From an uncultured Schlesneria sp. (lineage in GTDB: Bacteria; Planctomycetota; Planctomycetia; Planctomycetales; Planctomycetaceae), in assembly GCA_903834925.1 (NCBI GenBank), contig CAILLA010000305.1, positions 7,115 to 71,114 on the forward strand: 64,000 nucleotides of DNA, written 5' to 3'. This document shows, in pieces, positions 1 to 64,000 of this stretch. The translations under genes and the position numbers were made by a program. The notes beneath the pieces were generated by a model. That model was not told the origin of the DNA. It made no database searches and saw only the letters and a program-made list of their open reading frames with translations. Positions within the stretch are counted from its first letter, which is position 1; every line of letters begins with the position of its first letter.

Positions 1-104
1 TTGGGTCGGGTTTAATTCCGATCCATGCGGGCGAAACGAAGCCGGAAGACCCGAAAGTTTCGCATCACACCGCCAAGATCGAAAGCAAAACGAACACGAC
101 GACT

Positions 105-1379
105 GTGAACGGCAGGATCGTTCAATCGTTCTACGACAATGTCAGCCGCGGAGGCATTTCCACCGTCACCGAGTTGTTTGCTGACAACCTCACCTGGGTT
201 GAACCACCGTTTCCTGGCCACGACGGCGGGACATACCAAGGTAAAGATAACATTCTCAAAAATGTCCTGGGGGTCTTCATCGCCACTTGGACGGAATTGA
301 CTGTCACACCGGAAAAGATCAGTGACACGGGTGAGTTAGTCATCGTTCACGGCCGCTACCGGGGCAAACATAAATGGACCGGGCAACCGTTTGAAGCCCG
401 GTTCGTTCATACTTGGACACTTGAGGACAGGAAGGCTGTCCGCTTTGAAATGTTAGCTGATTCCATCCAGTTCTTTCGTACCGTTCGCCCGGATAGCGGC
501 TCGATTGCTGTCACGAATAAGACAGTGAACATCGACGGCCTGGACATCTTCTATCGAGAAGCCGGACCAAAGGACGCACCCACAATTCTGCTTCTGCACG
601 GCTTTCCAACGTCCTCGCATATGTTCCGCAACCTGATCCCGGCCTTGGCCGACCAATACCACGTCGTCGCCCCGGATTATCCCGGGTTCGGCCAGAGTAC
701 TGCTCCACCTGTGGACAAGCTCGACTACACCTTCGACAAACTGGCCGACGTTGTGGAGAAGTTCACGGAAAAAGTCGGCCTGACGACATATGCCCTGTAC
801 CTCCAGGACTACGGTGCGCCAGTTGGCTACCGTCTTGCCGTCAAACACCCCGAATGTGTAACCGGGCTCGTCGTGCAAAACGGCAACGCCTACGAGGAAG
901 GGCTGAATAACGACTTCTGGAAGCCGCTGAAAGCGTACTGGAAGGACCGCACGGAGGAGAATGCAAAACCGCTGCGTGGGTTCCTGACGCTCGAAGGAAC
1001 AAAGTGGCAGTACACCGACGGGGTCCGCAACGTCGAAGCAATCAGCCCGGACACCTGGACCATTGACCAGACACTCTTGGACCGTCCTGGCAACCAGGAA
1101 ATCCAGTTGGCCTTGTTCTACGACTACCGGATCAACTCAACGCTTTACCCGGCGTGGCAGGCTTACTTCCGCAAACATCAGCCACCGACGCTGATCGTCT
1201 GGGGCAAGAACGACAAGATTTTCCCGGCCGAGGGAGCGCATCCCTACAAGCGGGACTTGAAGAATGTTGAGTTCCACCTGCTCGATACCGGCCACTTCGC
1301 GCTGGAAGAAGACGGTGACAAGATCGCCAGCCTGGTGAGAGGATTCCTGCAAAAGCACGACAGCAAGACCGGAAGGTAA
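105..1379 (+). CDS. SnoaL-like (NTF2-fold) domain fused to an alpha/beta-hydrolase (epoxide hydrolase / haloalkane dehalogenase-like)
   Basis: 424-aa ORF with a GTG start. The N-terminal ~125 aa look NTF2/SnoaL-like. They are followed by [34 protein letters not shown], an LQDYGAPVG Asp-nucleophile elbow and a C-terminal DTGHFALEE His motif. Confidence 0.8.
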
Positions 1380-1399
1380 GCCAGCTGTTGAGCCGGTCG

Positions 1400-1777
1400 T
1401 CAACCACAGGAGGGCTCGGTTTTGAGGCCGCCAACTTTTTCCCGTGAACACGAATCGAGTAAGGGATAGTCCATGTCTGAATTTCGAACACCATCCACTT
1501 CGGAAACCTGACCACGAACGGCTATGAGGAACTCCGTCGCGCAAAGCTGCTGGAACCGACCGGCTTCGCATTCAATCGAGACGTCGTCTGGAGCCATTCC
1601 GCGTTCGGCAATCGCTGCGTAATCGCCTGCAACGACAAGCAATTGACCTGCGTCTCGCTCGCGAAGTCCAAGTAGTGGACCTGGTGGGCGAGCCAGTGTG
1701 GAAAGCGGAATCCTGGCGTTGCCCGTGGGGGCAGCTGATATCAGCACATCCCGGTCGACAGAAATGTCAAACTTCAT
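1400..1777 (-). CDS. hypothetical protein (weak call)
   Basis: 125-aa ORF that fills the gap between convergent and divergent neighbours. No motif recognised. Confidence 0.3.
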   Translation of the reverse strand: MKFDISVDRDVLISAAPTGNARIPLSTLARPPGPLLGLRERDAGQLLVVAGDYAAIAERGMAPDDVSIECEAGRFQQLCATEFLIAVRGQVSEVDGVRNSDMDYPLLDSCSREKVGGLKTEPSCG

Positions 1778-1850
1778 CGGTTGTGATGCTTGAGCCGGTC
1801 GTACTCAGCAGGAGTTCATTTCTGTTGCTGAGACGTCGAAGAAGAAACGG

Positions 1851-3191
1851 GTGACTGTTGCTGACTCCATTCGAGCTGACACTGTTCAACATGCTGAAAT
1901 TGCCGGAATCGATGTCCTTATGTTCCCACACAATTGGTTAGTCGTTTGGATGACGCCGATTTTACTGGCGGTGTTGGTGACGGCATCCCACGGTGACGAC
2001 ACGGAAGCACCGATCAGTCAAGAGGAGTGGTCGGAAGCAGATACGTCGCTGGAATCGGCGGTTGACCTGGCACAGTCGGTCAGTCCAAATCTTGCCAAAG
2101 CTGCCGCCGACGTGGAAGCGGCACGTGGTAGGGCAGTTCAAGCAGGACTCTATCCCAACCCCATCGCTCAGGGTGGTGCAACGCAAGCCGCCGGTGATGA
2201 AAGTCAATATTATTTCGGACTCAGTCAAGAAATCGTCACTAAACATAAATTGAAACTGAATCAAGCGGCAGCTTATCGCGAAACCTATCAGGCCGAGCTC
2301 GCTTTTGTCCGAACTCGTTTCGAACTACTCACTTCAGTCCGGCAGACCTTTTTTGTGGCGTTGACAGCCCAAAGAAAAGTCGAAGTCTTGACGCGATTAG
2401 TCGAGATTACGCGGAAATCCGCAGAGGCCGCAAAACAGTTATTGGCTGCCGGAGAAACCTCACGCGCGGACTTACTTTTGTTTGAAATTGAACTCGAAAA
2501 AGCTGAAGTCGTTTTGCAGAATACGGAATCACAGCTCGTCGCCGCTCGCAGGCAGCTGGCAGCGGCCATCGGCATCAGAACTTTGAAGATCGAAAACTTG
2601 ACCGGAAATCTGAAAGACTCTCCCAGCGATTCAATCATTCAACTGTTAGATGATGCCTATGTTCCCTATAATGCAGACGTCCAGATTGCTGAACAAGAAA
2701 TCGAACGGACGCGCCTGATTCTTCGGCGGGCGCAGGTCGAACCGTTTCCTAACGTCACCGTCTATGGCGGTTATCAATATCAAGTCGTTCCGATCCACGA
2801 CATGGGATTATTTAGCGCGTCGATTCCGGTACCGGTCTGGAACCGGAACCAGGGAAACATTGCCAGTGCACAGGCTCAAATCATCAAGGCCACAGCACAC
2901 GTCAGCCAGGTGCAGAACCAGATCTCTGGACGGATGGCGGAATTGATTGGACGCTATCAAGTTGCTGATCAACAGGTAAAAAGGTATGAGGAACGGATTA
3001 TTCCCAAAGCGCGAGAGGGCGTGACAATCACTCAGGCAGGGTTCGCCCAAGGAACGCTTGATTCCTTTCGACTTCTCCAGTCGCAGCGTGGGTTGATTGA
3101 TTCCAATCTTGGGTACATCATGGCTTTGGAATCGAGGTGGATCGCGGCAGCGGAACTTGCCGGTCTGGCACAACTCGAAACGTTCCCCTGA
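1851..3191 (+). CDS. TolC-family outer-membrane efflux protein (CzcC-like)
   Basis: 446-aa ORF with an N-terminal hydrophobic segment and two long coiled-coil repeat halves typical of OEP/TolC proteins (ARGRAVQAGLYPNP..., EQEIERTRLILRRAQVEPFPNV...). Confidence 0.8.
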   Translation: MTVADSIRADTVQHAEIAGIDVLMFPHNWLVVWMTPILLAVLVTASHGDDTEAPISQEEWSEADTSLESAVDLAQSVSPNLAKAAADVEAARGRAVQAGLYPNPIAQGGATQAAGDESQYYFGLSQEIVTKHKLKLNQAAAYRETYQAELAFVRTRFELLTSVRQTFFVALTAQRKVEVLTRLVEITRKSAEAAKQLLAAGETSRADLLLFEIELEKAEVVLQNTESQLVAARRQLAAAIGIRTLKIENLTGNLKDSPSDSIIQLLDDAYVPYNADVQIAEQEIERTRLILRRAQVEPFPNVTVYGGYQYQVVPIHDMGLFSASIPVPVWNRNQGNIASAQAQIIKATAHVSQVQNQISGRMAELIGRYQVADQQVKRYEERIIPKAREGVTITQAGFAQGTLDSFRLLQSQRGLIDSNLGYIMALESRWIAAAELAGLAQLETFP

Positions 3192-3383
3192 ATTTTGAGC
3201 TCGTTTTTGCGATGCAGGCTCTCAACTTTGAGGCACGAAAGCGTTTGAAGCGCGCGGTATCGTGTAAAGTGTCAACTGACACGATTGGTCTGCGTTGCTA
3301 AATCGATCGATGGAGTAATCGATTTCAAATGCGATTACTATTCCCTAGATTTCTCGACATTTATTGCTTGACGACGCCTTTAT

Positions 3384-3395
3384 TTGTATATACAA
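3384..3395. promoter_or_regulatory. perfect palindrome TTGTATATACAA, putative MarR operator, copy 1
   Basis: 12-bp perfect palindrome about 30 bp upstream of the likely marR start at 3425. The same 12-mer followed by TAATA recurs at 3896. Confidence 0.6.
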
Positions 3396-3424
3396 CTAAT
3401 AAAGCGGTGAGGGAGCCGCACGGT

Positions 3425-3871
3425 ATGGACAAGCCTGCAACCAACATTGAAACGATTGCCAAGACCTGTATTGCCGGTAGGCTGCGGCTGATCAATCGGG
3501 TTGTTTCGAACATTTACGATGATGCACTTCGCCCGTTCGGATTGAAGATCAGCCAGGGGAATATTTTGATCTTTACGGGCAAACTGGGGGTCGCCAGCCC
3601 TGTCCAGATTTGTGAGCATCTGCAACTCGATGCTTCGACGCTCAGCCGCAATGTAGAACTGATGCGCAAGAACGGCTGGCTAGAAGAAGTTCCCACAGAC
3701 GATGCTCGCAGCCGTCCCTTTCGCCTGACGGAAGCAGGGAAACGACTGGTCGAATCAGCGATCCCCGCCTGGGAGAAGGCTCAGGCAGAAGCGAAGGAAT
3801 TGCTTGGCGACGACTTTGTGTCGCTTCTCAACAAAGCTGCCAAGAGAGCCAGCGAGTCGAACCGTGCATGA
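3425..3871 (+). CDS. MarR-family transcriptional regulator
   Basis: Winged-HTH MarR pattern (ISQGNILIFTGKLGVASPVQICEHLQLDASTLSRNVELMRKNGWLEEV...RSRPFRLTEAGK). The start was moved to the internal Met (MDKPATN) downstream of the operator. Confidence 0.85.
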   Translation: MDKPATNIETIAKTCIAGRLRLINRVVSNIYDDALRPFGLKISQGNILIFTGKLGVASPVQICEHLQLDASTLSRNVELMRKNGWLEEVPTDDARSRPFRLTEAGKRLVESAIPAWEKAQAEAKELLGDDFVSLLNKAAKRASESNRA

Positions 3872-3895
3872 CGCCACGTTTTTTTGACCTGATAC

Positions 3896-3907
3896 TTGTA
3901 TATACAA
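3896..3907. promoter_or_regulatory. perfect palindrome TTGTATATACAA, putative MarR operator, copy 2
   Basis: Identical 12-mer plus TAATA located 14 bp upstream of the ATG at 3921. Confidence 0.6.
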
Positions 3908-3920
3908 TAATAGGGATGCG

Positions 3921-5231
3921 ATGAAACTGACAGAAGAACTGACAAAGCCAGATCGCTTGGAGTCAAACAAGCTCGATGCCGCTTGGCTCAAGCGGGTTGC
4001 ACTTGAAAATGGGGCTGACGACGCGGGATTTGTTGCGATCGGACATCCCGGCCTGGACGACCAGCGGGGCGACATTTTGAAATTCTATCCTCGGACCAAG
4101 GCGCTACTTGCGATCGTTTGTCGGATGAATCGCGAGCCAATTCGCAACCCGGCTCGTTCCGTGGCGAACCTGGAATTTCACGCGACCGGTGACGATGTGG
4201 ATCACGTCAGCCGATCAGTTGTCACTGCTCTGGAGCAAGAAGGTATCCCAGCCATCAGTGCGCCGATGGGTTTTCCCATGGAGACGGCCCACTTTCCGGA
4301 AAAGATGTGGGTCGTGTCTCATAAACCCGTGGCCGTCGCCGCTGGCCTCGGCATGATGGGCATTCATCGAAACGTCATCCACCCGAAGTTCGGCAATTTT
4401 ATCTTGTTAGGGACGGTCCTTATCGGGGCCGAGGTGACTGAGTATGACAAGCCGATTGACTACAACCCGTGTTTATCATGCAAACTCTGCGTGGCAGCGT
4501 GCCCAGTGGGAGCGATCTCGCCGGATGGCAAGTTCGATCTCGCTTCGTGCTACACGCACAACTACCGGGAATTCATGGGGGGCTTCGGAGATTGGGTGGA
4601 ACGGGTAGCCGACGCGAAGAACGGCCTGGATCTGCGTAAGAAAGTCACTCGTCAAGAAACGGTTTCGACGTGGCAGAGCCTCGCCTTTGGTCCAAATTAC
4701 AAGGCGGCATATTGCCTTTCCGTTTGTCCTGCGGGTGACGATGTCATCGGGCCTTTCCAAGCCGATCGGAAGGAATTCCTAGACGAGATTGTGAAACCGC
4801 TTCTCGATAAAGAAGAAACGATCTACGTCGTCCCCAAATCAGACGCCGAGGATCACGTCAAAAAACGGTTCCCTCATAAGAAAGTGAAACAGGTTCGAGG
4901 GAGTCTGCTGCCACGCACGATTAAAGGGTTCCTCAGCGGGATGCCACACACGTTTCAACGAGGTCAATCCGTTGGATTGAATGCCGTCTACCACCTGACA
5001 TTTACCGGCAAGGAACCTCACGTCGCCACAGTCGTCATCAAGGATAAGACGATACGAGTGACCGATGGCCACGAGGGGAAAGCCAATCTCCATCTCACGG
5101 CCGACAGCGAGACGTGGCTCGGATTTCTGGCGAAAGAGCGAAGTCTTTTGTGGGCGTTCCTGCGTCGAAAGATTCGGATCAAAGGATCGCCGATGTTACT
5201 AGTCGCCTTTGGAAAGTGTTTCCCATCATGA
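3921..5231 (+). CDS. 4Fe-4S ferredoxin-type (epoxyqueuosine-reductase/reductive-dehalogenase-like) protein with a C-terminal SCP2 sterol-carrier-like domain
   Basis: CLSCKLCVAACPVGAI and a second CLSVCPAGDD cluster motif. The C-terminal ~100 aa (LNAVYHLTFTG...LHLTADSETWLGFLAKERSLLWAFLRRKIRIKGSPMLLVAFGKCF) look SCP2-like. Confidence 0.7.
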   Translation: MKLTEELTKPDRLESNKLDAAWLKRVALENGADDAGFVAIGHPGLDDQRGDILKFYPRTKALLAIVCRMNREPIRNPARSVANLEFHATGDDVDHVSRSVVTALEQEGIPAISAPMGFPMETAHFPEKMWVVSHKPVAVAAGLGMMGIHRNVIHPKFGNFILLGTVLIGAEVTEYDKPIDYNPCLSCKLCVAACPVGAISPDGKFDLASCYTHNYREFMGGFGDWVERVADAKNGLDLRKKVTRQETVSTWQSLAFGPNYKAAYCLSVCPAGDDVIGPFQADRKEFLDEIVKPLLDKEETIYVVPKSDAEDHVKKRFPHKKVKQVRGSLLPRTIKGFLSGMPHTFQRGQSVGLNAVYHLTFTGKEPHVATVVIKDKTIRVTDGHEGKANLHLTADSETWLGFLAKERSLLWAFLRRKIRIKGSPMLLVAFGKCFPS

Positions 5232-5704
5232 CACACGAACGAAAACACCCGCTCGATAACAGGGTTCCGCCACCGCTGGTCGTGCTGCTGGTCGGCGTGG
5301 CCATGGCAGGGATTGCCTGGTTTACTCCGTCGATGGAGATTGGAAAAACTGTGCAATTCATCGGTGGCAGTATCGCAATCGCTTTAGGAGTTTTCATCGT
5401 GGCACGTGGGGCCAGAACGTTCTGGCGGCATCACACAACAATCAATCCAGTGGACATCGAACAAGCTTCGGCACTCGTGACCGACGGCATTTTTCGTTAC
5501 AGCCGAAATCCGATGTACGTTGGTTTCACTGTGATGTTAATTGGTTGGGCCGTTTGCCTCGCAGCACCATGGACGTGGTTCGGGCCGCTTAGTTTCGTTC
5601 TCTTCACCAATCGCTTCCAAATCATTCCCGAAGAACAGGTGATACACGCCAAGTTCGGTCAGGCGTACGACAACTACCGGTCGAAGGTTCGACGATGGGT
5701 TTGA
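5228..5704 (+). CDS. isoprenylcysteine carboxyl methyltransferase (ICMT)/phospholipid methyltransferase-family membrane protein
   Basis: The ATG overlaps the upstream stop (ATGA). Several TM helices are present, with LVTDGIFRYSRNPMYVGFTVMLIGWA and EEQVIHAKFGQAYDNYRSKVRRW motifs. Confidence 0.75.
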   Translation: MTHERKHPLDNRVPPPLVVLLVGVAMAGIAWFTPSMEIGKTVQFIGGSIAIALGVFIVARGARTFWRHHTTINPVDIEQASALVTDGIFRYSRNPMYVGFTVMLIGWAVCLAAPWTWFGPLSFVLFTNRFQIIPEEQVIHAKFGQAYDNYRSKVRRWV

Positions 5705-6070
5705 TGCTTTCTCGTAGTCTGAAACATCGTTTTGAAGAACTCCCCTAGTCAGGAATCAGGAAGCAATTTCATGCTTGTCGCTTCAGGTATTCAACACTGA
5801 TCCATTTAACTGGTACGTCATCGAAGAAGCGGGACGACTTACTCTCGTCGATGCCGGTTTGCATGGACACGGCAATCCCTGGCAAGGAACCGTCAAAGAC
5901 ATCGTGTGATCGGCGGGCTTTCTTGCTCTTCGCCCCGGCTTTGCGGGGAGAGGCTGGGTGAGGGGCGAGCCGAAACAGACAAGACCCATCACCCCACCAA
6001 AGCGCAGGGCGAGGAGTTAAAATTACGACTCTTGAGAAGTCGACCACCAATCAGCGGTTGCGCCCGTTTC

Positions 6071-6502
6071 TCACTCGCTGCGCGATTGGTCATGCTTGCT
6101 GTCTATCGGCAATGTCGCCAGGTCAGGCTCTACAAATGCGTCCCTTGCGGCCTGCGAGAAGAGCGTCTCCTTACGATAATAAATCAACAACGCCTTCATG
6201 TTCCGGTCGAGAAGGTCAGAGTTCTCGATGCAAAAATCGGTAAAAGACTGGTGACCGCCGATGTGTTGCATGCGGAGACTGATGAGTTGAAGAAAGACTT
6301 GCGTGATCGTTTCGTGATAGGCCAGCGTCTTTTTCATCGAGGCGTTGTATCGCTTGATACCATCCCGCACGACAGAGATGGCCTCTGAAAGCGGCATTTT
6401 CTGCAGATAAAGCCACGCCATCCGAACGTGCGCTTCGTGTGTCCATTTGATTTCGGGCAGTGAACAACCCTCGAAAGCCTCGAGAAATTCCGTATCGGTC
6501 AT
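6071..6502 (-). CDS. hypothetical protein
   Basis: ORF trimmed to the Met of MTDTEFLEAFEG. It lies divergent to the DUF417 gene. No family recognised. Confidence 0.5.
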   Translation of the reverse strand: MTDTEFLEAFEGCSLPEIKWTHEAHVRMAWLYLQKMPLSEAISVVRDGIKRYNASMKKTLAYHETITQVFLQLISLRMQHIGGHQSFTDFCIENSDLLDRNMKALLIYYRKETLFSQAARDAFVEPDLATLPIDSKHDQSRSE

Positions 6503-6684
6503 CGGTCGTGCTCGAAGGTTCGTATGCCTCATCAAACTCGTGCGCCTGGTAATCGCGAAAATTCGTAAAATAAAAGCGTCGAGTGGGGTAAGAAAGCGAT
6601 TGTTGGCTGCGTCTAAGGTGGCGAGTCGGCTTGACTGCCGCAAGTCATCGAAACGTTCACACGCTTGATCCCAGGAGTTTCACC

Positions 6685-7212
6685 ATGTCCATCGCAACAC
6701 AAAATGTCGTAACCAACCTAATCCAGGTGCCAATCGTACGGGAAGATCGACTCGTTTCCCTGCTTCAAGCAGTCAGCACTCACGTGACCCGATATAGTCT
6801 GGTCCTGGTTTTCGTGTGGATCGGCGGGATGAAGTTCACGAATTACGAAGCGGAAGGGATTCGCCCCTTTGTTGAGAACAGCCCGCTGATGAGTTGGCTC
6901 TACCAGATCTTCAGCGTTACCCAGTTCTCAGCAATCCTCGGAGCGGTTGAGATCGCCGTAGGTCTGTCGATCGCATCTCGTCCAGTCTGGCCGAGATTAT
7001 CCGCCTACAGTAGCCTGGCTGCCGCCGCCATGTTTGTCGGAACGCTGAGTTTCATCTTAACGACACCTGGATGGGAACCGTCGCTCGGTTTTCCAGCCTT
7101 GTCGGTTCCGGGACAGTTTCTGCTCAAGGATTCGGTTTTGCTCGGTGCGTCACTGTGGACGGCAGCCGAAGCACTGCAGGCAGCGTTACGCCGGACCAAA
7201 GAATCGCATTGA
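6685..7212 (+). CDS. DUF417 (YkgB/RclC-like) inner-membrane protein
   Basis: RYSLVLVFVWIGGMKFTNYEAEGIRPFVENSPLMSWLY followed by further TM helices. Start trimmed to MSIATQN. Confidence 0.65.
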   Translation: MSIATQNVVTNLIQVPIVREDRLVSLLQAVSTHVTRYSLVLVFVWIGGMKFTNYEAEGIRPFVENSPLMSWLYQIFSVTQFSAILGAVEIAVGLSIASRPVWPRLSAYSSLAAAAMFVGTLSFILTTPGWEPSLGFPALSVPGQFLLKDSVLLGASLWTAAEALQAALRRTKESH

Positions 7213-7262
7213 AGGCTTACGAATTTGACGCTTATCGAGAGATATTGATAATTAAGAAAAAC

Positions 7263-7355
7263 GTGCCACTGCTTGACCGTCTTCGGTCAAGCAATGCTCT
7301 TTGGTCGACAACAGGAGAAGAGCACTGCTTCTCCGAAGACTACGAAGCAGTGGCA
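7263..7355 (+). repeat. MITE-like double-hairpin element, copy A
   Basis: Starts GTGCCACTGCTT and ends AAGCAGTGGCAC, giving 12-bp perfect terminal inverted repeats. It contains two internal hairpins (GCTTGACCG-TCTT-CGGTCAAGC and CACTGCTTC...GAAGCAGTG). Confidence 0.85.
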
Positions 7356-7514
7356 CTTCAAGATGAAGTCCGTGGAAAAATCCTTAACCGCGTTGCCCGA
7401 TGGAGCGTACGCTCACAACGACCCGTAGCATGGGCCTTAGCCCGTGTGACACGACGTCTTGTGTCGGCTGTAGGCCAATTCTAAAAAAAACGGAAAATCT
7501 GTCCGCTTCGAAGG

Positions 7515-8032
7515 TCACAGTGCCTCGGTCGACGGTAGCAGGTTCACTCGCGTCGAGACGGCGTGCAGAGCAATCAGGTGCAGAATCTCACTGACCGTAG
7601 TGCAGCAGTCAGGCAGGATCGTGACCTTGTACTTCTCTGCGGCCTTTGAGATCGCCGTGTGAGTCACACAGTTCTGGGTCATCATGCCGCAGACAAGCAG
7701 CTCGGTGACGCCGAGCTTAGTCAACGTTTCCTCAAGGGTTGTCTTCTCGAAGCTGTCGGCGAATTCCTTGATAACAATCGGAGCCTTAGGTGCAGCGGCA
7801 AGGATGCGAGGAGAATGTCAGCACCCGGTGTTCCTGCGTTAAAGAACGGAGAAATCCCCTGCTTGCTGTTGGCGATATGCTGTATGTGAATGACGGGAAC
7901 ACCAAGCGAATTGGCCTTTTGGATCGCACGTTCGATATTTTGCAGGACAACGTCCGTGTTCCACAGGGGAAACGCACCACCGGGAAAATAGTCGTTTTGA
8001 AGATCAATAACCAGTAATGCCTTCGACATCAT
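7515..8032 (-). pseudogene. isochorismatase/cysteine-hydrolase family gene split by a 1-nt frameshift
   Basis: The N-terminal ORF (MMSKALLVIDLQNDYFPGG...FFNAGTPGADI) and the C-terminal ORF (TKLGVTELLVCGMMTQNCVTHTAI...) are in different frames. Shifting frame near 7811-7816 gives the continuous reading ...PRILAAAPKAPIVIKEFADSFEKTTLEETLTKLGVTELLVCGM. Confidence 0.8.
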
Positions 8033-8206
8033 GAGGTTCCTTTTAATCAGGGTGAACTCGCTATCGTTCGGGTCACTTCGCGGGATTGTCGTACGCTACC
8101 GACTGACGATGACCATTTTTCCAGTAATCATCGACTCGCCCAGGTCGCAAGTAAAGCACCGGAGCCACACAGCACAAAATAAGGCTCACAACCGCTTCCT
8201 CTTAAT

Positions 8207-8305
8207 GTGCCACTGCTTCGGAGTCCTCGGAGAAGCAGTGGCTTGACATCAACGGTCATTTTGCCACTCGGCACTGCTTGACCGAGGACGGCCAAGCAGT
8301 GGCAC
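8207..8305 (-). repeat. MITE-like double-hairpin element, copy B (inverted orientation)
   Basis: Its reverse complement matches copies A, C and D, including both hairpins and the terminal inverted repeats. Confidence 0.85.
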
Positions 8306-8337
8306 GGTTTTCGAACGAAACTTGATCACTCGGCCGA

Positions 8338-8913
8338 TCACTTCCCTGCCCGCTCAACCTTGATCGACTCGATCTCCATTTTGAATGACCCCGCCTTCTT
8401 GTCGCTCAACATGAAGCCCAGGGAGTTGACATCCTTCGGATCGACCGGCCCTGCGTCCTTGACGACCCGTCCGAAAGAAGTGGCTTCGAACTTGTCGAGC
8501 GGCACTTTGATCTCAATCCATTCGTCCTTCTTCGTCTGCACCGTTGCCTTGTACGAGAAGGCGATCAAGGGCTTGTTGACGTAGAGGTTCAAAGTATATT
8601 CCCGTCCGTCACCCCGGACCTTGGCCACGACGAGATCTCCTTTTTCCAGGCCAAGCTGCTTGGCTCTTGTTCGCACCGAGGCAAAGCCGCCGTTATTTTC
8701 CAGCGACAGCGTGCCGTAGAACTCCAGCGTCTTTGTGTCCGTGATTTTGAATTTGCCATCGGAGACACCGCCCATCACGCCGTCGTTGATGTTCTGCCAT
8801 TCCTTAGCCGAGTCGGCGCCAGGAAAGGAGAACAACAGTTGCCGCACTTCTGCTGCCATGACGAACGACCCCGTCAGGATGAGAAAAGACAACGCCACTG
8901 TTTTATGGATCAT
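8338..8913 (-). CDS. CIA30 (complex I intermediate-associated protein 30)-family secreted protein
   Basis: Start trimmed to MIHKTVALSFLILTGSFVMA (signal peptide). The motifs WQNINDGVMGGVSDGKF...LSLENNGGFASVRT are typical of CIA30. Confidence 0.75.
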   Translation of the reverse strand: MIHKTVALSFLILTGSFVMAAEVRQLLFSFPGADSAKEWQNINDGVMGGVSDGKFKITDTKTLEFYGTLSLENNGGFASVRTRAKQLGLEKGDLVVAKVRGDGREYTLNLYVNKPLIAFSYKATVQTKKDEWIEIKVPLDKFEATSFGRVVKDAGPVDPKDVNSLGFMLSDKKAGSFKMEIESIKVERAGK

Positions 8914-8989
8914 AATTTTCCCCAATTCATCCAGGTGATGCTCAGTTGCAGCACCGTCGCCAGCGACACCCACACAAAATAGGGTACTT

Positions 8990-9092
8990 GAGCCACTGCC
9001 ACCCAGCGATAGTACCGTCAAGCAGTGCCGAGCGGCACAACGAACGTCGATTCCAAGCCACTGCTTCTCCGAGGACTCCAAAGCAGTGGCAC
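8990..9092 (+). repeat. MITE-like double-hairpin element, copy C (left end degenerate)
   Basis: The left hairpin is eroded. The right two thirds are near-identical to copy D (GTCAAGCAGTGCCGAGCG.CACAACGAACGTCGATT.CAAG.CACTGCTTCTCCGAGGACTCCAAAGCAGTGGCAC). Confidence 0.8.
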
Positions 9093-9155
9093 ATCAAGAT
9101 GAACGCCGAAGAACAATCGTGTACTGTGTTAACAGCAGGGCTATCGCTGAAGACC

Positions 9156-9254
9156 GTGCCACTGCTTGTCGGTCTTCCGTCAAGCAGTGCCGAGCGACAC
9201 AACGAACGTCGATTTCAAGACACTGCTTCTCCGAGGACTCCAAAGCAGTGGCAC
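9156..9254 (+). repeat. MITE-like double-hairpin element, copy D
   Basis: Full-length copy with both terminal inverted repeats, lying 63 bp downstream of copy C. Confidence 0.85.
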
Positions 9255-9361
9255 ATCAAGATGTAGGCCGATGTAGAATCGTTTACGGCGCAATCCTTAG
9301 TGAGGGATCGTGTCGCGCAATTTGTCACGGGATCAGCCTTGGAGAACGCTGCAGTCGGATC

Positions 9362-9697
9362 TCAGGTTCGGGTAAAGACACACCGCAACAGATCGACGAG
9401 GAAAAATCGAGTCCCTGGAATACCCAGAATCCGAGCCAATAAACTGGATCTGATTCCACGGCCACTCAATGCGATCGTACGATCGGATACTCGTGATTCG
9501 AAAACAGTGTCGACAGGCAATTGTGCCGCCTGTAAGACAGTTTTGCCGTGGTCTTTCAGGGTTGATGCAAGAATTCGTCTCGCAGCACCTACTGATGAAA
9601 AACTCATGACCACTCGTTGATCATCTCCTCTGACGAAAAAGGATTCGCCATTGGCAACGATTTCCATATCAATGGCGAATCCGATTTGAGAAAACAT
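9362..9697 (-). CDS. hypothetical protein
   Basis: 111-aa ORF. Its ATG overlaps the stop of the upstream 76-aa ORF (ATGA coupling). Confidence 0.4.
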   Translation of the reverse strand: MFSQIGFAIDMEIVANGESFFVRGDDQRVVMSFSSVGAARRILASTLKDHGKTVLQAAQLPVDTVFESRVSDRTIALSGRGIRSSLLARILGIPGTRFFLVDLLRCVFTRT

Positions 9698-9699
9698 GA

Positions 9700-9930
9700 T
9701 CAGGCCTGAGTCTTGTCAGCGGTTCGGATTTTCAAAACACCGTTCAACTTCCACGTTGCGTAATTGCAAGCTTCCCCAACGAGGTGGGGAACAGACACCT
9801 CAAGCTGGTCAAAATCATAGGTGATTTCAGCCTTTCGGCCCGTTAAACCATCAAACAATGACATTGCCAGATCTGGCCAGTTTGTCGGTTCTTTTACATT
9901 GGATTCTGTCACTTTAATCTCCTGAGACAA
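9700..9930 (-). CDS. hypothetical small protein
   Basis: 76-aa ORF translationally coupled to the following ORF. Confidence 0.5.
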   Translation of the reverse strand: MSQEIKVTESNVKEPTNWPDLAMSLFDGLTGRKAEITYDFDQLEVSVPHLVGEACNYATWKLNGVLKIRTADKTQA

Positions 9931-9948
9931 TCAGTTTACTATCGACGA

Positions 9949-9979
9949 ATTCTGCCGCAGCCACGCGCTGCGGCAGAAT
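9949..9979. promoter_or_regulatory. perfect 13-bp-arm palindrome ATTCTGCCGCAGC-N5-GCTGCGGCAGAAT in a divergent intergenic region
   Basis: It lies between the start of a minus-strand gene (9930) and the start of a plus-strand gene (10213), so it cannot be a terminator for either. Confidence 0.5.
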
Positions 9980-10040
9980 GACCGCAAGACGAGAATTGGT
10001 TTAACTGGCAAAATGGTTTTTTATTCACGGCTCAAAGGAA

Positions 10041-10060
10041 ACCACCACCACCACCACGGG
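10041..10060. repeat. (ACC)6 trinucleotide microsatellite
   Basis: The sequence reads accaccaccaccaccaccac, in the same divergent intergenic region. Confidence 0.9.
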
Positions 10061-10212
10061 AATACGTCCGTGACGGACAGGAGGTGATGTGACATACGTC
10101 GAAATTTCAAGAAGTGGAGTCACCCAACAACAGCGATCTTGAAACTTGCGGGGAATTGTTGGAACTTTTCCATTGCGTCTGTCGTCGGATGTTACCAAGG
10201 AAACCGATCATC

Positions 10213-11220
10213 ATGAATGCAGCCATTTTGCTTCTTGCGACACTGTTTGCCGCCACCCCTGTCGAGCCGACTGCCCGCTGGCAGGGCATGATTGATGATG
10301 ATTCGCTTCGAAAACTTGCACCGGAAAATGGCTTCCTCGCCGATGCCAAAACGCTTGAGACCGTCTGGAAAGCATGGCGGCCTAACGAGGAAGTTCCCAC
10401 GGTGGATTTCTCGAAGGACATCATCCTTGTGGGGGTGGTTGAAGGGCCAAATCGGGTTGGGATTCAGCCATCCCTCGATAAAAATGGCGATTTGCGATTC
10501 GTGGTAATTGGTACATTAGTTGGTGGTGCAGGCTTCGGCTACCTGCTTCTCAAAGTCAGCCGAATCGGCGTCAAAACAGTCAATTTGAAACCAATTTTTG
10601 CGAAGGTTCCCGACGGCAAGAAGGACGCCGCCACCCCCGTTCCTGCCAAGGGGGAATTGAACGAACTGGAGCAAAAAATGGTGGGTGCGTGGATCGGGCA
10701 TGGCGGGTGCGTGGGAAATTGGGTTTTTCAGTCTGATGGGATGTATTGCCATTCGGATTACGGGCCGGCAGCGGGTGCGTTTGAAACGGGGACGTGGAAA
10801 ATGGAGTGGAGCGAACTGCCGCCGACCCTGGTGTTGACCGGGTATCCGTCGAAGTTCTCTATCGTTCGATTGAACGATGAGCACCTGAATCTCCGCTGGT
10901 CGGGAGATGGCCATGCAAGGATCGAAGAACATCGGCGTGGTACGGAAATGAACAATGTCGCAATCCGAATCAGGATTCTCGATAGTGCCGTTTCACGCTT
11001 CCACGGGCACACAAAATACGGCGCCGGTAAAACCTTCCCGCCGAATCTCAAGACGCTGGTCGAAATAGGGATTTTGCTGGAGGAGTCGCTGCTTGATCCG
11101 TGGGGTAAAGAGTTCAAATACGATGTTTCCGGCAAGCGGAACAAGGGGGAGCAGCCTGATATCTGGACGGAAACACCCGACAAAAAAGTCATCGACAACT
11201 GGTCGGAGAGCGACAAATAG
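10213..11220 (+). CDS. secreted hypothetical protein with a C-terminal GspG-like (type II secretion pseudopilin C-terminal) motif
   Basis: Start trimmed to MNAAILLLATLFAATPVEP (signal peptide). The C-terminus reads LLDPWGKEFKYDVSGKRNKGEQPDIWTETPDKKVIDNW, which resembles the DPWG...Y...PDI motif of GspG C-termini. Confidence 0.6.
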   Translation: MNAAILLLATLFAATPVEPTARWQGMIDDDSLRKLAPENGFLADAKTLETVWKAWRPNEEVPTVDFSKDIILVGVVEGPNRVGIQPSLDKNGDLRFVVIGTLVGGAGFGYLLLKVSRIGVKTVNLKPIFAKVPDGKKDAATPVPAKGELNELEQKMVGAWIGHGGCVGNWVFQSDGMYCHSDYGPAAGAFETGTWKMEWSELPPTLVLTGYPSKFSIVRLNDEHLNLRWSGDGHARIEEHRRGTEMNNVAIRIRILDSAVSRFHGHTKYGAGKTFPPNLKTLVEIGILLEESLLDPWGKEFKYDVSGKRNKGEQPDIWTETPDKKVIDNWSESDK

Positions 11221-11254
11221 TCTTAATGGGTGCGGCCACCTTATTGCTGACTCC

Positions 11255-11764
11255 TCAGAGTGCCGCTCGCTTCTCGGCAATAAATGACAGGTGATGCTGG
11301 ACGTGCCTCACCGCATGCAAAACTAGTTGCCTCAAGGTGACGAGCCCGGTTTCACTGTGGATCGCCGTTCGCTGCCACGCTTCGGTTGGTTGCATTCGTA
11401 AAATGCGGACGACATGTCGGCGCAGGGCAGCAAAAAGAGCGAGTTCATCGGCGAGATCGAACGCTTGAAAGTTCAGCCGTTCGGGATAGGGTCGTTCATC
11501 CACGCCAATTAGCAACGGTCGTTCCAGGGCAATCGTACGTTCGATGCGATCGGTCAGGTAAATCTCTGTACTCGCGATGTGGCTCACAACTTCCAGGGTG
11601 CTCCATTTGCCAGGTATCGGTCGAGCCAGCAGCTGTTCTTGCGACATGCCTGCCACGGCAGATCTCAAGTGTTCAATTCCTCGCTCGTAAGCAGCAATCA
11701 ATTCATCCGGGCCGAGGGATGTGTCGTCCTGTTGTATGACGGTCATGTATTCGGAGTATGTCAT
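11255..11764 (-). CDS. DinB-family (DinB_2) protein
   Basis: Start trimmed to MTYSEYM. The motifs PIPGKWSTLEVVSHIASTE...LVLHAVRHVQHHLSFI show the four-helix-bundle His pattern. Confidence 0.7.
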   Translation of the reverse strand: MTYSEYMTVIQQDDTSLGPDELIAAYERGIEHLRSAVAGMSQEQLLARPIPGKWSTLEVVSHIASTEIYLTDRIERTIALERPLLIGVDERPYPERLNFQAFDLADELALFAALRRHVVRILRMQPTEAWQRTAIHSETGLVTLRQLVLHAVRHVQHHLSFIAEKRAAL

Positions 11765-12056
11765 ATTCGGCGATTCCCCTAAAATCGGTGACCGTGTGCA
11801 GATGGTGGATAGGGTGATGATGCTCGTTGTCTGCGATACAAGATGACAGGAAAACATCCCAAAATTCCCTGATCGGAACAACTGTGCGTCAGGTGCGCAA
11901 CGCTCGCCGAAGGTGCGCAACCGTGGCTGACCTGAATTCGTTTCGGAAATAGAGTGCAACTGACAATCTTAGGAGTGACTAGGGGCGGTTGGAACGGTAT
12001 TCTTTGATTGATCGCCGATTTCGTCCTGAGGGACTGTTTTACGGGAAAAGAGACTG

Positions 12057-15000
12057 ATGTTGGAATTCCAGCTTCGCCAGCAATTGTCGAGTGTGGCTCG
12101 TCGAATTGGTCGCTTGTGGATGTGGCGCCGATTGACGTGGTCGTGGTTAATTCTCTCTCTTCTGGTCGCGGGCTGGGCGGTTGCCGGTCGTCCTGTGATT
12201 CCCGGTGTCGCGTGGATCTTTGCGGCGGGACTCGCGGCGACGCTCGTCTGGATTCGTTCTCGAACTCTGACCACACCAAGGAGGGATGTCGCCCGAAACA
12301 TTGAGCAGGCGTTTCCTGACTTGAATTCGCGTCTGCTGGCGGCAATTGAACAATCTCCCGATGTGCAGACGGGACGAATGAATGTGTTACAGCGTCAATT
12401 AATTTCCGAAGCGGTTCACCATGCACGAATGAACGATTGGACGGAAGCGGTCCCGCCACGACAGATGACTCGTGCTGTGCTTGGCCAGTTCGCGGCGATG
12501 GCATCGTTTGTTGTCGTCGGCCTGATCTCCATGCAGGCTTCGACAAAATCGGCGGCAGCGGTTGCCAAGAACCATGTCTATGTCGAATCAGCAAAGGGTG
12601 AGCTGCCGTTGACTGTTGAGCCGGGCGATGCCGAATTGGAACGAGGAAGCAGTCTGCTCGTTCTCGCTCGCTTCAAGGGAACTCCGCCTGCCGATGTTCA
12701 TGTGATCTGGAAGGGTGCGGATGCCAATGAAGTTCGACTCCCCTTGACGAAAAGCCTGGATGATCCGGTCTTCGCGTCACGAATTCCTGTTGTGAAAGAG
12801 GACATCACCTATCGCGTTGATTTCGATGGGAAACAGACATCTGACTACCGAATCACGGTCTACGATCTTCCTTCGCTGGTTCGTGCGGATCTGCATCTGC
12901 AATTCCCCAGTTACACAAAGCTGGAGCCAAAGACTCTGGAAGACGCGTTCGAAGCAACCGTTGTTGAAGGGACGCAGGTCACAATCAGGTGTAACGTCAA
13001 CAAAGATCTGACCTCGGCGAAACTGGTTCCTGCGACAGGAGCCGCGTTTGATCTGCAACTCGATCCAGGCAGTCCCCATTCGTATTTTGTCCATTTCAAT
13101 CCGACCGCCCGAATGAAGTTAAAGTTGGAACTGGTCGACGCCGCAGGACGAAAGAATCGTGATCCTGAAGAATTTCGAATTGATGTCGTCCCGAATCGGA
13201 TTCCCGACCTGAAGCTGACGTTTCCGGCAAAAGACGTCAAGGTTTCGCCACTCGAAGAAGTGGTATTGGAAGCGAGCGTGATCGATGACTTCGGTCTGCT
13301 TGAAACGGGATTGGTGGTTCAGTTTCCCGGACGAGATCCGATCACACTGCCGCTCGGTCAGGGCTTAAACGGTGGCGAACAACATAAGCTATCATCGATT
13401 CAGAAGCTGGAAGACTTCCGCGTGCAGCCTGATGAATTGATGACTTATTACCTGTATGCGGATGACCACGGACCGGATGGGCAGCGTCGACGGACCAGCA
13501 GCGACGTCTTTTTCGCCGAAATCCGTTCGTTTGATGAGATCTTTCGTCAGGTCGATCAACAAGGTGCGGGCGAGATGCAAAACTCGCAGAAGCCGCCCGA
13601 GTCACTCGCGAAATTGCTGGAACTCCAAAAGCAGATCATTGTCGGGACGTGGAAGCATGTGCGGATGATTGATCCGAAATGGTCGCCAAAGTTTGCCCAG
13701 GACATCGGTCTTCTTCACGAGAGTCAGACACAAGCACTGGTCAAGCTTTCGGTACTGCGCGAAAAGATGAATCAGCCGCAGTTGCAGCCGATTTTTGCCA
13801 CGATCAAGGATGCGATGGTGAAGGCAGAATCGGAATTAGGACGTGCCGTGGCTGAGCAAGGTTTTCCGCCACTGACGGATGCGTCGGTTGCCGAGCAGTC
13901 TGCTTATCAGGGTTTGTTAAAACTGCGAGCGAAAGAGCACTTGCTGATGCAGTCCAAGTCGAAGGGGAATGGTCAGCAAAACGAAGAAAAAGAAAAACTC
14001 GATCTGGAATTGAAGCAGAAAAAAGACCGCTACGAATCTGAAAAGTCGGCTGCGAAGAAGGAAGAAAGTAACGTCAATCGTGAAGCTCTGGCCGTGCTTG
14101 ACCGCCTGAAAGAACTGGCTCGACGTCAGGAAGAGTTGAACCAGCAGTTGAAAGAACTTGAAAACCAAATGCGTCAGGCCAAAACCGAGGCCGAAAAGGA
14201 GGAAATCGAACGGCGACTGAAACGATTGCGGGAAGAACAGCAGCAACTGTTGCACGACTCGGACGAGCTTCGCAACAAGCTGAACAAATCAACTCAGCAA
14301 GAAATGGTCGCTGACACGAAGCAGCAGTTGGAGCAGACGCGACAGCGAATGGTGGAGACAGCAGAAAAGCTGCGCGAGGGACAGGTCTCTCAGGCACTGA
14401 ATGCCGGAACACGAGCCGAACGAGAACTGAAACAGCTTCACGAAGATTTTCGGAAGCAGACAGCCGCTCAATTCGCTGACGCGATGCGTTCGATGCGCGA
14501 CGAAGTCCGTCAATTAGCTGATCGCGAAAAAGAGCTTTCCGAACAGTTGGCTCAATTAGGAGAAGAATCGCGTCGTTCGCTTCGTCAGTCGCAGGAACGA
14601 GCACAGTTGCAAGCCGAATTCCAACAGCAGCAGCAGCAAGCCAACGAAATTGTCGACCATGCCAAGCAAGTCGTTCAACTGGCAGAAACATCAGAACCGC
14701 TGTTATCAAAACAGCTTTACGACATGCTTCGTTCGACGCGCGAGTCGAAGATGGATCAGGCACTGACAGCAACTCAGCAGTTGCTAAAGCAAGGGATTCT
14801 TCCCGAAGCGGCCAAGGCTGAACAACAGGCTCGTTCAGGGATCGATCAATTAAAGAATGGCATCGAACGAGCCGCCGAATCAGTGCTCGGGAACGAAGTC
14901 GATTCGTTAAAGCGGGCAAAGAAAGAACTGGCCCAGCTGTCGCAACAACTCGAAAACGAGATTCGATCCAATTCCAAAGTTGGCGAAGGGGATCAACAAG

Positions 15001-15803
15001 GCAAACAACCGGGCAAACCCGGAAGCGACGAAGGGAAAGCACCCGCAACCCAGGGTCAGGGGAAAGAAGGTCAAGGAAAGGGCGAAGGACAATCGAACCC
15101 TGAAGGAAAAGGTGAAGGACAGGGTGAAGGGAAGGGAACACCTGGGGAATCAAGTCAACCTGGTGAGCCGTCGAATTCGCCGGGCGAAGGAAAGGGGACT
15201 GGCCAAGTTCCTGGGGAAGGCCCCGGCCAGGGTGCGGGCGGTGAAGGGAGTCCTGGCGAGCCCTCGTCTGACGCCAGTTCACAAACGACGACAAAACCCG
15301 AAGGGAATGAACGACCATCGTCGCGTCAAAGTCCGGCGGGTTTACGGAGCGGAAAGGGTGGTGGTAGTCCACGACCGGGTGGCCCTGGTCGCGAGCAACC
15401 ACAGCCCAGCGAAGAGAATTCCGAAATTGGCAGTAGCGGAGGGAACGGGCAAGGAGGTGGGCCACTTACGGGTGGAAACTACGCAGAATTTAACGAGAGA
15501 CTTCGTGATGTCGAATCGATGATCAGCGATCCGCGATTACAGGCGGAAGTACAAAAAGTTCGCGACCGGGCCAGAAGTGCTCGTGCGGAATTCAAACGAC
15601 ATACGCAGACACCGAACTGGGAAATGGTTCGCACTTCGGTACATCAGCCGATGATCGAACTTCAGCAACGGTTAGCAGACGAAATCGCCAAGCAGGAATC
15701 CCCAGATTCACTGGTTCCTGTCGATCGAGATCCAGTTCCGACACGGTATCGTGATCTTGTCCGCGGTTATTATGAAAGGCTGGGATCTGGAAAAGACGAA
15801 TGA
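12057..15803 (+). CDS. large membrane-anchored coiled-coil protein with a G/E/K/P/S-rich low-complexity region (DUF4175-like)
   Basis: 1248-aa ORF. It has an N-terminal double TM segment (WRRLTWSWLILSLLVAGWAVAG), long E/K/Q/L heptad-like stretches between roughly 13.9 and 14.9 kb, and a GEGKG/PGE low-complexity region between roughly 15.0 and 15.45 kb. Confidence 0.7.
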   Translation: MLEFQLRQQLSSVARRIGRLWMWRRLTWSWLILSLLVAGWAVAGRPVIPGVAWIFAAGLAATLVWIRSRTLTTPRRDVARNIEQAFPDLNSRLLAAIEQSPDVQTGRMNVLQRQLISEAVHHARMNDWTEAVPPRQMTRAVLGQFAAMASFVVVGLISMQASTKSAAAVAKNHVYVESAKGELPLTVEPGDAELERGSSLLVLARFKGTPPADVHVIWKGADANEVRLPLTKSLDDPVFASRIPVVKEDITYRVDFDGKQTSDYRITVYDLPSLVRADLHLQFPSYTKLEPKTLEDAFEATVVEGTQVTIRCNVNKDLTSAKLVPATGAAFDLQLDPGSPHSYFVHFNPTARMKLKLELVDAAGRKNRDPEEFRIDVVPNRIPDLKLTFPAKDVKVSPLEEVVLEASVIDDFGLLETGLVVQFPGRDPITLPLGQGLNGGEQHKLSSIQKLEDFRVQPDELMTYYLYADDHGPDGQRRRTSSDVFFAEIRSFDEIFRQVDQQGAGEMQNSQKPPESLAKLLELQKQIIVGTWKHVRMIDPKWSPKFAQDIGLLHESQTQALVKLSVLREKMNQPQLQPIFATIKDAMVKAESELGRAVAEQGFPPLTDASVAEQSAYQGLLKLRAKEHLLMQSKSKGNGQQNEEKEKLDLELKQKKDRYESEKSAAKKEESNVNREALAVLDRLKELARRQEELNQQLKELENQMRQAKTEAEKEEIERRLKRLREEQQQLLHDSDELRNKLNKSTQQEMVADTKQQLEQTRQRMVETAEKLREGQVSQALNAGTRAERELKQLHEDFRKQTAAQFADAMRSMRDEVRQLADREKELSEQLAQLGEESRRSLRQSQERAQLQAEFQQQQQQANEIVDHAKQVVQLAETSEPLLSKQLYDMLRSTRESKMDQALTATQQLLKQGILPEAAKAEQQARSGIDQLKNGIERAAESVLGNEVDSLKRAKKELAQLSQQLENEIRSNSKVGEGDQQGKQPGKPGSDEGKAPATQGQGKEGQGKGEGQSNPEGKGEGQGEGKGTPGESSQPGEPSNSPGEGKGTGQVPGEGPGQGAGGEGSPGEPSSDASSQTTTKPEGNERPSSRQSPAGLRSGKGGGSPRPGGPGREQPQPSEENSEIGSSGGNGQGGGPLTGGNYAEFNERLRDVESMISDPRLQAEVQKVRDRARSARAEFKRHTQTPNWEMVRTSVHQPMIELQQRLADEIAKQESPDSLVPVDRDPVPTRYRDLVRGYYERLGSGKDE

Positions 15804-15981
15804 ACGTTAGAAAAAAGAGTTGAAAAGAAGTTGATTTCCTGGATCATATGAAATAGCGAATACTGGGGTTTCATTACTTCCGTCGCCAAATTCAGAATTC
15901 AAAAGGATTCATTTCCTGCATCGTATAGACTTGTGCCTGAAGGCAACGAGTCTCCTCAGTTTCCAAATTCGGAATGACAGA

Positions 15982-16332
15982 ATGAACGATATTGAAGAAC
16001 TGGGCCAACAAGAAACAATCGTCACGACGTCAAAACCAGCTCCGGTCACTCGGACAAAACGGCAACCTCAGTACATCGTCATCGTGTTGAACGACGACTT
16101 GCACACGTTCGAATACGTGATCGATGCACTCTGTCGAGTTTGCGGTCATTCCCTGGAAGATGCTTATCAGTTGGCGATTGAAATTGACGCCAATGGTCAG
16201 GCGGCCGTGTGGAAGGGTGCGATGGAAATTGCGGAACTGAAACGGGATCAGATCATCGGCTTTGGCAGCGATTTTTACGCGGAAAAACCGGTCACGTTTC
16301 CCTTGGGCTGTTATATCGAACCGCTTACGTAA
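15982..16332 (+). CDS. clpS: ATP-dependent Clp protease adaptor ClpS
   Basis: YIVIVLNDDLHTFEYVIDALCRVCGHSLEDAYQLAIEIDANGQAAVWKGAMEIAE matches the ClpS core. Confidence 0.85.
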   Translation: MNDIEELGQQETIVTTSKPAPVTRTKRQPQYIVIVLNDDLHTFEYVIDALCRVCGHSLEDAYQLAIEIDANGQAAVWKGAMEIAELKRDQIIGFGSDFYAEKPVTFPLGCYIEPLT

Positions 16333-16452
16333 TTTGTGGCATTGTTCTGTCGCGCGAACTGCCAACACCATTGGTTTTACGTTGATCCGCGAAGCCGCTA
16401 GAGTATTTCCATCCCGTTGCGTTTGTTTCACTTCACTGATTGACACCTGAGG

Positions 16453-17877
16453 ATGACTTCCATGAGCCACCGTTCTGATCGACGTGATTTTCTGAAATCA
16501 TCGACCGCTGTCCTTGCCGGCGCGATGATGCCCTACTGGTTTACTTCGGCCAGTAATCTGGCACTTGGTCGGCAAAGCGTAAATGATCGGCCGGTTCTGG
16601 GTTGTATCGGAACCGGGGATCGCTGGAACGCCGTTGGACCGAATGCAATGGCATTTTCCGACTGTGTGGCCGTGTGTGACGTCGACCGCCAGCACGTTGA
16701 AAAGGGTCGCAATCGGGTCAAAGACATACAAAGTAAGAAGGGATTCACTGGCGAACCCGAAATGTATGAAGATTACCGTAAGCTGCTGGATCGCAAAGAC
16801 GTGCAGGTCGTGACAATCGTCACAACCGACCACTGGCACTCAAAGATTGCAATCGAGGCGATGCAGGCGGGCAAAGACGTCTATTGTGAAAAGCCGCTGA
16901 CGCTGACGATTCTCGAAGGTAAGCAGATCATCAAGGTTTTGAATGAAACCAAGCGGGTCTTCCAGGTCGGGACTCAACAACGTTCAGAAATGGAAGCCAA
17001 CGGAGGAAAGGTCAAGAACCAGTTTCTCAAGGCCGTCGCGATCGCGCGCAGTGGCCGATTGGGCAAGATCAACAAAGTGACCTGCGGCATTAACGGCGCT
17101 CCATCAAGTGGCGAAATCCCTGTCGCCGACATTCCTTCGCACCTGAACTGGGACATGTGGCTTGGTCAGGCACCGATGACGGAATATCTTCAAGGGGGAT
17201 TCGGGAATAACAAGAGCTATCCCGAATCGCGAACTCACTACGAGTTCCGCTGGTGGTACGAATACTCGGGCGGCAAAATGACCGACTGGGGTGCTCACCA
17301 CGTTGATATCGGAATGTGGGCACTCGGAATGGATAACAGCGGACCCGTCTTGGTCGAAGGGACCGCAGAACATCCGGTCCCATTTGAAAACGGAATGCCG
17401 ACAGTTTCCAATCGATATAACGCGGCCACTAAGTTCAACGTGACAGCCAAGTTTGAAAACGGTGCGGAAATGTTGATCACCAGTGAAGGTGACAACGGCG
17501 TTCTGATCGAAGGAACGGAAGGCCGAATTTTCGTGAATCGCGGAAAACTGACCGGTGCTCCTGTGGACGATCTCGCCAATAATCCACTCCCCGAATCTCT
17601 GTTAAAAGAACTCTATAAGGGAAAAGACCCTAAGGGTGGCGGAAACGCTCACATGGAGAATTTCTTCAACTGCGTGCATGACCGCGGATTGCCCGTCAGC
17701 GACGTGTATTCGCACCATCGCGCAATGACAACCTGCCATCTGGCAAACATCGCGATTCGACTCGGCCGCAAGATCGAATGGGACCCCAAGACCGAACAGA
17801 TCATCAACGACAAAGATGCTGCCAAGTGGATCACCCGCGAACAGCGCAAGGGCTACGAGATCAACATCAGTGTCTGA
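16453..17877 (+). CDS. Gfo/Idh/MocA-family oxidoreductase with a twin-arginine signal
   Basis: RRDFLKSSTAVLAGA TAT motif, an LGCIGTGDRW Rossmann start and an EKPLTLT motif. Confidence 0.85.
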   Translation: MTSMSHRSDRRDFLKSSTAVLAGAMMPYWFTSASNLALGRQSVNDRPVLGCIGTGDRWNAVGPNAMAFSDCVAVCDVDRQHVEKGRNRVKDIQSKKGFTGEPEMYEDYRKLLDRKDVQVVTIVTTDHWHSKIAIEAMQAGKDVYCEKPLTLTILEGKQIIKVLNETKRVFQVGTQQRSEMEANGGKVKNQFLKAVAIARSGRLGKINKVTCGINGAPSSGEIPVADIPSHLNWDMWLGQAPMTEYLQGGFGNNKSYPESRTHYEFRWWYEYSGGKMTDWGAHHVDIGMWALGMDNSGPVLVEGTAEHPVPFENGMPTVSNRYNAATKFNVTAKFENGAEMLITSEGDNGVLIEGTEGRIFVNRGKLTGAPVDDLANNPLPESLLKELYKGKDPKGGGNAHMENFFNCVHDRGLPVSDVYSHHRAMTTCHLANIAIRLGRKIEWDPKTEQIINDKDAAKWITREQRKGYEINISV

Positions 17878-17906
17878 TGATTTTTGATTGCTGATTATTC
17901 ACTGGG

Positions 17907-17942
17907 CCGGCACTCTCGACCGAGAGTGTCGGCTCGGTTTTT
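17907..17942 (+). terminator. rho-independent terminator candidate
   Basis: CCGGCACTCTCG-AC-CGAGAGTGTCGG stem followed by CTCGGTTTTT, 30 bp after the stop at 17877. Confidence 0.6.
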
Positions 17943-18165
17943 CAACGAGAACATCGAACTTGGGGTGCTAAAACGAGCAACGAGAAACTGCTTCAGACTT
18001 CGAGCACGTGTTCGCACAAAGTTATCTGGTTGTGACGCCCAGTCTTTCCCGGGTAGGAGTTCGGGTTAAAGTAGTAGCCATGGAAAATGAGAAATCGTGT
18101 CAGTGAGAGCGCGGGATGATTTTCGTGTCACTTGATTGTTTCGGAGTCAAAACGAGGAGAGAAGC

Positions 18166-18399
18166 ATGTCAATCACGATCACGCTGGAAGAGGCTCAGGC
18201 AACGCTAAAAGATCTCGTTCATCAATTGGCACCGGGAGACGCCATCATCATACTTGAGAACCAACTGCCGGTGGCGACATTGGAGGGGAAACCTGCGGTA
18301 CTCCACAGGCCAAGAGTTCCTGGCAACTGCAAGGGAATGATTTCATTACTTGTGGAAGACGACGAACACTTGGAGGGTTTTGAGGAGTACATGCCTTGA
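18166..18399 (+). CDS. type II antitoxin (Phd/YefM/VapB-like)
   Basis: Small ORF reading MSITITLEEAQATLKDLVHQL... Its stop overlaps the start of the PIN toxin. Confidence 0.75.
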   Translation: MSITITLEEAQATLKDLVHQLAPGDAIIILENQLPVATLEGKPAVLHRPRVPGNCKGMISLLVEDDEHLEGFEEYMP

Positions 18400-18782
18400 G
18401 ATTGCTACTCGATACGCATGCGTTCCTTTGGTTCGTGATCAATGACAGTTCGTTGACGACGGCCGCTCATGCACTCATCGCCGATCCGACCAACGAGATT
18501 TTCGTCAGCCCTGCAAGTTATTGGGAGGTTGCTATCAAGGTCAGCGTCGGAAAGTACCCGCTGAACGTTCCATTCGAACAGTTCTTCACCAAAGGAATCG
18601 AAGGGAACGATTTTTCGATTCTGCCGGTTACGATTCGGCACGCCACCGTCCTGGCATCGTTGCCGATGCATCACAAAGACCCGTTCAACCGGATGATTAT
18701 TTCGCAGGCGTTGGCAGAACAAATCCCCGTTCTCAGTGCCGACCAGGCATTCGATCCCCACCGCGTGACTCGGTTATGGTGA
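18396..18782 (+). CDS. vapC: PIN-domain toxin VapC
   Basis: MRLLLDTHAFLWFV...SPASYWEVAIK...HHKDPFNRMIISQA. The acidic PIN residues are in their canonical positions. Confidence 0.85.
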   Translation: MRLLLDTHAFLWFVINDSSLTTAAHALIADPTNEIFVSPASYWEVAIKVSVGKYPLNVPFEQFFTKGIEGNDFSILPVTIRHATVLASLPMHHKDPFNRMIISQALAEQIPVLSADQAFDPHRVTRLW

Positions 18783-18890
18783 GAACAGCTTCTCTTGTGA
18801 ATACGGTATATTCTAACGACACAATGAACTAATTCCACTGGTCTTACGGCGACAAACAATCGCTTGTCGTTACCTGAAAACTGAGCACTA

Positions 18891-19913
18891 ATGCATCAAC
18901 ACCTTAAACATGCTGTAACCGAGTTATTGGATGATCGTCGTCTTTCGGCTGAAATCATGAAATCTGCTGTCGGGGCCATCATGGATGGCGAATGTTCCGA
19001 GGCAGAAATCGCGGCGTTCCTGACCGCGCTGCGATGTCGTGGTGAATCCGTCGGTGAATTGGTCGGCGCGGCTAAAGCGATGCGGGAACGTGCTACGTCG
19101 ATCACTTGTCGCAGTCAACGCCTGCTTGACACATGTGGGACCGGCGGAGATCTGCTGAATACCTTTAATATCAGTACAGCGGCGGCCCTGGTTGCTGCCG
19201 CCGCTGGCCAGCCGGTTGCCAAACATGGAAATCGGAGCGCGACAAGTACCAGCGGATCTGCGGACGTACTCGAAGCCCTGGGCGTCAATTTGAAATTGTC
19301 GGCTCATCAAGTGGGACAATGCATCGACGAAATCGGCATCGGATTCTGTTTCGCTCCATTATTGCATGGAGCCATGAAACATGTTGCACCAGTTCGCAAA
19401 CAGCTTGGATTTCGCACGATATTCAATCTGCTTGGCCCTTTGACGAATCCTGCGGGTGCAACATTCCAGGTCATCGGAACAACGCGAACTGATGTTGCAG
19501 AACTGTTAGCACATGCTTTGCATGACCTGGGTATCCAACGGGCACTGGTTGTTTGCGGAAATAATGAGTTGGATGAAGTCAGTCTCTGGGGTGAAACTGC
19601 GGTCTTCGAAGTTTTGCCATCGGGGGTAATCCGGCACACCTGGAATGCTGCGATACTTGGTTTGCCAGAGTGCCATGTCGATTCGCTCCGTATCAATGAT
19701 GCCAGACAAAGTGCTGAAATTATCAGGCGAGTGTTTACAGGCGAGCGAAGTCCAGCTTATGACATGGTGGTCGCCAATGCGGGGGCGGCGCTCTTTGCAG
19801 CGAATCAAGCCGATTCGATTAAAGTTGCCGTGGCCGTGGCCCAAGGGGTGATTGACAGGGGCGAAGCCTTGGCGTTGGTGGAACGATTGAAAGACTGGAC
19901 GAATCGTCAATGA
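18891..19913 (+). CDS. trpD: anthranilate phosphoribosyltransferase
   Basis: DTCGTGGDLLNTFNISTAAALVAAAAGQPVAKHGNRSATSTSGSADVLEALG and RTIFNLLGPLTNPA motifs. Confidence 0.9.
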   Translation: MHQHLKHAVTELLDDRRLSAEIMKSAVGAIMDGECSEAEIAAFLTALRCRGESVGELVGAAKAMRERATSITCRSQRLLDTCGTGGDLLNTFNISTAAALVAAAAGQPVAKHGNRSATSTSGSADVLEALGVNLKLSAHQVGQCIDEIGIGFCFAPLLHGAMKHVAPVRKQLGFRTIFNLLGPLTNPAGATFQVIGTTRTDVAELLAHALHDLGIQRALVVCGNNELDEVSLWGETAVFEVLPSGVIRHTWNAAILGLPECHVDSLRINDARQSAEIIRRVFTGERSPAYDMVVANAGAALFAANQADSIKVAVAVAQGVIDRGEALALVERLKDWTNRQ

Positions 19914-20659
19914 AACTACAAACAGAAGTCCTGAACGGTCTGACATGCCATATCGCCGACGGATTGGCCGAAGGGGTCAAGCCCCGTTGTGTGGTTGTGC
20001 TTTGTCACGGATATGGAGCACCAGGAACAGACCTCGTCGGACTCGGTCAAATGCTTTTACGTCAGCCACGAATGTCGGCTACAGTCCAGTTTCTGTTCCC
20101 GGAAGCGCCACTTTCTCTCGAGGCATTGGGAATGCCCGATGGGCGGGCCTGGTGGCCGCTCGATATGCGGCGATTGCAGATGGCTGTCGCGCTGGGTACT
20201 TTTCATGAACTGCGAAAGGACTCTCCTGCGGAACTTCCCGCCGCGCGGGAAATGTTACTTGGCCTGATTCGAGAATGGTCACAGAGAACTGGTGTTCCTC
20301 TTGACCACTTCGTTCTCGGGGGATTCTCGCAAGGTTCGATGCTGGCCACCGACGTCACACTGCAGCTTGACGAGAACCCTGCGGGACTGGTCATCTTGTC
20401 AGGAACGTTAATGAACGAAGACGTCTGGCGTGACCGCGCGACGCATCACAAAGCCCTGCGAGTTCTTCAGTCACATGGAACAAATGACCCACTTTTGCCA
20501 TTTGCCGCGGCAGGTTGGATTCGAGATCTGTTAAAACAGGCGGGAGCAGACGTCGAATTTCTGCCATTCGCAGGTGGACACGAAATCCCACATACCGTGC
20601 TGGATCGATTTGGTACTTTTGTACGCGAAATCGTAGGCGATGGCAGGACATCGGTATAA
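19910..20659 (+). CDS. phospholipase/carboxylesterase-family alpha/beta hydrolase
   Basis: VVLCHGYGAPGTDL, GGFSQGSMLA (GxSxG) and a late GGHEI His. The start overlaps the trpD stop. Confidence 0.75.
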   Translation: MKLQTEVLNGLTCHIADGLAEGVKPRCVVVLCHGYGAPGTDLVGLGQMLLRQPRMSATVQFLFPEAPLSLEALGMPDGRAWWPLDMRRLQMAVALGTFHELRKDSPAELPAAREMLLGLIREWSQRTGVPLDHFVLGGFSQGSMLATDVTLQLDENPAGLVILSGTLMNEDVWRDRATHHKALRVLQSHGTNDPLLPFAAAGWIRDLLKQAGADVEFLPFAGGHEIPHTVLDRFGTFVREIVGDGRTSV

Positions 20660-20684
20660 TTCCCTAAAGATGTGCGAAAGATCA

Positions 20685-21272
20685 ATGCAAAACAAATCAC
20701 GAGTCGAAACGCACTCCACCACAATCCTCGCGGTCAGACATCAAGGCGAAGTGGCACTGGGAGGCGACGGCCAGGTCACTTATGGAACTGCCATCCTGAA
20801 GGCCGATACACGAAAAATCCGATGGATCCTCGACAAGAAGATGCTTGTTGGATTCGCCGGGTCGACGGCAGATGCGTTCTCGTTGCTCGAACGGTTTGAA
20901 GCAAAGGCCAAGAATTTTCCGGGAAACCTGCCACGTGCCGCGACGGAACTGGCTCGCGACTGGCGAACCGATCGCATTTTGCGAAAGTTGGAAGCGATGA
21001 TGATTGTTGTCGATGCCGAACATAGTCTGCTTGTCACCGGTCAGGGTGATGTCGTCCAGGCGACCGACGGAATCCTGGGGATTGGTTCCGGCGGAAACTA
21101 TGCCGTGGCAGCCGCTCGAGGATTGATCCGTCACTCAAACCTTTCTGCTTCTGACATCGTCCGTGAGTCGCTGAAGATCGCGTCGGAAATCGATATCTAC
21201 ACCAACGATAATATCATCGTCGAACAATTTGGAATCGCGAACAACAAGGCAGTCGCAACGCCGGGTCAGTGA
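20685..21272 (+). CDS. hslV: ATP-dependent protease subunit HslV
   Basis: HSTTILAVRHQGEVALGGDGQVT (N-terminal Thr active site), GFAGSTADAF and GSGGNYA motifs. Confidence 0.93.
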   Translation: MQNKSRVETHSTTILAVRHQGEVALGGDGQVTYGTAILKADTRKIRWILDKKMLVGFAGSTADAFSLLERFEAKAKNFPGNLPRAATELARDWRTDRILRKLEAMMIVVDAEHSLLVTGQGDVVQATDGILGIGSGGNYAVAAARGLIRHSNLSASDIVRESLKIASEIDIYTNDNIIVEQFGIANNKAVATPGQ

Positions 21273-21298
21273 TTCGAAAGGGATTTATTTTGCGTGAC

Positions 21299-22654
21299 AT
21301 GACACCGCGACAAATTGTGGCAGAACTCGACCAGCACATTGTCGGACAGGATAAAGCCAAACGTGCCGTCGCGATTGCACTGAGAAACCGCTGGCGATGG
21401 CAACGGCTTGCCGATGATGTTCGTCGTGAGATTACTCCAAAAAATATCATCATGATCGGTCCCACAGGTGTTGGAAAAACCGAAATCACACGACGCCTGG
21501 CCAAGCTGATTGGTTCACCGTTCGTCAAAGTCGAAGCAACGCGGTTCACCGAAGTGGGCTATGTGGGCCGAGATGTCGAAAGCATGATTCGGGAACTGGT
21601 CGATGCGTCGATCAATCTCGTCAAACAGCGGCGACGGGGTGAAGTCGAAAAGGACGCAACCAAAAACGTCGAAGAACGTCTGCTGGATTTGCTCGTTCCG
21701 CATGAACCTCGGCAACTCCCTCGTAACGACGAGAACGAGTCGACTACTCAAGACGAGCACGACGCACGACACGAACGAACGCGTGAAAAGTTTCGGCAGA
21801 TGCTTCGTACGGGATCACTCGATGAACGGCAAGTGGAACTGACCGTGCAACAGCGGAAGATCCCGGTCCAGATGTTTTCAAATATGGGCATGGAGCAGAT
21901 GGATGTTGATTTCCAGCAGTTATTCGAACGTGTCATGCCAAAGCAGTCGAAGGACCGCAAAGTCACGGTTAAAGAGGCTCGCCGCATCCTGCTTGAACAA
22001 GAAACCGAATCGCTGCTCGACAAAGACGCGATTCATGACGAAGCGTTACGACTCGCTGAACACAGCGGAATCGTGTTTCTGGATGAAATCGACAAAATCT
22101 GTACCTCTGGCGAATCTGGTCACGGTGGCACGGACGTCAGTCGCCAGGGTGTCCAACGCGATCTACTTCCCATCGTAGAGGGTGCCACGGTCAACACACG
22201 ATACGGATCGATCAAAACAGACCACATTCTATTTATCGCCGCTGGAGCTTTTCATTCGTCGAGGCCTGCCGACCTGATGCCGGAATTGCAGGGGCGGTTT
22301 CCTATCCGGGTGGAACTCGACGACCTCACGAAATCAGATTTCCTTCGGATTTTGACCGAGCCGTCCGCATCGATCACACGGCAGTACCAGCAATTACTTG
22401 CCGTTGATGGGATTCAGATTTCGTTCACATCTGATGGTCTTGCGGAAATTGCCGAAGTCGCCTGGAGGGTCAACCAGTCAACTCAAAATATCGGAGCACG
22501 CCGACTTCACACGATCATGGAACGGCTGTTGGAAAACGTCAGTTTTGAAGGCCCGGATGCTTCGGCAACTCAGATCAGTGTTGATTGTGAATTCGTGAAA
22601 CGGCAACTGGAAGAAATTAGCCAGGACGAAGACTTGAGCAAGTTTATTCTGTAG
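21299..22654 (+). CDS. hslU: ATP-dependent protease ATPase subunit HslU
   Basis: [34 protein letters not shown], Walker A [10 protein letters not shown], Walker B [9 protein letters not shown] and the C-terminal [13 protein letters not shown] motif. Confidence 0.95.
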   Translation: [451 protein letters not shown]

Positions 22655-22669
22655 TCGTAACGACTTGAT

Positions 22670-22692
22670 TCTTCGCACGCCGCGAAGATTTT
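22670..22692 (+). terminator. rho-independent terminator candidate after hslU
   Basis: TCTTCGC-ACGCC-GCGAAGA stem-loop followed by TTTT. Confidence 0.5.
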
Positions 22693-22760
22693 CCATGTGA
22701 GGGCGACGCTCCCATCACAAAACCGAGCCACAAAAAACGTAGTAAGCCGGAAGAATTGTT

Positions 22761-23117
22761 ATGGCAAAATGCGAACTTGGATACCTGTGCGAAGTATGTG
22801 GAGCGGAAGTCGAAGACATCACGCAAAGCGATCTCTATCTACGATTCGTACTGGGTGAGGTCGAAGCGAGATATCTGATGACTGCCAAAGAACGTCATCT
22901 TCGCTGCAATCCTGTTTCGGCCCAATTCATCGTCGACCCTGGATTTGAACCAATTTTTGTTGAAGGACCGTTCGACAAACGAAATCAGGACCCTGCTGAA
23001 GTCGCTCGGCGCGAAGCCCGAACAACACTGGCCTGGCGTCGGCTTCAGGAAGTGCGCAGCCTTGGCCTACCCATCAGCGACTATCCATTGGACCGTATGG
23101 AAATGATTGAAGAATGA
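22761..23117 (+). CDS. hypothetical protein with an N-terminal CxxxxxCxxC motif
   Basis: 118-aa ORF reading MAKCELGYLCEVCGAEV... Confidence 0.55.
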   Translation: MAKCELGYLCEVCGAEVEDITQSDLYLRFVLGEVEARYLMTAKERHLRCNPVSAQFIVDPGFEPIFVEGPFDKRNQDPAEVARREARTTLAWRRLQEVRSLGLPISDYPLDRMEMIEE

Positions 23118-23149
23118 ACAACTGGTTTGAGAAAGTCCATGTAATGAAA

Positions 23150-23242
23150 GCGCCACTGCTTTCACGTCTTCGGGCAAACAGTGCTTTTCGACCCGCAGAA
23201 AGAGAAGACACTGCTTTTCCGAAGACTCCAAAGCAGTGGCAC
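23150..23242 (+). repeat. MITE-like double-hairpin element, copy E
   Basis: GCGCCACTGCTT...CACTGCTTTTCCGAAGACTCCAAAGCAGTGGCAC, with the same architecture as copies A-D. Confidence 0.8.
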
Positions 23243-23307
23243 AAATAGGATTCACAGCGTAAGTTGTAAATCCTGGAACAACATCCTCTCGATTTCCTAA
23301 TAACCCC

Positions 23308-23958
23308 ATGGCGCTTTGGCCCGAACAGACAGTGACGCAGAACCTGCTGGCGAATGCCAGACAAGGGGATCGTGCAGCCGTGAACCGGCTGCTTGAACGG
23401 CACCGCGTTTCGCTCAAAAAGCTGATTCAATTGAGGCTGGACCGTAAGATTGCCAGACGGGTCGATGCCAGTGATGTCGTTCAAGACGTCTTGATGGAAG
23501 CAAACACCCGATTGCAGGACTACCTGGCCGACCCTCGAATGCCGTTTCATCTGTGGTTGAGACAACTGGCGCAGGACCGGATGATCGACGTATATCGGCG
23601 ACATCGCGGCGCCCAGCGCCGCAGCCTTGACCGGGAGCAGTCGATCACTGCACCACAGTTTTCGGATCAATCGGGATTCGATCTGATGGGACAATTGGCC
23701 GATCACGAATTGACACCAGCCGCAGCAAGTATCCGCAAGGAATTAGAAGCTCGCTTCGTGTTGGCGCTGGATCAACTTGAAGACGAAGACCGCGAGATTG
23801 TGTTGATGCGACATTTTGAACAACTCGGTAACAGTGAAGTCGCCGATGCACTCGGTTTGTCCGCCGCAGCAGCTGGGATGAGACATTTACGGGCTCTTCG
23901 CAAGTTGCGGGCTATTCTTGGCGATCGGCCTTCTCAGTCAGGAAGTCGGGTTGAATGA
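23308..23958 (+). CDS. ECF-type RNA polymerase sigma-70 family factor
   Basis: Region 2 (DASDVVQDVLMEA...FHLWLRQLAQDRMIDVYRRH) and region 4 (REIVLMRHFEQLGNSEVADALGLSAAAAGMRHLRALRKLR). Confidence 0.85.
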   Translation: MALWPEQTVTQNLLANARQGDRAAVNRLLERHRVSLKKLIQLRLDRKIARRVDASDVVQDVLMEANTRLQDYLADPRMPFHLWLRQLAQDRMIDVYRRHRGAQRRSLDREQSITAPQFSDQSGFDLMGQLADHELTPAAASIRKELEARFVLALDQLEDEDREIVLMRHFEQLGNSEVADALGLSAAAAGMRHLRALRKLRAILGDRPSQSGSRVE

Positions 23959-24032
23959 GTCGCAAAAAACGAGTGACAGCCAAACTATAGTTCTCATTGA
24001 AGACTGAACTTTGAAAATCACGGACCAACTGA

Positions 24033-25718
24033 ATGTCGCCCAGTCACGATGAATTGCTCGTCTCACTTCTAGACCGTGTGCTGGAATCGTCACGGGGTGG
24101 AAGTTCCGAGGCATTCGAAGCCATTGTGCGCGAGCACCCCGATCTGGCGATTGAGTTGCGTGAACTCTGGGCCACGATGCAGATCGCGGATGACTTTGCC
24201 AGTATTTCTGAGTTGTTTGATGACGAACCATTTGTGGATTCACGCATTTCAACAGCGCCGGCGAACCCGCCGGAAGATTGCGGCGATTATGAGTTACTTG
24301 GAGAACTCGGACGGGGTGGGATGGGAGTCGTTTACCGGGCACGACAAAAGAGTCTCGACCGGATCGTTGCGTTGAAAATGATTCTCCGAGGTGACCACGC
24401 CTCGTCCGCAGATATTGCTCGCTTTCGAGCGGAAGCCGAGTCAGCAGCACAATTGCATCATCCCAACATTGTCAACGTTTACGAAGTGGGCGAGTTTGAA
24501 GGGCGTCCCTATTTCAGCATGAAGCTGATTGAAGGAACGACACTGGCCAAGCGGCTGACCGATGGGCCTCTTCCCTCCCGAATGGCGGCTGAGATGCTTG
24601 CCCCGATCTGCCGGGCGATTGCTGATGCACATCGACGCGGGGTGCTGCATCGCGACCTCAAACCGTCCAATATTCTGATTGATTCCGAGGGAAGAACTTA
24701 CGTCACCGACTTCGGGTTGGCCAAACGGTTGTCGACCGGATCAAATGATCTGGACGATTCGACAATTGCTTCGAACCTGACGATTACCGGTGCAATTTTA
24801 GGAACACCCGGATATATGGCCCCTGAACAGGCGGCTGGAGGGCGAGGCGAAGTCAGTACGTCAACGGACATTTATTCACTCGGTGCAATCCTCTATGCGA
24901 TGCTTACGGGCCGCCCGCCATTTCAAGCTGCATCGGCCGTTGATACGGTCTTAATGGTTCGCGAGCAGGACCCGTTACCGCCGCGAATGCTCAATCCTCA
25001 GGCCGATCCGGATCTGGAAATGATCTGCCTGAAGTGTCTGCAAAAGCCTGCTGACTTGAGGTATGCCACTGCGGATGATCTCGCTGACGACCTCGAAGCA
25101 TTCCTGAAGAGCGAACCGATTTCGGCTCGTTCCACCCAGTTATCGCAGATCATTTCGCTCGCCTTTCGCGAGACCCATCACGCGGCAATTCTCGAAAACT
25201 GGGGGTTGTTATGGATGTGGCACAGTATGGTCGTCATGGTGATGTGTATCATTACCAATGTGATGCACTACAACGGCATAGAGTCTCGATGGCCTTACGC
25301 AACGATGTGGTCATTTGGTTCGTGCGGCTGGGCTTTCATCTTCTGGGAACTTCGCCGTCGCTCAGGCCCCATCACCTTTGTTGAACGCCAAATCGCACAC
25401 GTCTGGGCGGGAAGCGTGGGGTCAAGTATGTTCCTGTACGGCCTGGAACCGATTCTGAAGCTTCCCGTGCTGTCACTTTCGCCGATTCTGCCGTTGATTG
25501 CCGGAAATGTGTTTTTCGCGAAAGCGGGTATCCTTTCGGGTAAGTTCTACGTCCAGGGAGTCGCCCTTTATTTAACGTCGGTGATCATGGCGTTCCTCCA
25601 GCTTTATCCGCGTTACGACTTTGGAGTTTCGCTGCTTGGCGTTGTTCTGGGCGGCTGTTTCTTTCTCCCTGGTTTGAAATACCACCGCCAACGCGCTCGA
25701 AATCTGCGAAAGATTTAG
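24033..25718 (+). CDS. Ser/Thr protein kinase with a C-terminal multi-TM domain
   Basis: GRGGMGVVYRA, VALKMI, HRDLKPSNIL, DFGLAK and GTPGYMAPE motifs. The C-terminal ~190 aa are hydrophobic. Confidence 0.9.
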   Translation: MSPSHDELLVSLLDRVLESSRGGSSEAFEAIVREHPDLAIELRELWATMQIADDFASISELFDDEPFVDSRISTAPANPPEDCGDYELLGELGRGGMGVVYRARQKSLDRIVALKMILRGDHASSADIARFRAEAESAAQLHHPNIVNVYEVGEFEGRPYFSMKLIEGTTLAKRLTDGPLPSRMAAEMLAPICRAIADAHRRGVLHRDLKPSNILIDSEGRTYVTDFGLAKRLSTGSNDLDDSTIASNLTITGAILGTPGYMAPEQAAGGRGEVSTSTDIYSLGAILYAMLTGRPPFQAASAVDTVLMVREQDPLPPRMLNPQADPDLEMICLKCLQKPADLRYATADDLADDLEAFLKSEPISARSTQLSQIISLAFRETHHAAILENWGLLWMWHSMVVMVMCIITNVMHYNGIESRWPYATMWSFGSCGWAFIFWELRRRSGPITFVERQIAHVWAGSVGSSMFLYGLEPILKLPVLSLSPILPLIAGNVFFAKAGILSGKFYVQGVALYLTSVIMAFLQLYPRYDFGVSLLGVVLGGCFFLPGLKYHRQRARNLRKI

Positions 25719-25773
25719 ATCCGTCAACGTTCAACGGAACACGGTTATTTTCGAGAAATGATGAGGAATTGAC

Positions 25774-26658
25774 ATGTGCGCGTTACTGACGGGGTTGTCA
25801 TTGTATTTATTACTCGCGGCAGCTGATCCAGCGTCGCCGATCCAGATCGATGGTGCGCAACTCACTCTGATTGAACACGCCGAGATTTCCGCGCGGGAAG
25901 CAGGCGTTTTGAACCAAATTTATGTCACCGAAGGTAAAACTGTCGAAGCAAATGCTCCCCTGGCACTGATCGATGATCTGGATGCGAAATTGGCACAACA
26001 ACGGGCCGATACGGAATATGTGATGGCAAAGTCCGTGGCAGAAAACGACCTCAAGGTGAGATTTACAAGAAAGTCACTGGAAGTTGCGAAATCCGAATTA
26101 AAGCGATCACTTGAGTCCGTCGAAAAGTTTCCAAAAAGTGTCTCGCAGACCGAACTGGACCGATTGAAGTTACTCGCTGACAAAGCGGAACTGGAAGTTG
26201 ACCTGACAGAAGTCGAAATGGCGCAGGCCAAAATGACACTTCAATTGAAAAAACACGATCTGGACCGCGCAACAATGCATCTTGAACGCCGCACGATCAA
26301 GGCACCATTCCCAGGGATGGTCGTTCAATGGAAGCGCCAGCGAGGCGAGTGGCTGGATGCCGCGACTCCGGTCGTCCGCCTGATTCGACTGAATCGTCTG
26401 CGGGCCGAGGGTTTTGTGAGTTCGAAGATTTCGTCGGTGAAGCTTGTCGGACGATCGGCCACATTCCTTGTGAACGGAATCAAGCACAAGGGAACGCTCA
26501 ATTTCGTGCATCCGGAAATCGATCCTGTGAATCAACAAGTCCGCGTCTGGGCCGAAATCGATAACGAGGATTTGTTATTAAGACCTGGTGAAACAGGAAC
26601 GCTTTTCATCAATGAGACTGAAATCGTAAAGGGGGATATTCCGTCGAAAGTGAAGTGA
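25774..26658 (+). CDS. HlyD-family/efflux periplasmic adaptor-like protein
   Basis: Lipoyl-like hairpin halves (GVLNQIYVTEGKTVEANAPLALID ... IKAPFPGMVVQ) separated by a coiled coil. Confidence 0.6.
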   Translation: MCALLTGLSLYLLLAAADPASPIQIDGAQLTLIEHAEISAREAGVLNQIYVTEGKTVEANAPLALIDDLDAKLAQQRADTEYVMAKSVAENDLKVRFTRKSLEVAKSELKRSLESVEKFPKSVSQTELDRLKLLADKAELEVDLTEVEMAQAKMTLQLKKHDLDRATMHLERRTIKAPFPGMVVQWKRQRGEWLDAATPVVRLIRLNRLRAEGFVSSKISSVKLVGRSATFLVNGIKHKGTLNFVHPEIDPVNQQVRVWAEIDNEDLLLRPGETGTLFINETEIVKGDIPSKVK

Positions 26659-26877
26659 AATAACAGGACAATGATCCCCGTTGCCACGATTTCCTCGTTT
26701 CTGCTAGGCTTCCAGTCAAGCCATCCCAACGGCTGGTCGCGGAGGTCCAATGATGTTTGCCCAACTTCTTCGACACGTAACGTGTCTCAAGTTCGCGCAT
26801 CGGCTGATCAACCGAATCGGAGCGTCGGGTGGGGACTCAATACCGCAGTGATCGCAGTAAGAGAGCATACGGAATTC

Positions 26878-27669
26878 ATGGCGAGACTTACCCAGGTCGA
26901 TCTCAACGAACTTAATCAGTCTTTCGAGCAGGATTCGCCCCTCGATCTGCTCCGTTGGGTCAAAGAAATATTTGGTGAACGGGCGGCAATGCTTTCCGCG
27001 ATGCAGCGAGCGGGATGTGCCGTTTGCCACATGATCGGCCACGCGCGGCTTGAGATTCCGATTCTCTTCGTTGATACGGGAGTCAACTTTCAAGAGACGC
27101 TTGATACGAGAGATCGCGTGGCTCGGGATTACGGATTGGATGTCATCACGTTGTCGCCGCTGAAATCAATGGAAGAACAGACAAAGGAACTGGGGATATT
27201 GTATCTGACCCCTGAAGGTCAAAAGCAGTGCTGCTCACTGCGAAAGATCGAACCACTGCTTCAAGCAAAAGGACGTTTTGATTGCCTGGTTGGCAGCCTG
27301 CGTCGAGCCGAAGGCGGCAGACGGAGTACGATTCCCATTGTCAGTATTGATGTGGAAATGAACTGCCTGCGAGTTAACCCGCTCGCCAATTTTACCGACT
27401 TTGAACTTGAAACCTACCTGGCCGAGAACGATGTGATTGTCAATCCGCTTCACGCACAAGGCTACACAACTATTGGCTGTAACCGTTGTACTACACCGGT
27501 GTTACCGACCGAACCAAAACGAGCCGGTCGGTGGAGACACCTTGGAAGCTGGTCGGCATATTGTGAGATCAATCCCAGCGACAGAGCGGGAGGCCTGGTA
27601 AAATCAGTCGATCTGTCTGACGATCTGGTCGATCGATTACTCGGTCGAAAAACCGATTTTGCGATTTAA
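26878..27669 (+). CDS. phosphoadenosine phosphosulfate (PAPS/APS) reductase-family protein
   Basis: Start trimmed to MARLTQVDLNELN. FVDTGVNFQETL, CCSLRKIEPL and RVNPLANFTDFELETYL motifs are present, with GCNRCT near the C-terminus. Confidence 0.7.
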   Translation: MARLTQVDLNELNQSFEQDSPLDLLRWVKEIFGERAAMLSAMQRAGCAVCHMIGHARLEIPILFVDTGVNFQETLDTRDRVARDYGLDVITLSPLKSMEEQTKELGILYLTPEGQKQCCSLRKIEPLLQAKGRFDCLVGSLRRAEGGRRSTIPIVSIDVEMNCLRVNPLANFTDFELETYLAENDVIVNPLHAQGYTTIGCNRCTTPVLPTEPKRAGRWRHLGSWSAYCEINPSDRAGGLVKSVDLSDDLVDRLLGRKTDFAI

Positions 27670-27765
27670 GTCGACCATTGATTGCGGGAAACGAAGTAAA
27701 GTCAAAGCGGTGGCACTTGACGCGGGAACGTTCCCCGCTCATGATGTCCCTCCGCAGATTTTCAA

Positions 27766-27849
27766 GCCGATGTGGCGGAACTGGCAGACGCGCTGGATTC
27801 AAAATCCAGTGTCCTACAAGACGTGTGGGTTCGAGTCCCACCATCGGCA
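27766..27849 (+). tRNA. tRNA-Leu (anticodon CAA)
   Basis: Manual cloverleaf: acceptor GCCGATG/CATCGGC plus discriminator A, D-arm GCG-GAACTGGCAGA-CGC, anticodon arm CTGGA-TTCAAAA-TCCAG, long variable arm (GTC-CTACAA-GAC) and T-arm GTGGG-TTCGAGT-CCCAC. Confidence 0.9.
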
Positions 27850-27865
27850 CTCATACTGCGAAAGG
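27796..27865 (+). repeat. attL: direct repeat made of the tRNA-Leu 3' part plus ~14 bp downstream
   Basis: GATTCAAAATCCAGTGTC, then a 6-nt variable loop, then GACGTGTGGGTTCGAGTCCCACCATCGGCACT, then (C)ATACTGCGAA.GG. It matches 61972-62040. Confidence 0.85.
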
Positions 27866-27900
27866 ACTTACGACGATTTGCCGTAAGTCCTTTTTGCATT
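27861..27900 (+). terminator. rho-independent terminator after tRNA-Leu
   Basis: AAAGGACTTACG-N9-CGTAAGTCCTTT stem followed by a T-rich run. Confidence 0.65.
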
Positions 27901-27909
27901 TTTTGGACT

Positions 27910-27936
27910 GAGTTCTACACCGAGTTCTACATTTTT
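27910..27936 (+). promoter_or_regulatory. tandem GAGTTCTACA motifs (candidate integrase arm-type sites), left end
   Basis: GAGTTCTACAccGAGTTCTACATTTTT. A near-identical pair lies at 61848-61873. Confidence 0.5.
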
Positions 27937-29201
27937 GGTTTCGAGTCCTCGGAACCATCGGTTTGAGGAACTGGTGGAATCGAGTTTTCTGATTCGATCT
28001 GAACTTTTCGTGCTTGTGCCGCTGCTCGCATCGCGGGCTTCGTGTTGATGTAGTAATTCTCTGTCGTGGCAACAGTGGCATGCCCCAAGAAGTCCTTAAC
28101 CACCACGGTTGGAACTTGATTCGCGATTAACTCTGAAGCACAGGTCGATCGGCAGTTCTTCGGGACGTAGTGTGCATCTTCTGGGATACCAGCCGCTGCT
28201 TGGATTCGATGCCAGTCCTTGTAGAGCTGTCGGTAAGTTTCGTATGGCCAGGGCAATACTGGATCACTTGAACCGTTTTCATCGGATTTAGCTTTCCAAT
28301 CGCTCAGCACCTTCGCCAGTTCTTGAGCCATTGGTACCACTCGTTCCTTCCGACTTTTGGAAGTTGACGCTCGAACTCGAACATCAAGAGTCGTGAAGTT
28401 AACATCATCCCAACTCAGACTGAGAATCTCACCGCGTCTGAAGCCGAGGTAATAGGCAACGTAGAGAAATACTCGCCACCAGTCCGTTGACCTCATCGTC
28501 AGGATTAAATCAGGACTTCTGATTGCCACGATCATTGCCATGAAATCTTCTTGAGGAATGATCGTCGGTTTCTTCCGGTGTTCCTTGATGAAGACGTTTC
28601 CAAATTCTGGAATCTCAGTAACCAACCCTCTTCGTTTTGCCCACTTCATTGCGGCCCGTACATGTCGGAGATCACGGTTTACGGTTGCAGGGGCTACGCC
28701 TTCTTTTAGACGAGCATTCGCAAAATCTTCCAAAGTGCTGAGTTTCACTGATGACAGCTTTTTCACTTTGATCGTGGCTGAAAACATCCGCAAAGCACGT
28801 TCGTAGAAGTCGAGAGTTGTTGCAGGCTTTCTAGCGGCATGTTTCTCAAGAAAATCCTTGGCAAAATCATCCCAAAGGATCTCATTTTCAGATTTCCGTC
28901 CCGCTTCAAGTTCCCGTTCCAGTTGCCTTCGTTTTCCTTCGGCATCCTTTTTCACAGTTGTCCGTGTGGATTTCCATCGTTCCTTCCACTCCGTTCCGTC
29001 CGGGGTCGGTTCCCACCATCTGAGGTACCAAAACGGAGACTTGCCGTTTGGGTGCTTCAGGATTTGGACTTTTCGAACGTTTGGTTCCATCGTTTTCTCA
29101 TGAATGCTGGACTGGAGATTTACCAATCCACCATTCTTCCTTTTGAGCCTTGCCAGTCCCTTTCCGTTTGGAAAGAAATCCGCAAGGACAGTTCTCGCCA
29201 A
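27927..29201 (-). CDS. int: tyrosine-type site-specific integrase
   Basis: LGFRRGEILSLSWDDV (Arg), HYVPKNCRSTCASELI (H..R) and LGHATVATTENYY (His/Tyr). It sits next to the tRNA. An alternative start at 29090 (MEPNVRK) is possible. Confidence 0.9.
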   Translation of the reverse strand: MARTVLADFFPNGKGLARLKRKNGGLVNLQSSIHEKTMEPNVRKVQILKHPNGKSPFWYLRWWEPTPDGTEWKERWKSTRTTVKKDAEGKRRQLERELEAGRKSENEILWDDFAKDFLEKHAARKPATTLDFYERALRMFSATIKVKKLSSVKLSTLEDFANARLKEGVAPATVNRDLRHVRAAMKWAKRRGLVTEIPEFGNVFIKEHRKKPTIIPQEDFMAMIVAIRSPDLILTMRSTDWWRVFLYVAYYLGFRRGEILSLSWDDVNFTTLDVRVRASTSKSRKERVVPMAQELAKVLSDWKAKSDENGSSDPVLPWPYETYRQLYKDWHRIQAAAGIPEDAHYVPKNCRSTCASELIANQVPTVVVKDFLGHATVATTENYYINTKPAMRAAAQARKVQIESENSIPPVPQTDGSEDSKPKM

Positions 29202-29482
29202 ACAACTTCATCCTCTACCCGAACAAGGCGAGCTTTCCCGTTGAATGATCGGATCAATTCTTCGACCGGATTTTTCAACCAGTTTTGAAGTGGAGGCTAA
29301 GCGTCATTCGCCAGTAGGGAAGTGACGGAAAGGAACTGTCCGTGTAGACTGATTCGCGTTCTTAAGACAAATTTCCAAAGGGAGAAATTGCGTTTACCCA
29401 GGTCTCTGTGTTTTGAGGCCTGATTGACATTTTGATAGACGCGTGAGCGTCAACGACTGCTTCCAGACGAAACCGCCAACCT

Positions 29483-29632
29483 GGACCGGCCTCCGGTCCT
29501 TGTATCTAGCAGAAGCAGAACTTGAAGCCACGCCCCCGAAAGGGGGCGTCGGCCAGGTTCTGTTCTGCTTGCCCCTTGGCGGGGGCCGTCTGGAGCGGGC
29601 TTGTGTCGGCGTCCCTTTTTCTTTTGAACGCC
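29483..29632. other. cluster of stable hairpins in a divergent intergenic region (candidate ncRNA or structured leader)
   Basis: GGACCGG-CCT-CCGGTCC. A long stem AGCAGAAGCAGAAC/GTTCTGTTCTGCT encloses ACGCCCCC-GAAA-GGGGGCGT. GCCCC-TTGGC-GGGGC follows. Confidence 0.3.
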
Positions 29633-29732
29633 TACCCGCTCACTTCCATCAGATTACCTGCTGTCCCACTATTGCCGGTACTCATCTGTAAGGTTGAAAC
29701 GTGTCCATTTCCATTGAAGAAAGGTCCGTTTC

Positions 29733-30788
29733 ATGCCGAATAACACATCCCCAGAGAATTCACCGTTTCGATCTTGGTTCCGCAATTGTCTGGGATCACT
29801 TCCTGGAAGAACTTTGGAATGGCCGTACCTGGTCCGGCAGATTCTTGCTGAGGAACTCCAGAGCCTGAGGACTTCTGATCAATACTATGGAGGGTCGGTC
29901 TTTCGAAACCGTGACGATCGTGTTCACGAGCATCGGACGCGTGCATCTGAAGATGAGGAGATACTGGTCTATAAGCTCTACAACGATGTACATGAGAACC
30001 GTCAGGGAATCTTGACCGTCGGGGACATGCCCGTCTGGTTGTTCACTTTGCAGGTTCCAAACCAGGGAAAGCGGCTTTCTTCCCAAACAAAAGGGCGAAG
30101 AGCCGACCTTCTGGGCCTCAAGCAGGACGGATCACTGGTCCTATTTGAGGTCAAGGGACCACGGAATGGACAAGACAGTCCTCTTTATGGCATTTTAGAA
30201 GGGCTTGATTACCTCGGCTGCCTTTTGACACCTCGAAACCTGTCTAAGCTTGACGATGGATTACAAGAATGGATTATGGACCAAGATCGTAAAGAGCCGG
30301 TCACAAGTCGATTCTCGTCCAAGATTCCTGATTGGCCAAAGTTATCTATTGATCCTCAGGGTAACCACAGCGTCATTGTTCTGGCCCCTAAATCGTACTT
30401 CGATCTCCATCTGACTGATTCAAATGGCCGACCACAAGAGTGGTGGTTGCTGTCTGATCGTTCGTCAAACATAGCTGAGTCTGAACCACGAATCAGCTTA
30501 AGGTTTGCTTGGATCGACTTTGAACGTGTCACGGCAGAGTGGTTTGATCCGACTATCGCACCACTAGATTCTCCTCAGAGCACTAAGGACCATGTTGGCC
30601 CTGAAGCTGTCGTTCATCCCGTTCCGTTACCGCGTAACCTGATTTGGTCCGACGGTAAAAATGACATCCCGGTGACTAAAGTCCGTTATGGGAAGAAACA
30701 CACACGGATTCAACCCTCGGACGGTCCGCCCATTCTTGTCAAAACCAACCAGCTTCGACCAGCTCCACCAATTGATCCTGTTTTGTAA
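29733..30788 (+). CDS. hypothetical protein with a PD-(D/E)xK nuclease-like core (Shedu/DUF4263-like?)
   Basis: GRRADLLGLKQDGSLVLFEVKGPRN gives a D...E-x-K pattern. This is the only plus-strand gene in the island. Confidence 0.55.
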   Translation: MPNNTSPENSPFRSWFRNCLGSLPGRTLEWPYLVRQILAEELQSLRTSDQYYGGSVFRNRDDRVHEHRTRASEDEEILVYKLYNDVHENRQGILTVGDMPVWLFTLQVPNQGKRLSSQTKGRRADLLGLKQDGSLVLFEVKGPRNGQDSPLYGILEGLDYLGCLLTPRNLSKLDDGLQEWIMDQDRKEPVTSRFSSKIPDWPKLSIDPQGNHSVIVLAPKSYFDLHLTDSNGRPQEWWLLSDRSSNIAESEPRISLRFAWIDFERVTAEWFDPTIAPLDSPQSTKDHVGPEAVVHPVPLPRNLIWSDGKNDIPVTKVRYGKKHTRIQPSDGPPILVKTNQLRPAPPIDPVL

Positions 30789-30814
30789 CTCCTGACACAC
30801 ACTCTCATTGCTTG

Positions 30815-32119
30815 TCAGGCCAGCGGGAACGACTCACCGTCGTTCAGCAGCTTCACGTTTGGGATGACGTTAGCGAACCGTTCCGCTTCAAATGTGTGAA
30901 TTGGAATCACCGTTTTTGCTTTGATTGCTTTAACCAGAGTCTTGATGTCATCAGCGTAAATGTGCCCGCTGGTGTGGACTTCGATCAGGTCACCGTTTAC
31001 TTGATCGAGCTTTGCCTTCGTGTTTTGCCATTCCTTTTGTTCCAGGTAGCCGGACCAACGGGAGTAGAGGCACCTGCTGCCGTCCGGTAGTTTTCCGTTG
31101 AAGTCGCTGTCCAACATCGATGGCCTAAAGAGCATCACATACTTTGATGGATCTGATCGGATTTCCTCGACCCCAATACTGGCCGGGTTCATAAAAGTGA
31201 AAAACGTTTTCATTCCTTTTCTCTCGTAACTCTCCAGGAAGAATTTTGGGAAGAATACCTTCACCCATTCTGTTGACTCCGGCTTGGGTATGGACGTCTC
31301 TGTGGCTATTAGACGCATCACGAAAGCGGTGTAGGCATCGGCAACAAAAACTTTTCCCGACTTCTTGGTTGCCCTAAGAAACCCCACCAAACGGTCAACG
31401 TGTTGAGGCGAAAAAGAAGCCAGAATAAGTCCTGGTGCAGATTTGATGAGACCCGTGATCTCTTCCTCCAGTTCGTACTCGTTTGAACCCTTGTATTCCG
31501 TGTGTCCGATGTGAGTCCCTTCCATCAACAACACGTCGAGTTTCTTTATCGAGACCTTCTCGATCAGGGATCTGTGCATCCCTGGTTTCCGACCATGCAT
31601 TCGCAGATCACCGGAATAAAGAACCGTCTTACCTTCCGCTTCCACCAGAAAGGCTTGAGCCCCGAAGATTGAATGATCTACGGAGTAGGCCGTCAATTTG
31701 AAGTCACCAATTTGAACAGGCTCGTCTGAATTGATTTCGTGATATCGTGACCGGGGTAAAGTTGGTTGAAGGGCAAACTTTTCTCCAGCCTTCATCATCT
31801 TGCTGGTTCCTTTGCTTGCGTAAACCGGAATCTCAGCTTCAGAGTGCCTGATCAGACCCGTATGGTCTTCATGAGCGTGAGATAAGAGGATCGCGTCAGG
31901 TTGTTGTCCTTCCACAAACAGCCCAGGTATTTTGGGAAGGATTCCCATGTCAAGAAGTTCTTGTTTTGACTTCCTCTTCAGGTTGGCCGTGTCGTAGGGT
32001 TCCCCTTCGGATTTGAACAGGGGCATCCCCACATCGAGGATGATCCGACTGTTGCCTGCGGTGATCTCGATACAGTTCCCTCCAATCTCATGTGTTCCCC
32101 GATGAATTGTGATTCGCAT
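30815..32119 (-). CDS. MBL-fold metallo-hydrolase, beta-CASP/RNase J-like
   Basis: LLSHAHEDHTGL (HxHxDH), later TVLYSGDLRMHG and EVHTSGHIYADD motifs. The length and order fit a beta-CASP nuclease. Confidence 0.75.
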   Translation of the reverse strand: MRITIHRGTHEIGGNCIEITAGNSRIILDVGMPLFKSEGEPYDTANLKRKSKQELLDMGILPKIPGLFVEGQQPDAILLSHAHEDHTGLIRHSEAEIPVYASKGTSKMMKAGEKFALQPTLPRSRYHEINSDEPVQIGDFKLTAYSVDHSIFGAQAFLVEAEGKTVLYSGDLRMHGRKPGMHRSLIEKVSIKKLDVLLMEGTHIGHTEYKGSNEYELEEEITGLIKSAPGLILASFSPQHVDRLVGFLRATKKSGKVFVADAYTAFVMRLIATETSIPKPESTEWVKVFFPKFFLESYERKGMKTFFTFMNPASIGVEEIRSDPSKYVMLFRPSMLDSDFNGKLPDGSRCLYSRWSGYLEQKEWQNTKAKLDQVNGDLIEVHTSGHIYADDIKTLVKAIKAKTVIPIHTFEAERFANVIPNVKLLNDGESFPLA

Positions 32120-32204
32120 CTTTTGATCCGGTCTGTCTGCTGATCTAGTGGCCCGAGGCTAGAGTATTGCTGCTATCCAAGTGGATAACGAGGATGATCT
32201 TGGA

Positions 32205-32603
32205 TCAACCTTGTCGCTTCCGTGTCAGGTTCTTCTGATTTCGAATGATCTCATTGTTCTGCATGATTTGGGTAAATTGAAGTAACTCATTTTCCCTGGC
32301 TGCATTGATGATTGCCTGTTCTTCTGGGCTTTTGCTTCTCCACTCGAACATGACTCTGTTGTGGTCTTTTTCAAGTTGCTCGTTGGTCTCGCCGTCATAC
32401 CAGGGGGTTTGAAGGATCGTTAAACCAAACAAGAACGTTAGGACCGTGCAGAAGATGCCAATGTATAGACCCCAGTTTTCCATGAACCACACCAGATCGG
32501 TGTGTTTATGCCGTCCGGCGTACATATAAGCGGTGGTCATGGCGACCATTCCCGTCATCCCCATGATGTGACCGAGCGTATAGACTTTAGGTTGAAAGCT
32601 CAT
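32205..32603 (-). CDS. small membrane protein
   Basis: 132-aa ORF with two or three hydrophobic helices and a polar C-terminal tail, directly upstream of the MBL gene. Confidence 0.5.
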   Translation of the reverse strand: MSFQPKVYTLGHIMGMTGMVAMTTAYMYAGRHKHTDLVWFMENWGLYIGIFCTVLTFLFGLTILQTPWYDGETNEQLEKDHNRVMFEWRSKSPEEQAIINAARENELLQFTQIMQNNEIIRNQKNLTRKRQG

Positions 32604-33079
32604 GATCGACTGTGCTCCTTGGAAGAGTGTTGGTTACCATTTGGACCGACGCAAAAAAAGTTCCACCAGTCCAGGTTGTTAAACTTTTTCAGGGCCTCTC
32701 CTGTCGCCAACTCCTGGAACGGGGCATTGAAATGTCCGACGTTGTGCGAAGTCAGGTGACGGAACCGATCAGCACAAAAAGCAGACTCCCGGAGAGCCTT
32801 GGTTGTTTCTTGGCTTATTGTCGGCCATCACCCCTGATTTGTTGGTCGGGCCTGCTTGGTGGATCACAATGATTCACGGCAGGTTGCCAACGGGATTGCA
32901 CCGACTAGCCGCCCCTCAGCGGGGTGTGCCTCTCTCCGGGAGTCATACTTCATTAAGAATACTGGATGGTCTCGGCAACTGTGGGTCAAACCCGAAATGA
33001 CCCCGACCAAATTCTTCTTGAGTCTAGTTTGTAGACTAAGGAACCGGATGTTTTCTCCGGCTTGAACCGGTGCTGGAAC

Positions 33080-33484
33080 TCAGTGCCGTTCGGTGACATA
33101 CCAACGCTTTTCAGAAGTGTTCCACGTCAGTAAGTATGTCGTGATATTCGTCATCGGTCTGCCGGTTTTTGACTTCCATTCGATGGCAACATTCATTTTG
33201 AAGGCTGGCCACGATCTCCAGTCCTCGGGAAGTTTGTCAGCGTCTTGGCACGCCAGAGAGTCAGGGCTTCCGCTGACGACACTGCGGATGTCGTAGCTGA
33301 TTGGTTCTTTCAGAGCTCCAATTCGAGATTGCATCGTCGAAACTGTGTTTTCCTGACCCGCCATCCACTTTTTAAACTCAGAATCAAAATGAATTCGGGC
33401 AGCGGCCTCAGTCCCTCCCGTATTGGTCGAACATCCAATCAACGAAGTGACCACCAGTATCACCACACATTGCCAACTCTTCAC
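33080..33484 (-). CDS. lipoprotein (hypothetical)
   Basis: MKSWQCVVILVVTSLIGCSTN lipobox signal. Confidence 0.6.
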   Translation of the reverse strand: MKSWQCVVILVVTSLIGCSTNTGGTEAAARIHFDSEFKKWMAGQENTVSTMQSRIGALKEPISYDIRSVVSGSPDSLACQDADKLPEDWRSWPAFKMNVAIEWKSKTGRPMTNITTYLLTWNTSEKRWYVTERH

Positions 33485-33679
33485 GGGACATCCTCCAATT
33501 CAGGGAATTGAAGCCGGGGAGTGATGTCATAGACATCGTAATGCTCCTCGACCTCGCTGTACCTGATACCCAAAGGAGTCCGCACCTGTGGGACGGAGTC
33601 GTTTTTAGCTCATCCCTGTTTTCATTGGCTGGATTAAATTGTTTGAGTGCCAGATTGCAGACGCGTTCAAAAAGGTTGC

Positions 33680-34741
33680 TTATTCCTGGTTCATTTTCAG
33701 GGCTAATTTCAGTTTCTCGATCACCAAATCACGAAGCTTGGATGGTTGAACCACCTTGATTCGGCCTGTCCAGGAAAGAATCCAGCCAAGAATCTCTTCC
33801 AATCCATCCACCTGGAATCTGAGTGTTACACTTCCATCTTTTTGATTTGTCACCGTTTGCGTTTGATGCCAGACAGTTTCCGTAACAACCTTGGCAGCAG
33901 CAGGAGTCACGTTGACTTCGACGTCATATGTCTGATCCCCTCTGAAGACGGCCCATGCATTACCGAAGTAATTTCGAAGACTGAAGTCCTGAGGAACGTT
34001 TGCAGGGTCGTCAAGCATCCGCAGTGTCTTGAATCTGGTGACTCGGTATGTCCGTGGATCGGCTTCATCCACGGGACGTGCGATGATGTACCAAGCATTT
34101 TTGATCAGGCAGAGTCGGTAGGGGTGTAGCCGAAGTTTCACCGGGGAAGCTTCGTACGGACTCTCATACTGACCGGTGATCTGCTTTCCTTTGAGAAGGG
34201 ATAACTGAACTGTTTTGATCACTTCATGGTGACGACTGTGGTCTGCTAGTTTCAGGTCAAGGACAGCCACCAATCGGGAAGCGTCTTCAAAGAGTTGTTG
34301 TGCTTTCTCACCTGATGAAGCAGCAAGTTTTCTTGTTGTGAGTGTTGCTCCCTTGCTGACATCCAGTCCTTGTGTTTGCATCAACGCAGTAGCCACAGTT
34401 TGTCCAAAGACCTCATCGTCAGTCAGGCTCAATACAGGAAATCGAAAATCAGAACGTACTCTGATGGTCTGGTCCGTATGGTCCTTGAAGTATGGGACTC
34501 CAGAGAACTCCAGGACTTCCAGATCCCGGTAGACCGTTCTTTCAGAACATTCAAGTTCTTCAGCGATGGCTTTCGAAGTCCATCTTCCCCGACTTTGGAT
34601 CAGGTTCAAAACTCCTAAAACTCTCGCGATCCTGGCATTCTGTCGTACTCTTCGATCCCGATCGGGCCGTGTGGTAATCGGGTGAGGTTTGCTGGACTTG
34701 TTTCCAGTGGTTTTTGGGACTTTGGTTGCCTTCTTCGTCAT
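33680..34741 (-). CDS. HTH-WYL-WCX transcriptional regulator
   Basis: N-terminal wHTH (RWTSKAIAEELECSERTVYRDLEVLEFSGVPY), a WYL core (KNAWYIIARPVDEADPRTYRVTRFKTL) and a C-terminal LEEILGWILSWTGRIKVVQPSKLRDLV. Confidence 0.85.
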   Translation of the reverse strand: MTKKATKVPKTTGNKSSKPHPITTRPDRDRRVRQNARIARVLGVLNLIQSRGRWTSKAIAEELECSERTVYRDLEVLEFSGVPYFKDHTDQTIRVRSDFRFPVLSLTDDEVFGQTVATALMQTQGLDVSKGATLTTRKLAASSGEKAQQLFEDASRLVAVLDLKLADHSRHHEVIKTVQLSLLKGKQITGQYESPYEASPVKLRLHPYRLCLIKNAWYIIARPVDEADPRTYRVTRFKTLRMLDDPANVPQDFSLRNYFGNAWAVFRGDQTYDVEVNVTPAAAKVVTETVWHQTQTVTNQKDGSVTLRFQVDGLEEILGWILSWTGRIKVVQPSKLRDLVIEKLKLALKMNQE

Positions 34742-35835
34742 GCTGTTTTAGTACCTCGTCGTTGGATGATCTGGAGTTTCCTGGAAAACTCGTTCGGAAA
34801 ATGAGCTTTCAGGAATGCAGCCTGATAGGTCGACACAGCCTCTGCCAAATGATGACTCATGCAGGCGGCTCGTGTTGCCGCATCCCAAATCCTTTCGAAG
34901 AGTCTACTTGCCTCAGGTTCATTAACGCCATTCCCGACAGCCTGGACAATAAACCAATCTTTCGTCGTTGTAGCCTGCTCCCATTGCCGTCTAGCGACTG
35001 CTTTGATGAAGGAATAGGCGTCGGTCATGGGGATGTCTGCTACTCGATTCATGATTAGCATGATTTGTTCTTGAAACAGGATCAGTCCCCGTGTTTCATG
35101 AAGCATCTCTGTAGCACAACAGCCCTCTGACAACTGGCCTTTTCTCTTGGAACCTCGGTAGATGTATTCGTCTAAAATCCCCGCTTCATGAATTTTACCA
35201 AGTTGAATTCCTGTGATCGCAGCAATATCAGTGAGACAGCTTGGCTTTAAAACAGGAAGGAGACTTCGAATTGAGTCTCCTTCACATTGGCTGATTCCTT
35301 CGACATCTCGGGATTGGAGTATTTCAAACGCAGCCGCGTCATTCAAAGGGATTGACGTCAGATCAAAGTCTGAATCTGTTTGTCGGATTTCCTGGGCCAC
35401 AAGGCAGGGTATCGCAGACAGAGAAGTGGACTGCTGGAAATTAACGACATCACAAGAGGCTTCCTCCAGCATTGCTTCGAAGTCTTCTTCAGACCCGTTC
35501 GTATGCGAATTTGCATCAAACCTGAATTTAATGGTTCCAGTAGAATTTGCTTGCAGAAATCGCTCGTAGGGCAACCCGTGCTCTGTTGGATCAACTCCAG
35601 AGAAATTCATCAGATATGAAATCAGTGAACAGCATCCGGCCCCCGTCAGACGGCAGGAAACACCCTGAGCCTTCAGTTGTTGGACTTTCTCGCTTGCATT
35701 TTCAAAAGCACCAATTTGGCCATTTGTCTTCACCGTATCCAGTTCCTGACGTAATCGTTCAGCTACGAAGGGACGGTCCTTGCCGTTGAACATGATCGTC
35801 AAGCGTTCTTGGCAGAGCTGCCGAAGTTGATTCAT
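34738..35835 (-). CDS. truncated DnaE (DNA polymerase III alpha)-like protein, probably catalytically inactive
   Basis: Colinear similarity to internal DnaE segments (GAGCCSLISYLMNFSGVDPTEHGLPYERFL; LFQEQIMLIMNRVA; MSHHLAEAVSTYQAAFLKAHFPNEF). It has no PHP domain and no C-terminal clamp/tau/OB regions. The catalytic PDFDVDF position reads IKFRFDA. Confidence 0.7.
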   Translation of the reverse strand: MNQLRQLCQERLTIMFNGKDRPFVAERLRQELDTVKTNGQIGAFENASEKVQQLKAQGVSCRLTGAGCCSLISYLMNFSGVDPTEHGLPYERFLQANSTGTIKFRFDANSHTNGSEEDFEAMLEEASCDVVNFQQSTSLSAIPCLVAQEIRQTDSDFDLTSIPLNDAAAFEILQSRDVEGISQCEGDSIRSLLPVLKPSCLTDIAAITGIQLGKIHEAGILDEYIYRGSKRKGQLSEGCCATEMLHETRGLILFQEQIMLIMNRVADIPMTDAYSFIKAVARRQWEQATTTKDWFIVQAVGNGVNEPEASRLFERIWDAATRAACMSHHLAEAVSTYQAAFLKAHFPNEFSRKLQIIQRRGTKTA

Positions 35836-35968
35836 GATTCCGTGTTTCCAGTAGCGGTGTGTGTGTCAGTTCGCTTTGGGAGTGTGGATGCTTGGAGCAG
35901 CATCTGTGGGTCAAAGAACTTGGAAGAAATTTGGAGATTGTTCCCATTGGCTTTTAGACCGTGACCAA

Positions 35969-36745
35969 TCAACCATGTCCACGTCCGTTAGTTCCACGGA
36001 GTTGTTGGACTTTGAATTGCAGGTATTCGGCCAGATCATCAACGAGATTCTTCTCTGTCTTGGTGAACCATTTTCGTTGATCTTTCAGAATCTGAACGAT
36101 CCCCTGGTAGCTGAGTTCCCCGATGAATGGCCCCCTTGGGAGACTGCTCAATTTGTCCCCTTGAGGTATAGCTGCTCGTAACCGATCCGGGTTGCGATAC
36201 TCGCGAACCAATGGATTGCCGTCTGATGGCGTTACAAGCATCAGGACGAAGTCTCGGGTTGGAATGTCAAACAGGAGCTTCTCGTCGAACCAACCGTTTT
36301 CCCACAGCCCAACTCGTGCGTTCCTGATGAGTTGATCGGAAGGAAAACCATTTTGTCCGTCGTTATGAATCGTCGTCGCGGATAGAGGAGAACCATATTT
36401 CATCTCGATGAACACCGTTGTTGCCGGGTTCTCCCAGGTAATGACGACGTCGACTTCAGTGAGCCCTTCGTTCCAGTGAAGCTGATGGCGGGGATAGGAC
36501 GGTTGCTTTTGCCAGACATTGATCTTGAGGTTTCGAAAAACTTGTCTTCGGAACCGGTCAGACCCAAGTCCTCGATTGAGGAAATCAGGTAGCCACCATC
36601 TTGGATTGAGGACTTTCAATACTCCAAAAAGTTGTCCCGTAACCACATCTTCACTGGTGGGACGTACAATGAGGGGGCATCGGATTTCACCCTTTCGAGC
36701 TGGTTCACATAGACAACCTCCCTTGCTGTTCAATTCAGTGAGCAT
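35969..36745 (-). CDS. hypothetical protein with a PD-(D/E)xK-like motif
   Basis: Start trimmed to MLTELNSKGG. LTEVDVVITWENPATTVFIEMKYGS gives a D...E-x-K pattern. It overlaps the upstream nuclease gene by 16 nt. Confidence 0.5.
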   Translation of the reverse strand: MLTELNSKGGCLCEPARKGEIRCPLIVRPTSEDVVTGQLFGVLKVLNPRWWLPDFLNRGLGSDRFRRQVFRNLKINVWQKQPSYPRHQLHWNEGLTEVDVVITWENPATTVFIEMKYGSPLSATTIHNDGQNGFPSDQLIRNARVGLWENGWFDEKLLFDIPTRDFVLMLVTPSDGNPLVREYRNPDRLRAAIPQGDKLSSLPRGPFIGELSYQGIVQILKDQRKWFTKTEKNLVDDLAEYLQFKVQQLRGTNGRGHG

Positions 36746-37578
36746 TCCATTGCCTCCCGTGAATCCTGTAGTTGAACCAAATGCTCCTGTGGTTTCGGCC
36801 CCTGGCCCCACTCCCGGCACCTTTGCCGAAAGGAACATGTAGAACAGTTCATCGGACTTTCGACTGGGTAGAAAATTCCCAGATCCACCGCCCGTTGGAT
36901 CGTCTGAACAAGGTCACCCAACCGTCCGCAATCCTCGGAATAGCGGCTGGTCTTCAGCCGTTGCACTTTTGGATTCTTGGTCTTGATGAGGATTGTGTAT
37001 TCAACATTTGGCACCTGTCCCAGGCATTCTTGAACTGCGTGGACATAACAGGTCGGTTGAAGTGATGAACAGACTTCAGATTCAGAATAAGCTCGGCCAC
37101 TTGTCTTGAATTCTTCAACCGTCAGTCCCTGATCCGTGGACTTGATCAGGTCGGTGATGGCGACCAGCGGAGTCTCAAGGTATTCACCTTGGCTATTGCA
37201 CAATGGAACCAGAAATCTGTGTTCGATCGCAACAATCTTTTCTGGTGGAGGTTCCTGAAGATAGATCTCCAGCAGATTGATCCCCTGACCGATGGAATCA
37301 TCCCGGTTATCCCCATCCCGAAATAAAACCTTTTCGTTGGCCTCTTTTTCATCCCAGCATTCGTGAAATACCTTGAAAATTGCCTCTTTATCGATTTCCT
37401 CTTGTTCCTTCACTCGGCGATGATACTCAGCCAGTCCAGCATGAACGGAAGATCCCATGACCAAACCGCAGCTTATGGAATGGCTGGGCAGACTCAGGAT
37501 CCTTTGAAAGAAATATTGAAGTGGACATCGGAGATACTGGCTGATCGCACTGTAGCTCCAGTGGGGACGGTCTCGCAT
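36730..37578 (-). CDS. PD-(D/E)xK nuclease, Cas4/RecB/AddB-type with a 4-Cys Fe-S cluster
   Basis: WSYSAISQYLRCPLQYFF (first Cys), ITDL...VEEFKTSG (D, E-x-K) and the C-terminal CSTCSFRQRC. Confidence 0.8.
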   Translation of the reverse strand: MRDRPHWSYSAISQYLRCPLQYFFQRILSLPSHSISCGLVMGSSVHAGLAEYHRRVKEQEEIDKEAIFKVFHECWDEKEANEKVLFRDGDNRDDSIGQGINLLEIYLQEPPPEKIVAIEHRFLVPLCNSQGEYLETPLVAITDLIKSTDQGLTVEEFKTSGRAYSESEVCSSLQPTCYVHAVQECLGQVPNVEYTILIKTKNPKVQRLKTSRYSEDCGRLGDLVQTIQRAVDLGIFYPVESPMNCSTCSFRQRCREWGQGPKPQEHLVQLQDSREAMECSLN

Positions 37579-37653
37579 CTTAACCCTTTTGCTTCGTGCG
37601 TCTCTGGGATTTCTTCACAAGTCCAATTGTCGCCAGACAACCGAACACTCTCC

Positions 37654-38220
37654 TCAGCGACTCGTGCGGCTACGTCCATTGCCGTTGGATGCAGTTGTTC
37701 CGTTTTGATTGAGGGCATCAATGACGTCACCGGCTTCGCGTTTGGTCAGGTCGTAGACTCCAACTTTTCTGTTGAGAATCCCTTCGATCCGACTTTCCAA
37801 TTGCGGCGACGTGAGTCCCTGACGCTTTCCAAGATTGAGCAGGTATTGCACCTGTTTGTTGGTGGCAACATCTCGGTTGGCATCATGATCGTTGCCGTTC
37901 TGGTTCGTCTGACCATTCCCATTTTGAGAATTGGAAGTCCCGTTGTTAGAAGATTCCTTGACCGATGATCCTGCTTGTTGCCCGTTGGAATGAGCTGGCC
38001 TTTGTTCATCCCGGCTGGCAATGGCGGTCTCTCCTTCGTACCGTTCGATCTGTTGACTCAACGCCTCTTCGGCCACGTCGAAGAATTCTTTAATCCTTTC
38101 GATCATGGCTTCAGGATCATCCATTGCCACACAGATTTCACCTTCAAGATTTAGGCTAAATCCTGTGGAATTGTAATCACGGGACAGTTTCCGGCTGAGT
38201 CCGACGTTGACCTTTAACAT
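37654..38220 (-). CDS. hypothetical protein with a central N/G/Q/S-rich linker
   Basis: 188-aa ORF in the mobile-element module between the DUF932 gene and the nuclease. Confidence 0.5.
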   Translation of the reverse strand: MLKVNVGLSRKLSRDYNSTGFSLNLEGEICVAMDDPEAMIERIKEFFDVAEEALSQQIERYEGETAIASRDEQRPAHSNGQQAGSSVKESSNNGTSNSQNGNGQTNQNGNDHDANRDVATNKQVQYLLNLGKRQGLTSPQLESRIEGILNRKVGVYDLTKREAGDVIDALNQNGTTASNGNGRSRTSR

Positions 38221-38471
38221 GTATTTGCTCCTTGAAAAGAAGAACGCCTCCGTGATCGATTACCCGAATCAAGGAGGCGTCGCTTGCTTGGCAGTGTGTG
38301 AAAAAGGAAACTATGAGTGCAAATCACAACATCAAATGGAAATGGCCGGTACAGAATGGGAGACATCGAGAAGTATCGTGAGATGGACGCCCTGTATATG
38401 AGCGTCTCACTGACTCCAGCCCTGATGTGATTCAGCAGATGAAGGATTGTTCCGACCCGATGTCACTTCTG

Positions 38472-39449
38472 TCAGTTGGCCATTTTGAGGGCGAGTTCCC
38501 AGGCTCGTTCCTTCAGTCTGGCTCCTGACCCAAACCAAGACGATTCCAGTCGGTTGCTAGCCCGCTCTACTGAGGTCTTCCCGCGTGTTGAACGGGCGTG
38601 GTCCACATATTCTGTGACCGCATTCAAAGCTGTCCAGGTTGTATGACGGATCGCTGGCATGTCATGACCGATCCCTTCTTCGAATAGTCTCAGCATTTCT
38701 TGCCGGACGTTTTTCGTTCTGGAGGATTCTCCCTCGGGATTGTCTGGATAAACCAGGAGGAAATACTCTTCCAGTTGACGCTGGCTGGGATAATGATGGG
38801 CTAGCCGGTTGATTTGTTCCTCGGTGTCATCGTAGAACAGTTTCGCCAGTCCCAGGACTTCCTGAGCCTGTCGGACCTTCGTTGCCAAGTCTCCTTTGTG
38901 AATGATGGAAATTCCCTGACCTCGCCCCTTTCGGGTCGCAATGGACAATGTATTACCACACACGACTCTGATCGGAGTCCAGTGGACTCTCAGGGAAGAA
39001 CTCCCATCGTGAGAGTTAGACAGCAGCAAGTACTTCTCGGTGATGTCATCTGAGTTCTTCACCCGAATATCATCCGGCAGTTTCGCGAGCATCCAAACCC
39101 GTTCCCCTTTTCCTAGAGCTCCAGCAGTGTGATACCGCAGGCTACCATCAGCCACAACGGCATCGAGGAATCCAAAGGCTTGGTGGTTCTGGACTGGAAC
39201 ATAGCTAGTTCCAACTACTCCCAGAATTTCCTGAGAATCGGATCTGACCACAGCTTTCCGTTGAGGGATTGGAATACCGTCTGTCGTTTGAAGGTTTCTG
39301 AGTTCAGCAAGGTAATTCAAACCGGCTGCATCGATTGCTTCCCGAGCAGTTGCAGGCTCTTCCAGCCGAGTTCCCAGGCCGTGCCAGGGGATTTCCCCGG
39401 CGTACATCATGGCGGTGTGAGCGTTGGTTTTCGCAAGTTCGTGGGCCAT
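38472..39449 (-). CDS. DUF932 / phage-plasmid-like protein (TIGR03299-like)
   Basis: The N-terminus MAHELAKTNAHTAMMYAGEIPWHGLGTRL is characteristic of the family. Confidence 0.75.
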   Translation of the reverse strand: MAHELAKTNAHTAMMYAGEIPWHGLGTRLEEPATAREAIDAAGLNYLAELRNLQTTDGIPIPQRKAVVRSDSQEILGVVGTSYVPVQNHQAFGFLDAVVADGSLRYHTAGALGKGERVWMLAKLPDDIRVKNSDDITEKYLLLSNSHDGSSSLRVHWTPIRVVCGNTLSIATRKGRGQGISIIHKGDLATKVRQAQEVLGLAKLFYDDTEEQINRLAHHYPSQRQLEEYFLLVYPDNPEGESSRTKNVRQEMLRLFEEGIGHDMPAIRHTTWTALNAVTEYVDHARSTRGKTSVERASNRLESSWFGSGARLKERAWELALKMAN

Positions 39450-39546
39450 CTGAAGTGTCTCCTTGGAAGGTAAATCCTCAAAGTCACACTAGATACCCGC
39501 GTCAAGCGGCATTCACGCGTTCTTGTTTATTCGACAGAACACAGCA

Positions 39547-42159
39547 CTATGTGCCTCTCATTGTCTCATCAAGGCCCGCCTGAAGTTTCTTGATATCCAA
39601 TGGCGTCTCGATTTCCGGTTGAATTAACACCCACTTTACCAGTCCCTCTGCCGCACCTTTATCCAAAAACACGTAGCCTTCTGGGCCCTCATCTTTCATG
39701 ACATGAGCGAGGCGTCCGCTTAGCCAGTTTCGTCTCTTAAAAAACTCATCTTCGTGCAGTCGTACATTGTCGTAAAGTTCAGTCAGGAATTCCTGCAGCA
39801 TAAAAACCAGCTTAACTTCGGAATGGTCGGCTCCAAGGCGATGATCACGCCGAAGAAATTGTCCGCAAGACTTCATCACCGTTTCTGAAACGCGGTTAGT
39901 GATAATCACATGGCCGTTAAGGGTGTTTCCCTGCACTTGAAGCCATGGTTGAGCAAGGAGTGCCTCGACATAGTCGAACATCTTTCGCTTTTCCGAAGCA
40001 TTCAAATCATAACCTTCACCCTTACTAGAAAGCTTTGAATCGTAACTCCAATTGTGCTTCTGCGATTCTCGGAGTCTACCATTTGCTAGGTACACTATGC
40101 TGCAAAAACCGTCTGGGCGGCTTCCACCGCCCCAACGCTCCACATGCGGACAAAGGCTGCGTATCAGGTTGAATACATCCTGTTCATATGCCGTACCGGA
40201 GTAATCGTCCGGCAAATTCTTCAAGACATCTCTTGATGATCTGGCAGCTCGGAAAACTCGCTCCTGCTTTCTCTGGAATACTCCATTGATAGCCACCGTT
40301 AAATCGTCATTGAATCGCTTTTTCGTTACGCCGTCTCCAGAAGCAGCTAAAGCGTATCCCAAGCCAAGATGAGCGACACCGGCAACGTCTAAGTGTGCAG
40401 TTTCGACATGACCTCCTGTGTGAACGACGAGGACAGGAAGCATCGATCGGTCGATCAGTTTCAACAAAGATGGGTTAACGCGTGGCGTGAAATGAACTTG
40501 AACCTGCTGATCAACGTTACCTTGACCTTGAAGTGGGTACATTTCGTGTTCTTCAAAGCTACTTGGAGTACTCCGTAATCTCCATCCAGCGGCATCTTTG
40601 ATAATTTTTGCGGTTTCCTTGATAATTGCCTTTGGGACTTGTTCAAGGAACTTGACTTTCAAAGTCTTTACGTTGCCGCCACATTTTGGACATTCGTCAA
40701 TAGTTTCATCTTCAATGAGCTTCTGACAAAATGCCCCTGCACACTGTCGAATCTGATCTTCCCGTACTTTGATGACTCCAATTGCAAGCAACTTTCCCAA
40801 TATTTCCTTCTGGAAATCTGGCACTTTGTCTAGACGGTCAATCTCCAGCAAATTGTTGAGGATGTCTACGCTTCCCATTGGGAGCTTTGTTGGATCAATT
40901 GGACTCCCCAAAGGAATCCCGAATTGTCTCCTGAATTCATCTTCAATTGTCGAACACTCGGCTGAACTTAAGCCGGTGTCGTCCATACGGAAACGAACTA
41001 CGCCGGTTTGGTCGACATCCACATGAACTAAAAACGTTTTGTCTGAAGTGCGGAATTTCAAACTTTTGAGATCGGCAAGTGATCGGACACGGACTGTCTC
41101 ACGCTCTTTGAGCCACATTAAGTCTCGCCTAATTGACTGTCCGTCGAATGCGGATTCGATCATTATGGGAGCGTGGCATGGTCCCATACTACGGCGGAAT
41201 GCGATCCCAATGATGTCGAGCTTGGAGTCGTTTTCATACTCACCCAGAAGCTTTGACTCAACGTCACCTGGATCATAATCAGTGAAGAGCTGCTCTGGGT
41301 CTGGATTCAATGGGAGTTTTGAACGAGTCAGCAGCCAGTTAGAAACAACCTCGACAACACGCTTGTCACCAGCTTTAATTTCAATGCGTGGTGGCTGGTC
41401 TCTAAACCCAATCATTACCCACCCAAAGGTCGTGAAGTGGGCAAACACCTGGTGAAAATCGGCTGTAAGAGATGGGGCATTTTCTCGCTCCAAAAACAAT
41501 ACCGTGAAGCCGTTTTCAAGCCTTTCTTTTGCCTTAAAACGAACTGTCCGATTATCCGAAAGGCTAGACAGGTCATTGGCAAGGTCATTTATTGATTCTT
41601 CAACTACTCGTATTTCGTCATCGCTCAATGCACGAGTTATCGGAAGATGGGATACGGTTGGACGGCTTCTCCAAAGACTTCGCAAATATACTCGTTTAAG
41701 AGAGGATGGGCTGGCATTAAATAGCAGCAGAAGCTGCGTGAATTGGCGTAGTTTACCACGGCTCGCTCCTGATTCGCGGAGCAGTGACTGAAGTTTTCGT
41801 TTGTCTGCATCAGAGAAGATTCGATCGAATTCTTCCTTGAGGCTTTCCCCTTTTCTACGAAGAAACTCTGCCAGGAAAGTAAAGGTCTCATTTTCGCAAG
41901 ACGACAATAGCAGGTTAGTCAATTGCTCATGGGTGGCATTCTTCTCTGTGGAGAGTTTCGCTTTTTCACAGAGAAGACGAATGTTCGCGGTGGGGCATTT
42001 GGAAAGTCGGTGCTTAGCCCTGTGGTAAGCTTTCAGATCACCATCAGGTCGTAGTTGTAACCGGATAGCCACTGGAAAGACGCCCAAACTTTCCCAAAAT
42101 GAGTCGGACTGTCTGCAGAGAAATAGTGATGAAGCGTCTTGAACCAACATAGTCTTCAT
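39547..42159 (-). CDS. large protein with a C-terminal FokI-type restriction-endonuclease cleavage domain, a central Zn-ribbon and an N-terminus of unknown function
   Basis: WGGGSRPDGF...WSYDSKLSSKGEGYDLNASEKRKMFDYVEAL parallels FokI GGSRKPDGA...VDTKAYSGGYNLPIGQADEMQRYVEEN (FokI recalled from memory). CPKCGGNV lies mid-protein. Confidence 0.65.
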   Translation of the reverse strand: MKTMLVQDASSLFLCRQSDSFWESLGVFPVAIRLQLRPDGDLKAYHRAKHRLSKCPTANIRLLCEKAKLSTEKNATHEQLTNLLLSSCENETFTFLAEFLRRKGESLKEEFDRIFSDADKRKLQSLLRESGASRGKLRQFTQLLLLFNASPSSLKRVYLRSLWRSRPTVSHLPITRALSDDEIRVVEESINDLANDLSSLSDNRTVRFKAKERLENGFTVLFLERENAPSLTADFHQVFAHFTTFGWVMIGFRDQPPRIEIKAGDKRVVEVVSNWLLTRSKLPLNPDPEQLFTDYDPGDVESKLLGEYENDSKLDIIGIAFRRSMGPCHAPIMIESAFDGQSIRRDLMWLKERETVRVRSLADLKSLKFRTSDKTFLVHVDVDQTGVVRFRMDDTGLSSAECSTIEDEFRRQFGIPLGSPIDPTKLPMGSVDILNNLLEIDRLDKVPDFQKEILGKLLAIGVIKVREDQIRQCAGAFCQKLIEDETIDECPKCGGNVKTLKVKFLEQVPKAIIKETAKIIKDAAGWRLRSTPSSFEEHEMYPLQGQGNVDQQVQVHFTPRVNPSLLKLIDRSMLPVLVVHTGGHVETAHLDVAGVAHLGLGYALAASGDGVTKKRFNDDLTVAINGVFQRKQERVFRAARSSRDVLKNLPDDYSGTAYEQDVFNLIRSLCPHVERWGGGSRPDGFCSIVYLANGRLRESQKHNWSYDSKLSSKGEGYDLNASEKRKMFDYVEALLAQPWLQVQGNTLNGHVIITNRVSETVMKSCGQFLRRDHRLGADHSEVKLVFMLQEFLTELYDNVRLHEDEFFKRRNWLSGRLAHVMKDEGPEGYVFLDKGAAEGLVKWVLIQPEIETPLDIKKLQAGLDETMRGT

Positions 42160-42249
42160 GACCCTTGTCGCGATCGTTCACAAATAAATGATGTGGTTGA
42201 CGGATTCGTTCCATCACCGCATTCTCCTACCGTCCAGCTTTCTCAAATA

Positions 42250-42798
42250 TCATCCGGCCACCTCGTTGATATCGGAAAAACCGAGGTCCTGATCCTTTGA
42301 TTTTGGCTTGAGGGTTGCCAAAGAGCCTGCTTTCCGCCGATTGATCATTTCGGCAGCAAGGATCATCGAAGGCACAATTCGCCCAGACCTCTTCCCAAAC
42401 TCCTGCTGGAGCTTCGTTGCCAAATCAACATTGAGGGCGAAGTTGTCAGATGCAATTTGAAGTTCTTCATGGATTGAGTCTAGATGACTCAATTCTTCTT
42501 CGGAGAACTCTAGTCGGGGCCGGATGAATTCTCCTCCAGCTTCACGGCCAAGCTTTTCCCACTTGCCCTTTTTCCTTCGTGTAATCATGTAATGAAGAAC
42601 ATCGGGACCTGACTCATTTCTGGCCGTCAGATTATTCCAACTCGTGACCAAATGAATCAAATCCTCAGGTCGCTGAGGATATTGGTCCGTAGGAATGTTT
42701 AACTCCCGGTACAGTGTTCGCAAAACCTCATCCTCGTGAGGCAGCATCCGTAAAGTACGGCGTGTTTGAGGCATACAGCCTGTCCTCCAAATTGACAA
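42250..42798 (-). CDS. hypothetical protein
   Basis: 182-aa ORF between the XRE-ImmA regulator and the FokI-like gene, in the same orientation with short gaps. Confidence 0.5.
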   Translation of the reverse strand: MSIWRTGCMPQTRRTLRMLPHEDEVLRTLYRELNIPTDQYPQRPEDLIHLVTSWNNLTARNESGPDVLHYMITRRKKGKWEKLGREAGGEFIRPRLEFSEEELSHLDSIHEELQIASDNFALNVDLATKLQQEFGKRSGRIVPSMILAAEMINRRKAGSLATLKPKSKDQDLGFSDINEVAG

Positions 42799-42825
42799 AC
42801 TTTCCCACGGAATTGGCTCCCTCCG

Positions 42826-43968
42826 TTATCGTGGAAATCTAATGGTTTCAGCCCCTTCGTCCTCAGAGGCACAATCACCAGGAACTCCCATCGCTTGATT
42901 GAGGCGTTCCCGAATAGCTTCAGGCCGAACCCCGGCCAAATCGGATACTTCTTTCAATGACATTTTACCTGTTGCAATTGCTTCATCAATCAACTGCTCA
43001 AACCTGGTTGCTCTATCCGGGCGGATAGTCCCTGGCTCATTACTCTTCCACCCACGACGGGCAAACTCTATCCAGAGAGATTTGGCTTCAGGCTTAGTTA
43101 TGAACCCAAGTTTTTCCGCCCTGTATACCATTGCTGCTAAGGAAATCCCGAATTTCTCTTTAAACTGCACAAGGCGGATCATTGATTTGCCGGTAAACGC
43201 CTTTTTGAGCTGGTTGTTGGGTAGAAGCAGATGTGATCCGAAATCAAAAGCTCTGGATTCAATCAACTTGTCCTCAGCTTCGTCGTGATCACAGTCTCCG
43301 TAGAGTACATGAGCCAACTCATGGGCAGCATTTAGTCGCACTCTATCATTTGATACTGTCGGGTTCAAAACCACGACATATTCCCCTGAATATCTTGCTG
43401 CAAGTCCATCAATTCTCAGTTCTGTGGGCTCTTCAAAGACACGAATTCCAAACCCCTCCAAGACTTCGACGATATTTGGAACCGGCTCCTCAATCGATAT
43501 TCCCAGCGTTTCTCGAACGGCTCGACTCAATGCTTCAGGATCAAGTCGTGGAACGGATTTAATCTTCCCTGCCGTGGCTCGAAGGGGCTTCTTGAGCCGC
43601 ACCTCAACTGCCACATAGGCGTCAATCCATCGCTGCACATTCGCTTCAAACTGATGCAGGTCTCCTGCCTTTACCTTGGACTTTAGATTGCGATACCTCA
43701 CACCTTTGAGGGTTTCACCACGTTCCAGAAACCAGTTAAGTGGTCGGTCATACGTTTCCGCCAGAGCCGCCAAAACGTCCATTGGAGGAACTGATTTTCC
43801 AGCCTCATAGTTTGCGATGGTTGCATGAGAAATAGGAAATCGTTCACTTAACCGATCGGCTACCGCCCTTGTTGACATCTTTGTTGATGTACGAGCAGTC
43901 TTGAGCTTGTTTGCAAGAGATTCCCGCACATCTGCGGCTCCTGACATTCGAATTATGGGGATTCCCAT
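42826..43968 (-). CDS. XRE-family HTH fused to an ImmA/IrrE (COG2856) metallopeptidase
   Basis: HTH (LKTARTSTKMSTRAVADRLSERFPISHATIANYEAGKSVP) and a zinc-peptidase HEXXH motif (AAHELAHVLYG). Confidence 0.85.
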   Translation of the reverse strand: MGIPIIRMSGAADVRESLANKLKTARTSTKMSTRAVADRLSERFPISHATIANYEAGKSVPPMDVLAALAETYDRPLNWFLERGETLKGVRYRNLKSKVKAGDLHQFEANVQRWIDAYVAVEVRLKKPLRATAGKIKSVPRLDPEALSRAVRETLGISIEEPVPNIVEVLEGFGIRVFEEPTELRIDGLAARYSGEYVVVLNPTVSNDRVRLNAAHELAHVLYGDCDHDEAEDKLIESRAFDFGSHLLLPNNQLKKAFTGKSMIRLVQFKEKFGISLAAMVYRAEKLGFITKPEAKSLWIEFARRGWKSNEPGTIRPDRATRFEQLIDEAIATGKMSLKEVSDLAGVRPEAIRERLNQAMGVPGDCASEDEGAETIRFPR

Positions 43969-44229
43969 CCTGGTTTATCCGTAAATTCAGTTTTACAAAT
44001 CATCCTCTGCACGAGATCATGTTTTACACTTTCGTCGCGAGTTGTCAAGCCTCGTACCCCCAAGTCTCTCAGCACACATGCTGGCTCCGATTGGTTTTGG
44101 CTACTTGTTTGATTTCTGAAACTCCTGCTGCCTCAGAATCATGTTTCCGTCCATTAGACTCAATGCAGGTGAGCTTCGGGCTTCCGTCAATCTGGATTTG
44201 TGAAAAGGTAATTCAGATCTTCGGTGTCA

Positions 44230-44589
44230 TCAAATTCCGAAGAAGTCTTTGCACGTTTTCATCACCACCGCTTTGAGGATTTCAAACGGAACAGATGCAG
44301 ACTTCTCTTTCAATGTGGAAATCGCCTTATTCCAGACGGTGTCATTTCTGGCAGCGTCTAAAAACTCGTGGCCAGCCCATGTCAGAGACCTCGGTACCCA
44401 AGAAGATTCTGAGAAATCAGAGAGGTCAGTGGCATCCAGTAAACCAGCATCGTGAAGCATTTTGACGTGGTAACTGACCAGACTGGGATTTCTGCTTGGA
44501 AGATTGATGTTGACCCACTCATCTGGGGCTTGATCTGATTTTTCTACAGCGAGCAAAATCTCTCTTACGAGCTCTAGGTCTCGCTTCAT
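44230..44589 (-). CDS. DUF2513-like winged-helix protein
   Basis: MKRDLELVREILLAVEK...VSYHVKMLHDAGLLDA...LTWAGHEFLDAARN. The start overlaps the hsdS stop. Confidence 0.65.
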   Translation of the reverse strand: MKRDLELVREILLAVEKSDQAPDEWVNINLPSRNPSLVSYHVKMLHDAGLLDATDLSDFSESSWVPRSLTWAGHEFLDAARNDTVWNKAISTLKEKSASVPFEILKAVVMKTCKDFFGI

Positions 44590-45713
44590 TGGCCTCCTCC
44601 AGATTCTTGCTGGTTGAATATTTGGTTAATGATGGCTGGTAACAGGGCTTGCGTCTCAGCAGCAGCAGCCGTCAGGAGTTCACGGGCCGCTTCAACTTTC
44701 TCAAATAACTCCCCGAACCATATCTGTTCCTTATAAGCAGGAACCGGGGTCGGAACTTCGAGCAACACTTTGGCACTAGTTGTTCTATTGCGGTCCGCAC
44801 TTCCAGGCGACGCTTGACCTACGTGGTGTAGTCCTTCGGACGTGAGGAGAAAGAAACAAATAAAGCGGGATGTGGCTACACCGGAGAGTGGAACGTAAGT
44901 CAAGTACCGATGCGAACCGTATCGACTATCGTCTTCAGGCTTGGCCACGGCAATCGCCCCCTCCCAAGCCTTGATGTTGCTAATAAGGATATCTCCGGCA
45001 TGCACAAGTTGGGGTCTTTCCCAAGTGATATCGCATCCTTGTAGCGGTGGGTTGTGAAATGTCCCCTTTCCAAAGGATCTGACGGAGACCCCCGGGTATT
45101 CAGTAAATGGGTCAACCAAAACTGGTCGCCTAACAAGTGGAGCAACATCTCCCAATCGATGGCGATCAGCATCTCGTACAATTCGATTGTACGCAGAAAG
45201 AAGCATCCCTTGGAAATGTTCGCCAATTTCATTCAACCGCGTGTTTGCCGCTTGAATTTTGAGACTCAATTCGTCGAGGTATTCTACCACTTGCTTTTGT
45301 TTGGCCAATGATGGAAGGCTGACATGAACATTTGCGATGTCTCGTTCTTTGAGGGAGACGTTTGCAGTGCCTTTCATTAATGGAACAAACAGGGAGTCCT
45401 TCTTTGCCAGAAGCAAGTAATAGAGATACTTTGCATCACACCTTTGGTTATCTTTGGTTTGAAGGGCCACCAGGAGGTCTGCCAACGCAAATTTGCCATC
45501 CTGATAGTGAATACGATGAAGAGCAGCGTCACCGTGGCCAGTTGACGAAACCAGCGGAATACAGACTGTAGGCCCTTCAAGCTGATAAGTACTTGAAGTC
45601 CGTCGGTAGGCTGCAGTAACGACGAGTGGGTATGCCCCAACCTCCGTCTTGAGCGTTGGTGATTCACCTCGAACCAAGTGACAGAGGTCCCCAAGTCGAA
45701 AGCTTTGAGTCAT
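44586..45713 (-). CDS. hsdS: type I restriction-modification specificity subunit
   Basis: Two target-recognition halves separated by a conserved coiled spacer (LPSLAKQKQVVEYLDEL...; VPAYKEQIWFGELFEKV...). It has 4-nt overlaps with both hsdM and the DUF2513 gene. Confidence 0.85.
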   Translation of the reverse strand: MTQSFRLGDLCHLVRGESPTLKTEVGAYPLVVTAAYRRTSSTYQLEGPTVCIPLVSSTGHGDAALHRIHYQDGKFALADLLVALQTKDNQRCDAKYLYYLLLAKKDSLFVPLMKGTANVSLKERDIANVHVSLPSLAKQKQVVEYLDELSLKIQAANTRLNEIGEHFQGMLLSAYNRIVRDADRHRLGDVAPLVRRPVLVDPFTEYPGVSVRSFGKGTFHNPPLQGCDITWERPQLVHAGDILISNIKAWEGAIAVAKPEDDSRYGSHRYLTYVPLSGVATSRFICFFLLTSEGLHHVGQASPGSADRNRTTSAKVLLEVPTPVPAYKEQIWFGELFEKVEAARELLTAAAAETQALLPAIINQIFNQQESGGGQ

Positions 45714-47251
45714 GGCTTCCTCCCCAAAAGATCTTTGATTTCCTGCAAAATCTCTGCAAGTTGGAATTCTTTTCTGAGGATATCTTCTATCAGTTGTTCA
45801 GGCGGCAAATGATCTATGTCGGACTTTGCGTTCGGGTTCTTGATGTCCAGATTGCAGTTCGTTTCAAGAATTTGTTTCGCCGGAATGTTCCAAGCTTGTT
45901 CTGTGACTTTTCGTTTCCCCCACCACTTGAGGCAGCCTGCGAACTCTTCGAACTGGACGGGTTGTGTCTTTGTATATTGTCGCCGCCCTTCAGGCAGGGG
46001 TTGCTCATAAAACCAGACATGCTTCGTTGGTCCAGTCCGATCAAAGAATAACAAGTTGGTGGGAATGCTCGTATAGGGAGCAAAGACTCCATTTGGCAGT
46101 CTGACGATCGTGTGGAGATTGAACCTCGTCAGTAATTCTTGCTTTATTCGTGCACATACTCCTTCAGCGAAGAGAACGCCGTTAGGAACAACTACTGCCG
46201 CTCGACCTGGTTTCGGAGTAGCTCTCAGCTTACGCATGATGAGTTGCATGAAAAGAAGAGCGGTTTCTGAAGTCTGTTTGTCTTCAGCGAAATTCCCTTG
46301 AATTCCTTTTTCTTCCTCGCCCCCAAATGGAGGATTGGTCAGAATCACATCTACCCTGTCGTGTTCGTTGATATCAGTAAGTTTCTGAGAAAGACTATTT
46401 CCCTTGACGATTTGCGGCGACTCCAGCCCATGCAGAAGCAGATTCATCTGACAAAGCATGTAGGGCAGTGTTTTTGCTTCGTTCCCGTAGATACTTCGCT
46501 CTTGAAGGAGTCGTCGGTCTTGAACCGTATTGCATTGCTTCTCCATGTGCCTGAATGCTTCCACCAGAAACCCCCCGGTTCCACATGCCGGGTCAAGAAC
46601 GGTTTCTCCCAATTGTGGATTCATGACTTCCACCATGAAACGAACTACGGCCCTGGGAGTGTAGAATTCCCCCGAGTCCCCGGCTGCATCCCTCATCTCC
46701 TTGAGCATGCTCTCGTAAAGATGGCCCAGAGTGTGGATTTCTTCCGTGGAGTCAAAGTGAATGGCTCCAATCTTGTTAATCACGTCCCTCAGCAGGTAGC
46801 CGCTGTCCATGCGGTTCGTGACCCCTGAGAAAACAGAAGCCACCACATCTCGACGGTCATCTCCGTTACCACCCTGAAGACTTCTGAGGTATGCAATCAA
46901 CCCCTGGCCCTTGGTTCCATCAGGCAGGGTGGCTTCATCGTTGTTGATGAAGTGCTTCAGAACATCACCACTGATGCCATCTTCTTTCGCAGCCCAGTCA
47001 CGCCATCTGTATGGTGATTCGATGACCGGCCTAAACTTCTGTCGTTTCAGTTTGGCTCGTTCTTCTTCAATTCGTTCCTGATCGTCCAGAAACTTCAGGA
47101 ACATCACCCACGTCAGCATGGGTAGTCGGTCCAGGTCACCGTTAAGCCCCTTATCCTTCCGCATGATGTCACGTGCAGACTTGACGAGACTCCCAAGTCG
47201 TTGGGCTGTCGTGAGCGGTTGGTCTGTCTTCTTTACTGCCTTCTTGGCCAT
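45710..47251 (-). CDS. hsdM: type I restriction-modification N6-adenine DNA methyltransferase subunit
   Basis: HsdM N-terminal region (RDIMRKDKGLNGDLDRLPMLTWVMFLKFLDD), FYTPRAVVRFMVEVMNP, DPACGTGGFL and ILTNPPFGG. Confidence 0.92.
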   Translation of the reverse strand: MAKKAVKKTDQPLTTAQRLGSLVKSARDIMRKDKGLNGDLDRLPMLTWVMFLKFLDDQERIEEERAKLKRQKFRPVIESPYRWRDWAAKEDGISGDVLKHFINNDEATLPDGTKGQGLIAYLRSLQGGNGDDRRDVVASVFSGVTNRMDSGYLLRDVINKIGAIHFDSTEEIHTLGHLYESMLKEMRDAAGDSGEFYTPRAVVRFMVEVMNPQLGETVLDPACGTGGFLVEAFRHMEKQCNTVQDRRLLQERSIYGNEAKTLPYMLCQMNLLLHGLESPQIVKGNSLSQKLTDINEHDRVDVILTNPPFGGEEEKGIQGNFAEDKQTSETALLFMQLIMRKLRATPKPGRAAVVVPNGVLFAEGVCARIKQELLTRFNLHTIVRLPNGVFAPYTSIPTNLLFFDRTGPTKHVWFYEQPLPEGRRQYTKTQPVQFEEFAGCLKWWGKRKVTEQAWNIPAKQILETNCNLDIKNPNAKSDIDHLPPEQLIEDILRKEFQLAEILQEIKDLLGRKP

Positions 47252-47367
47252 CTTTTTGTTCTATCGTATAAACCACGTTTGACCCACACACCTGTCTCGG
47301 CCGAATTAACCAATAAAGTGCACTTTAATTTACTCACCGGTCGACCATTTACATCCACAACACCCCC

Positions 47368-49119
47368 TCAGCTATTGTTCGCATTTAGAAGCGTCTCCAA
47401 TTCTTCAGGATGAATGTCTATTGGCATCTCATAGGTCACGCCTCCAATGACAAGGGGTACGTATGCGTCAGACCCTGATGAAAGTTTCTGTTGCCATTTC
47501 CGTGAACGACATGAGTTCCATATTGTTTGAGGCGATTGAAGATGACGCTGTCTAAGCCTATCCTCGAAAGTGATCAGTGAAATCGCAGGGACAGTCTCTG
47601 CCGCATAGTTTCCACTCGGCTCTGAATCGGGCATCAGCACAATCCCGAAATACTCGTCGACCAGTTCCCATCTAACAAACTTAAACATTTCACGCTTTTG
47701 TTCCACAGACATGCCCCGAAGGATCCTTTCACACAAGAGCACCTGCTGCTTCCCAACCTCTGCCTCCTTTGTTGTCGACTCAATTTCGTTCATGTCATCC
47801 GCCGCAATCACACACTTCGCTTGTACCAAGAGGACCTGTGTGGGCACGGAGTCTCGGTAGGCTAACAAATCTAATTCTGAGCATTCGTTCCCGGCATACA
47901 TTTGAACATTGGTCTTGAATGCGTATTTGGCATTCTTTTGGATATGGAGGCCGAATCTGAGTAAAAGCCTCTTCTCCCGTGTGCCATTAAGAGTCGCACC
48001 CAAATTCCTCGTCGAACGGTTCCTACACAACGCTTTAAGGACATTTCTAGGCTGCCGGCTCAGCGAGACTACTAATGGGGACCAAATGTAATCGTTTTGC
48101 ATCGTGAATAGTGGCCGTAAGAACACATCTCCTTTGATATCTCTCTGGTCGTAAGTCAAAAAGCTTGTGATCTTCTGAACAATCTCGGCACTGAGTTTCG
48201 TGTGCGTCACCATAGCATCAAGAAAGCCCCTTCCCGAGACGACCTGAGTCGGCATGCACTCAGACTGAGGCACCTTTTCTTCAAACAATCTCAAATACAA
48301 TCTCATCGCTACATTAGACCAACCCAGGAGTACTCTCCAATAACATGTAAAGTCTGAATAGCTGAAGCCACCGAGGTCGCTCGTAGGTTCCAAGTCAACA
48401 ACGTCAGGCTGCTCAACCGATGCAGATGCATCTAATACCGCTTCACTCAAATACGGAAGTATACTGGTATGATGAATTCTTCCCCTACTTAACACCGGCT
48501 CGATTGTGGCTACGGTATCTGCGATGTAACGCAGCGAACCATCGTTTTCGTTGGATAACATTCCCTTCTGCCTGTGATGAACCAAGTCGGCAAAGTGCAG
48601 GTGAGCACCCGTCCTCTTTAAGGAAGGTCGTAAGAAGCGGATTGTCCTTTTGGACCTGTCGGCCTGAACTTCAAACAATCCTTTTCCGAACCCCACGTGC
48701 AGTAATTCCAACTGAGCGTATGCTGTTGCATGGGAATGGAACTGACCTGCTAGATTGAGTTGTTCCCCTGTAATTGAGTTGATCGTCTTTTGTGCAAGTC
48801 GCCCGGCTAGCCATCGGATTGAGATGGTCAGCCCCTCGTTCCTTGAATGTAAGTACTGCCATACCCCAACTGAGCCCAACGTCGGCTGTACAATCCGCAT
48901 TACGATGGCCATTCCATCGAACGCAGTTAGGAGACTCAAGAGAAGTGTGTCTGGATCGATTGACCATGCTGGTAAGTGAGTATGGAATGGATCAAGAACA
49001 GTGGTCTCCATCTCACGAAGAAAGGCATGTGCCTCCTCTCCTGACAGGGGAAGAGATTCAGGGGCGATTAATATATCTTTTCTTAGAGGCATTTTACATC
49101 TGGCATTTTTGAGCAGCAA
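47368..49119 (-). CDS. hypothetical 583-aa protein embedded in the type I R-M operon (possible PD-(D/E)xK-like motif near the C-terminus)
   Basis: Long ORF between the RES gene and hsdM. SELDLLAYRDSVPTQVLLVQAKCV gives a D...Q-x-K pattern. No family recognised. Confidence 0.6.
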   Translation of the reverse strand: MLLKNARCKMPLRKDILIAPESLPLSGEEAHAFLREMETTVLDPFHTHLPAWSIDPDTLLLSLLTAFDGMAIVMRIVQPTLGSVGVWQYLHSRNEGLTISIRWLAGRLAQKTINSITGEQLNLAGQFHSHATAYAQLELLHVGFGKGLFEVQADRSKRTIRFLRPSLKRTGAHLHFADLVHHRQKGMLSNENDGSLRYIADTVATIEPVLSRGRIHHTSILPYLSEAVLDASASVEQPDVVDLEPTSDLGGFSYSDFTCYWRVLLGWSNVAMRLYLRLFEEKVPQSECMPTQVVSGRGFLDAMVTHTKLSAEIVQKITSFLTYDQRDIKGDVFLRPLFTMQNDYIWSPLVVSLSRQPRNVLKALCRNRSTRNLGATLNGTREKRLLLRFGLHIQKNAKYAFKTNVQMYAGNECSELDLLAYRDSVPTQVLLVQAKCVIAADDMNEIESTTKEAEVGKQQVLLCERILRGMSVEQKREMFKFVRWELVDEYFGIVLMPDSEPSGNYAAETVPAISLITFEDRLRQRHLQSPQTIWNSCRSRKWQQKLSSGSDAYVPLVIGGVTYEMPIDIHPEELETLLNANNS

Positions 49120-49195
49120 AGAAAGCGGGTAACTCAGCCAAAAATAGTCATTGGCTCACTTCGCAGTATTAAAACTGCCGCGTTCATTCGAAATA

Positions 49196-50323
49196 TCAGG
49201 GAAGTACTTGCCCTTCGTTGTTGGCTGCATTTCTCCATGCATCAAAGACGAGTTTGTTGAGTTTAGACTGAACCCTTCCAAATTCAGTATTTGCATAGGG
49301 TTCCTTAATGCCTTCAACAAACTCGAAGTCGTAATTCCAAATCTGAGTGCCCCCAGCACCAGCGTTTATCGCACTGAGCAACTGCCAGTTGTGCGGTGTC
49401 GTCATCCGAAGTCGCATTCGGAGATGGTGGCATCGTCCTTCAGAGGCGATATTGCGTGCTGGGAATACTAGGTTGCATGGGGACAGTGGATTGTCAGTGG
49501 TCACTGCGTTCACGTGGGTCGAGAAATAGCAGATCCCGTCGTAATCGTCTTGCTTTGTGATCCACTGAAGTACGATCTGTGGGATTATGTATTCAGGCTT
49601 ATATGGAGCCTGCGGGTACTTAACGATGATGGAACACAAAGCAACTAGTGGCCACAGAATCAAAAAAGAGGTCAGAAGCTCTCGAATTTCCGGCTGGTCA
49701 GGTAACTGTCCGTCGGGGGACGTGTAGAAGAACAACCTCTTTGGACGATTTGACAAGTTCAGAATTGTGATCTTGTGGTCCTTGTCCAGCCAGAAGGCTG
49801 ACGCGTGAAGCTCATGAAAAGGAGGGCGACCCATCTCTGCCCAGCAAGTAAAAAGAGAGCCACCAAGGTAGATGCACGGCAGGCCTGGGATACTGTACCT
49901 TTGGGTGGCAACGAGGTGCCGCTTCTCAAACGGTATATGGAAAAGGTCTTCTCTTGTCAGTGGACTCTTGAGCTCGCGTCGGACGCGGTACATAAGTCCA
50001 AGCTCACTGTGAGCGAGGCCCTTGAGAGCGTGTTTCGCTACAATATCTCTCAGAGGCTCGATTCCCTCAACGAAACTCTGGTAAGCATCCTGAGGGTGTC
50101 CTGCGAATGTCGCTCGAACAATCTCAGGAGCTTTGCTACAGAACGTCTCAATGTCCTTCCGCCTTGCACTCACAGCAGACGCTACGTCGTGCGGGTCGGA
50201 AAAGCTGTCAAGCAGAGTGGTATATCTGCTTAGCAGTGATTCCACGAAGCCCTGGAAATCATCCGAATTCCGAGTTATTGGGAGCTGGAGAGAAGGATGC
50301 TCAAGCAATTCACGTATATTCAA
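49196..50323 (-). CDS. RES-domain protein (NAD+-targeting toxin family) with an N-terminal extension
   Basis: TQRYSIPGLPCIYLGGSLFTCWAEM (Arg and Glu of RES) and GICYFSTH (Ser). It starts 14 bp after the hsdR stop. Confidence 0.7.
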   Translation of the reverse strand: MNIRELLEHPSLQLPITRNSDDFQGFVESLLSRYTTLLDSFSDPHDVASAVSARRKDIETFCSKAPEIVRATFAGHPQDAYQSFVEGIEPLRDIVAKHALKGLAHSELGLMYRVRRELKSPLTREDLFHIPFEKRHLVATQRYSIPGLPCIYLGGSLFTCWAEMGRPPFHELHASAFWLDKDHKITILNLSNRPKRLFFYTSPDGQLPDQPEIRELLTSFLILWPLVALCSIIVKYPQAPYKPEYIIPQIVLQWITKQDDYDGICYFSTHVNAVTTDNPLSPCNLVFPARNIASEGRCHHLRMRLRMTTPHNWQLLSAINAGAGGTQIWNYDFEFVEGIKEPYANTEFGRVQSKLNKLVFDAWRNAANNEGQVLP

Positions 50324-50336
50324 GGGAGTGTCCTAT

Positions 50337-52703
50337 TTAGGCGGCGTAGAGAAGTTGCTGAAGACGACCCACGGCTTCAAGAAGCTTATCAGGTCCACCA
50401 AACTTGCTCGCAATTTCGACCACATTCCCATGAGTAGAGAGTGGAGGAACTTCCAGGACATCTGGAACTGAGAACTGGCTCGTTCCGTGCTCAGCGTACT
50501 TGTCCAGAAGCTCATCGAGGATCGTCTTGGCTTCAAGTCCGAATTGATCAAAGAAGTCGACCTTTTCACTTCGTAATTTCTCAGCCCTTTGCTTGCGTGT
50601 CAGTAGTGGTGCATTGAACGCCAGATGGCAGAGGAGGTCGAAGGGATCAGCTTCCGGGTGGCCAGCCTGGGCACAGAGTTCTTGGAAATCGATCCCTCGG
50701 TCTTCCAGCATTTGGACTACAGCAGACCTCTGATCAAAGTCAGACCATTGTTTCCGCAGGTCTTCAGGGCTGGTATAGAGCGTTTTTACCGTCTCTGCGA
50801 CGTATTGCGTGATTTGAACGGTTCGCAGCTTTGAACCGTCAGAGTCCAGATCCATTGTGACTTCGGTATCAATTCCACCGGGTCCACCGTGGGCATAGAA
50901 TTTTCGTGGCTCCGTTGTTTCGTCATCAAAGTCTGGTTTGCTTGTTCCTTCTTCTGCTGGTGGTTTTTCTTCTTCTTCCACCACTTCGGAACCTTCAATT
51001 GTTTCACCAGCTTCGTCAATTGTCTCGGTAGTGGCGAGAGATGGCTCTCCATCGAAATCAGGGTCGGCGAACAGTCTCGTGGCTGATCCGGTGTAGTCCA
51101 GAATGTTGAAGAACAATTTGCCTTTTTCTTCACGAACCCGAGTTCCTCTCCCAATGATTTGCTTGAATTCAGACATTGCCCCTACGGTTCGCACCAGAAC
51201 CACGTTCTGACAGGTTGGGGCGTCAACTCCCGTTGTCAGCATCTGGGACGTAGTGAGGATCACAGGGTAAGGCTCCTCAGGGTCCTGAAATTTGCTGAGA
51301 AAGCCCCTACCGATCGAGCCTTCATCAGATGTGACTCTGGCCACGTATTCTTCGCCAAGGGGAAGATTTTGAACAATATCTGCATTCAGATTGTTCAACA
51401 CTCTTCGCATCTGGTCCGCATGTTCTTGATCCACACAGAAAACAATCGTTTTGGATAGACGGTTTGTTTTCTTCAGGAAGTCCGTCAGATGGCGTGCAAT
51501 AGCATCAGTACGAGCCTGAAGGGAAACCACACGCTCAAAATCCTTGGTGTGGTATTCCTCATCTGGGATCTCACGACCGTATTTGTCGAGCTGCCCTTTG
51601 GTGGGCCTCCAACCTGCTGCATCGAATGTTGTCAGAATCCGATGAACCCGATAGGGAGACAGGAATCCATCGGCAATTCCCTGCTTCAGGCTGTAAGTGT
51701 AGAGGGGGTTGCCAAAGTAGAGGTAGGAATCTCGATTGTCTTCTCGTAGTGGTGTGGCCGTCATTCCAAGTTGATAGGCCGGTTCAAAATATTCCAGGAT
51801 CTCCCGCCAGTTGCTTTCGTCTCTGGCACTCCCCCGGTGGCATTCATCCACCACGATCAGGTCAAAGAAATCAGGAGCATATTCACGGTAGAGCCCTGGT
51901 CTTTTTTCGTCCTTTGCAATCGCTTGGTAGATTGCAAAGTACATCTCTCGGCTCTTGATGGCCCCCCCCTCGATCTTCCATCGGGCATCTCCGAAGGGGG
52001 CGAAGTCCTTATCTTTTGGGTCGTCAACCAGGACATTCCGGTCTGCCAGAAACAGAATTCGAGGCTTTCGGGTTGCATCGGTATTGGCATTCCATCCGGC
52101 AGACCAAAGCTTCCAACAGATTTGAAAGGCCACCGTGGTCTTTCCGGTCCCTGTCGCAAGAGTCAGTAGACAACGTTTTTGACCAGTCAGGATTGCTTCG
52201 ATTGAACGATCGATGGCAATTCTCTGGTAGTACCGGGGAATCTTTTTCGGGTTGTAGAAGTCCGGGACCAGTCTGGCGTTGGCCACTTCTCCAGAGAGGC
52301 CTTGCCCTTGCTGGTATCGAAACCAGAGTTCTTCGGGAGTGGGAAACCGTTCGACCTCTTTCTCCTGGGAAGTGAAGTAGTCGAACTCGATGATGTCCCG
52401 GCCATTGGTGGCGTAAGCAAACTTGAGGCCCAGGATGGTGGCGTAATCCTTGGCCTGCTGAAGACCATCTCCCGCTGGTCGTTTGTCGGATTTCGCTTCC
52501 ACGACTGCCAAAGTGATGTCCCGGTTGTACCTCAGAAGGAAGTCGGAGAACTTCTTCTTGAGTCGACGTGGCTTCCCACCGGATACAATGATTCGTCCAT
52601 CGGTGAAGGAAGTCTGCTCGCTGTAGAAATGCTTGTCGCCATCCCAGCCGGATGATTCCAGCTTGGGACAGACCAGCTTTCGGCAGGTATCGGCTTCGTT
52701 CAT
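50337..52703 (-). CDS. hsdR: type I restriction endonuclease R subunit
   Basis: HSDR_N start (MNEADTCRKLVCPKLESSGW), helicase motifs LATGTGKT and VVDECHRGS, and an EcoEI-R-C-like tail. Confidence 0.92.
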   Translation of the reverse strand: MNEADTCRKLVCPKLESSGWDGDKHFYSEQTSFTDGRIIVSGGKPRRLKKKFSDFLLRYNRDITLAVVEAKSDKRPAGDGLQQAKDYATILGLKFAYATNGRDIIEFDYFTSQEKEVERFPTPEELWFRYQQGQGLSGEVANARLVPDFYNPKKIPRYYQRIAIDRSIEAILTGQKRCLLTLATGTGKTTVAFQICWKLWSAGWNANTDATRKPRILFLADRNVLVDDPKDKDFAPFGDARWKIEGGAIKSREMYFAIYQAIAKDEKRPGLYREYAPDFFDLIVVDECHRGSARDESNWREILEYFEPAYQLGMTATPLREDNRDSYLYFGNPLYTYSLKQGIADGFLSPYRVHRILTTFDAAGWRPTKGQLDKYGREIPDEEYHTKDFERVVSLQARTDAIARHLTDFLKKTNRLSKTIVFCVDQEHADQMRRVLNNLNADIVQNLPLGEEYVARVTSDEGSIGRGFLSKFQDPEEPYPVILTTSQMLTTGVDAPTCQNVVLVRTVGAMSEFKQIIGRGTRVREEKGKLFFNILDYTGSATRLFADPDFDGEPSLATTETIDEAGETIEGSEVVEEEEKPPAEEGTSKPDFDDETTEPRKFYAHGGPGGIDTEVTMDLDSDGSKLRTVQITQYVAETVKTLYTSPEDLRKQWSDFDQRSAVVQMLEDRGIDFQELCAQAGHPEADPFDLLCHLAFNAPLLTRKQRAEKLRSEKVDFFDQFGLEAKTILDELLDKYAEHGTSQFSVPDVLEVPPLSTHGNVVEIASKFGGPDKLLEAVGRLQQLLYAA

Positions 52704-52992
52704 GGATCAAGCTCACGATGTGTGGCTCGATCAACAACAAGGCTACTGACGTAGCCCCGGAATTCCTTCCGAATAAGCCTCCCTCTTTCCCTAAATCGAG
52801 CCCGCAGCAGGATAACGGGCAGTGCTCACATATTCCACACAGGTGAAGGATCATCAAAAGTATCATTGCCGTTCCATTTCCTGATCAGGAGAACTTGCCG
52901 GATACCTTTGCAGTTCAATTAAGCCACAAATTTCTTGGCAAACTTGGTACACGGTTTGAAACGGCTCGCTTCGGGGAATCTAGTTCATTATT

Positions 52993-55900
52993 TCAATCAA
53001 ATCTTCTCTCTTCCTCGTCTTCTGACCTCTCTACGGAATGACTCAGGCCCTCAATGTAATCTTGAAGCCAACGAACAACATTGTTGTTCTTTTCATTGGC
53101 AAGCCATTGTTGAGCTTCTTTCCGAAGATGTCGGTACATATCGCTGGGATTACCACACCAGCCGCGGCAATGGAATCGGCCGTGAATTGAACTCGCTATG
53201 TCGTCATTTGCGCCATACCGAGCAACAAAATCTCTCGTGAGTCTGCCCGCCGGTGTCATATCAAATGTTTGGGGAAGAGTTCGTGCCAACCATTGACCTC
53301 TTTTCTTCACATCACTATCGATCCAACTGAATAACAGCTCTGCAGGAAGGAACTGTATAGGCCCAGGGCTGTGATCGGTAATTCCCTTCAGATAACCATG
53401 TTCCAGCCAGGACTGAAGGCCGCGATTTCGATCGTCTTCTGTTTCTACAAATGCCTTCGTAATACACGAAAATGCCTGCTTAGGATCGGATTTAATCAAT
53501 TCCGTCAAAACAGTCTCTTGATTGCCGTCCAGATCCATCAATGTGGACCATTCCCGGCTGCCAACAACCAGCACTCGTTCAAACAATTCCCATTTGCGAT
53601 TCGGAAAACGCTCAATGAATCTTTTGGCCATTCTTGACCAGTAGAAGCAAACTTCATTTCTAATTCGCCGATCACCCATAGCTTCGCTGGTTAAGACTCG
53701 AAACAACAGATCTTCCGGCAGGTCGATCGGTGCCTCCTCATTTTCCATGGAAACGGTGTGACACATTTGTAGTGCATTACCCCAGGACGACGCTGTTCCC
53801 TGTTCCAATTGTACGGAAATCAATTCTTCAAAGACGATTGAAGAGAGCGTTCGCAATTGGCTTGCAAACCACCATCTTTCGAGCCTCTCAAAGCTGATCA
53901 TTCCTTTTCTGCACAGGTCAATTACCTTTGTTACCAGTTTATCTGAGATCCCTGAGGCAATCATTAGGTCAGAGATTCTCGGTGAGAGACTCTTCCTCTT
54001 TGCGAGTTTCAGCAGGTGCGATTCCCACTCTGAAGGATTGGATTGAAAAATCGCTGACAGATACCCGGCTAGAAACAAAACATCTTGACTATTCGCGTTT
54101 CTTTCTTGAGCTGAGACTAAAGTGGAAAGAAGTTTCCGTGTGGCATCTCTCTGGGCAATCCGGTAACCCAAGCCGTAAACAGAGTTCGAACTTTCTGAAA
54201 TAAGCCAGTCAACTTCAACAACAAGCAGTTTGGGTGTCTTCACAATCTGATCAGCAAGTTCATCCAATATGCGATACACTTTATCTACTGGCTTAAACTC
54301 GTGATCATGAAAATCATCCGAGGTGACGTGTTTGACATATCGCTTCAATCTGGACGAGAAAGTGTCACCTTCAAGACGATTGTAAATCTCTTTCATCGTT
54401 CCGATGACTTCAGGTGGCAGTTTGTCTGCTCGGTTCCTAAGTTCAATTTGAAGAAATCGAATTAAGCTTTTCGTGTCCGAAACTGAATCCTGTTCAATTA
54501 ACTGCAACGCGTTCATTACAGGTGTGATCAAACACGGAATTGTCAGGCCGGCATGACCAACCGCTAGGATAGCAGAATTCAAATGAACTCGATCTATATC
54601 CGGCCAGTTGGAATGAAGCTCCAAAAGGAGACCCCAGACACGCTGATAGGCATTCCAAAGTTCCTCGTAAGTCTTTGGCCACCAAAATTCAATTGTCCGT
54701 CGTAATCCTTGATGTTCTGGACCTACAAACCGCATGCCATCATGTATGGAAAGAGCAGAGACGCAGGCCTTCAGGCAAATTCGCCGTATTTCAGGACCAC
54801 CTGTCTCCAGGAATTCTTTCAGGACCTCAAAGCGAAGAGAAGGATCTGACTCCGTGGAAGCCATTCCGGGCGTGAGGTTGAATAAACTGCAAAATGTACC
54901 GGTGGCGTTGTTTGTGTTTTTGGCATTTTCTGCCTCAGCAAGTTTCAGCAACAAACTCACCGCTCCTTGGAAATGGTCTTTCCATACTGCAATACGTTCA
55001 AGTGCCCAGACAATGGATTGGCGTGCGTCGTCAAACCTTCTGAGTTGATCGACTGACATTGATCCTAAAGTACGTTGTAAACAGCGAAGAGTATGATGAG
55101 GGCAGGCCTCCGACAAAGATAGGATGAGATATCCGAGTTTGGGATCATCTGGAAAGAAGTTCTCAGGAATCAAGCCGCCTCTTCCCAATAATCGTTCAAC
55201 AGCTTTTTCGGCTGTTGCCGATTCGTGGGAATATTTCAGCATTTCAATAAACGATCTCCACAATGACTCGGGCATTCTCTCCATTATTTTTGAGATCTCA
55301 AATGTCGAGCCATGTGTGTCCCAGAACTCCTTGTTAAGAAAGATCTGGAACAATTTGGGCGTCAGATAGAGCGTCTTTCCACCTTGAATTATTCGGCGTT
55401 TCTTCAGGTAGTGAATCTCCGACTGGAAATCGTCCCAAGTCAGTCCCTCAATCAAACTGACAATGAACTTGGCTTCGTAAGCTAACTGATCCTGAAAGCC
55501 GAACTGCTGAAATAGGGAGATGTACCGAAGAATTTTCCGCCTGGTTTTAACTTGTTCGGATATTGCTGAATCGTATCCAGCAATGAAGCTATTCCAGACA
55601 GAAACAAATGTCGGTTCCTGCAAAAGGTCCGTATTCTTCAGCCGCAGATTTTCACCAAGCACATGAGCCACACGAGGGCTGCCTTCGCAGAACCAAGCCC
55701 ACCTTTTGGCATCATTCTCACCAATCTCATGGTCCATCAAAATCGACTGGATTGTCTCTGGGCTGACCGGCTCAATCTGTACAACGTGGGTTAGTTCATC
55801 ACGGGAATCTTCTGGCCCATGATCAATTGTGATCAGTTTAATCCGATCAGACCTTGATTTTAGCATGTTCCAAATCTCGGCACGGTCTGCACGTGGGCAT

Positions 55901-57042
55901 TCATCGACAACCAGGAGTACAAAGCAACTGTTATCCGGGTGTAACAATTCTTTGATAAACGAACTCTTAAGCAGTGCCGCACCTTCTTTGGCGTACAACG
56001 TCACTGGAGCCAGATCATCAGCAGATGACAATTCCAAAGCCAATCGAGTTTTCCCTACACCTGGCTCACCCAAAAGTCGAAGATGAGAAGTCACGCCTGA
56101 CCGAATTTCTTGCCGAAGCTCTTCAATTAGTTGTGTATGCTCAGGGCCATAATGAATTTGCGGCCCCATATCTTCATCGCAAGCCCAGGAATCTCTTGAT
56201 CGGAATTCTGCCTGATCAATTTTCAGAAGCCGTGAGCAAAGGCCTGGATACCTTCGGTAATGCCCAAGCAATTGGGTCTGCCCCCAAACCTCAACAGCGG
56301 CTTTTGGATACCCACAATCTGAAAAACACTTCCTTAAGTTCTTAACTGCATTACGATGATCGCCATCTATTGGGTCAATCCCAAAACAGATGAAAACGAT
56401 CCTTTTGCCCTCTTTTAGGGCATTCTGAATCTCAGACCCAAGATGCTTAAAGTCGACCGATCGGGATCCAAATAGTTCTTTCCTCACAACAGACAATTGC
56501 CAGAGTTTGAATTCGCCGGTTTTAATTTGGAATCGCGTACCCGCTGTCAACAAGTCATCTTGAAGTAGTGTGTATCCTTCATCCTCCAGAACAGATGCAT
56601 CGACACCGCCATCCGGTACATTTACCTTGCTGGAAATTGAAATCCGCGTTATCGGAACTTTGATTTCCGCAGCTCTTGCCCAAAGTAAATCCCGAAAGGC
56701 TTTGACAGCGTCCTGAGCAGTCAAGTCATTTAGAACTTGGTCGCTGAGATCGAACAAAGCTGTTCGACTGCCGACAAGCTTTGATCTGCTCTTCTTGAGG
56801 GCATTTGATCTACTCTTCTCAAGAAGCTTGATTTGCTTTCTGAGGGACTGAATGTAATCCCTGGTGGCATGTCTCTCACCCTTTTTCACCCGGCTGACCT
56901 GACTGGTGGTTACCGTCAGGATTCTTGCAATTTCCGCCTGGCTTAGACCGAAGTCAAGAAGGATATCAACCTGTTCGTTAAACTGAATATTGTCTGGATG
57001 AGTTAAATAGGCCCGGTCCATCTGCTTCCTCCCTGCTATCAA
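52993..57042 (-). CDS. HTH + Mrr-like nuclease + STAND/AAA P-loop NTPase + long helical-repeat C-terminus (Avs-like)
   Basis: XRE-like HTH (LSQAEIARILTVTTSQVSRVKKG), PDGGVDASV...RFQIKTG (Mrr-type D...Q-x-K), Walker A GEPGVGKT, Walker B LLVVDEC, and roughly 850 aa of Leu/Glu-rich repeats. Confidence 0.7.
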   Translation of the reverse strand: MIAGRKQMDRAYLTHPDNIQFNEQVDILLDFGLSQAEIARILTVTTSQVSRVKKGERHATRDYIQSLRKQIKLLEKSRSNALKKSRSKLVGSRTALFDLSDQVLNDLTAQDAVKAFRDLLWARAAEIKVPITRISISSKVNVPDGGVDASVLEDEGYTLLQDDLLTAGTRFQIKTGEFKLWQLSVVRKELFGSRSVDFKHLGSEIQNALKEGKRIVFICFGIDPIDGDHRNAVKNLRKCFSDCGYPKAAVEVWGQTQLLGHYRRYPGLCSRLLKIDQAEFRSRDSWACDEDMGPQIHYGPEHTQLIEELRQEIRSGVTSHLRLLGEPGVGKTRLALELSSADDLAPVTLYAKEGAALLKSSFIKELLHPDNSCFVLLVVDECPRADRAEIWNMLKSRSDRIKLITIDHGPEDSRDELTHVVQIEPVSPETIQSILMDHEIGENDAKRWAWFCEGSPRVAHVLGENLRLKNTDLLQEPTFVSVWNSFIAGYDSAISEQVKTRRKILRYISLFQQFGFQDQLAYEAKFIVSLIEGLTWDDFQSEIHYLKKRRIIQGGKTLYLTPKLFQIFLNKEFWDTHGSTFEISKIMERMPESLWRSFIEMLKYSHESATAEKAVERLLGRGGLIPENFFPDDPKLGYLILSLSEACPHHTLRCLQRTLGSMSVDQLRRFDDARQSIVWALERIAVWKDHFQGAVSLLLKLAEAENAKNTNNATGTFCSLFNLTPGMASTESDPSLRFEVLKEFLETGGPEIRRICLKACVSALSIHDGMRFVGPEHQGLRRTIEFWWPKTYEELWNAYQRVWGLLLELHSNWPDIDRVHLNSAILAVGHAGLTIPCLITPVMNALQLIEQDSVSDTKSLIRFLQIELRNRADKLPPEVIGTMKEIYNRLEGDTFSSRLKRYVKHVTSDDFHDHEFKPVDKVYRILDELADQIVKTPKLLVVEVDWLISESSNSVYGLGYRIAQRDATRKLLSTLVSAQERNANSQDVLFLAGYLSAIFQSNPSEWESHLLKLAKRKSLSPRISDLMIASGISDKLVTKVIDLCRKGMISFERLERWWFASQLRTLSSIVFEELISVQLEQGTASSWGNALQMCHTVSMENEEAPIDLPEDLLFRVLTSEAMGDRRIRNEVCFYWSRMAKRFIERFPNRKWELFERVLVVGSREWSTLMDLDGNQETVLTELIKSDPKQAFSCITKAFVETEDDRNRGLQSWLEHGYLKGITDHSPGPIQFLPAELLFSWIDSDVKKRGQWLARTLPQTFDMTPAGRLTRDFVARYGANDDIASSIHGRFHCRGWCGNPSDMYRHLRKEAQQWLANEKNNNVVRWLQDYIEGLSHSVERSEDEEERRFD

Positions 57043-57304
57043 TCCTATAGGCGAACTGTATACGCAACTTTTATTGCGTGCAATCAGTGTTGCGTCAAGA
57101 GCTTGCTAGAAGAAATCTCTTTTTCCGGAGGAGATGTCACGCGTAAGACATTATCCCAGTTTCACTTGCGTATTTTGTCCCACAAGCTTTTAGACACGGG
57201 GACCGGGCCGTTATCCAATCCCAGTCCAGCTGGATCAGGAGAACTTGCCGAGTTTGACTATCACTTCATGAAGTCGTTTGAGTTCGTTGAGTCTGATGTC
57301 AGGA

Positions 57305-57640
57305 TCATGTGTTCCTGACAGAGTTCGGGTCACGACCAATAACCAATTTCCTGGTTAGTCCAATCCCCTTAGTCTTTCCGCATTGCGGTAGACAAGGGGT
57401 CTGCTGTTCTGTGTTTTCGTTCGGTGATTTGATCAGGGGTGAAAAGGTCTCTGACAGGAACTTTCCGATGAAACTCTGGACATCCATTTGTCGAAGAGAA
57501 GCTTCGGCCTGCACCCGATAATAAATTGCCAAAGGGAGAAAGGCGTACACGCCTCTTGTCCCAGGGGGCTTTTTCCCGTCTTTACCTTTTCCGAACGGAT
57601 TGACGTGCGGTTCAACCGCTTCGTCACTTGTCATGCTCAT
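57305..57640 (-). CDS. hypothetical protein, possible ribbon-helix-helix fold
   Basis: RGVYAFLPLAIYYRVQAEASLRQMDVQSFIGKFLSE fits a beta-strand/helix/helix pattern. Confidence 0.4.
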   Translation of the reverse strand: MSMTSDEAVEPHVNPFGKGKDGKKPPGTRGVYAFLPLAIYYRVQAEASLRQMDVQSFIGKFLSETFSPLIKSPNENTEQQTPCLPQCGKTKGIGLTRKLVIGRDPNSVRNT

Positions 57641-57864
57641 GGTTTTCTTTCTTTTAGGAGAGGGATGGAAAAGACAACCACCTCAGATTCCAGACCGTAG
57701 GTCTATTCCTCTGAAGTGATTGTCATCTCTTTTCAAAGTACCCTGCCTTTGAGTTCTACTGTCTTGCTTGTCCTTCTATGAACCTGCTTCTTAACTTGAG
57801 TGTTATTCCTGTTCCTTTGGTTATGCATGTTCAATTCCTTTGTTTTGTTGTTCTTCTTCTAAAT

Positions 57865-58254
57865 CTACCTGTTATTTTCCTGGTTCTGATACTTCTCATT
57901 CAACTTCGAACTCAACTTCGAGTTGTGCTTTATTTTGAGCGTGTCGCTCGTTTTCTGTGGCAGCAACGCCAAGCTGGTTTTGGGTGGCTCCAACTGTAGC
58001 CATACGAGTTTGCCCACTTTGTTTGAATGATTGACAGCGGCCCCTGTTTTCTCATCCGCAGCAGCTTTGGCATCCCCGTCTCCACATGCAGATACCGCAT
58101 CCGCATCTCCTTTTATGGCCTGTGCTCCCCACGCAATATCGGCATGGACGTAATTCCATCCCATCCACAAGGCAAGGCGTTCCAAATGAAAAAAGCCCCG
58201 TGGCCCAAAAGGAACACGAGGCTGTGGCGATTTGACTTGAGAACGGTCAACCAC
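57865..58254 (-). CDS. hypothetical protein
   Basis: 129-aa ORF starting 9 bp after the stop of the DnaX-like gene. Confidence 0.35.
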   Translation of the reverse strand: MVDRSQVKSPQPRVPFGPRGFFHLERLALWMGWNYVHADIAWGAQAIKGDADAVSACGDGDAKAAADEKTGAAVNHSNKVGKLVWLQLEPPKTSLALLPQKTSDTLKIKHNSKLSSKLNEKYQNQENNR

Positions 58255-58262
58255 AATACATC

Positions 58263-59063
58263 TTAAATCAGCCTTCTTTTACGATTGCCAAGCGTCGCTG
58301 CTTGAGATTGTGGCCTCAAGGAACCAAAGAGTTCATCAAGGTATTCATCGGTGAGTTTTCCACCGGTTTCAGAAAGCACCTTCCGAGAAAACTCGCCTAA
58401 TGGACGCATTTCGCAGTTGTAAGCCTCGCTCACCCGTTCCAACTGTTGGCGAGAATTGAATGAAACCTGATGATTTCTCAACTGATTTTCGAGGAAATTA
58501 ACGGCTTCTTCTATTGTTGGTCTGGTGATCTCGTATTCGTAGGACAGAAGACGGCTTCGAACTGCTTCCTCGATCTCATCTGGATGGGTAGTCGCTAATA
58601 GGATTGTCGCTTTTGTACCTTCAAGCATCTTCCTGAACCGACGAAGTAAGTCAGGTTTCATATCTTGAAGTTCGTCGATAAACACTATTTCCCAAGGCCG
58701 CTGAAGAATGAGTTTTAGGTCGTCCAGTATTGCTTCCGTGACGTCCTCACCACCATATTCGTGATATTCGACAATTGGACACGTGGCATCATTTATGGCC
58801 TTCTTGCACATTGAACAAGAGTCACAAGGCTCGTACTCACCAACCTGTCGCCGCTGACAAAGCTTCGCTCTCGCAACGATACGAGCGAGTGTGGTCTTTC
58901 CTGAACCTATTGGACCATTCAAAAATATCACTTGTGATAACTTATTGTTTGCCAGCATCCCCGTAATGCGTTTCAGAACTTGTTTATTACCCACAACATT
59001 TTTGAAAAGTTGTGGGCGATCCCCGTCAAATGGTTTCGCCACCGTGTTGGTTTCACTCATCAA
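58263..59063 (-). CDS. DnaX (clamp-loader gamma/tau N-terminal)-like AAA+ ATPase, truncated
   Basis: FKNVVGNKQVLKRI..., Walker A NGPIGSGKTTLARIVA, a 4-Cys Zn module (LCQRR...EPCDSCSMCKK), Walker B VFIDELQDM, sensor-1 ILLATTHP and SRL in place of SRC (VRSRLLSY). The protein is only 266 aa. Confidence 0.7.
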   Translation of the reverse strand: MMSETNTVAKPFDGDRPQLFKNVVGNKQVLKRITGMLANNKLSQVIFLNGPIGSGKTTLARIVARAKLCQRRQVGEYEPCDSCSMCKKAINDATCPIVEYHEYGGEDVTEAILDDLKLILQRPWEIVFIDELQDMKPDLLRRFRKMLEGTKATILLATTHPDEIEEAVRSRLLSYEYEITRPTIEEAVNFLENQLRNHQVSFNSRQQLERVSEAYNCEMRPLGEFSRKVLSETGGKLTDEYLDELFGSLRPQSQAATLGNRKRRLI

Positions 59064-59206
59064 ATACTCTTTCTATTGGTTTAATTCGATGTGGGCGTAC
59101 CGCCCTCGTTCAGAACATGAAACAATTTCATGTCCCTTGGACTGCAATCCTGCAATCTCGCTTCATCTCCTTTTCTGATCAGTTGTTCCAATTGCAGCTA
59201 AAGATT

Positions 59207-60424
59207 TCAGTCGTCTGCAATCTCCTCAGCTTTTGGCAATCCTGAAAATGGGTTGTTGGCCCCAAAAGGAGGTGATCTGGATTCTGCAAATCGGTAGTAG
59301 ACTTGGATTCCTTGTCTTCGAATTCTTGCATGCTTTTGAGATTCACGTACGATCCGAGATTCAACAATCCCTTCGTCAATCAACTGCTTTAGGTGGGCCT
59401 TTACCGTGTTATGAGAGAGTCCCGTTTGTTCCATTCCCAGCGATCGTGTGAACACTTTTCTGCCGAAATCATTGTTATCTGGAATCGTGTTTTGATACTT
59501 TGGATCAGCAGCAAAGGCTTCGAACAGAATCGTTCCAGTTTCAGCGGCATAGGGAGTCAGTTTGGATAATTCCCTCGGGATAGGAAGTGAATTTAAGAGC
59601 TCTCGGGTTACCCTGTAGTCTGGAATCGTGATCGCTGTTTCAGAATCGCTTTTGAATTCACCGTTGACGTTGCTTAATTCAATTCTCAATGCAGCAGTCG
59701 CCATCAGGAGTCGATTCAGAATCAGAGCATCACTTGGCTTTATTCCCGCACGGAGCTGATCTCTGAAGGGGCATCTGTATTCCCGTCGATGCTTCACCTG
59801 AAGAAGAACTTGTCGAAGTTTTGTGAAAGCGGGGCTGGCTTCGGTGCCTTGCAGTCTTGAAAAGTGGTATCCGAATCCGCTGAGGGAACGGTCCGTTTGT
59901 CTTGCCATCAGAGATAGAGTTGGACCAATTTGTGGGAACCTGGTCTGCTTGTCGGAGATTGTCAAGACGGAGGGTGGAGAGACTCTCCCGGTGTCCCTTG
60001 TGGCTGCTTCCGATGCATATCGGACAAGATTCTCATGTAGGCTCCTGAGCACTACTACTTCTGTGTCCTTGAAATCAGCATCTACCAGATCCCGAAACTG
60101 TTTGATGGTATCAACATGTTTCACGGTTTCGGGAAGGATGTTGACCACTCTGTCCGTGATTAGACCTTCAGCTGCTGGATCATCTGAAAAGATTGCAAGA
60201 TTCAGCGGAATCCCTAGACGCCCTGAGGCAAGTGCCATGAATATCATTAGACTGATGCGGTCGACTCCGACTCCCAAATAATCTCCCAGAAGTGTGGCAA
60301 TTTCAGAAAGTGCATGGTCCCCAAGAATCTCAAACAGATGGTTTGGTTCGTTTGGACTTGTACTGATAAGATCAGTAGCGTTCCGCTCATCCACTCGAAG
60401 AGCTTGCCGTTCGTTTTCAGGCAT
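59207..60424 (-). CDS. hypothetical island protein with a C-terminal winged-helix-like segment
   Basis: 405-aa ORF. The C-terminal VKAHLKQLIDEGIVESRIV looks wHTH-like. No Walker motif is present. It overlaps the upstream HTH gene by 8 nt. Confidence 0.55.
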   Translation of the reverse strand: MPENERQALRVDERNATDLISTSPNEPNHLFEILGDHALSEIATLLGDYLGVGVDRISLMIFMALASGRLGIPLNLAIFSDDPAAEGLITDRVVNILPETVKHVDTIKQFRDLVDADFKDTEVVVLRSLHENLVRYASEAATRDTGRVSPPSVLTISDKQTRFPQIGPTLSLMARQTDRSLSGFGYHFSRLQGTEASPAFTKLRQVLLQVKHRREYRCPFRDQLRAGIKPSDALILNRLLMATAALRIELSNVNGEFKSDSETAITIPDYRVTRELLNSLPIPRELSKLTPYAAETGTILFEAFAADPKYQNTIPDNNDFGRKVFTRSLGMEQTGLSHNTVKAHLKQLIDEGIVESRIVRESQKHARIRRQGIQVYYRFAESRSPPFGANNPFSGLPKAEEIADD

Positions 60425-60794
60425 CCTGAACCTCGCCGCTGGTGATACCCTGATTGGAACGGAGAACTTCCAAAAGGTCTGTCCGCGTGTAAACGAACTT
60501 CCGCCCTATTTTTTGAGCTCTGATTGCTCCAGACAGCCTGAGGTCTCGGAGAACATGTTGCTTAACCCCACAAGCTTGGGCTGCCTCAGCCTCATCCAAA
60601 GCGATCCGCCCAATCGGCCAATCTAGGACGGAAAGGGTTTCCCGCAGTACTTCTTCAACGAGTTCTCGGAGTAGACTGCGGTCAAACGTCAGTTGTAGCG
60701 CCGCTGGGTTATGCGAGCTGCCGCTATCGGGAAATTGAATAGAAGAATGTGCCATTGAGAACCTCCAAAGTTTAATTGGAGGAGATTGTGGCAA
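60417..60794 (-). CDS. excisionase/AlpA/MerR-like HTH (HTH_17) DNA-binding protein
   Basis: LDEAEAAQACGVKQHVLRDLRLSGAIRAQKIGRKFVYTRTDLLEVL. An alternative start at 60755 is possible. Confidence 0.65.
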   Translation of the reverse strand: MPQSPPIKLWRFSMAHSSIQFPDSGSSHNPAALQLTFDRSLLRELVEEVLRETLSVLDWPIGRIALDEAEAAQACGVKQHVLRDLRLSGAIRAQKIGRKFVYTRTDLLEVLRSNQGITSGEVQDA

Positions 60795-60850
60795 TGGTCA
60801 CTTGCCAGGGACTTGCTCACAGGAAAGTTCTTGGGAACGTTGGGAGTACG

Positions 60851-61846
60851 TCAGTTTTCTGGATGAGATTCGATTCTCACTTTGTCATTGTTTATGACAA
60901 TTGTGAATGGAACTCCTTCATCAACAAAAAGTTTATTTGCACGGCTTGCACAAGTTCCGACTGCACCTTTTGGATTATTTGGGGTGTCTGACCATGCCTC
61001 ATCAATGACGTCTCGGATGTCTCGCCATTTGTCTCGCCTTTTCCATAAGGAGGTGACCAATTTTACTTGCTGAAGTTGAAGGGAAATCTGCCTCCCCTTC
61101 CAATAAAATGATCCCCCTGGTCCAGGACCGTCTTCTCGTGGAAGTTCCAATTCAGAGCTTTCTTGATTCTCCAAGCAATACTTCACCGCTTCTTGAAGCA
61201 GGATCATTGGTCGTTGATTGAGTTTGAGTTTCCTCTTTTTTCCGAAGTCCTCAATGAACCAAAACGGTTGCATCCACATTTGCAGAGAAAACCCGTCAGG
61301 ATATCCGAATTTGTTTGGATTTTTAGCAGCTGCACACCACCAAAGGAGACGAGCACCAAAAACATGGGGTCCGCCTAGCAAGGTTTCGTATTCAGAAACA
61401 CTGAGCGGTGGCCTGTCTGGGAGCAGTTCACGTTTGAACTCAACCTTTCTGGAAGGACGTTGGTGGACCGGGGCTTTCGTCAGCCCTCCTCGGATTGCCA
61501 AAATCGATTGTTTGCCTATCTTGGTGATTTCATCTACGAAAGTGCCGCAAAGCTCAATGAGCCGGTCGAACTGATCAAGGTGTCTGAGCATGGCTTGATT
61601 TCGTAGCCATCGTGACCAGTAATAGGCTTCTTCAGTTTCTGAAATTTCCTGAGTATCGAGCTTTGTTCTCAGATCCTTCAAATAGTCAAAATACTCATTT
61701 TCAAGGTCGTCAGTCACCACAAACGGTTGTAGAAAAAAAGTGAAATTCTTCAGGTTTCCAGCAGCGGTTTCCAGCGAGTAATTCTTGGCATTTTGGTTTG
61801 ACTTTGAAGGCATTCCGTGATTTCCAACGGGTTTGAGTGGCCCCAA
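60851..61846 (-). CDS. hypothetical island protein
   Basis: 331-aa ORF. It is the first gene inside the right island end, and its start abuts the GTTCTACA motifs. Confidence 0.5.
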   Translation of the reverse strand: MGPLKPVGNHGMPSKSNQNAKNYSLETAAGNLKNFTFFLQPFVVTDDLENEYFDYLKDLRTKLDTQEISETEEAYYWSRWLRNQAMLRHLDQFDRLIELCGTFVDEITKIGKQSILAIRGGLTKAPVHQRPSRKVEFKRELLPDRPPLSVSEYETLLGGPHVFGARLLWWCAAAKNPNKFGYPDGFSLQMWMQPFWFIEDFGKKRKLKLNQRPMILLQEAVKYCLENQESSELELPREDGPGPGGSFYWKGRQISLQLQQVKLVTSLWKRRDKWRDIRDVIDEAWSDTPNNPKGAVGTCASRANKLFVDEGVPFTIVINNDKVRIESHPEN

Positions 61847-61847
61847 A

Positions 61848-61873
61848 AGTTCTACAGGAGTTCTACATTTTTC
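61848..61873 (+). promoter_or_regulatory. tandem (A/G)AGTTCTACA motifs (candidate integrase arm-type sites), right end
   Basis: AAGTTCTACAgGAGTTCTACATTTTT, in the same orientation as the pair at the left end. Confidence 0.5.
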
Positions 61874-61971
61874 GCCAACGACAGACTTTTCCAGGCGACC
61901 CTCGGCTACGGAAACACTTGTATTTTCGGGCTTTCTGGTTTAATTTTGTCGGCTGACGTAGGCTGGGCCAA

Positions 61972-62040
61972 GATTCAAAATCCAGTGTCAGCAATGACGT
62001 GTGGGTTCGAGTCCCACCATCGGCACTATACTGCGAATGG
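61972..62040 (+). repeat. attR: partial tRNA-Leu 3' copy (not a functional tRNA)
   Basis: It matches 27796-27865 except for the 6-nt variable-arm loop, one 1-nt indel and one substitution. It lacks the acceptor 5' strand and the D-arm. Confidence 0.85.
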
Positions 62041-62146
62041 AATGCGGAGCATGGTTGAAATCTAGGAGGGCGAACGCCGACCGGATCTTCACCGTGGGAT
62101 CGGAACCGGAAGTGCTGCTGTATGCCCAGCGAAAAAACGTGGGCGC

Positions 62147-62950
62147 TTGTTTGACACCCCCTTAACCACTGGTGATGCGGTGCAGGCAGCTACAATTCGG
62201 GCATTTGACCGCGATTCGGCTCCAATCAAGCCAACCCTTAGCGTTGTTATGCCGGCCTACAACGAAGAAGGCGCGATCGCCGGTTCAGTCGCGGATGTTC
62301 GAGAGTTCGTTTTCCCCCTTGTCTCGTCGGCCGAACTGGTCGTTGTGAACGATGGAAGTCGAGATCAGACTGGACCGATCCTCGACAAGTTGACCACTCA
62401 AGACGCGAGAGTCCGTGTGATCCACCAGGTGAACGGCGGTCACGGCAATGCGTTGATCACCGCAATGAACGCCGCCACGGGAGACTGGTTGCTGTTGATC
62501 GATAGCGACCGACAGATTCCGCTGGAGAGTTTCGCCCCGCTCTGGGCGCTGCACGAAAACAATGACGCGGTGTTTGGAGTACGGAGGCGACGTCACGACC
62601 ACTGGATTCGCAAAAGCCTGACCCGGATCATTCGTTTCGTGCTCAGGTTGCTATTTCGGACAGCGATCTATGACGCGAATATCCCATTTAAGCTCCTTAA
62701 ACGGGACGATTGGAAGCTCGCCAGCGAGATCATCCCGAAAGACACGTTGGCTCCATCACTTTTCCTCGCCATCTTTTTATACCGGGCAAAGCGTAAGATC
62801 GCGGAGGTCGATGTGCCGCATCGTGACCGCGAAACGGGGACGGTATCGATCCGAAGTTGGAAACTGGCTCGATTTTGCTGGAAGGCGTTCGTCCAGCTCT
62901 TAAGCTTTCGCAGACGAATGGAAACATGGATCTCGCAAAAAAAATCGTAG
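62147..62950 (+). CDS. family 2 glycosyltransferase
   Basis: LSVVMPAYNEEGAI...VVNDGSRDQT...LLIDSDRQ (DxD region). Confidence 0.85.
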   Translation: MFDTPLTTGDAVQAATIRAFDRDSAPIKPTLSVVMPAYNEEGAIAGSVADVREFVFPLVSSAELVVVNDGSRDQTGPILDKLTTQDARVRVIHQVNGGHGNALITAMNAATGDWLLLIDSDRQIPLESFAPLWALHENNDAVFGVRRRRHDHWIRKSLTRIIRFVLRLLFRTAIYDANIPFKLLKRDDWKLASEIIPKDTLAPSLFLAIFLYRAKRKIAEVDVPHRDRETGTVSIRSWKLARFCWKAFVQLLSFRRRMETWISQKKS

Positions 62951-64000
62951 TCATCGGGGCTGGACCAACCGGACTGGGGGCCGCGTGGCGCCTACAGGAG
63001 GCTCGTCATCCCGATTGGCAATTGCTCGAAGCGGCATCCGTTCCAGGCGGCCTCAGTCAGTCCGTTCGCGATCCCCATGGATTCACCTGGGATTTAGGCG
63101 GTCACGTCCTGTTTTCGCATTACGAATACTTTGATCGGGTGATGGACGACCTGCTGGAATCGAATTGGGTCGAGCACATTCGGGAATCCTGGGTGTGGAT
63201 GCGCGATCGTTTTATTCCTTATCCCCTGCAAAACAATATCCGCAGGCTTCCGGTCGAGGACCTGAGTCTCTGCCTGAAAGGGTTGTTGGCGGTCCACGGT
63301 AAAACTGCGAGCGGTCCCCCGCCGGCAAACTTCAAGGAATGGATTCTCCAGCAGTTCGGAACGGGTTTGGCTGACGTTTTCATGCTGCCATACAACCGCA
63401 AGGTCTGGGCCTATAAACCGGATCGGTTGTCGGTCGGTTGGATGGGCGAGCGCGTTTCTGCAGTTGATCTCGGTCGGATTCTGGAGAACATCATTCGGCA
63501 AACAGACGATGTCAGTTGGGGCCCCAATCATAAGTTCCGCTTTCCGCTTCGCGGCGGGACCGGTGCCATTTGGCAAGCGTGTTGGAACAGACTGTCGCAA
63601 GAGCGAGTTCACTTGAATCGACACGTGCAGCGGATCGACATGCATCGAAAAGTTGTGCGTCTCGGGTCTGGGGAAGAATTGTCCTATGATGCCCTCATCT
63701 CAACAATGCCAATGGAAGTATTGCTGCGGATGACGGAAGGGTGCCCCGAAGTCAGTCAACTGGCTGCGGAGTTTCGCTATTCTTCCAGTCACATATTTGG
63801 AATCGGAATCGAAGGGGCCACTCCCGAATCCCTGCAAACGAAATGTTGGATGTACTTTCCGGAACCGGATCTGCCGTTCTATCGTGTCACGGTCTTCTCC
63901 AACTACTCTCCAAACAACGTGCCTGAACCGGGGAAATATTGGTCGTTGATGTGTGAAGTGAGTGAATCGCCCGAAAAGCCGGTCGACTCAACGACGATCT
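62926..64000 (+). CDS. glf: FAD-dependent UDP-galactopyranose mutase, eukaryote-like type (3' partial, runs off the window)
   Basis: This ORF is not in the supplied track because it has no stop. It reads MDLAKKIVVIGAGPTGLGAAWRL (Rossmann GxGxxG), ...GGHVLFSHYEYFD... and WMYFPEPDLPFYRVTVFSNYSPNNVP, which resembles fungal/protist UGM (FYRATIFSNYSP, recalled from memory). Confidence 0.7.
   Translation, partial: MDLAKKIVVIGAGPTGLGAAWRLQEARHPDWQLLEAASVPGGLSQSVRDPHGFTWDLGGHVLFSHYEYFDRVMDDLLESNWVEHIRESWVWMRDRFIPYPLQNNIRRLPVEDLSLCLKGLLAVHGKTASGPPPANFKEWILQQFGTGLADVFMLPYNRKVWAYKPDRLSVGWMGERVSAVDLGRILENIIRQTDDVSWGPNHKFRFPLRGGTGAIWQACWNRLSQERVHLNRHVQRIDMHRKVVRLGSGEELSYDALISTMPMEVLLRMTEGCPEVSQLAAEFRYSSSHIFGIGIEGATPESLQTKCWMYFPEPDLPFYRVTVFSNYSPNNVPEPGKYWSLMCEVSESPEKPVDSTTI

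Follow-up and report, generated by a model that had tools for sequence, protein, structure and literature searches.

A shortened, apparently inactive homologue of DNA polymerase III alpha in the conserved core of a mobile island family integrated at tRNA genes

Pol III alpha is a C-family polymerase whose catalytic residues in E. coli DnaE are D401, D403 and D555, the last of which sits in the strand VKFDFLGL. In some phages DnaE is split into two ORFs (BFVD matches of 463-652 aa), and these split genes are assumed to keep the catalytic residues. Polymerase folds without catalysis are known from the Y family, in which ImuB and other inactivated proteins have been selected as accessory factors (PMC12926913, PMC6511836). 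No inactivated C-family group is listed in the surveys of polymerases that were consulted, and two systematic surveys of the C family deliberately removed truncated or active-site-less sequences. A related protein that carries a name is WP_013283142.1 from plasmid pCY186 of Butyrivibrio proteoclasticus, which bears the label 'DNA polymerase III-associated protein'; beyond this annotation, no study of it was found.

A second group of relevant systems is defined by its regulators. CBASS and BREX are controlled by wHTH-WYL-WCX regulators, and ssDNA is the signal that is sensed (PMC11662680). DriD, PafBC and CapW all sense ssDNA (PMC10853764, PMC11804915, PMC11662680), DriD being an ssDNA-activated DNA-damage activator.

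Here we describe a locus in which both themes meet. It lies in a stretch of 64,000 nucleotides that was analysed as a whole (the window) and contains a 365-aa derivative of Pol III alpha, hereafter mini-DnaE, followed by a WYL regulator (Table 1).

Table 1. Coordinates of the features discussed, given as positions in the window
Feature	Position	Strand	Remarks
tRNA-Leu(CAA) gene	27766-27850	+	adjoins integrase
attL, 3' part of tRNA-Leu(CAA)	27796-27851	+	repeated at far island end
Tyrosine integrase of island	27927-29201	-	Pfam
Metallo-beta-lactamase (MBL)/beta-CASP nuclease, RNase J-like	30815-32119	-	434 aa; conserved in block
Predicted membrane protein	32205-32603	-	132 aa; conserved in block; sequence inspection
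Predicted lipoprotein	33080-33484	-	134 aa; LIGC lipobox in signal peptide; conserved after the WYL gene; sequence inspection
HTH_11-WYL-WCX regulator	33680-34741	-	Pfam; closest solved relative DriD
mini-DnaE (palm first half + fingers, Pol III alpha-derived)	34738-35835	-	365 aa; Pfam, PDB, NCBIfam, hhalign, AF2/Foldseek
Conserved protein, possible PD-(D/E)xK nuclease	35969-36745	-	258 aa; E-D...D...ExK pattern; 60-88% identity in homologues
Cas4/RecB-like PD-(D/E)xK exonuclease, Fe-S type	36730-37578	-	PDDEXK_1, four invariant Cys
Conserved protein	37654-38220	-	188 aa; conserved N- and C-terminal domains, low-complexity linker between; no family match
DUF932/TIGR03299 'phage/plasmid-like protein'	38472-39449	-	first gene of conserved block
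mini-DnaX, clamp-loader gamma/tau domains I-II homologue	58263-59063	-	266 aa; Zn module, Walker A/B; without collar domain III
HTH_17 excisionase-like protein	60417-60794	-	far end of island
attR, imperfect 56-bp direct repeat of tRNA-Leu 3' part	61972-62027	+	closes ~34.2-kb island

Retained and missing parts of mini-DnaE

Two Pfam domains were recognised in mini-DnaE. Residues 3-97 correspond to model positions 2-97 of the 260 of DNA_pol3_alpha (PF07733, E 5e-12), and residues 140-302 match the entire DNA_pol3_finger domain (PF17657, E 4.9e-27). In the same way, phmmer against the PDB aligned residues 8-101 with E. coli DnaE 300-399 and residues 149-354 with 576-786 (E 7e-28), and comparison of the family with E. 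coli DnaE by hhalign gave a probability of 99.9%. The AF2 model (pLDDT 84, pTM 0.84) retrieved no structures other than those of Pol III alpha and PolC in Foldseek (E 1e-14 to 1e-5), with TMq values of 0.75-0.81 against DnaE structures. Among NCBIfam models, TIGR00594 scored 145 bits, under its cut-off of 434, and PRK05673 135 bits, under its cut-off of 1002; DnaE1 models outscored the DnaE2 model. Judged by profiles and by the predicted structure, mini-DnaE is clearly a homologue of the palm-fingers core of Pol III alpha, and the truncated homology put forward in the original prediction was borne out by profile search and Foldseek alike.

The protein is about one third as long as Pol III alpha. 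Its N-terminus is equivalent to about residue 293-300 of E. coli DnaE and its C-terminus to about residue 790. The PHP domain is absent (no match to PF02811), and so are the clamp-binding/HhH region, the OB fold and the tau-binding C-terminus (no match to PF14579 or PF01336); these absences had been anticipated, and both Pfam and the boundaries of the PDB alignments agree with them. Within the core, residues 102-148, roughly 45 in number, occupy the place of E. coli 400-575, and hhalign located the loss of the thumb and of the second half of the palm at about E. coli 433-560.

The catalytic strand reads IKFRFDA in the window copy and TIQFxFVA in the family consensus, with no acidic residue conserved across 50 aligned members. 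This agrees with the motif first reported for the strand. On the contrary, the idea that the third Asp had become the Gln of VVNFQQS did not stand, the D555 strand being deleted in the hhalign alignment, and proper alignment restored none of the three catalytic Asp residues. Every family member is without the thumb and the D555 strand. In parallel, of 82 long DnaE proteins 78 have a DxD following the ERF motif, whereas among 99 short proteins only about 2 have a genuine one. What has been retained are the palm motifs GxG and ERFL and the finger motifs QEQIM and (K)SHH. Pairwise identity in the family reaches 66-68% in the GxG/ERFL and QEQIM segments and is 32% in what is left of the catalytic strand. 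The alignments show that the acidic triad, the thumb, the PHP domain and the C-terminal domains have been lost, and we infer that mini-DnaE would no longer perform polymerisation.

It is very improbable that mini-DnaE works as an unconventional or split polymerase, with catalytic residues provided from elsewhere or by another subunit. Phage DnaE does occur as two ORFs, but the tested ORFs of the island yielded no second piece of DnaE, of PHP or of palm. A distant relative (P0063) retains FVEFDFD and the GxG, ERF, QEQ and KSH motifs are kept, but the catalytic strand without a conserved acidic residue and the deletions common to all members largely refute this reading.

When sequences are grouped at 90% identity, 37 clusters show the one-piece architecture, and about 35 do so at a 50% threshold. 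Dozens of clusters, at identities down to 25%, hold intact ORFs of 340-405 aa whose boundaries coincide, and dN/dS amounts to 0.17-0.38. Comparison of the sequences shows mini-DnaE to be under purifying selection, with the truncated architecture kept family-wide. It is nevertheless the fastest-evolving gene of its block (identity 30-48% versus 60-88% in the neighbours, dN 3-6 times higher), and in the CKSHH motif the window copy has Met where the family has Lys. Both features could be taken as signs of a functionless, decaying remnant of a captured dnaE. This is scarcely credible: besides the intact ORFs and a dN/dS below 0.4, the motifs are invariant, the fold prediction is confident, and gene order and translational coupling to the WYL gene are kept, a conservation pattern that rules such decay out. 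No published account of a truncated, inactive C-family protein of this kind was found, in line with the earlier claim that no system built around a DnaE fragment had been described, and the family appears to be undescribed.

A conserved block in a tRNA-Leu island

The block lies in an integrative island of about 34 kb at a tRNA-Leu gene, delimited by an integrase, a direct repeat and a difference in composition (G+C ~0.48 within the island versus ~0.53 in the flanks). No capsid, tail, terminase, T4SS or relaxase gene was found among the tested island ORFs, of which those of 1349, 870 and 583 aa have no assignment.

The gene order is DUF932, 188-aa protein, Cas4-like nuclease, 258-aa protein, mini-DnaE, WYL regulator, two envelope proteins, beta-CASP nuclease and recombinase. 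The same block was found in 11 independent elements, in which the identity of mini-DnaE falls to 25-30% and the block terminates at a tyrosine or serine recombinase; the assignment of these elements to Planctomycetota comes from one named relative. The context sample is small, comprising these 11 elements of the window's type and three loci that hold relatives of the protein from the Butyrivibrio plasmid. The WYL gene directly follows mini-DnaE in nine of the 11 independent elements and the Cas4-like nuclease lies upstream in nine of ten, so that the proposed conserved linkage to WYL and nuclease genes was upheld. The cargo beside the block differs from element to element and includes type I R-M, Thoeris, a Cap4-type nuclease, HNH and RND/P-type metal efflux. 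This shows that the mini-DnaE block is a conserved backbone of the island, while defence and metal-resistance genes are variable cargo.

The Cas4/RecB-type Fe-S nuclease announced upstream is solid. PF12705 (PDDEXK_1) covers the full length of the protein (E 7.8e-28) and C18, C245, C248 and C254 are invariant across seven homologues; the score against TIGR00372 was 40 bits, below the cut-off of 65. The 258-aa gene, whose start overlaps the stop of the Cas4-like gene by 16 nt, is a candidate of the same type, for which the earlier PD-(D/E)xK assignment may hold. The residues E32-D33, D99 and E114-x-K116 are invariant in homologues, while all family matches are sub-threshold: DUF234 in four of seven homologues (best E 0.023; window protein E 0.17) and HSDR_N_2 (E 0.024), both of which we take to be PD-(D/E)xK-clan families. 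The PADLOC model PDC-M15A was matched at E 0.004. No PDB match was obtained for this protein, hhalign against the Cas4-like alignment block gave nothing, and its single-sequence AF2 model reached a pLDDT of 35 only.

The stop of mini-DnaE overlaps the start of the regulator in an ATGA, and this overlap, noted at the outset, is real. The regulator carries HTH_11 (aa 47-83), WYL (173-242) and WCX (271-347) above the Pfam cut-offs. Its closest solved relative is DriD (8TP8; residues 55-347, E 4e-21), PafB/PafC came next and more weakly, and no further solved regulator was matched at E <= 0.01. Since only DriD and PafBC structures were matched at this threshold, the protein is apparently not nearest to BrxR or CapW, contrary to the kinship that had been suggested; by homology it is a DriD-like, probably ssDNA-sensing regulator.

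The island could carry a constitutive anti-phage or anti-plasmid defence made up of the whole block or only of its part from the Cas4-like nuclease through the 258-aa protein and mini-DnaE to the WYL regulator. In such a system mini-DnaE would sense proteins or DNA ends of an invader or act as a decoy for them, the nucleases would be the effectors and the regulator an ssDNA-sensing repressor. We consider this rather unlikely. Control by ssDNA-sensing wHTH-WYL-WCX regulators is a feature of CBASS and BREX (PMC11662680), but the present regulator stands nearest to the activator DriD. The block does contain two or three nucleases, but in PADLOC-DB v2 it matched only the generic WYL and Cas4 models apart from the PDC-M15A match of the 258-aa protein, and mini-DnaE, DUF932, the 188-aa protein and the MBL protein had no match. 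Defence cargo adjoins the block in several elements, and a distant relative lies beside GmrSD and PLD genes (loci L098/L099), but the block is invariant where defence genes vary, is found with metal-efflux cargo too and always stands at the recombinase end of the element, which argues against a defence cassette. Evolution several-fold faster than that of the neighbours would fit a defence role, but as a decoy mini-DnaE would be a poor mimic because its identity to genuine Planctomycetota DnaE is only ~33-36%.

Possible roles in DNA transactions

We tentatively favour another reading of the sequence evidence, although our confidence in it stays somewhat short of even. In this proposal, mini-DnaE would bind nucleic acid without catalysis, as one subunit of a DNA-processing module that is encoded by the island and placed under the DriD-like regulator. 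The old substrate cleft, marked by GxG, ERFL, QEQIM and (K)SHH, would bind a nucleic-acid end or a nucleotide, and the protein may serve as a non-enzymatic partner of the island nucleases and perhaps also of a DnaX-like ATPase. Once the element has been excised or has entered a cell, the module would handle the element's own DNA, as in recombination-dependent or host-replisome-dependent replication, and the co-translated regulator would switch the operon when ssDNA appears.

Several observations count against this role. In Pol III alpha, the thumb and the clamp-binding/HhH domain hold duplex DNA, and since both are absent from mini-DnaE its DNA binding may be weak or lost. Among the proteins of the island, neither a replication initiator nor a helicase was recognised. 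Fast evolution of the kind seen in mini-DnaE is met more typically in conflict genes than in element housekeeping, and the association of three nucleases with a WYL regulator resembles the architecture of defence systems too. Moreover, Tat-type export signals were found in seven distant relatives, which is hard to reconcile with a cytoplasmic role on DNA.

The DnaX-like ATPase is encoded 23 kb from mini-DnaE in the window, its presence having been checked in few elements only. This mini-DnaX corresponds to E. coli gamma/tau residues 11-248 (E 5e-13), matches phrog_5846 'clamp loader' (E 3e-26) and carries the motifs GPIGSGKTT, CDSCSMC, FIDELQ and SRL, the last of which replaces SRC. It ends near gamma residue ~250, and PF12169, which is matched by the Butyrivibrio DnaX, found no match in it, so the collar domain III is absent. 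DnaX-like AAA+ proteins also occur at L008 and, more weakly, at L005.

The presence of two truncated replisome homologues in one element raises the possibility that the shortened polymerase and clamp-loader proteins serve as dominant-negative or redirecting components directed against the replisome of the host or of a competing element. On induction or entry they would arrest, poison or hijack it, for host takeover, anti-defence or establishment, a function comparable to that of genes in plasmid leading regions. DUF932 genes are found near anti-restriction genes in enterobacterial islands. The family is one of laterally transferred regions (TIGR03299), expression would be under a regulator of stress-sensing type, rapid evolution would suit the tracking of host partners, and a full DnaX lies beside the Butyrivibrio protein as well. 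This remains unlikely, as the alpha surfaces for epsilon (PHP), clamp and tau are all gone, mini-DnaX has no collar domain with which to build the pentamer of a clamp loader, and the distance and limited sampling of mini-DnaX weaken the pairing. A clamp- or tau-binding adaptor, as proposed initially, is unlikely for the same reason, namely that the clamp-, tau- and epsilon-binding regions are absent.

Comparison with known systems

Mini-DnaE and its regulator can be set beside five kinds of known proteins. With Pol III alpha of E. coli and Taq, mini-DnaE shares a homologous half of the palm, the fingers and the GxG/ERFL/QEQ/KSH motifs, but it is encoded on a mobile island instead of the chromosomal dnaE locus. 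The split phage DnaE ORFs are likewise short and partial; together, however, they appear to make a whole polymerase, whereas the parts lost from mini-DnaE were found in no tested ORF of the element and its remaining catalytic strand is degenerate. DriD, PafBC, CapW and BrxR have the full HTH-WYL-WCX architecture that is also present in the island regulator, but the island gene is placed at the end of its candidate target genes and is not divergent from them.

The truncation pattern of WP_013283142.1 is the same, with palm positions 3-126, the fingers and no DxD, and the relatives that bear an organism name are from Butyrivibrio, Pseudobutyrivibrio and a Lachnospiraceae MAG. Its gene is grouped with those of a WYL regulator, of DnaX and of an adjoining MBL nuclease to which the island nuclease is homologous along its full length (27% identity over 432 aa, E 9e-38). 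On pCY186 and on a second contig that holds a relative of its protein (L097), a dead mini-DnaE occurs with WYL, MBL nuclease and DnaX, Toprim or DnaA-Hda-like proteins, a link across phyla that supports the favoured reading. Nevertheless, identity to the island protein is 22%, the proteins measure 415-504 aa with an N-terminal extension, and the genes reside on a megaplasmid or chromosome amid DnaX, DnaA/Hda-like, Toprim, FtsH-like AAA and PolC genes; the DUF932/Cas4-like block of the island was not observed there, and WYL is not adjacent.

Finally, ImuB is also a dead polymerase fold under selection in a multi-gene module. It belongs to the Y family and not to the C family, and its partners, in a chromosomal cassette under SOS control, are ImuA and a DnaE2 that is active, while mini-DnaE is found in an integrative element with nuclease partners and without an encoded active polymerase partner. 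Beside ImuB, the present family would add an inactive, shortened replicative polymerase that has become a core gene of tRNA-integrated mobile islands.

A dead, truncated core of Pol III alpha

The protein termed mini-DnaE is a dead, truncated core of a C-family polymerase that is conserved and under selection. Its residues 3-97 match the Pol III alpha palm model (260 positions) over positions 2-97 (Pfam, E 5e-12), and residues 140-302 match the complete fingers model (Pfam, E 4.9e-27). Against the NCBIfam DnaE models it scores 80-145 bits, well under the cut-offs of 434-1806 bits, and the DnaE1 models score above the DnaE2 model. When compared with the PDB by phmmer, residues 8-101 were aligned with E. 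coli DnaE 300-399 and residues 149-354 with DnaE 576-786, while the profile of 25 family members was aligned with DnaE 273-789 at a probability of 99.9%. Compared with the PDB, an AF2 model built on the 25-member alignment (pLDDT 84, pTM 0.84, only the 228-250 loop being poor) matched Pol III alpha structures from Thermus, E. coli and Mycobacterium (E 1e-14 to 4e-12, TMq 0.75-0.81), with PolC next and nothing beyond. The Pol III alpha homology that the original prediction had proposed is therefore real and far beyond chance.

The N-terminus of the protein begins past the PHP domain and its C-terminus precedes the clamp-binding, OB and tau-binding domains. The suggestion of a clamp or tau adaptor fails because those binding regions are absent. 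E. coli residues 400-575, which contain the D401/D403 strand, the thumb (433-510) and the D555-bearing second half of the palm, are replaced by about 45 residues (102-148). Here the AF2 model keeps a strand-helix-strand remnant (104-110, 116-126 and 131-135), directly followed by the first finger helix. The catalytic strand reads IKFRFDA in the window and TIQFxFVA in the family consensus, and no conserved acidic residue was observed at this strand in the close family or in 25 diverse members (25-40% identity). In the alignment of the family profile with E. coli DnaE, the D555-bearing strand VKFDFLGL has no counterpart; D555 is thus deleted and not substituted, and its earlier assignment to the Gln of VVNFQQS was wrong.

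Among the long and short DnaE-type proteins collected during this analysis, a DxD at most 22 residues after the ERF motif was found in 78 of 82 long proteins (at least 900 aa) and in only about two genuine cases among 99 short relatives (300-520 aa). Ten more regular-expression matches in the short set were spurious, such as the DPD of ERFRDPDG that lies outside the catalytic strand, or came from fragments of ordinary DnaE. This count supports the predicted inactivity of mini-DnaE, in line with the polymerase-dead reading first proposed. That the protein is an active polymerase, or one part of a split one, is as good as excluded. One relative, P0063 (370 aa), carries FVEFDFD, ALYRPGP and KSHSTAYA as in real DnaE, yet lacks the thumb and second half of the palm like the other members. 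It may represent an intermediate stage, or else a truncation that arose independently and more recently.

A word-indexed search yielded 37 clusters at the 90% level (349-408 aa, the same two Pfam domains, 30-66% identity), one of them named from a Planctomycetia MAG. In an exhaustive profile search, about 35 clusters at the 50% level (284-442 aa) aligned with the entire profile as a single segment and ranked above thousands of ordinary DnaE proteins. The invariant or nearly invariant motifs of the family are GAGCSSLVSY, DPxxHGLPYERFL, TRGMILFQEQIM and CKSHHLSEAxxxYxAAFLKAHFPxEF. Conservation peaks in the palm GxG/ERFL and fingers QEQIM segments (mean pairwise identity 66-68%), which we take to hold the motifs lining the substrate cleft of real DnaE, and is lowest in the catalytic-strand remnant (32%). 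The dN/dS ratio is 0.17-0.21 in pairs with measurable dS and 0.38 in a close pair, dS being saturated for most locus pairs and the comparison between genes usable only for the loci L001/L009. These values therefore indicate purifying selection, and a pseudogene is essentially excluded. The proposal that the protein is a decoy is weakened, because it is just about 33-36% identical to real Planctomycetota DnaE.

Seven distant relatives (P0043, P0047, P0055, P0056, P0070, P0182 and P0186) have N-termini that look like canonical Tat signals, M-x-x-RR-x-F-L-K followed by a hydrophobic stretch. Such a signal is unexpected for a polymerase-derived protein and fits none of the models proposed for mini-DnaE; the contig of P0186 shows the same WYL/metallo-beta-lactamase (MBL) context as the block described below.

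Further members were also sought among contigs and plasmids. A genome-contig search with the family alignment gave no mini-DnaE; its best 80 loci all look like complete dnaE genes. Of the peptide patterns used, the second, [AT]A[FY]LK[AT]H[FH]P, probably also fits ordinary DnaE. A metagenome-contig scan with a DNA pattern for TRGxILFQEQIM had 0 matches, though the pattern fits the window and L001-L004/L009 locally, and the looser LFQEQIM returned 120 stretches with only ordinary long DnaE or chance matches (hmmsearch). A viral-contig scan gave one 24-residue match only, and the element is not catalogued as viral. The Sulfitobacter plasmid matches H2-H8, at first short and in one piece, were rejected as ordinary full-length DnaE2 in imuB-dnaE2 cassettes.

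A constant block in tRNA-integrated islands

mini-DnaE sits in the backbone of tRNA-integrated islands. In the window, the 3' part of tRNA-Leu (27796-27851) is repeated at 61972-62027 and G+C drops from about 0.53 to about 0.48 between the two copies, which together define a 34.2-kb integrated island with nearly all its genes on the minus strand.

Features of the island in the window and of the pCY186 plasmid cluster
Feature	Position	Strand	Remarks
tRNA-Leu(CAA)	27766-27850		
Tyrosine integrase	27927-29201		
351-aa ORF		(+)	between beta-CASP/MBL gene and integrase
mini-DnaE	34738-35835	(-)	ORF, 365 aa
870-aa ORF	39547-42159	(-)	no Pfam/PHROG family
HTH_3 + IrrE/ImmA-type M78 peptidase fusion	42826-43968	(-)	380 aa
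Type I R-M cargo region	44230-52703	(-)	with RES-domain protein, 583-aa protein, DUF2513
HsdS	44586-45713	(-)	
HsdM	45710-47251	(-)	
583-aa ORF	47368-49119	(-)	no Pfam/PHROG family
RES-domain protein	49196-50323	(-)	
HsdR	50337-52703	(-)	
1349-aa ORF	52993-57042	(-)	no Pfam/PHROG family; weak N-terminal HTH-like match only
mini-DnaX (266-aa DnaX-like AAA+ protein)	58263-59063	(-)	third from far end of island
405-aa protein			weak wHTH match; second from far end
Excisionase-like HTH_17 protein			far end, first in order
pCY186 cluster (L095)	NC_014390.1 121195-136367		genes at 1024-15173 of L095
Palm-only DnaE fragment in L095	9598-10596 of L095		332 aa

The 870-aa ORF has a 34% identical homologue, in inverted orientation, in the related loci L002-L004. 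It is followed by a block in the order DUF932, 188-aa protein, Cas4-like nuclease, 258-aa protein, mini-DnaE, WYL regulator, 134-aa lipoprotein, 132-aa membrane protein and beta-CASP/MBL nuclease. The Cas4-like and 258-aa genes overlap by 16 nt, and the ATGA overlap reported between the mini-DnaE stop and the WYL start is present. The 258-aa protein is a candidate PD-(D/E)xK protein at the motif level only. In profile searches of the PDB and Pfam, neither this protein nor the 188-aa one gave anything significant; for the 258-aa protein, the single-sequence structure model (pLDDT 35) is unusable.

Outside the block, HsdM is 88-90% identical to that of the related islands L002 and L009. The HTH_3/M78 fusion is not conserved among the related loci examined; it presumably resembles the ImmR/ImmA-type switches of mobile elements and may for this reason be a second regulatory switch of the island. 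Promoter and terminator scans did no better than on shuffled sequence. A hairpin with a 10-bp stem and a T-rich tail inside the mini-DnaE coding region (35256-35283, minus strand) is probably due to chance, because terminator-like sites are no more numerous than in shuffled sequence. In the chromosomal part, a 1248-aa ORF (12057-15803, plus strand) without Pfam match overlaps a region of strong AT skew (0.27-0.34 at 14001-16000), pointing to a product that is repetitive or biased in composition.

Eleven independent elements were inspected, a small sample made of the window and ten elements with mini-DnaE relatives down to 25-30% identity. A Planctomycetia MAG is the source of one close relative, and the others are metagenomic contigs. 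The same gene order was observed in the relatives, closing with a tyrosine or serine recombinase. The WYL gene lies directly 3' of mini-DnaE in nine of the 11 elements, its place being held by an HTH_11-only protein in one and an 86-aa ORF in another. A Cas4-like PDDEXK_1 gene is found upstream in 9/10 elements with this region visible, and the MBL gene follows in nine elements. The linkage to WYL and nuclease genes noted in the original prediction is thus conserved. The variable part is the cargo upstream of DUF932, which comprises type I R-M, Thoeris ThsA/ThsB, a Cap4-type nuclease, an HNH/ScoMcrA-like protein or an RND and P-type ATPase metal-efflux set. Gene order being constant and cargo varying, the block is therefore the backbone and the defence genes are cargo. 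That the block is itself a constitutive defence system is a serious rival explanation, which we consider improbable.

mini-DnaE is by far the most divergent protein of the block, with 30-48% identity vs 60-88% for DUF932, the 258-aa protein, WYL and MBL, and its dN is 3-6 times higher than that of the other block genes. This unusually fast evolution favours a role in conflict. Another serious rival is a takeover or establishment function that interferes with the replisome, to which we give a marginally lower probability than to constitutive defence. One decayed copy of the element was also observed (L001, JGI 3300071641 contig, 7901-28980): the 258-aa gene is reduced to its final 22 codons upstream of an intact mini-DnaE-WYL pair, and the MBL gene is cut to 260 aa and followed by a DDE transposase. 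The pair has outlasted the remaining block in this copy.

The regulator to which mini-DnaE is coupled is DriD-like and shows the full HTH_11-WYL-WCX architecture. Among solved structures, Caulobacter DriD (8TP8, E 4e-21, residues 55-347) is nearest to it, and the DriD C-domain structures and mycobacterial PafB/PafC come next. At E <= 0.01 there was no match to any further solved regulator, and so apparently to neither BrxR nor CapW. Binding of ssDNA was shown to be the activating signal for DriD, PafBC and CapW (PMC10853764, PMC11804915, PMC11662680), and by analogy the regulator of the window may sense ssDNA as well.

Replisome homologues on the island and on a Butyrivibrio plasmid

Two or three nucleases accompany mini-DnaE, as does a clamp-loader ATPase in truncated form. 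This ATPase, mini-DnaX, corresponds to domains I-II of gamma/tau; it matches residues 11-248 of E. coli gamma/tau (E 5e-13) and the PHROG 'clamp loader' family (E 3e-26). It contains a Zn module and Walker A and B motifs, has SRL instead of SRC and ends short of the collar domain. It is a second shortened replisome homologue in the island, absent from the original prediction. Related AAA+ genes are present in locus L008 and, more weakly, in L005.

A tblastn search of plasmids revealed on pCY186 of Butyrivibrio proteoclasticus a 480-aa 'hypothetical protein', earlier annotated as 'DNA polymerase III-associated protein', with the same truncation as mini-DnaE and without DxD. Its cluster reads WYL, 277 aa, MBL nuclease, 226 aa, DnaX, mini-DnaE, an FtsH-like AAA/M41 protein, a palm-only fragment, a DnaA/Hda-like protein and, further on, PolC, and looks like a collection of replisome-derived genes. 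The MBL proteins of the window and of pCY186 are homologous over their full length (27%, E 9e-38), and mini-DnaX is homologous to the plasmid DnaX (E 1e-15). Named relatives of the 480-aa protein come from Butyrivibrio, Pseudobutyrivibrio and a Lachnospiraceae MAG. Among the loci carrying its relatives, L097 combines again WYL, MBL, Toprim, FtsH-like AAA and mini-DnaE, and in L098/L099 mini-DnaE and a DnaA/Hda-like AAA+ gene adjoin GmrSD and PLD genes.

Proposed function and relation to known polymerase homologues

The conserved cleft of mini-DnaE may bind a nucleic-acid end or a nucleotide, the protein would take part in the DNA transactions of the element as a subunit without catalysis, and the operon of the block would respond to ssDNA. 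Taken jointly, these three steps form a reading that we hold tentatively, as quite possible but short of probable. A broader proposal is rather doubtful: mini-DnaE, the DnaX-derived AAA+ protein, the beta-CASP/MBL nuclease and the ssDNA-sensing WYL regulator would constitute a hitherto unrecognised 'pseudo-replisome' module, shared by mobile elements that range from Planctomycetota islands to Lachnospiraceae plasmids. In such a module, replisome parts that were exapted and have lost their activity would detect intermediates of replication, or factors aimed at the replisome, and would steer nucleases or the replisome of the host. If true, it would be a new functional class, serving either defence or the hijack of replication, with the first known dead C-family polymerase at its centre; one sub-branch of that polymerase would even be Tat-exported.

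The diversified and selected family of dead mini-DnaE proteins, with dozens of clusters in two phyla and a fixed place in a mobile-island backbone, shows that a replicative polymerase core was exapted for a non-catalytic role. The nine-gene block offers a concrete, clonable module to ask what a polymerase cleft does without its chemistry. It also opens a route to how poorly known integrative elements replicate or establish, and to the purpose of the widespread DUF932, Cas4-like and WYL neighbourhoods on mobile elements. Moreover, proteins of this type bear the database label 'DNA polymerase III alpha subunit', which would distort polymerase counts in MAGs.

Literature searches on DUF932, on WYL with DnaE, on inactive DnaE-like proteins and on WYL with MBL and Pol III returned no description; neither the family nor its module has been described within the limits of the literature searched. 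Two systematic surveys of C-family polymerases (2013, 2026) listed only the active groups DnaE1-3 and PolC after removing truncated sequences or fragments without an intact active site, a filter that took out exactly the sequences of the mini-DnaE type. Among Y-family polymerases, inactivated homologues are known (ImuB). In mini-DnaE, the Pol III alpha fold is known, and the architecture, the lost chemistry and the genomic role are new.

What the first reader, a model, noticed from the sequence alone, without database searches (positions are those of the whole stretch)
39547..43968. Three-gene module: XRE-ImmA/IrrE protease-regulator, a 182-aa unknown, and an 870-aa protein with a FokI-type cleavage domain but no cognate methyltransferase
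The C-terminal ~200 aa of the 870-aa ORF match the FokI catalytic domain point by point: GGSR-PDG (D450 equivalent), YDSK (D467-x-K469 equivalent), then GYDL and an acidic helix (KRKMFDYVEAL). The remaining ~650 aa have no motif I recognise except a CPKCGG zinc ribbon, so the recognition or sensor part is novel.

No methyltransferase is adjacent. The type I hsdM is a separate operon upstream, so this is not a classical type IIS R-M pair. Instead the gene is preceded, on the same strand with short gaps, by a 182-aa unknown and a fused XRE-HTH/HEXXH ImmA-type peptidase. In ICEBs1 (ImmA/ImmR) and Deinococcus (IrrE/DdrO), this switch de-represses genes on DNA damage or invasion.

That arrangement suggests an inducible or guarded nuclease effector.
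Basis: partly seen in the sequence, partly recalled or inferred. Interest (0 to 1): 0.8.

Follow-up and report, generated by a model that had tools for sequence, protein, structure and literature searches.

The report
Switch-controlled stand-alone FokI-like defence nuclease
A mobile island carries an unannotated DNA-cutting enzyme (a FokI-like cutter joined to an RdgC-like DNA-binding fold) just downstream of a portable two-gene switch that precedes other anti-phage systems in other genomes; only the pair, not the trio, is a conserved unit.

Summary
All three ORFs are real, on the minus strand at the stated coordinates.

- **Gene 1 (380 aa).** A fused XRE-HTH/M78 peptidase. It matches RmrA, the RosmerTA antitoxin, at 6e-43 and also matches CapP and CapH.
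- **Gene 2 (174 aa).** An uncharacterised internal tandem repeat of a three-helix, HTH-like unit. In 13 of 13 loci, this window included, it follows the same XRE-M78 gene behind a conserved promoter/operator.
- **Downstream slot.** The genes after this pair vary: the nuclease here, CBASS in L025, Pycsar-like in L032, and convergent genes elsewhere. A sister island (L030) has a different gene in the nuclease's slot.
- **Gene 3 (870 aa).** It belongs to an unannotated family of about 274 clusters at 50% identity, found in Planctomycetota, Obscuribacterales and haloarchaea.
  - AlphaFold2 gives pLDDT 92.5. Foldseek matches FokI and Nt.BspD6I for the C-terminal part and RdgC for the middle.
  - Cys473, Cys490, Cys493, E659, D707 and K709 are invariant across 74 members.
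  - No methyltransferase is adjacent to any homologue. Neighbours are BREX, Hachiman, McrBC or nothing.

Verdict: a portable CapH-CapP-fusion/RmrA-like switch with a swapped-in, methyltransferase-independent nuclease as cargo. This is a new variant of known kinds. The nuclease's target and the switch's control of it are inferred, not shown.

The parts
44021..44048 (-). Conserved sigma-70-type promoter of the switch operon. TTGACA lies at 44048-44043, followed by a 14-nt spacer and an extended -10 TG-TAAAAC at 44028-44021 (16 nt between the two hexamers).
   Evidence: The same layout, CTTGACA-N16/17-TGTAAAAY, occurs upstream of the XRE-M78 gene in 13 of 13 loci. Function as a promoter is inferred.
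43978..44000 (-). Second TTTGTAAAAC box with an imperfect inverted partner (ATTTGTAAAAC-TGA-ATTTACGG), lying between the promoter and the start codon. Candidate operator for the XRE HTH.
   Evidence: Columns are invariant across 9 aligned loci. TTGTAAAAY with at most 1 mismatch occurs in this island only at these two places, and there is no copy before the nuclease gene. Binding is inferred.
42826..43968 (-). 380-aa fused XRE-HTH / M78 (ImmA/IrrE-type) zinc peptidase. RmrA-like, or CapH-CapP-fusion-like, regulator/antitoxin.
   Evidence: Pfam HTH_3 and Peptidase_M78. PADLOC RmrA 5.8e-43 over the full length, capP 1.4e-13, capH 2.6e-6. phrog_2439 2e-50.
42250..42774 (-). 174-aa partner protein (182 aa from TTG 42798). 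Two tandem copies of a roughly 67-aa three-helix, HTH-like unit, each ending in an RRK-G motif. Uncharacterised family.
   Evidence: 147 homologues at 49-87% identity. Internal duplication by hhalign, P=4.7e-9. AlphaFold2 pLDDT 79.7 with two three-helix bundles. Weak homeodomain and MarR likeness. No Pfam, PADLOC, NCBIfam or PHROG hit. Follows the XRE-M78 gene in 13 of 13 loci.
39547..42159 (-). 870-aa stand-alone nuclease (867 aa from ATG 42150), a member of an unannotated family.
   Evidence: 274 clusters at 50% identity with E<=1e-3. AlphaFold2 pLDDT 92.5, pTM 0.85. No hit in Pfam, PADLOC, NCBIfam, PHROGs or PDB sequences.
41665..42159 (-). Residues 1-165: basic all-helical N-terminal domain (pI 9.9).
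   Evidence: Secondary structure of the model and pI. Function unknown.
40774..41664 (-). Residues ~166-462: alpha/beta region with an RdgC-like (RdgC/RexA/Chl4) fold. The boundaries are approximate.
   Evidence: Foldseek RdgC 2owl/2owy, E 4e-4 to 2e-3, probability 1.0, target-normalised TM-score 0.42-0.47. Phage RdgC-like proteins at probability 1.0 in BFVD. No support at sequence level. The assignment to these residues comes from secondary structure and a weak hhalign match (residues 239-290); Foldseek did not report ranges.
40639..40773 (-). Residues 463-507: Cys4 zinc ribbon (C473, C478, C490, C493; CPKCGG).
   Evidence: C473, C490 and C493 are invariant and C478 nearly invariant in 74 sequences. 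Weak zinc-ribbon hits.
39754..40212 (-). Residues ~650-802: FokI-type PD-(D/E)xK cleavage domain (E659, P-D683-G, D707-S-K709).
   Evidence: Invariant catalytic columns. hhalign against FokI, P=1.7e-4, with motifs in register. Foldseek FokI and Nt.BspD6I.
27820..62027 (.). About 34.2-kb integrated island that carries the module. It holds tRNA-Leu (27766-27850), an integrase (27927-29201, minus strand) and 32-bp direct repeats at 27820-27851 and 61996-62027.
   Evidence: GC content drops from about 0.53 to about 0.48 inside the island.

Best explanation
The locus joins two separable units inside a tRNA-Leu-integrated island.

**Unit 1: a portable two-gene switch.**
- It consists of a fused XRE-HTH/M78 peptidase (RmrA-like, equivalent to a CapH-CapP fusion) and a conserved 174-aa tandem-HTH partner.
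- It is transcribed from its own conserved promoter, which carries two TGTAAAA boxes.
- By analogy with CapH/CapP, ImmR/ImmA and DdrO/IrrE, the HTH represses this promoter until the peptidase is activated, for example by single-stranded DNA from damage or infection. That step is inferred.

**Unit 2: whatever lies in the variable slot 3' of the pair.**
- Here it is an 870-aa nuclease, 90 bp downstream on the same strand. No terminator and no operator of its own were found, so it is probably co-transcribed and therefore switch-controlled (inferred).
- The nuclease is methyltransferase-independent. It has a basic helical N-domain, an RdgC-like DNA-binding and dimerising fold, a Cys4 zinc ribbon, and a FokI-type cleavage domain with an intact E...PD...DxK site.
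- Proposed mechanism (inferred): the RdgC-like part binds DNA without sequence specificity. It pairs two FokI-like domains to make double-strand breaks in invading DNA. Alternatively it cuts the host's own DNA as an abortive-infection toxin kept silent by the switch.
For: **The pair is a unit.**
- XRE-M78 plus the 174-aa gene are adjacent in this window and in 12 other loci (103/105, 118-120).
- The two proteins diverge together: 59-69% and 50-67% identity.
- All 13 loci share the promoter/operator.

**The 3' slot is variable.**
- L025: CapV-like patatin phospholipase (3e-48), 36 bp after the pair, then a CD-NTase (7e-65).
- L032: a class III cyclase-like gene, 66 bp after the pair, then PycTM.
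- L022: a gene with a BrxA domain lies about 900 bp downstream.
- L021, L023, L030: convergent genes.
- The downstream proteins are unrelated to one another.

**Sister island L030.** It shares hsdM (75%), XRE-M78 (68%), DUF932 (62%), PDDEXK (46%) and the 288-aa gene (58%). It has a PAD_porph gene where the nuclease lies here.

**Identity of the regulator.** RmrA 6e-43, capP 1e-13 and capH 3e-6. CapH-CapP fusions in front of CBASS and DISARM are reported in 10.1101/2022.04.27.489752. RosmerTA pairs a Zn-peptidase antitoxin with diverse toxins (10.1101/2022.05.11.491447, PMC10440598).

**The nuclease.** Structure and fold matches. Invariant catalytic and Cys columns. hhalign against FokI.

**Defence-island neighbours of homologues.**
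- BrxL in L008.
- HamA plus a DEAD-box helicase and type I R-M in L011.
- A McrB-McrC-homologue operon in four haloarchaeal plasmids.
- A different XRE-M78 gene 32 bp upstream in L010.

**Read-through.** No terminator or stable structure lies between gene 2 and the nuclease gene.
Against: - No experiment or expression data exist. Co-transcription of the nuclease with the switch is inferred from spacing only.
- The operator motif is absent in front of the nuclease gene.
- Three of the 12 other pair loci have no co-oriented downstream gene, so the pair can exist on its own. This fits a self-contained toxin-antitoxin equally well.
- Most nuclease homologues have no XRE-M78 neighbour, so the family does not need this switch.
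- The RdgC likeness is at fold level only (target-normalised TM-score 0.42-0.47). It has no sequence support, and its residue range was not reported by the search.
- The role of the 174-aa protein is unknown. Its HTH likeness is below significance.
- The sample of contexts is small, and the haloarchaeal cases may be one mobile cassette.
Confidence: 0.55

Rival explanations
1. The three genes form one dedicated, co-evolved system. The XRE-M78 protein and the 174-aa protein would be specific guards of this nuclease.
For: Same strand with short gaps of 51 and 90 bp. No terminator between the genes. The trio is intact in three other metagenome contigs. L010 also has an XRE-M78 gene directly before a homologue.
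Against: The contigs are 100% identical copies of the same island. Ten other nuclease loci lack the 174-aa gene, and nine of them lack any XRE-M78 gene. Twelve other pair loci lack the nuclease. Sister island L030 has swapped the nuclease for another gene.
Confidence: 0.08
2. The pair is a closed RosmerTA-type toxin-antitoxin or abortive-infection module, with the 174-aa protein as toxin and the XRE-M78 protein as antitoxin. The nuclease is an independent neighbour in a defence island with its own expression.
For: Full-length RmrA match. RosmerTA toxins are diverse and of unknown function (10.1101/2022.05.11.491447, PMC10440598). The pair occurs without co-oriented cargo in L021, L023 and L030. 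Most nuclease homologues stand alone.
Against: The 174-aa protein matches no RmrT model in PADLOC. It is soluble, near neutral (pI 6.5) and looks like a tandem DNA-binding HTH rather than a known toxin fold. CBASS and Pycsar-like operons start 36 and 66 bp after the pair with no room for a separate promoter region.
Confidence: 0.2
3. The pair is the island's own ImmR/ImmA-type life-cycle switch. It would control excision and transfer genes downstream (DUF932, PDDEXK and others). The nuclease is a passenger inserted between the switch and its real targets.
For: The island is integrated at tRNA-Leu and has an integrase. The pair, DUF932, 188-aa, PDDEXK and 289-aa backbone is shared with L030. 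L024 and L032 carry TrwC relaxases nearby. ICEBs1 ImmR/ImmA is a precedent (10.1101/2022.04.27.489752).
Against: L004 and L023 show no mobile-element genes around the pair. In L025 and L032 the immediately following genes are immune operons, not transfer genes.
Confidence: 0.12
4. The nuclease is a modification-dependent (type IV-like) restriction enzyme. This concerns its target and is compatible with any of the regulatory models above.
For: No cognate methyltransferase anywhere. In four haloarchaeal plasmids a full-length member is the third gene after McrB- and McrC-like genes, with DUF262 (GmrSD-like) genes on the opposite strand nearby in two of them.
Against: No recognised modified-base reader domain (SRA, EVE/YTH, PUA and similar) was detected by Pfam or Foldseek. 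The haloarchaeal cases may be a single cassette.
Confidence: 0.2
5. It is an ordinary type IIS restriction endonuclease whose methyltransferase is unlinked or lost.
For: FokI-type cleavage domain at the C-terminus.
Against: No adjacent methyltransferase in any of about 15 contexts. The N-terminal part shows no significant sequence match to the FokI recognition domain and contains an RdgC-like fold. An unprotected sequence-specific type IIS enzyme would be lethal.
Confidence: 0.03

Closest known systems
FokI and Nt.BspD6I (type IIS restriction enzyme / nickase cleavage domain, Pfam PF09254)
   Same: C-terminal PD-(D/E)xK domain with P-D-G and D-x-K motifs in register with FokI D450/D467/K469. 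Foldseek probability 0.99-1.0. The layout is a DNA-binding part followed by a non-specific cleavage domain.
   Different: No cognate methyltransferase. Below Pfam thresholds. The upstream part is a helical domain, an RdgC-like fold and a Cys4 zinc ribbon rather than the FokI D1-D3 recognition domain. An extra C-terminal helical tail is present.
RdgC / lambda RexA / Iml3-Chl4 fold (non-specific DNA-binding dimers; PMC11077077)
   Same: The middle of the protein matches RdgC and phage RdgC-like proteins by fold in two independent structure libraries. RexA shows that this fold is already used in phage exclusion.
   Different: No sequence similarity. Here the fold is fused to a nuclease, which I did not find described. 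Ring formation and DNA binding are untested.
RosmerTA (RmrA antitoxin plus RmrT toxin)
   Same: Gene 1 is a full-length RmrA-type HTH/M78 protein. Effector-like partners are variable, and the setting is a defence island.
   Different: Neither downstream protein matches a known RmrT. A conserved extra 174-aa protein sits between the RmrA-like gene and the variable gene.
CapH/CapP (and ImmR/ImmA, DdrO/IrrE) damage-responsive repressor-peptidase switches
   Same: An HTH repressor plus an M78 peptidase encoded just upstream of immune operons. CBASS and Pycsar-like operons follow the pair in L025 and L032. Fused CapH-CapP forms are already reported.
   Different: HTH and peptidase are fused. A second, tandem-HTH protein is always present. 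The pair is co-oriented with its cargo. Activation by single-stranded DNA and self-cleavage are untested.

Membership tests
FokI-type cleavage domain (PF09254) | Catalytic P-D...D-x-K residues in register with FokI D450, D467 and K469 | tested here: met
   hhalign P=1.7e-4 aligns D683, D707 and K709 with them. D707 and K709 are invariant, and P682 and G684 nearly invariant, in 74 members.
FokI-type cleavage domain (PF09254) | Fold similarity to solved FokI-family cleavage domains | tested here: met
   Foldseek 2fok E 7.5e-4, probability 0.99. Nt.BspD6I (5liz, 2ewf and others) probability 1.0. The model has pLDDT 92.5.
FokI-type cleavage domain (PF09254) | Scores above the Pfam model's gathering threshold | tested here: not met
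   No hit for the window protein. Only 1 of 56 members at 5e-4. A precomputed hit for P0002 is marked faint.
FokI-type cleavage domain (PF09254) | Double-strand cleavage that depends on dimerisation | not testable with these tools
   Needs biochemistry.
Type IIS restriction-modification system | Cognate methyltransferase adjacent or fused | tested here: not met
   None next to the gene here or in L001, L008-L012, L015-L017 or the haloarchaeal plasmids. The only methyltransferases nearby belong to type I R-M, or probably to BREX in L008, where the methyltransferase itself was not seen.
Type IIS restriction-modification system | Sequence-specific recognition domain | tested here: inconclusive
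   No sequence match to the FokI recognition domain. An RdgC-like non-specific DNA-binding fold was found instead. Specificity itself was not tested.
RosmerTA | RmrA-type antitoxin (HTH plus M78 zinc peptidase) | tested here: met
   14 PADLOC RmrA models match, best 5.8e-43, covering residues 20-356.
RosmerTA | Adjacent protein belonging to a known RmrT toxin family | tested here: not met
   No PADLOC hit for the 174-aa or the 870-aa protein, nor for 39 and 56 of their relatives.
RosmerTA | Toxicity neutralised by the antitoxin; phage defence | not testable with these tools
   Needs expression and plaque assays.
CapH/CapP-type immune regulators | HTH repressor plus M78 peptidase | tested here: met
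   PADLOC capP 1.4e-13 (residues 145-285) and capH 2.6e-6 (residues 16-95) in a single polypeptide. Pfam domains agree.
CapH/CapP-type immune regulators | Encoded immediately upstream of an immune operon | tested here: met
   Orthologous pairs precede CBASS in L025 and a Pycsar-like operon in L032. The pair precedes the nuclease here.
CapH/CapP-type immune regulators | Peptidase stimulated by single-stranded DNA cleaves the repressor and induces the operon | not testable with these tools
   Needs biochemistry and reporters. The mechanism is described in PMC13228613.
RdgC family (PF04381) | RdgC fold | tested here: met
   2owl and 2owy at probability 1.0, target-normalised TM-score 0.42-0.47. 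Phage RdgC proteins at probability 0.97-1.0. The similarity is moderate.
RdgC family (PF04381) | Sequence membership | tested here: not met
   No Pfam RdgC hit in 56 members. hhalign against E. coli RdgC gives P=0.056.
Type IV (modification-dependent) restriction | Recognised modified-base reader domain | tested here: not met
   None found by Pfam or Foldseek. Only the McrBC neighbourhood in haloarchaea hints at it.

The most novel reading that the evidence does not exclude
The 870-aa family would be a new class of methyltransferase-independent defence nuclease. An RdgC-like ring would load onto DNA without sequence recognition and pair two FokI-type domains to cut it.

The XRE-M78 plus tandem-HTH pair would be a previously unrecognised three-part variant of the CapH/CapP switch. 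It would work as a plug-in, damage-sensing front end for interchangeable immune cargo: CBASS, Pycsar or this nuclease. The 174-aa protein would be an obligatory second DNA-binding component, either a peptidase substrate or an activator.
Probability: 0.3. Interest if true: 0.75.

Novelty: new variant of a known kind. Interest (0 to 1): 0.6.

Why it matters
- **An unannotated nuclease family.** A family of about 274 clusters at 50% identity, spanning bacteria and archaea, sits in defence islands without any annotation. It combines a FokI-type cutter with a DNA-binding fold (RdgC-like) that I did not find described in fusion with a nuclease. This gives a concrete candidate for a new restriction-like immune mechanism. 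It may also offer a new non-specific cleavage module for protein engineering.
- **A portable regulatory pair.** The conserved pair (fused HTH-peptidase plus tandem-HTH partner, with a shared promoter/operator) precedes CBASS, Pycsar-like and nuclease cargo. This extends the known CapH/CapP logic and makes it testable. A single reporter experiment could show whether one portable switch governs unrelated immune systems.
- **Annotation rule.** The work shows that the apparent three-gene module is really a two-gene cassette plus a cargo slot. That is the correct unit for annotation and for defence-system discovery pipelines.

Tried and rejected
**Searches that gave nothing useful**
- Direct sequence searches of the 870-aa protein against Pfam, NCBIfam, PADLOC, PHROGs and PDB sequences returned nothing useful.
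- The word-indexed protein search found only one relative. A repeat with a 74-sequence profile found nothing new, so that search was wasted.
With a five-sequence alignment it found 7 genome loci and 3 metagenome loci, and none in viral contigs.
- BLASTP against the FokI cleavage domain gave E=0.2.
- hhalign of the N-terminal profile against E. coli RdgC was not significant.
- Literature searches for an RdgC-FokI fusion, or for RdgC-like nucleases in defence, found nothing.

**Regulatory signals**
- The consensus promoter/terminator scan was uninformative.
- A search for a shared operator between the switch promoter and the region before the nuclease gene found only a 9-mer and no TGTAAAA box.
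- The RNA fold of that spacer had a z-score of 0.24.

**The 174-aa protein**
- Not a sigma factor and not a known RmrT: Pfam and PADLOC gave nothing consistent across 39 members.
- Foldseek and the PDB profile search gave only sub-threshold homeodomain and MarR likeness.
- No match in plasmid records.

**Hypotheses rejected**
- The downstream 233-271-aa genes in L004, L022 and L024 are not a conserved third gene. They are unrelated to one another and have no Pfam hits.
- Classical type IIS R-M: rejected.
- A conserved trio: rejected.

Full report
**1. Observation**

The three ORFs are present on the minus strand exactly where stated.
- 43968..42826 encodes 380 aa.
- 42798..42250 encodes 182 aa as the longest ORF. 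Homologues and gene callers start at ATG 42774, giving 174 aa.
- 42159..39547 encodes 870 aa, or 867 aa from ATG 42150.

Upstream, hsdM, hsdS and a DUF2513 gene overlap one another and end 261 bp before gene 1.

**2. Gene 1**

Pfam finds an XRE-type HTH (residues 22-80) and Peptidase_M78 (residues 171-284, HELAH motif). PADLOC matches 14 RmrA models, the best at 5.8e-43 over nearly the full length. It also matches capP (1.4e-13) and capH (2.6e-6). NCBIfam's spr1629 repressor/antitoxin model scores 1e-25 but falls below its cut-off.

RmrA is the Zn-peptidase antitoxin of RosmerTA, whose toxins are diverse and of unknown function (10.1101/2022.05.11.491447; PMC10440598). CapH/CapP is an HTH repressor plus M78 peptidase that induces immune operons on DNA damage. 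Fused CapH-CapP forms have been reported in front of CBASS and DISARM (10.1101/2022.04.27.489752; PMC13228613). Gene 1 is thus a known kind of protein.

**3. Gene 2 and the pair**

The 174-aa protein has 147 homologues at 49-87% identity, nearly all 174-179 aa long. None hits Pfam, PADLOC, NCBIfam or PHROGs.

It is an internal duplication of a roughly 67-aa unit (hhalign of the two halves, P=4.7e-9). AlphaFold2 gives two three-helix bundles at pLDDT 79.7. Foldseek and a PDB profile search give only sub-threshold likeness to homeodomains (a double homeodomain at E=0.34) and to MarR. A tandem-HTH DNA-binding role is therefore a lead, not a result.

In this window and in 12 other loci the gene directly follows a 369-382-aa XRE-M78 gene that is 59-77% identical to the window's.

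All 13 loci share a non-coding architecture upstream of the XRE-M78 gene:
- CTTGACA, then 16-17 nt, then TGTAAAAY, which reads as an extended -10.
- About 24 nt further on, ATTTGTAAAAC followed by an inverted TT(G/T)ACGG.

In the window these elements lie at 44048-44021 and 44000-43978. TTGTAAAAY occurs nowhere else in the island. This looks like an autoregulated promoter, although binding has not been tested.

**4. The slot after the pair is variable**

| Locus | What follows the pair |
|---|---|
| L025 (IMG/VR contig) | CapV-like patatin phospholipase (3e-48), 36 bp after the pair, then a CD-NTase (7e-65): a CBASS operon |
| L032 | Class III cyclase-like gene, 66 bp after the pair (adenylate cyclase 6e-5, cytidylate cyclase 0.02), then PycTM: Pycsar-like |
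| L022 | A 233-aa gene, then a BrxA-domain gene |
| L005 | A Dam-type methylase |
| L024 | An unknown 271-aa gene |
| L004 | A 44-aa ORF, then an unknown 236-aa gene |
| L021, L023, L030 | The next gene is convergent |

The downstream proteins are unrelated to one another.

L030 is a sister of this window's island. It shares hsdM (75%), XRE-M78 (68%), DUF932 (62%), a 173-aa gene (49% to the window's 188-aa gene), PDDEXK_1 (46%) and a 288-aa gene (58% to the window's 289-aa gene). It carries a PAD_porph gene on the other strand exactly where the window has the nuclease. The nuclease is therefore swapped-in cargo, not a fixed third member.

**5. Gene 3**

The word-indexed search found only one relative, at 30% identity. 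An exhaustive HMMER search found 274 clusters at 50% identity (117 of them at E<=1e-30), mostly 830-900 aa and matched end to end.

In a 74-member alignment the only invariant columns are C473, C490, C493, E659, D707 and K709. C478, G677, G678, P682 and G684 are nearly invariant. This is the signature of a Cys4 zinc ribbon plus a PD-(D/E)xK site.

AlphaFold2 with this alignment gives pLDDT 92.5 and pTM 0.85. Foldseek results:
- Against the PDB: RdgC (2owl and 2owy, E 4e-4 to 2e-3, probability 1.0, target-normalised TM-score 0.42-0.47), FokI (2fok, 7.5e-4, probability 0.99) and the FokI-like nickase Nt.BspD6I (probability 1.0), with weak Chl4 hits.
- Against BFVD: phage RdgC-like proteins (probability 1.0) and a phage restriction endonuclease (probability 0.98).

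hhalign of the C-terminal profile against the FokI cleavage domain (sequence recalled from memory) gives P=1.7e-4. It places P-D683-G on P-D450-G and D707-S-K709 on D467-T-K469.

Sequence models do not reach the family. Pfam FokI_cleav_dom hits 1 of 56 members, there is no RdgC hit, and hhalign against E. coli RdgC is not significant.

RdgC, lambda RexA and Iml3-Chl4 share a fold used for non-specific DNA binding by dimers, and RexA is a phage-exclusion protein (PMC11077077).

From the model's secondary structure I assign these regions:
- Residues 1-165: a basic helical domain (pI 9.9).
- Residues ~166-462: the RdgC-like region.
- Residues 463-507: the zinc ribbon.
- Residues ~508-649: an alpha/beta domain plus a helical linker.
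- Residues ~650-802: the cleavage domain.
- The remainder: a helical tail.

The RdgC boundaries are approximate because the search reports no residue ranges.

**6. Contexts of nuclease homologues**

| Locus | Context |
|---|---|
| L008 (Pirellulales) | Follows brxL |
| L009 (Schlesneria) | Follows a Tle1-like hydrolase |
| L010 (Planctomyces) | Follows, by 32 bp, a different XRE-HTH/M78 gene, with no 174-aa gene |
| L011 (Obscuribacterales) | Next to HamA plus a DEAD-box helicase (Hachiman) and a DUF2513-hsdS pair |
| L012 | Next to SNF2 and DEAD helicases |
| L001, L015-L017 | Alone |
| Four haloarchaeal plasmids | A full-length member (hmmsearch about 1e-70) is the third gene after McrB- and McrC-like genes |
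| Haloferax larsenii plasmid | Split into two ORFs |
| Halomontanus plasmid | Follows a reverse transcriptase |

No methyltransferase is adjacent in any of these. The trio recurs only in 100% identical copies of this island.

**7. Setting**

The module lies in an integrated island of about 34.2 kb. The island is bounded by tRNA-Leu (27766-27850), an integrase (27927-29201) and 32-bp direct repeats at 27820-27851 and 61996-62027. GC content is lower inside it.

**8. Explanation**

*Best supported.* A portable two-gene switch (RmrA-like, or CapH-CapP-fusion-like, protein plus a tandem-HTH partner) sits in front of a variable slot. Here the slot holds a methyltransferase-independent nuclease. The 90-bp spacer has no terminator, no stable structure and no operator, so co-transcription from the switch promoter is the simplest reading. 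That reading is inferred.

*How the nuclease chooses its target is unknown.* I propose non-specific DNA binding and dimerisation through the RdgC-like part, which would bring two FokI-type domains together.

*Rivals.*
- A closed toxin-antitoxin pair with an unrelated neighbour.
- An island life-cycle switch with a passenger gene.
- A type IV-like specificity for the nuclease.
- A dedicated trio (largely refuted).
- An orphan type IIS enzyme (rejected).

**9. Novelty**

Gene 1 is a known kind. The 174-aa partner family and the 870-aa architecture are undescribed as far as these libraries and literature searches show. Overall this is a new variant of known kinds: a regulated, stand-alone restriction-like nuclease.

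Noticed in passing
window 27766-62027: An integrated island of about 34.2 kb. It has tRNA-Leu (27766-27850), a tyrosine integrase (27927-29201, minus strand), and a 32-bp direct repeat of the tRNA 3' end at 27820-27851 and 61996-62027. GC is about 0.48 inside and about 0.53-0.56 outside.
   Followed up: partly
window 47368-50323 (minus strand): The type I R-M operon is interrupted. Between hsdR (52703..50337) and hsdM (47251..45710) lie a 375-aa gene (phrog_7835 at 3e-64, with a weak RES-domain hit just below the Pfam cut-off) and a 583-aa gene with no hits. They may be an embedded toxin or defence pair.
   Followed up: partly
window 44230-44589 (minus strand); L011 8976-9335: A DUF2513 gene overlaps the end of hsdS here. 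It is again next to a 65%-identical hsdS in an Obscuribacterales genome (DUF2513 itself 63% identical). This suggests DUF2513 is an accessory gene of this type I R-M lineage.
   Followed up: no
window 52993-57042 (minus strand): A 1349-aa ORF inside the island has no Pfam hit at all.
   Followed up: no
window 33680-39449 (minus strand); L030 8709-14525: A conserved island backbone is shared with L030: DUF932, a 188-aa gene, a PDDEXK_1 (Cas4-like) gene, a 289-aa gene and, further on, a WYL regulator. In the window a 365-aa DnaE-like fragment lies between the 289-aa gene and the WYL gene. The 289-aa and PDDEXK ORFs overlap by about 100 nt in the window.
   Followed up: partly
L025 4806-9102: In an IMG/VR viral contig the XRE-M78/174-aa pair directly precedes a CBASS operon: a CapV-like patatin phospholipase, a CdnG-like CD-NTase and a 141-aa gene. 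An HTH/WYL-like 343-aa gene lies just upstream of the pair.
   Followed up: partly
L032 7568-8898: The pair precedes a class III cyclase-like gene and a PycTM gene (Pycsar-like). MazE/PIN genes, a TrwC relaxase and an ArdC gene are nearby, suggesting a conjugative element.
   Followed up: partly
L019, L026, L027, L028 (haloarchaeal plasmids): A conserved three-gene operon: an AAA_5 (McrB-like) ATPase, a McrC-like protein and a 786-aa member of the nuclease family. DUF1156, and in two of the plasmids DUF262, genes lie on the opposite strand nearby. This may be a McrBC variant with a third subunit.
   Followed up: partly
L013 7998-8651; L014 8040-8462: Two Planctomycetota genomes hold short ORFs (217 and 140 aa) that correspond only to the FokI-like C-terminal domain, at 49-53% identity. 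They could be stand-alone cleavage domains or gene remnants.
   Followed up: no
L018 4754-7257: In a Haloferax larsenii plasmid the family member is split into two overlapping ORFs (390 and 444 aa), next to an AddAB-like helicase-nuclease pair and an integrase. It is either a natural split or a frameshift.
   Followed up: no

Follow-up and report, generated by a model that had tools for sequence, protein, structure and literature searches.

The hsdR-hsdM junction of a type IB restriction-modification (R-M) operon was found to carry two inserted genes, one encoding a RES-domain protein of 375 aa (RES-long) and the other a 574-aa protein related to the C-terminal nuclease half of Upx. The operon was identified in an uncultured Schlesneria sp. 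within the window, the whole stretch of 64,000 nucleotides of DNA that was analysed. On balance, and with confidence slightly better than even when the cargo site, the activities of both proteins, autoinhibition, triggers and an anti-phage role are taken jointly, we favour the explanation that the junction is a cargo site holding two independently mobile single-gene defence candidates. Both genes are apparently co-transcribed with the hsd genes. For RES-long we infer an enzyme that would consume NAD+ as an NADase, phosphorylase or ADP-ribosyltransferase without a trans-acting antitoxin, and that would be kept inactive by two parts of its own chain, the helical N-terminal domain and the C-terminal extension, until an infection cue triggers NAD+ depletion and abortive infection. 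The 574-aa protein would be a single-module relative of the Upx nuclease half, in which a large helical N-terminal region may sense a phage component, after which DNA would be cleaved through a PD-(D/E/Q)xK site. Embedding would give both genes co-inheritance and co-expression with a first-line R-M system rather than obligatory physical control. Should these predictions hold, the locus would contribute two new anti-phage candidates, each a single gene.

The operon is encoded on the minus strand in the order hsdR, RES-long, the 574-aa gene, hsdM, hsdS and a DUF2513 gene. The first gene, hsdR (50337-52703; 788 aa), matched the NCBIfam EcoAI/FtnUII profile NF046051 with a score of 1014.6 bits (cut-off 550), carried the Pfam domains ResIII, Helicase_C and EcoEI_R_C (PF08463, 5.6e-26) and was matched by the PADLOC model REase_I (1.5e-220). 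An EcoAI-family HsdR above the cut-off, the EcoEI_R_C domain and cognate hsdM and hsdS genes in the same operon place the system in type I R-M family IB (EcoAI/FtnUII). The hsdM gene (45710-47251; 513 aa) encodes N6_Mtase (6.9e-69) and HsdM_N domains and matched PADLOC MTase_I (7e-194). It is overlapped by 4 nt by hsdS (44586-45713; 375 aa; Methylase_S; PADLOC Specificity_I, 5.5e-56), which in turn shares a 4-nt overlap with the DUF2513 gene (44230-44589; 119 aa; PF10711, 6.4e-28; phrog_585). A 60% identical copy of the latter occupies the same position after hsdS in the related loci L167 and L168. RES-long starts 13 nt after the hsdR stop codon, a 103-nt gap separates it from the 574-aa gene (ATG at 49092) and a gap of 116 nt precedes hsdM; gene order and spacing were therefore as first described, with small corrections such as a hsdR-RES gap of 13 rather than 14 nt. 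A terminator-like hairpin (52738-52759, minus strand) lies upstream of hsdR and sets the operon apart from the gene before it. All other minus-strand terminator-like matches fell within coding sequence (hsdM and the 574-aa gene) and none in the intergenic gaps, such matches overall occurring at the level of shuffled sequence. The promoter scan was uninformative, yielding one sigma-70 site against seven expected by chance, and E. coli genomes contained no megablast match to the region.

The operon sits in a genomic island of approximately 34 kb at a tRNA-Leu gene. The left end is marked by a 32-bp direct repeat comprising the 3' end of tRNA-Leu(CAA) (27820-27851, plus strand) followed by an integrase gene (27927-29201), and the right end by the second copy of the repeat (61996-62027, plus strand). 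The G+C content of the island is 0.484, compared with 0.526 and 0.549 in the flanks. An Rfam search returned tRNA only, and when the surroundings of the cargo were screened for insertion scars, the repeats detected were at chance level only.

In the closest annotated type IB loci hsdR directly abuts hsdM, the spacing between the two ranging from -14 to 107 bp; RES-long and the 574-aa gene are therefore insertions into a type IB operon that is standard in other respects, as had been proposed in the earlier note. The content of the junction varied between related loci. RES alone was present in L004, L005, L066, L067 and L071, with hsdM immediately downstream, and the nuclease gene alone in L150 and L154, where hsdR is 75% and hsdM 70-72% identical to the genes of the window. 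Frameshifts in the hsdR of L150 were not read as decay, given the 3x coverage indicated by the contig name. In L167 and L168 the junction holds DUF1889, RES and a 315-aa gene. The hsdR and hsdM of these two loci are 89% and 88% identical to those of the window, compared with only 61% for RES. An HKD-like motif was noticed by eye in the 315-aa protein of L167, without profile or PDB sequence support. The EcoAI-type hsdR-hsdM junction is thereby documented as a site of fast cargo turnover, at which the backbone retains 88-89% identity while the cargo is 61% identical or swapped outright, and as such is a practical place for mining further defence genes. It also lends itself, as a natural system, to the question of whether embedded effectors are only inherited together with restriction or are functionally coupled to it.

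The two inserted genes are adjacent and co-oriented, and the gene following RES in L167 is also a possible nuclease by its HKD-like motif, both of which might be expected if RES-long and the 574-aa protein formed one two-gene system, either a toxin with its neutraliser or a sensor with its effector. Neither gene was encountered with the other elsewhere. The 574-aa family was absent from all of the approximately 145 other RES loci, RES was absent from all nine other contexts of the 574-aa family, and in the RES-only loci hsdM directly follows RES. The idea of the two proteins as a functional pair, which the earlier note had left as one option, was rejected on these grounds of co-occurrence, the second slot moreover being filled differently in a backbone of 88-89% identity. 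Since the two genes never co-occur elsewhere, a two-gene system is largely refuted and is judged very improbable.

RES-long (49196-50323, minus strand; 375 aa) is a real, conserved gene. Its TTG start agrees with the conserved family N-terminus MNxxE/F, a word-indexed protein search returned 320 matches, phrog_7835 was matched over the full length (2.6e-64) and the AF2 model reached a pLDDT of 91. The RES core (aa 105-290; 49454-50011) contains R142 (in TQRYS), E163 (CWAEM) and S268 (YFS), the R/E/S residues previously pointed out in these contexts, all of which, together with R113 and Y152, are invariant across 29 relatives. The canonical RES toxins of Xre-RES, MbcTA and NatRT (PF08808) share this conserved R...R...Y...E...S block. 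Motif spacing is MbcT-like, with R113-29-R142-10-Y152-11-E163 in RES-long against R27-20-R47-11-Y58 in MbcT, and S268 falls in a vPS-like block. Identification by profile search, on which the original assignment was to stand or fall, succeeded at the level of the family, 21 of 29 relatives matching Pfam RES at E<=0.01 (best 2.1e-6) and no other family; the window protein itself scored 22.8 bits (E=1e-4, residues 129-288), below the cut-off of 23.2. The RES assignment thus holds for the family and is weak for the window protein when its own sequence is taken alone.

The sub-threshold Pfam score leaves room for the RES label to be misleading, that is, for a RES-like motif block on another fold with another chemistry, for example that of an RNase, or with a non-enzymatic role. 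Comparison by hhalign of profile A1 with a canonical RES profile of five sequences gave E 0.0019 and a probability of 14%, with similarity confined to a block of 26 columns in which QRYSIP-GLPCIYLGGSLFTCWAEMGR of RES-long pairs with GRWNPPLLFPAIYLADSAQACMVEVER of MbcT; with MbcT alone E was 0.012, and both comparisons give motif-level support only. No solved RES toxin was retrieved by whole-chain Foldseek of the RES-long model against PDB, which gave no match at E<=0.001 and 4xzj (E 3.7) as the best ADP-ribosyltransferase (ART) match. Foldseek against BFVD gave nothing significant, and profile A1 recovered no RES chain among PDB sequences, returning coiled-coil noise only. Anantharaman et al. 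2013 (PMC3710099) termed RES "a potential RNase". Against such a relabelling, RES is the sole Pfam family matched, in 21 of 29 relatives and down to 2e-6, the four motifs YR, R, Y and E are collinear at MbcT-like spacing with S268 in its vPS-like block, and PGAP names several members of the family RES domain-containing. A wrong label is accordingly regarded as improbable.

RES-long differs from canonical RES toxins in its size, in its additional domains and in its solitary state. Canonical RES toxins comprise about 160-230 aa and have an upstream MbcA/ParS/Xre antitoxin gene, which was seen at the loci examined, whereas members of the RES-long family comprise about 375 aa and have no antitoxin. 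The N-terminal extension reported earlier is present, at a length of about 105-110 aa rather than about 130. It forms a helical domain (aa 1-104; 50012-50323, minus strand) with AF2 helices at residues 23-40, 45-53, 55-73 and 77-97, and is accompanied by a C-terminal extension of about 85 aa (aa 291-375; 49199-49453) with invariant G296, C298, W313, Y343 and F348. RES proteins fused to HEPN/RES-NTD1 (PMC3710099) likewise have a mostly alpha-helical N-terminal domain of ~100 aa and a conflict-system context; the N-termini of ten RES-long family members, in which HEPN/RES-NTD1 was sought, had no Pfam match at E<=10. The absence of a cognate antitoxin, already noted from the sequence, was borne out. 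No adjacent upstream MbcA/ParS/Xre (COG5642) antitoxin gene is present in the operon, hsdR ending 13 nt upstream, nor is there space beside RES-long for a small ORF, and in the RES-only loci the gaps on both sides of RES are below 20 nt and therefore leave no space for a small antitoxin ORF. That the N-terminal domain might be a fused antitoxin was also considered, and is unsupported because hhalign of profile A1 against MbcA-type antitoxins gave nothing. If the favoured explanation is true, RES-long would be a RES enzyme that is self-contained and needs no antitoxin gene.

The relatives of RES-long were linked to R-M genes to an extent that depended on the clade. In the clade of the window, 12 of 16 informative contexts were linked to type I R-M, four or more distinct type I backbones being represented, a proportion that applies only to the closest clade of RES-long; the condition that homologues are never linked to R-M genes, under which the original proposal would have failed, is thus contradicted. 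In the wider family, hsd neighbours were found at only 2 of 56-58 genome loci. Neighbours across these loci were mixed and the gene appeared autonomous, most members being R-M-free and carried on plasmids, in prophages or as solitary chromosomal genes. Prophage members include yopC of SPbeta and genes of P2-like phages, beside lysogeny genes, and because the family is present in these prophages RES-long is testable in model organisms. The linkage of 12 in 16 contexts may reflect real functional coupling of the clade to type I R-M, and part of it may be due to shared island ancestry.

Such coupling would resemble that of PrrC, the effector of the EcoprrI type IC locus. In both cases a single co-oriented effector gene is nested in a type I hsd operon, and RES-long is likewise a possible second line of defence. 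PrrC combines an ABC-ATPase with a HEPN tRNA nuclease, occurs almost only in R-M loci and is masked by EcoprrI. By analogy, RES-long, and possibly the nuclease, might be held latent by the HsdR2M2S complex and released by a phage anti-restriction protein of the Ocr, Stp or ArdA type, with NAD+ depletion and cell death as the outcome. Besides the PrrC precedent (reviewed in bioRxiv 10.1101/2024.01.29.577857), this is consistent with the tight placement of RES between hsdR and hsdM, a feature shared by seven type IB loci in which the flanking gaps measure 13-19 nt and -1 to 8 nt, with the association of the clade with other type I families in addition to IB, and with the missing antitoxin, in whose place something must silence the toxin. 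PrrC is, however, almost exclusively R-M-embedded (bioRxiv 10.1101/2024.01.29.577857), whereas the RES-long family is mostly R-M-free. An intact RES gene lies next to an 84-bp hsdM remnant in L072, and L003, L006, L007 and L014 carry RES-long with no R-M nearby. Where R-M partners exist, as in the other type I backbones of L068, L070 and L096, they belong to different type I families with different gene orders and share only 26-29% identity, and RES is parted from the hsd genes by other genes in L068 and L070. RES-long further lacks both PrrC domains (no Pfam, PADLOC or NCBIfam match to either), has NAD+ as its predicted target and occupies the hsdR-hsdM junction of a type IB system. Control by the restriction complex is consequently less favoured than independent cargo and is considered unlikely. 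A broader form, in which the R-M-linked RES-long proteins are latent NAD+-depleting effectors that physically read the state of the type I complex, fire once anti-restriction proteins disable it and are reused across several type I families, with the junction neighbour as a third layer, is rather unlikely. It would, if true, represent a guard akin to PrrC that works by an entirely different chemistry, its third layer being a Upx-like nuclease here and another gene in L167.

The second inserted gene (47368-49092, minus strand) was first described as an ORF of 583 aa from an upstream TTG at 49119. Its start is most likely the ATG at 49092, giving 574 aa, as this is consistent with gene calls on other contigs and with the alignment of homologues. 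It is a real, conserved gene, full HMMER yielding 865 representative matches to the family, which was under-reported by the word-indexed protein search (9-12 matches), and members measure about 540-610 aa. Searches of the protein against Pfam, NCBIfam and PHROG assigned no family, and tblastn against plasmids and phages gave no match. The PADLOC Upx model did not recognise it, the only PADLOC match being a weak one to NERD (E 0.0033). Foldseek of the model against PDB gave Upx (9wuf) as the top match (E 3.3e-7, probability 1.0), and the family profile A5 retrieved 9wuf_A as its only match among PDB sequences (hmmsearch, E 0.0026) with the motif aligned.

The D...QxK motif that had been described as nuclease-like is real and is now tied to the catalytic core of Upx. 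It lies in a PD-(D/E)xK nuclease core (aa 385-500; 47593-47940, minus strand) as E406-x-D408 ... Q424-x-K426, within a conserved block ExDLLAY...LLV(E/Q)xK that aligns with D1161/E1176/K1178 of Upx (9wuf_A; PMC13099982). D408 and K426 are invariant in 42 of 42 family members, and position 424 is occupied by E in 31 of them and by Q in the other 11. The substitution E1176A abolishes defence by Upx (PMC13601566), and the nuclease subclade of the window could be catalytically altered because Q replaces this essential acidic residue. Experiments have shown Upx to be both a defence nuclease and a sensor of terminase (PMC13099982, PMC13601566); the protein comprises about 1270 aa and has N-terminal, middle and C-terminal nuclease domains (PMC13099982). 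The family, typically of about 550-575 aa, corresponds in size to the C-terminal domain (residues 715-1272) and is without the N-terminal and middle domains, the proposed terminase-binding sensor and second nuclease of Upx. Such a "half-Upx", if the relationship is true, could show the minimal effector part of Upx and how sensing is added to it.

In contrast to Upx, the 574-aa family frequently lies within R-M or Hma operons. Six of its ten contexts were of this kind, three in type IB systems and three a short way upstream of the DUF1156 methylase in Hma-like systems, and the remainder were defence or mobile islands. A gene that is embedded in a type I R-M, Hma or BREX system often has a defence function (Payne et al., bioRxiv 10.1101/2024.01.29.577857; TgvAB, PMC11411939). 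The arrangement described here resembles such cases of "guilt-by-embedding", namely HEC-01 to HEC-09 and 145 PDCs, TgvAB in the type I R-M system of V. cholerae and the Rlo genes of C. jejuni, in that extra genes are nested in type I R-M or Hma systems, both of which are occupied by the 574-aa family. RES and Upx go unmentioned in the embedding preprint (bioRxiv 10.1101/2024.01.29.577857), and neither RES-long nor the 574-aa protein matched an HEC or PDC model, or any other model beyond the weak NERD match, in PADLOC-DB v2.0.0. Two unrelated candidate anti-phage genes are thereby added to the known embedding pattern.

R-M systems themselves act as addiction modules, and members of the RES-long family are carried on plasmids, prophages and islands. 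The inserted genes could accordingly serve to stabilise the island or R-M cassette through addiction or post-segregational killing, or hitchhike neutrally, with no anti-phage role; canonical RES proteins are indeed toxins of toxin-antitoxin systems (database annotations; PMC11535050). A single-gene addiction module with neither an antitoxin gene nor space for one would have no obvious mechanism, and this selfish role appears quite improbable. It also sits poorly with the neighbours of the inserted genes, which are overwhelmingly defence genes (RmrA-like, PD-Lambda-4-like, GmrSD, OLD, BrxL, CBASS and Lit-like U49), and with the closest characterised relative of the nuclease, which is a proven defence protein (PMC13099982).

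Six genes in the same orientation occupy 44230-52703 on the minus strand. hsdR (50337-52703) encodes a subunit of the EcoAI/FtnUII family (type IB; 1014 bits against a cut-off of 550) and is followed by the gene for a 375-aa RES-like protein, RES-long (49196-50323; TTG start 13 nt past the hsdR stop), a 574-aa gene with an ATG start (47368-49092), standard hsdM (45710-47251) and hsdS (44586-45713), and a DUF2513 gene (44230-44589; also phrog_585). The hsdM/hsdS and hsdS/DUF2513 junctions are 4-nt overlaps. An earlier note on this DNA had the gene order right; its 14-bp RES gap is 13 nt, and its 583-aa protein has 574 aa from the ATG, reaching 583 only via an upstream TTG. GC content is even over all six genes. 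A terminator-like hairpin lies just 5' of hsdR in a terminator scan that was at chance level overall, the other minus-strand matches falling within coding sequence only and none in intergenic gaps. The operon sits in a genomic island of ~34 kb (window 27766-62027) integrated at tRNA-Leu(CAA), delimited by an exact 32-bp direct repeat that corresponds to the tRNA 3' end (27820-27851 and 61996-62027), with a tyrosine integrase gene beside the tRNA (27927-29201) and a GC content of 0.484 against 0.526 and 0.549 in the flanks.

The annotated type IB loci most similar to the window lie on plasmids of Sphingobium, Vibrio, Rhizobium and Azotobacter; their HsdR is 56-62% identical to that of the window, and hsdM comes directly after hsdR (gaps -14 to 107 bp). 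The basal state of this junction is therefore empty, and the two extra genes (~3 kb) fill it, in agreement with the earlier note, which described them as inserted. No repeats marking an insertion flank them. Two related loci (L150 and L154; hsdR 75% and hsdM 70-72% identical to the window) carry a relative of the 574-aa gene there and no RES. In the most telling comparison, with the closer L167/L168 (hsdR 89%, hsdM 88% and DUF932 85% identical, DUF2513 likewise after hsdS), the junction holds a DUF1889 gene (6974-7738 in L167), a RES-long 61% identical to that of the window and an unrelated 315-aa gene (9221-10168) in place of the 574-aa gene. Five states of the junction were observed: empty, RES only, nuclease only, RES with nuclease, and DUF1889 with RES and the 315-aa gene. 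The hsdR-hsdM junction turns over, and its cargo genes are a real, well-delimited feature.

An HKD-like string (HAKILLLNEKALIGSANAS) was spotted by eye in the L167 315-aa protein, which had no PDB sequence match. In another type IB locus, on Azotobacter pAcX50c (L164), an annotated PDDEXK nuclease gene (11200-12333) lies between hsdM and hsdS, a second cargo position in type IB operons. The DUF2513 gene kept after hsdS in L167 (12837-13199) is 60% identical; DUF2513, coupled translationally to hsdS, may regularly accompany this R-M backbone as an accessory, and no literature linking it to restriction was found.

Pfam RES was the sole family match of the window RES-long and a marginal one (E 1e-4; 22.8 bits, just below the gathering score of 23.2). 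It was matched by 21 of 29 diverse relatives at E<=0.01 (best 2e-6), which matched no other family. R113, R142 (TQRYS), Y152, E163 (CWAEM) and S268 (YFS) are invariant, and alignment by hhalign to a small profile of canonical RES toxins pairs QRYSIP-GLPCIYLGGSLFTCWAEMGR with MbcT GRWNPPLLFPAIYLADSAQACMVEVER (E 0.0019, probability only 14%). In the confident AlphaFold model (pLDDT 91, pTM 0.90), helices form an N-terminal domain of ~100 aa, the central core is alpha/beta, and ~85 aa extend the C-terminus. Foldseek of this model against PDB and BFVD gave no significant match, and the family profile retrieved no RES chain from PDB. The RES assignment is therefore taken as supported by sequence at the level of the family, with no confirmation from structure. 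The N-terminal extension reported earlier is present, although nearer 100 than 130 aa in the model; it matched no Pfam family and no MbcA-type antitoxin. It is reminiscent of the 'HEPN/RES-NTD1' domain of Anantharaman et al. (PMC3710099). Where RES-long is the only cargo gene, gaps of <20 nt flank it on both sides, so no hidden antitoxin gene is possible there; the absence of an antitoxin noted earlier for the window is borne out as well.

The RES-long family gave at least 320 matches in a word-indexed search and is a full-length match to a PHROG of unknown function. Across 56-58 species-representative genome loci its neighbours are mixed (relaxases, McrC-like nucleases, a type IIG enzyme, integrases, ATPases), with hsd genes beside it in only 2. 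Relatives occur on Bacillus, Paenibacillus and Chryseobacterium plasmids and in temperate phages, namely P2-like phages, where they adjoin the integrase, and SPbeta (yopC, with the HTH gene yopB upstream). The SPbeta pair (L166, 3402-5065), with its 75-aa yopB regulator, loosely resembles Xre-RES but lacks a toxin-binding domain.

The earlier note proposed a PrrC-like guard, with RES-long controlled by the R-M enzyme, and linkage is indeed striking within the closest clade (>=36% identity to the window protein), where 12 of 16 informative contexts are associated with type I R-M; RES homologues are thus not invariably apart from R-M genes. RES-long lies between type IB hsdR and hsdM in seven loci (window, L004, L005, L066, L067, L071, L167/168), beside an 84-bp hsdM remnant adjoining BrxL (L072), at the 3' end of two other type I systems whose gene orders differ (L068, with an HSDR_N/T1RH-like_C HsdR; L070, which also carries a Lit-like U49 peptidase), 24 bp upstream of hsdM in L096 (HsdM 29% identical to that of the window), and, in the planctomycete Anatilimnocola floriformis (L169), downstream of hsdS, an ABC-3C system and a helicase. 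Four members of the clade lie among housekeeping-like genes. Control by the enzyme is nevertheless disfavoured: the majority of the family is R-M-free, RES is kept after R-M gene loss, and the partner systems are diverse. In L070 the Peptidase_U49 gene (6686-7627), of the Lit-like abortive-infection protease family, lies between the distant type I system and RES-long.

The 574-aa protein matched no Pfam, NCBIfam or PHROG family and had only a weak PADLOC NERD match. Full HMMER against 1.84 billion representatives gave 865 matches at E<=1e-3 and 164 at E<=1e-30, with many full-length members of ~550 aa. The best PDB match of its AlphaFold model (pLDDT 84) was the nuclease Upx (9wuf; E 3.3e-7, probability 1.0, 606 aligned columns), followed by other PD-(D/E)xK domains (R2 RLE, AF1548, Card1/Can2). 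Upx was also the sole match of the family profile among PDB sequences, pairing ExDLLAY...LLV(E/Q)xK with its catalytic residues D1161/E1176/K1178 (PMC13099982); its CTD, of 558 residues, matches the family in size. Upx has been validated experimentally as a defence nuclease; it recognises phage terminase and loses its defence activity with E1176A (PMC13601566). D408 and K426 are invariant in the family; at position 424, 31 of 42 members have E and 11, the window protein among them, have Q. The D...Q-x-K motif noted earlier falls in this catalytic block.

Ten distinct contexts of this family were recovered: three between type IB hsdR and hsdM (window, L150, L154), three in Hma-like helicase-methylase-ATPase systems (directly upstream of the DUF1156 methylase in L002 and L146; at the contig end in L156), and four in defence or mobile islands (one with GmrSD and OLD, one near BrxL, one near CBASS and one prophage-like, adjoining an integrase). 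L146 (4091-5805) and L156 (4537-6278) share an embedded pair of genes (221 aa and ~350-359 aa, the latter with a faint Lactamase_B match) directly after an HTH-SNF2-NOV_C helicase, with OLD-like or Ymh genes and the 574-family gene also present.

None of ~145 other RES loci carries a member of the 574-aa family, and RES is absent from the nine other contexts recovered for that family; the two genes are independent, and a functional pair is rejected for this lack of co-occurrence. The best-supported reading is of two autonomous single-gene defence candidates stacked in the cargo site of a type I operon. RES-long would be an NAD+-consuming effector autoinhibited in cis, and the 574-aa protein a putative Upx-CTD-like DNA nuclease carrying its own sensor region. 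PADLOC v2 models matched neither. The locus adds a variant to the embedded-defence pattern of PrrC, TgvAB (PMC11411939) and the HEC/PDC candidates (bioRxiv 10.1101/2024.01.29.577857), and homologues in SPbeta and P2-like phages make the cargo genes experimentally tractable.

Other island genes on the minus strand near the operon include two that look defence-like. The first encodes an RmrA-like HTH and M78 peptidase protein (PADLOC RmrA 5.8e-43; NCBIfam spr1629 family); the 182-aa ORF after it matched nothing in any library (42250-43968 together), and the two may form a RosmerTA-like pair with an unrecognised toxin. Directly upstream of the R-M operon, a 1349-aa protein (52993-57042) matches PADLOC PD-Lambda-4_A (6e-31) over residues 306-795 only, with a weak HTH match at the N-terminus and a weak AAA_16 match. 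The 870-aa ORF that separates DUF932 from the RmrA-like pair (39547-42159), of no Pfam or PHROG family, has an 880-aa counterpart at the same position in L167/L168 (33% identity). A fragment-sized 365-aa DNA polymerase III alpha-like protein, with finger and NTPase domains only, lies beside an HTH-WYL-WCX regulator (33680-35835), a pair kept in L169. The island backbone of DUF932, WYL/WCX regulator, DnaE fragment and MBL hydrolase recurs in A. floriformis (L169) and in L167.
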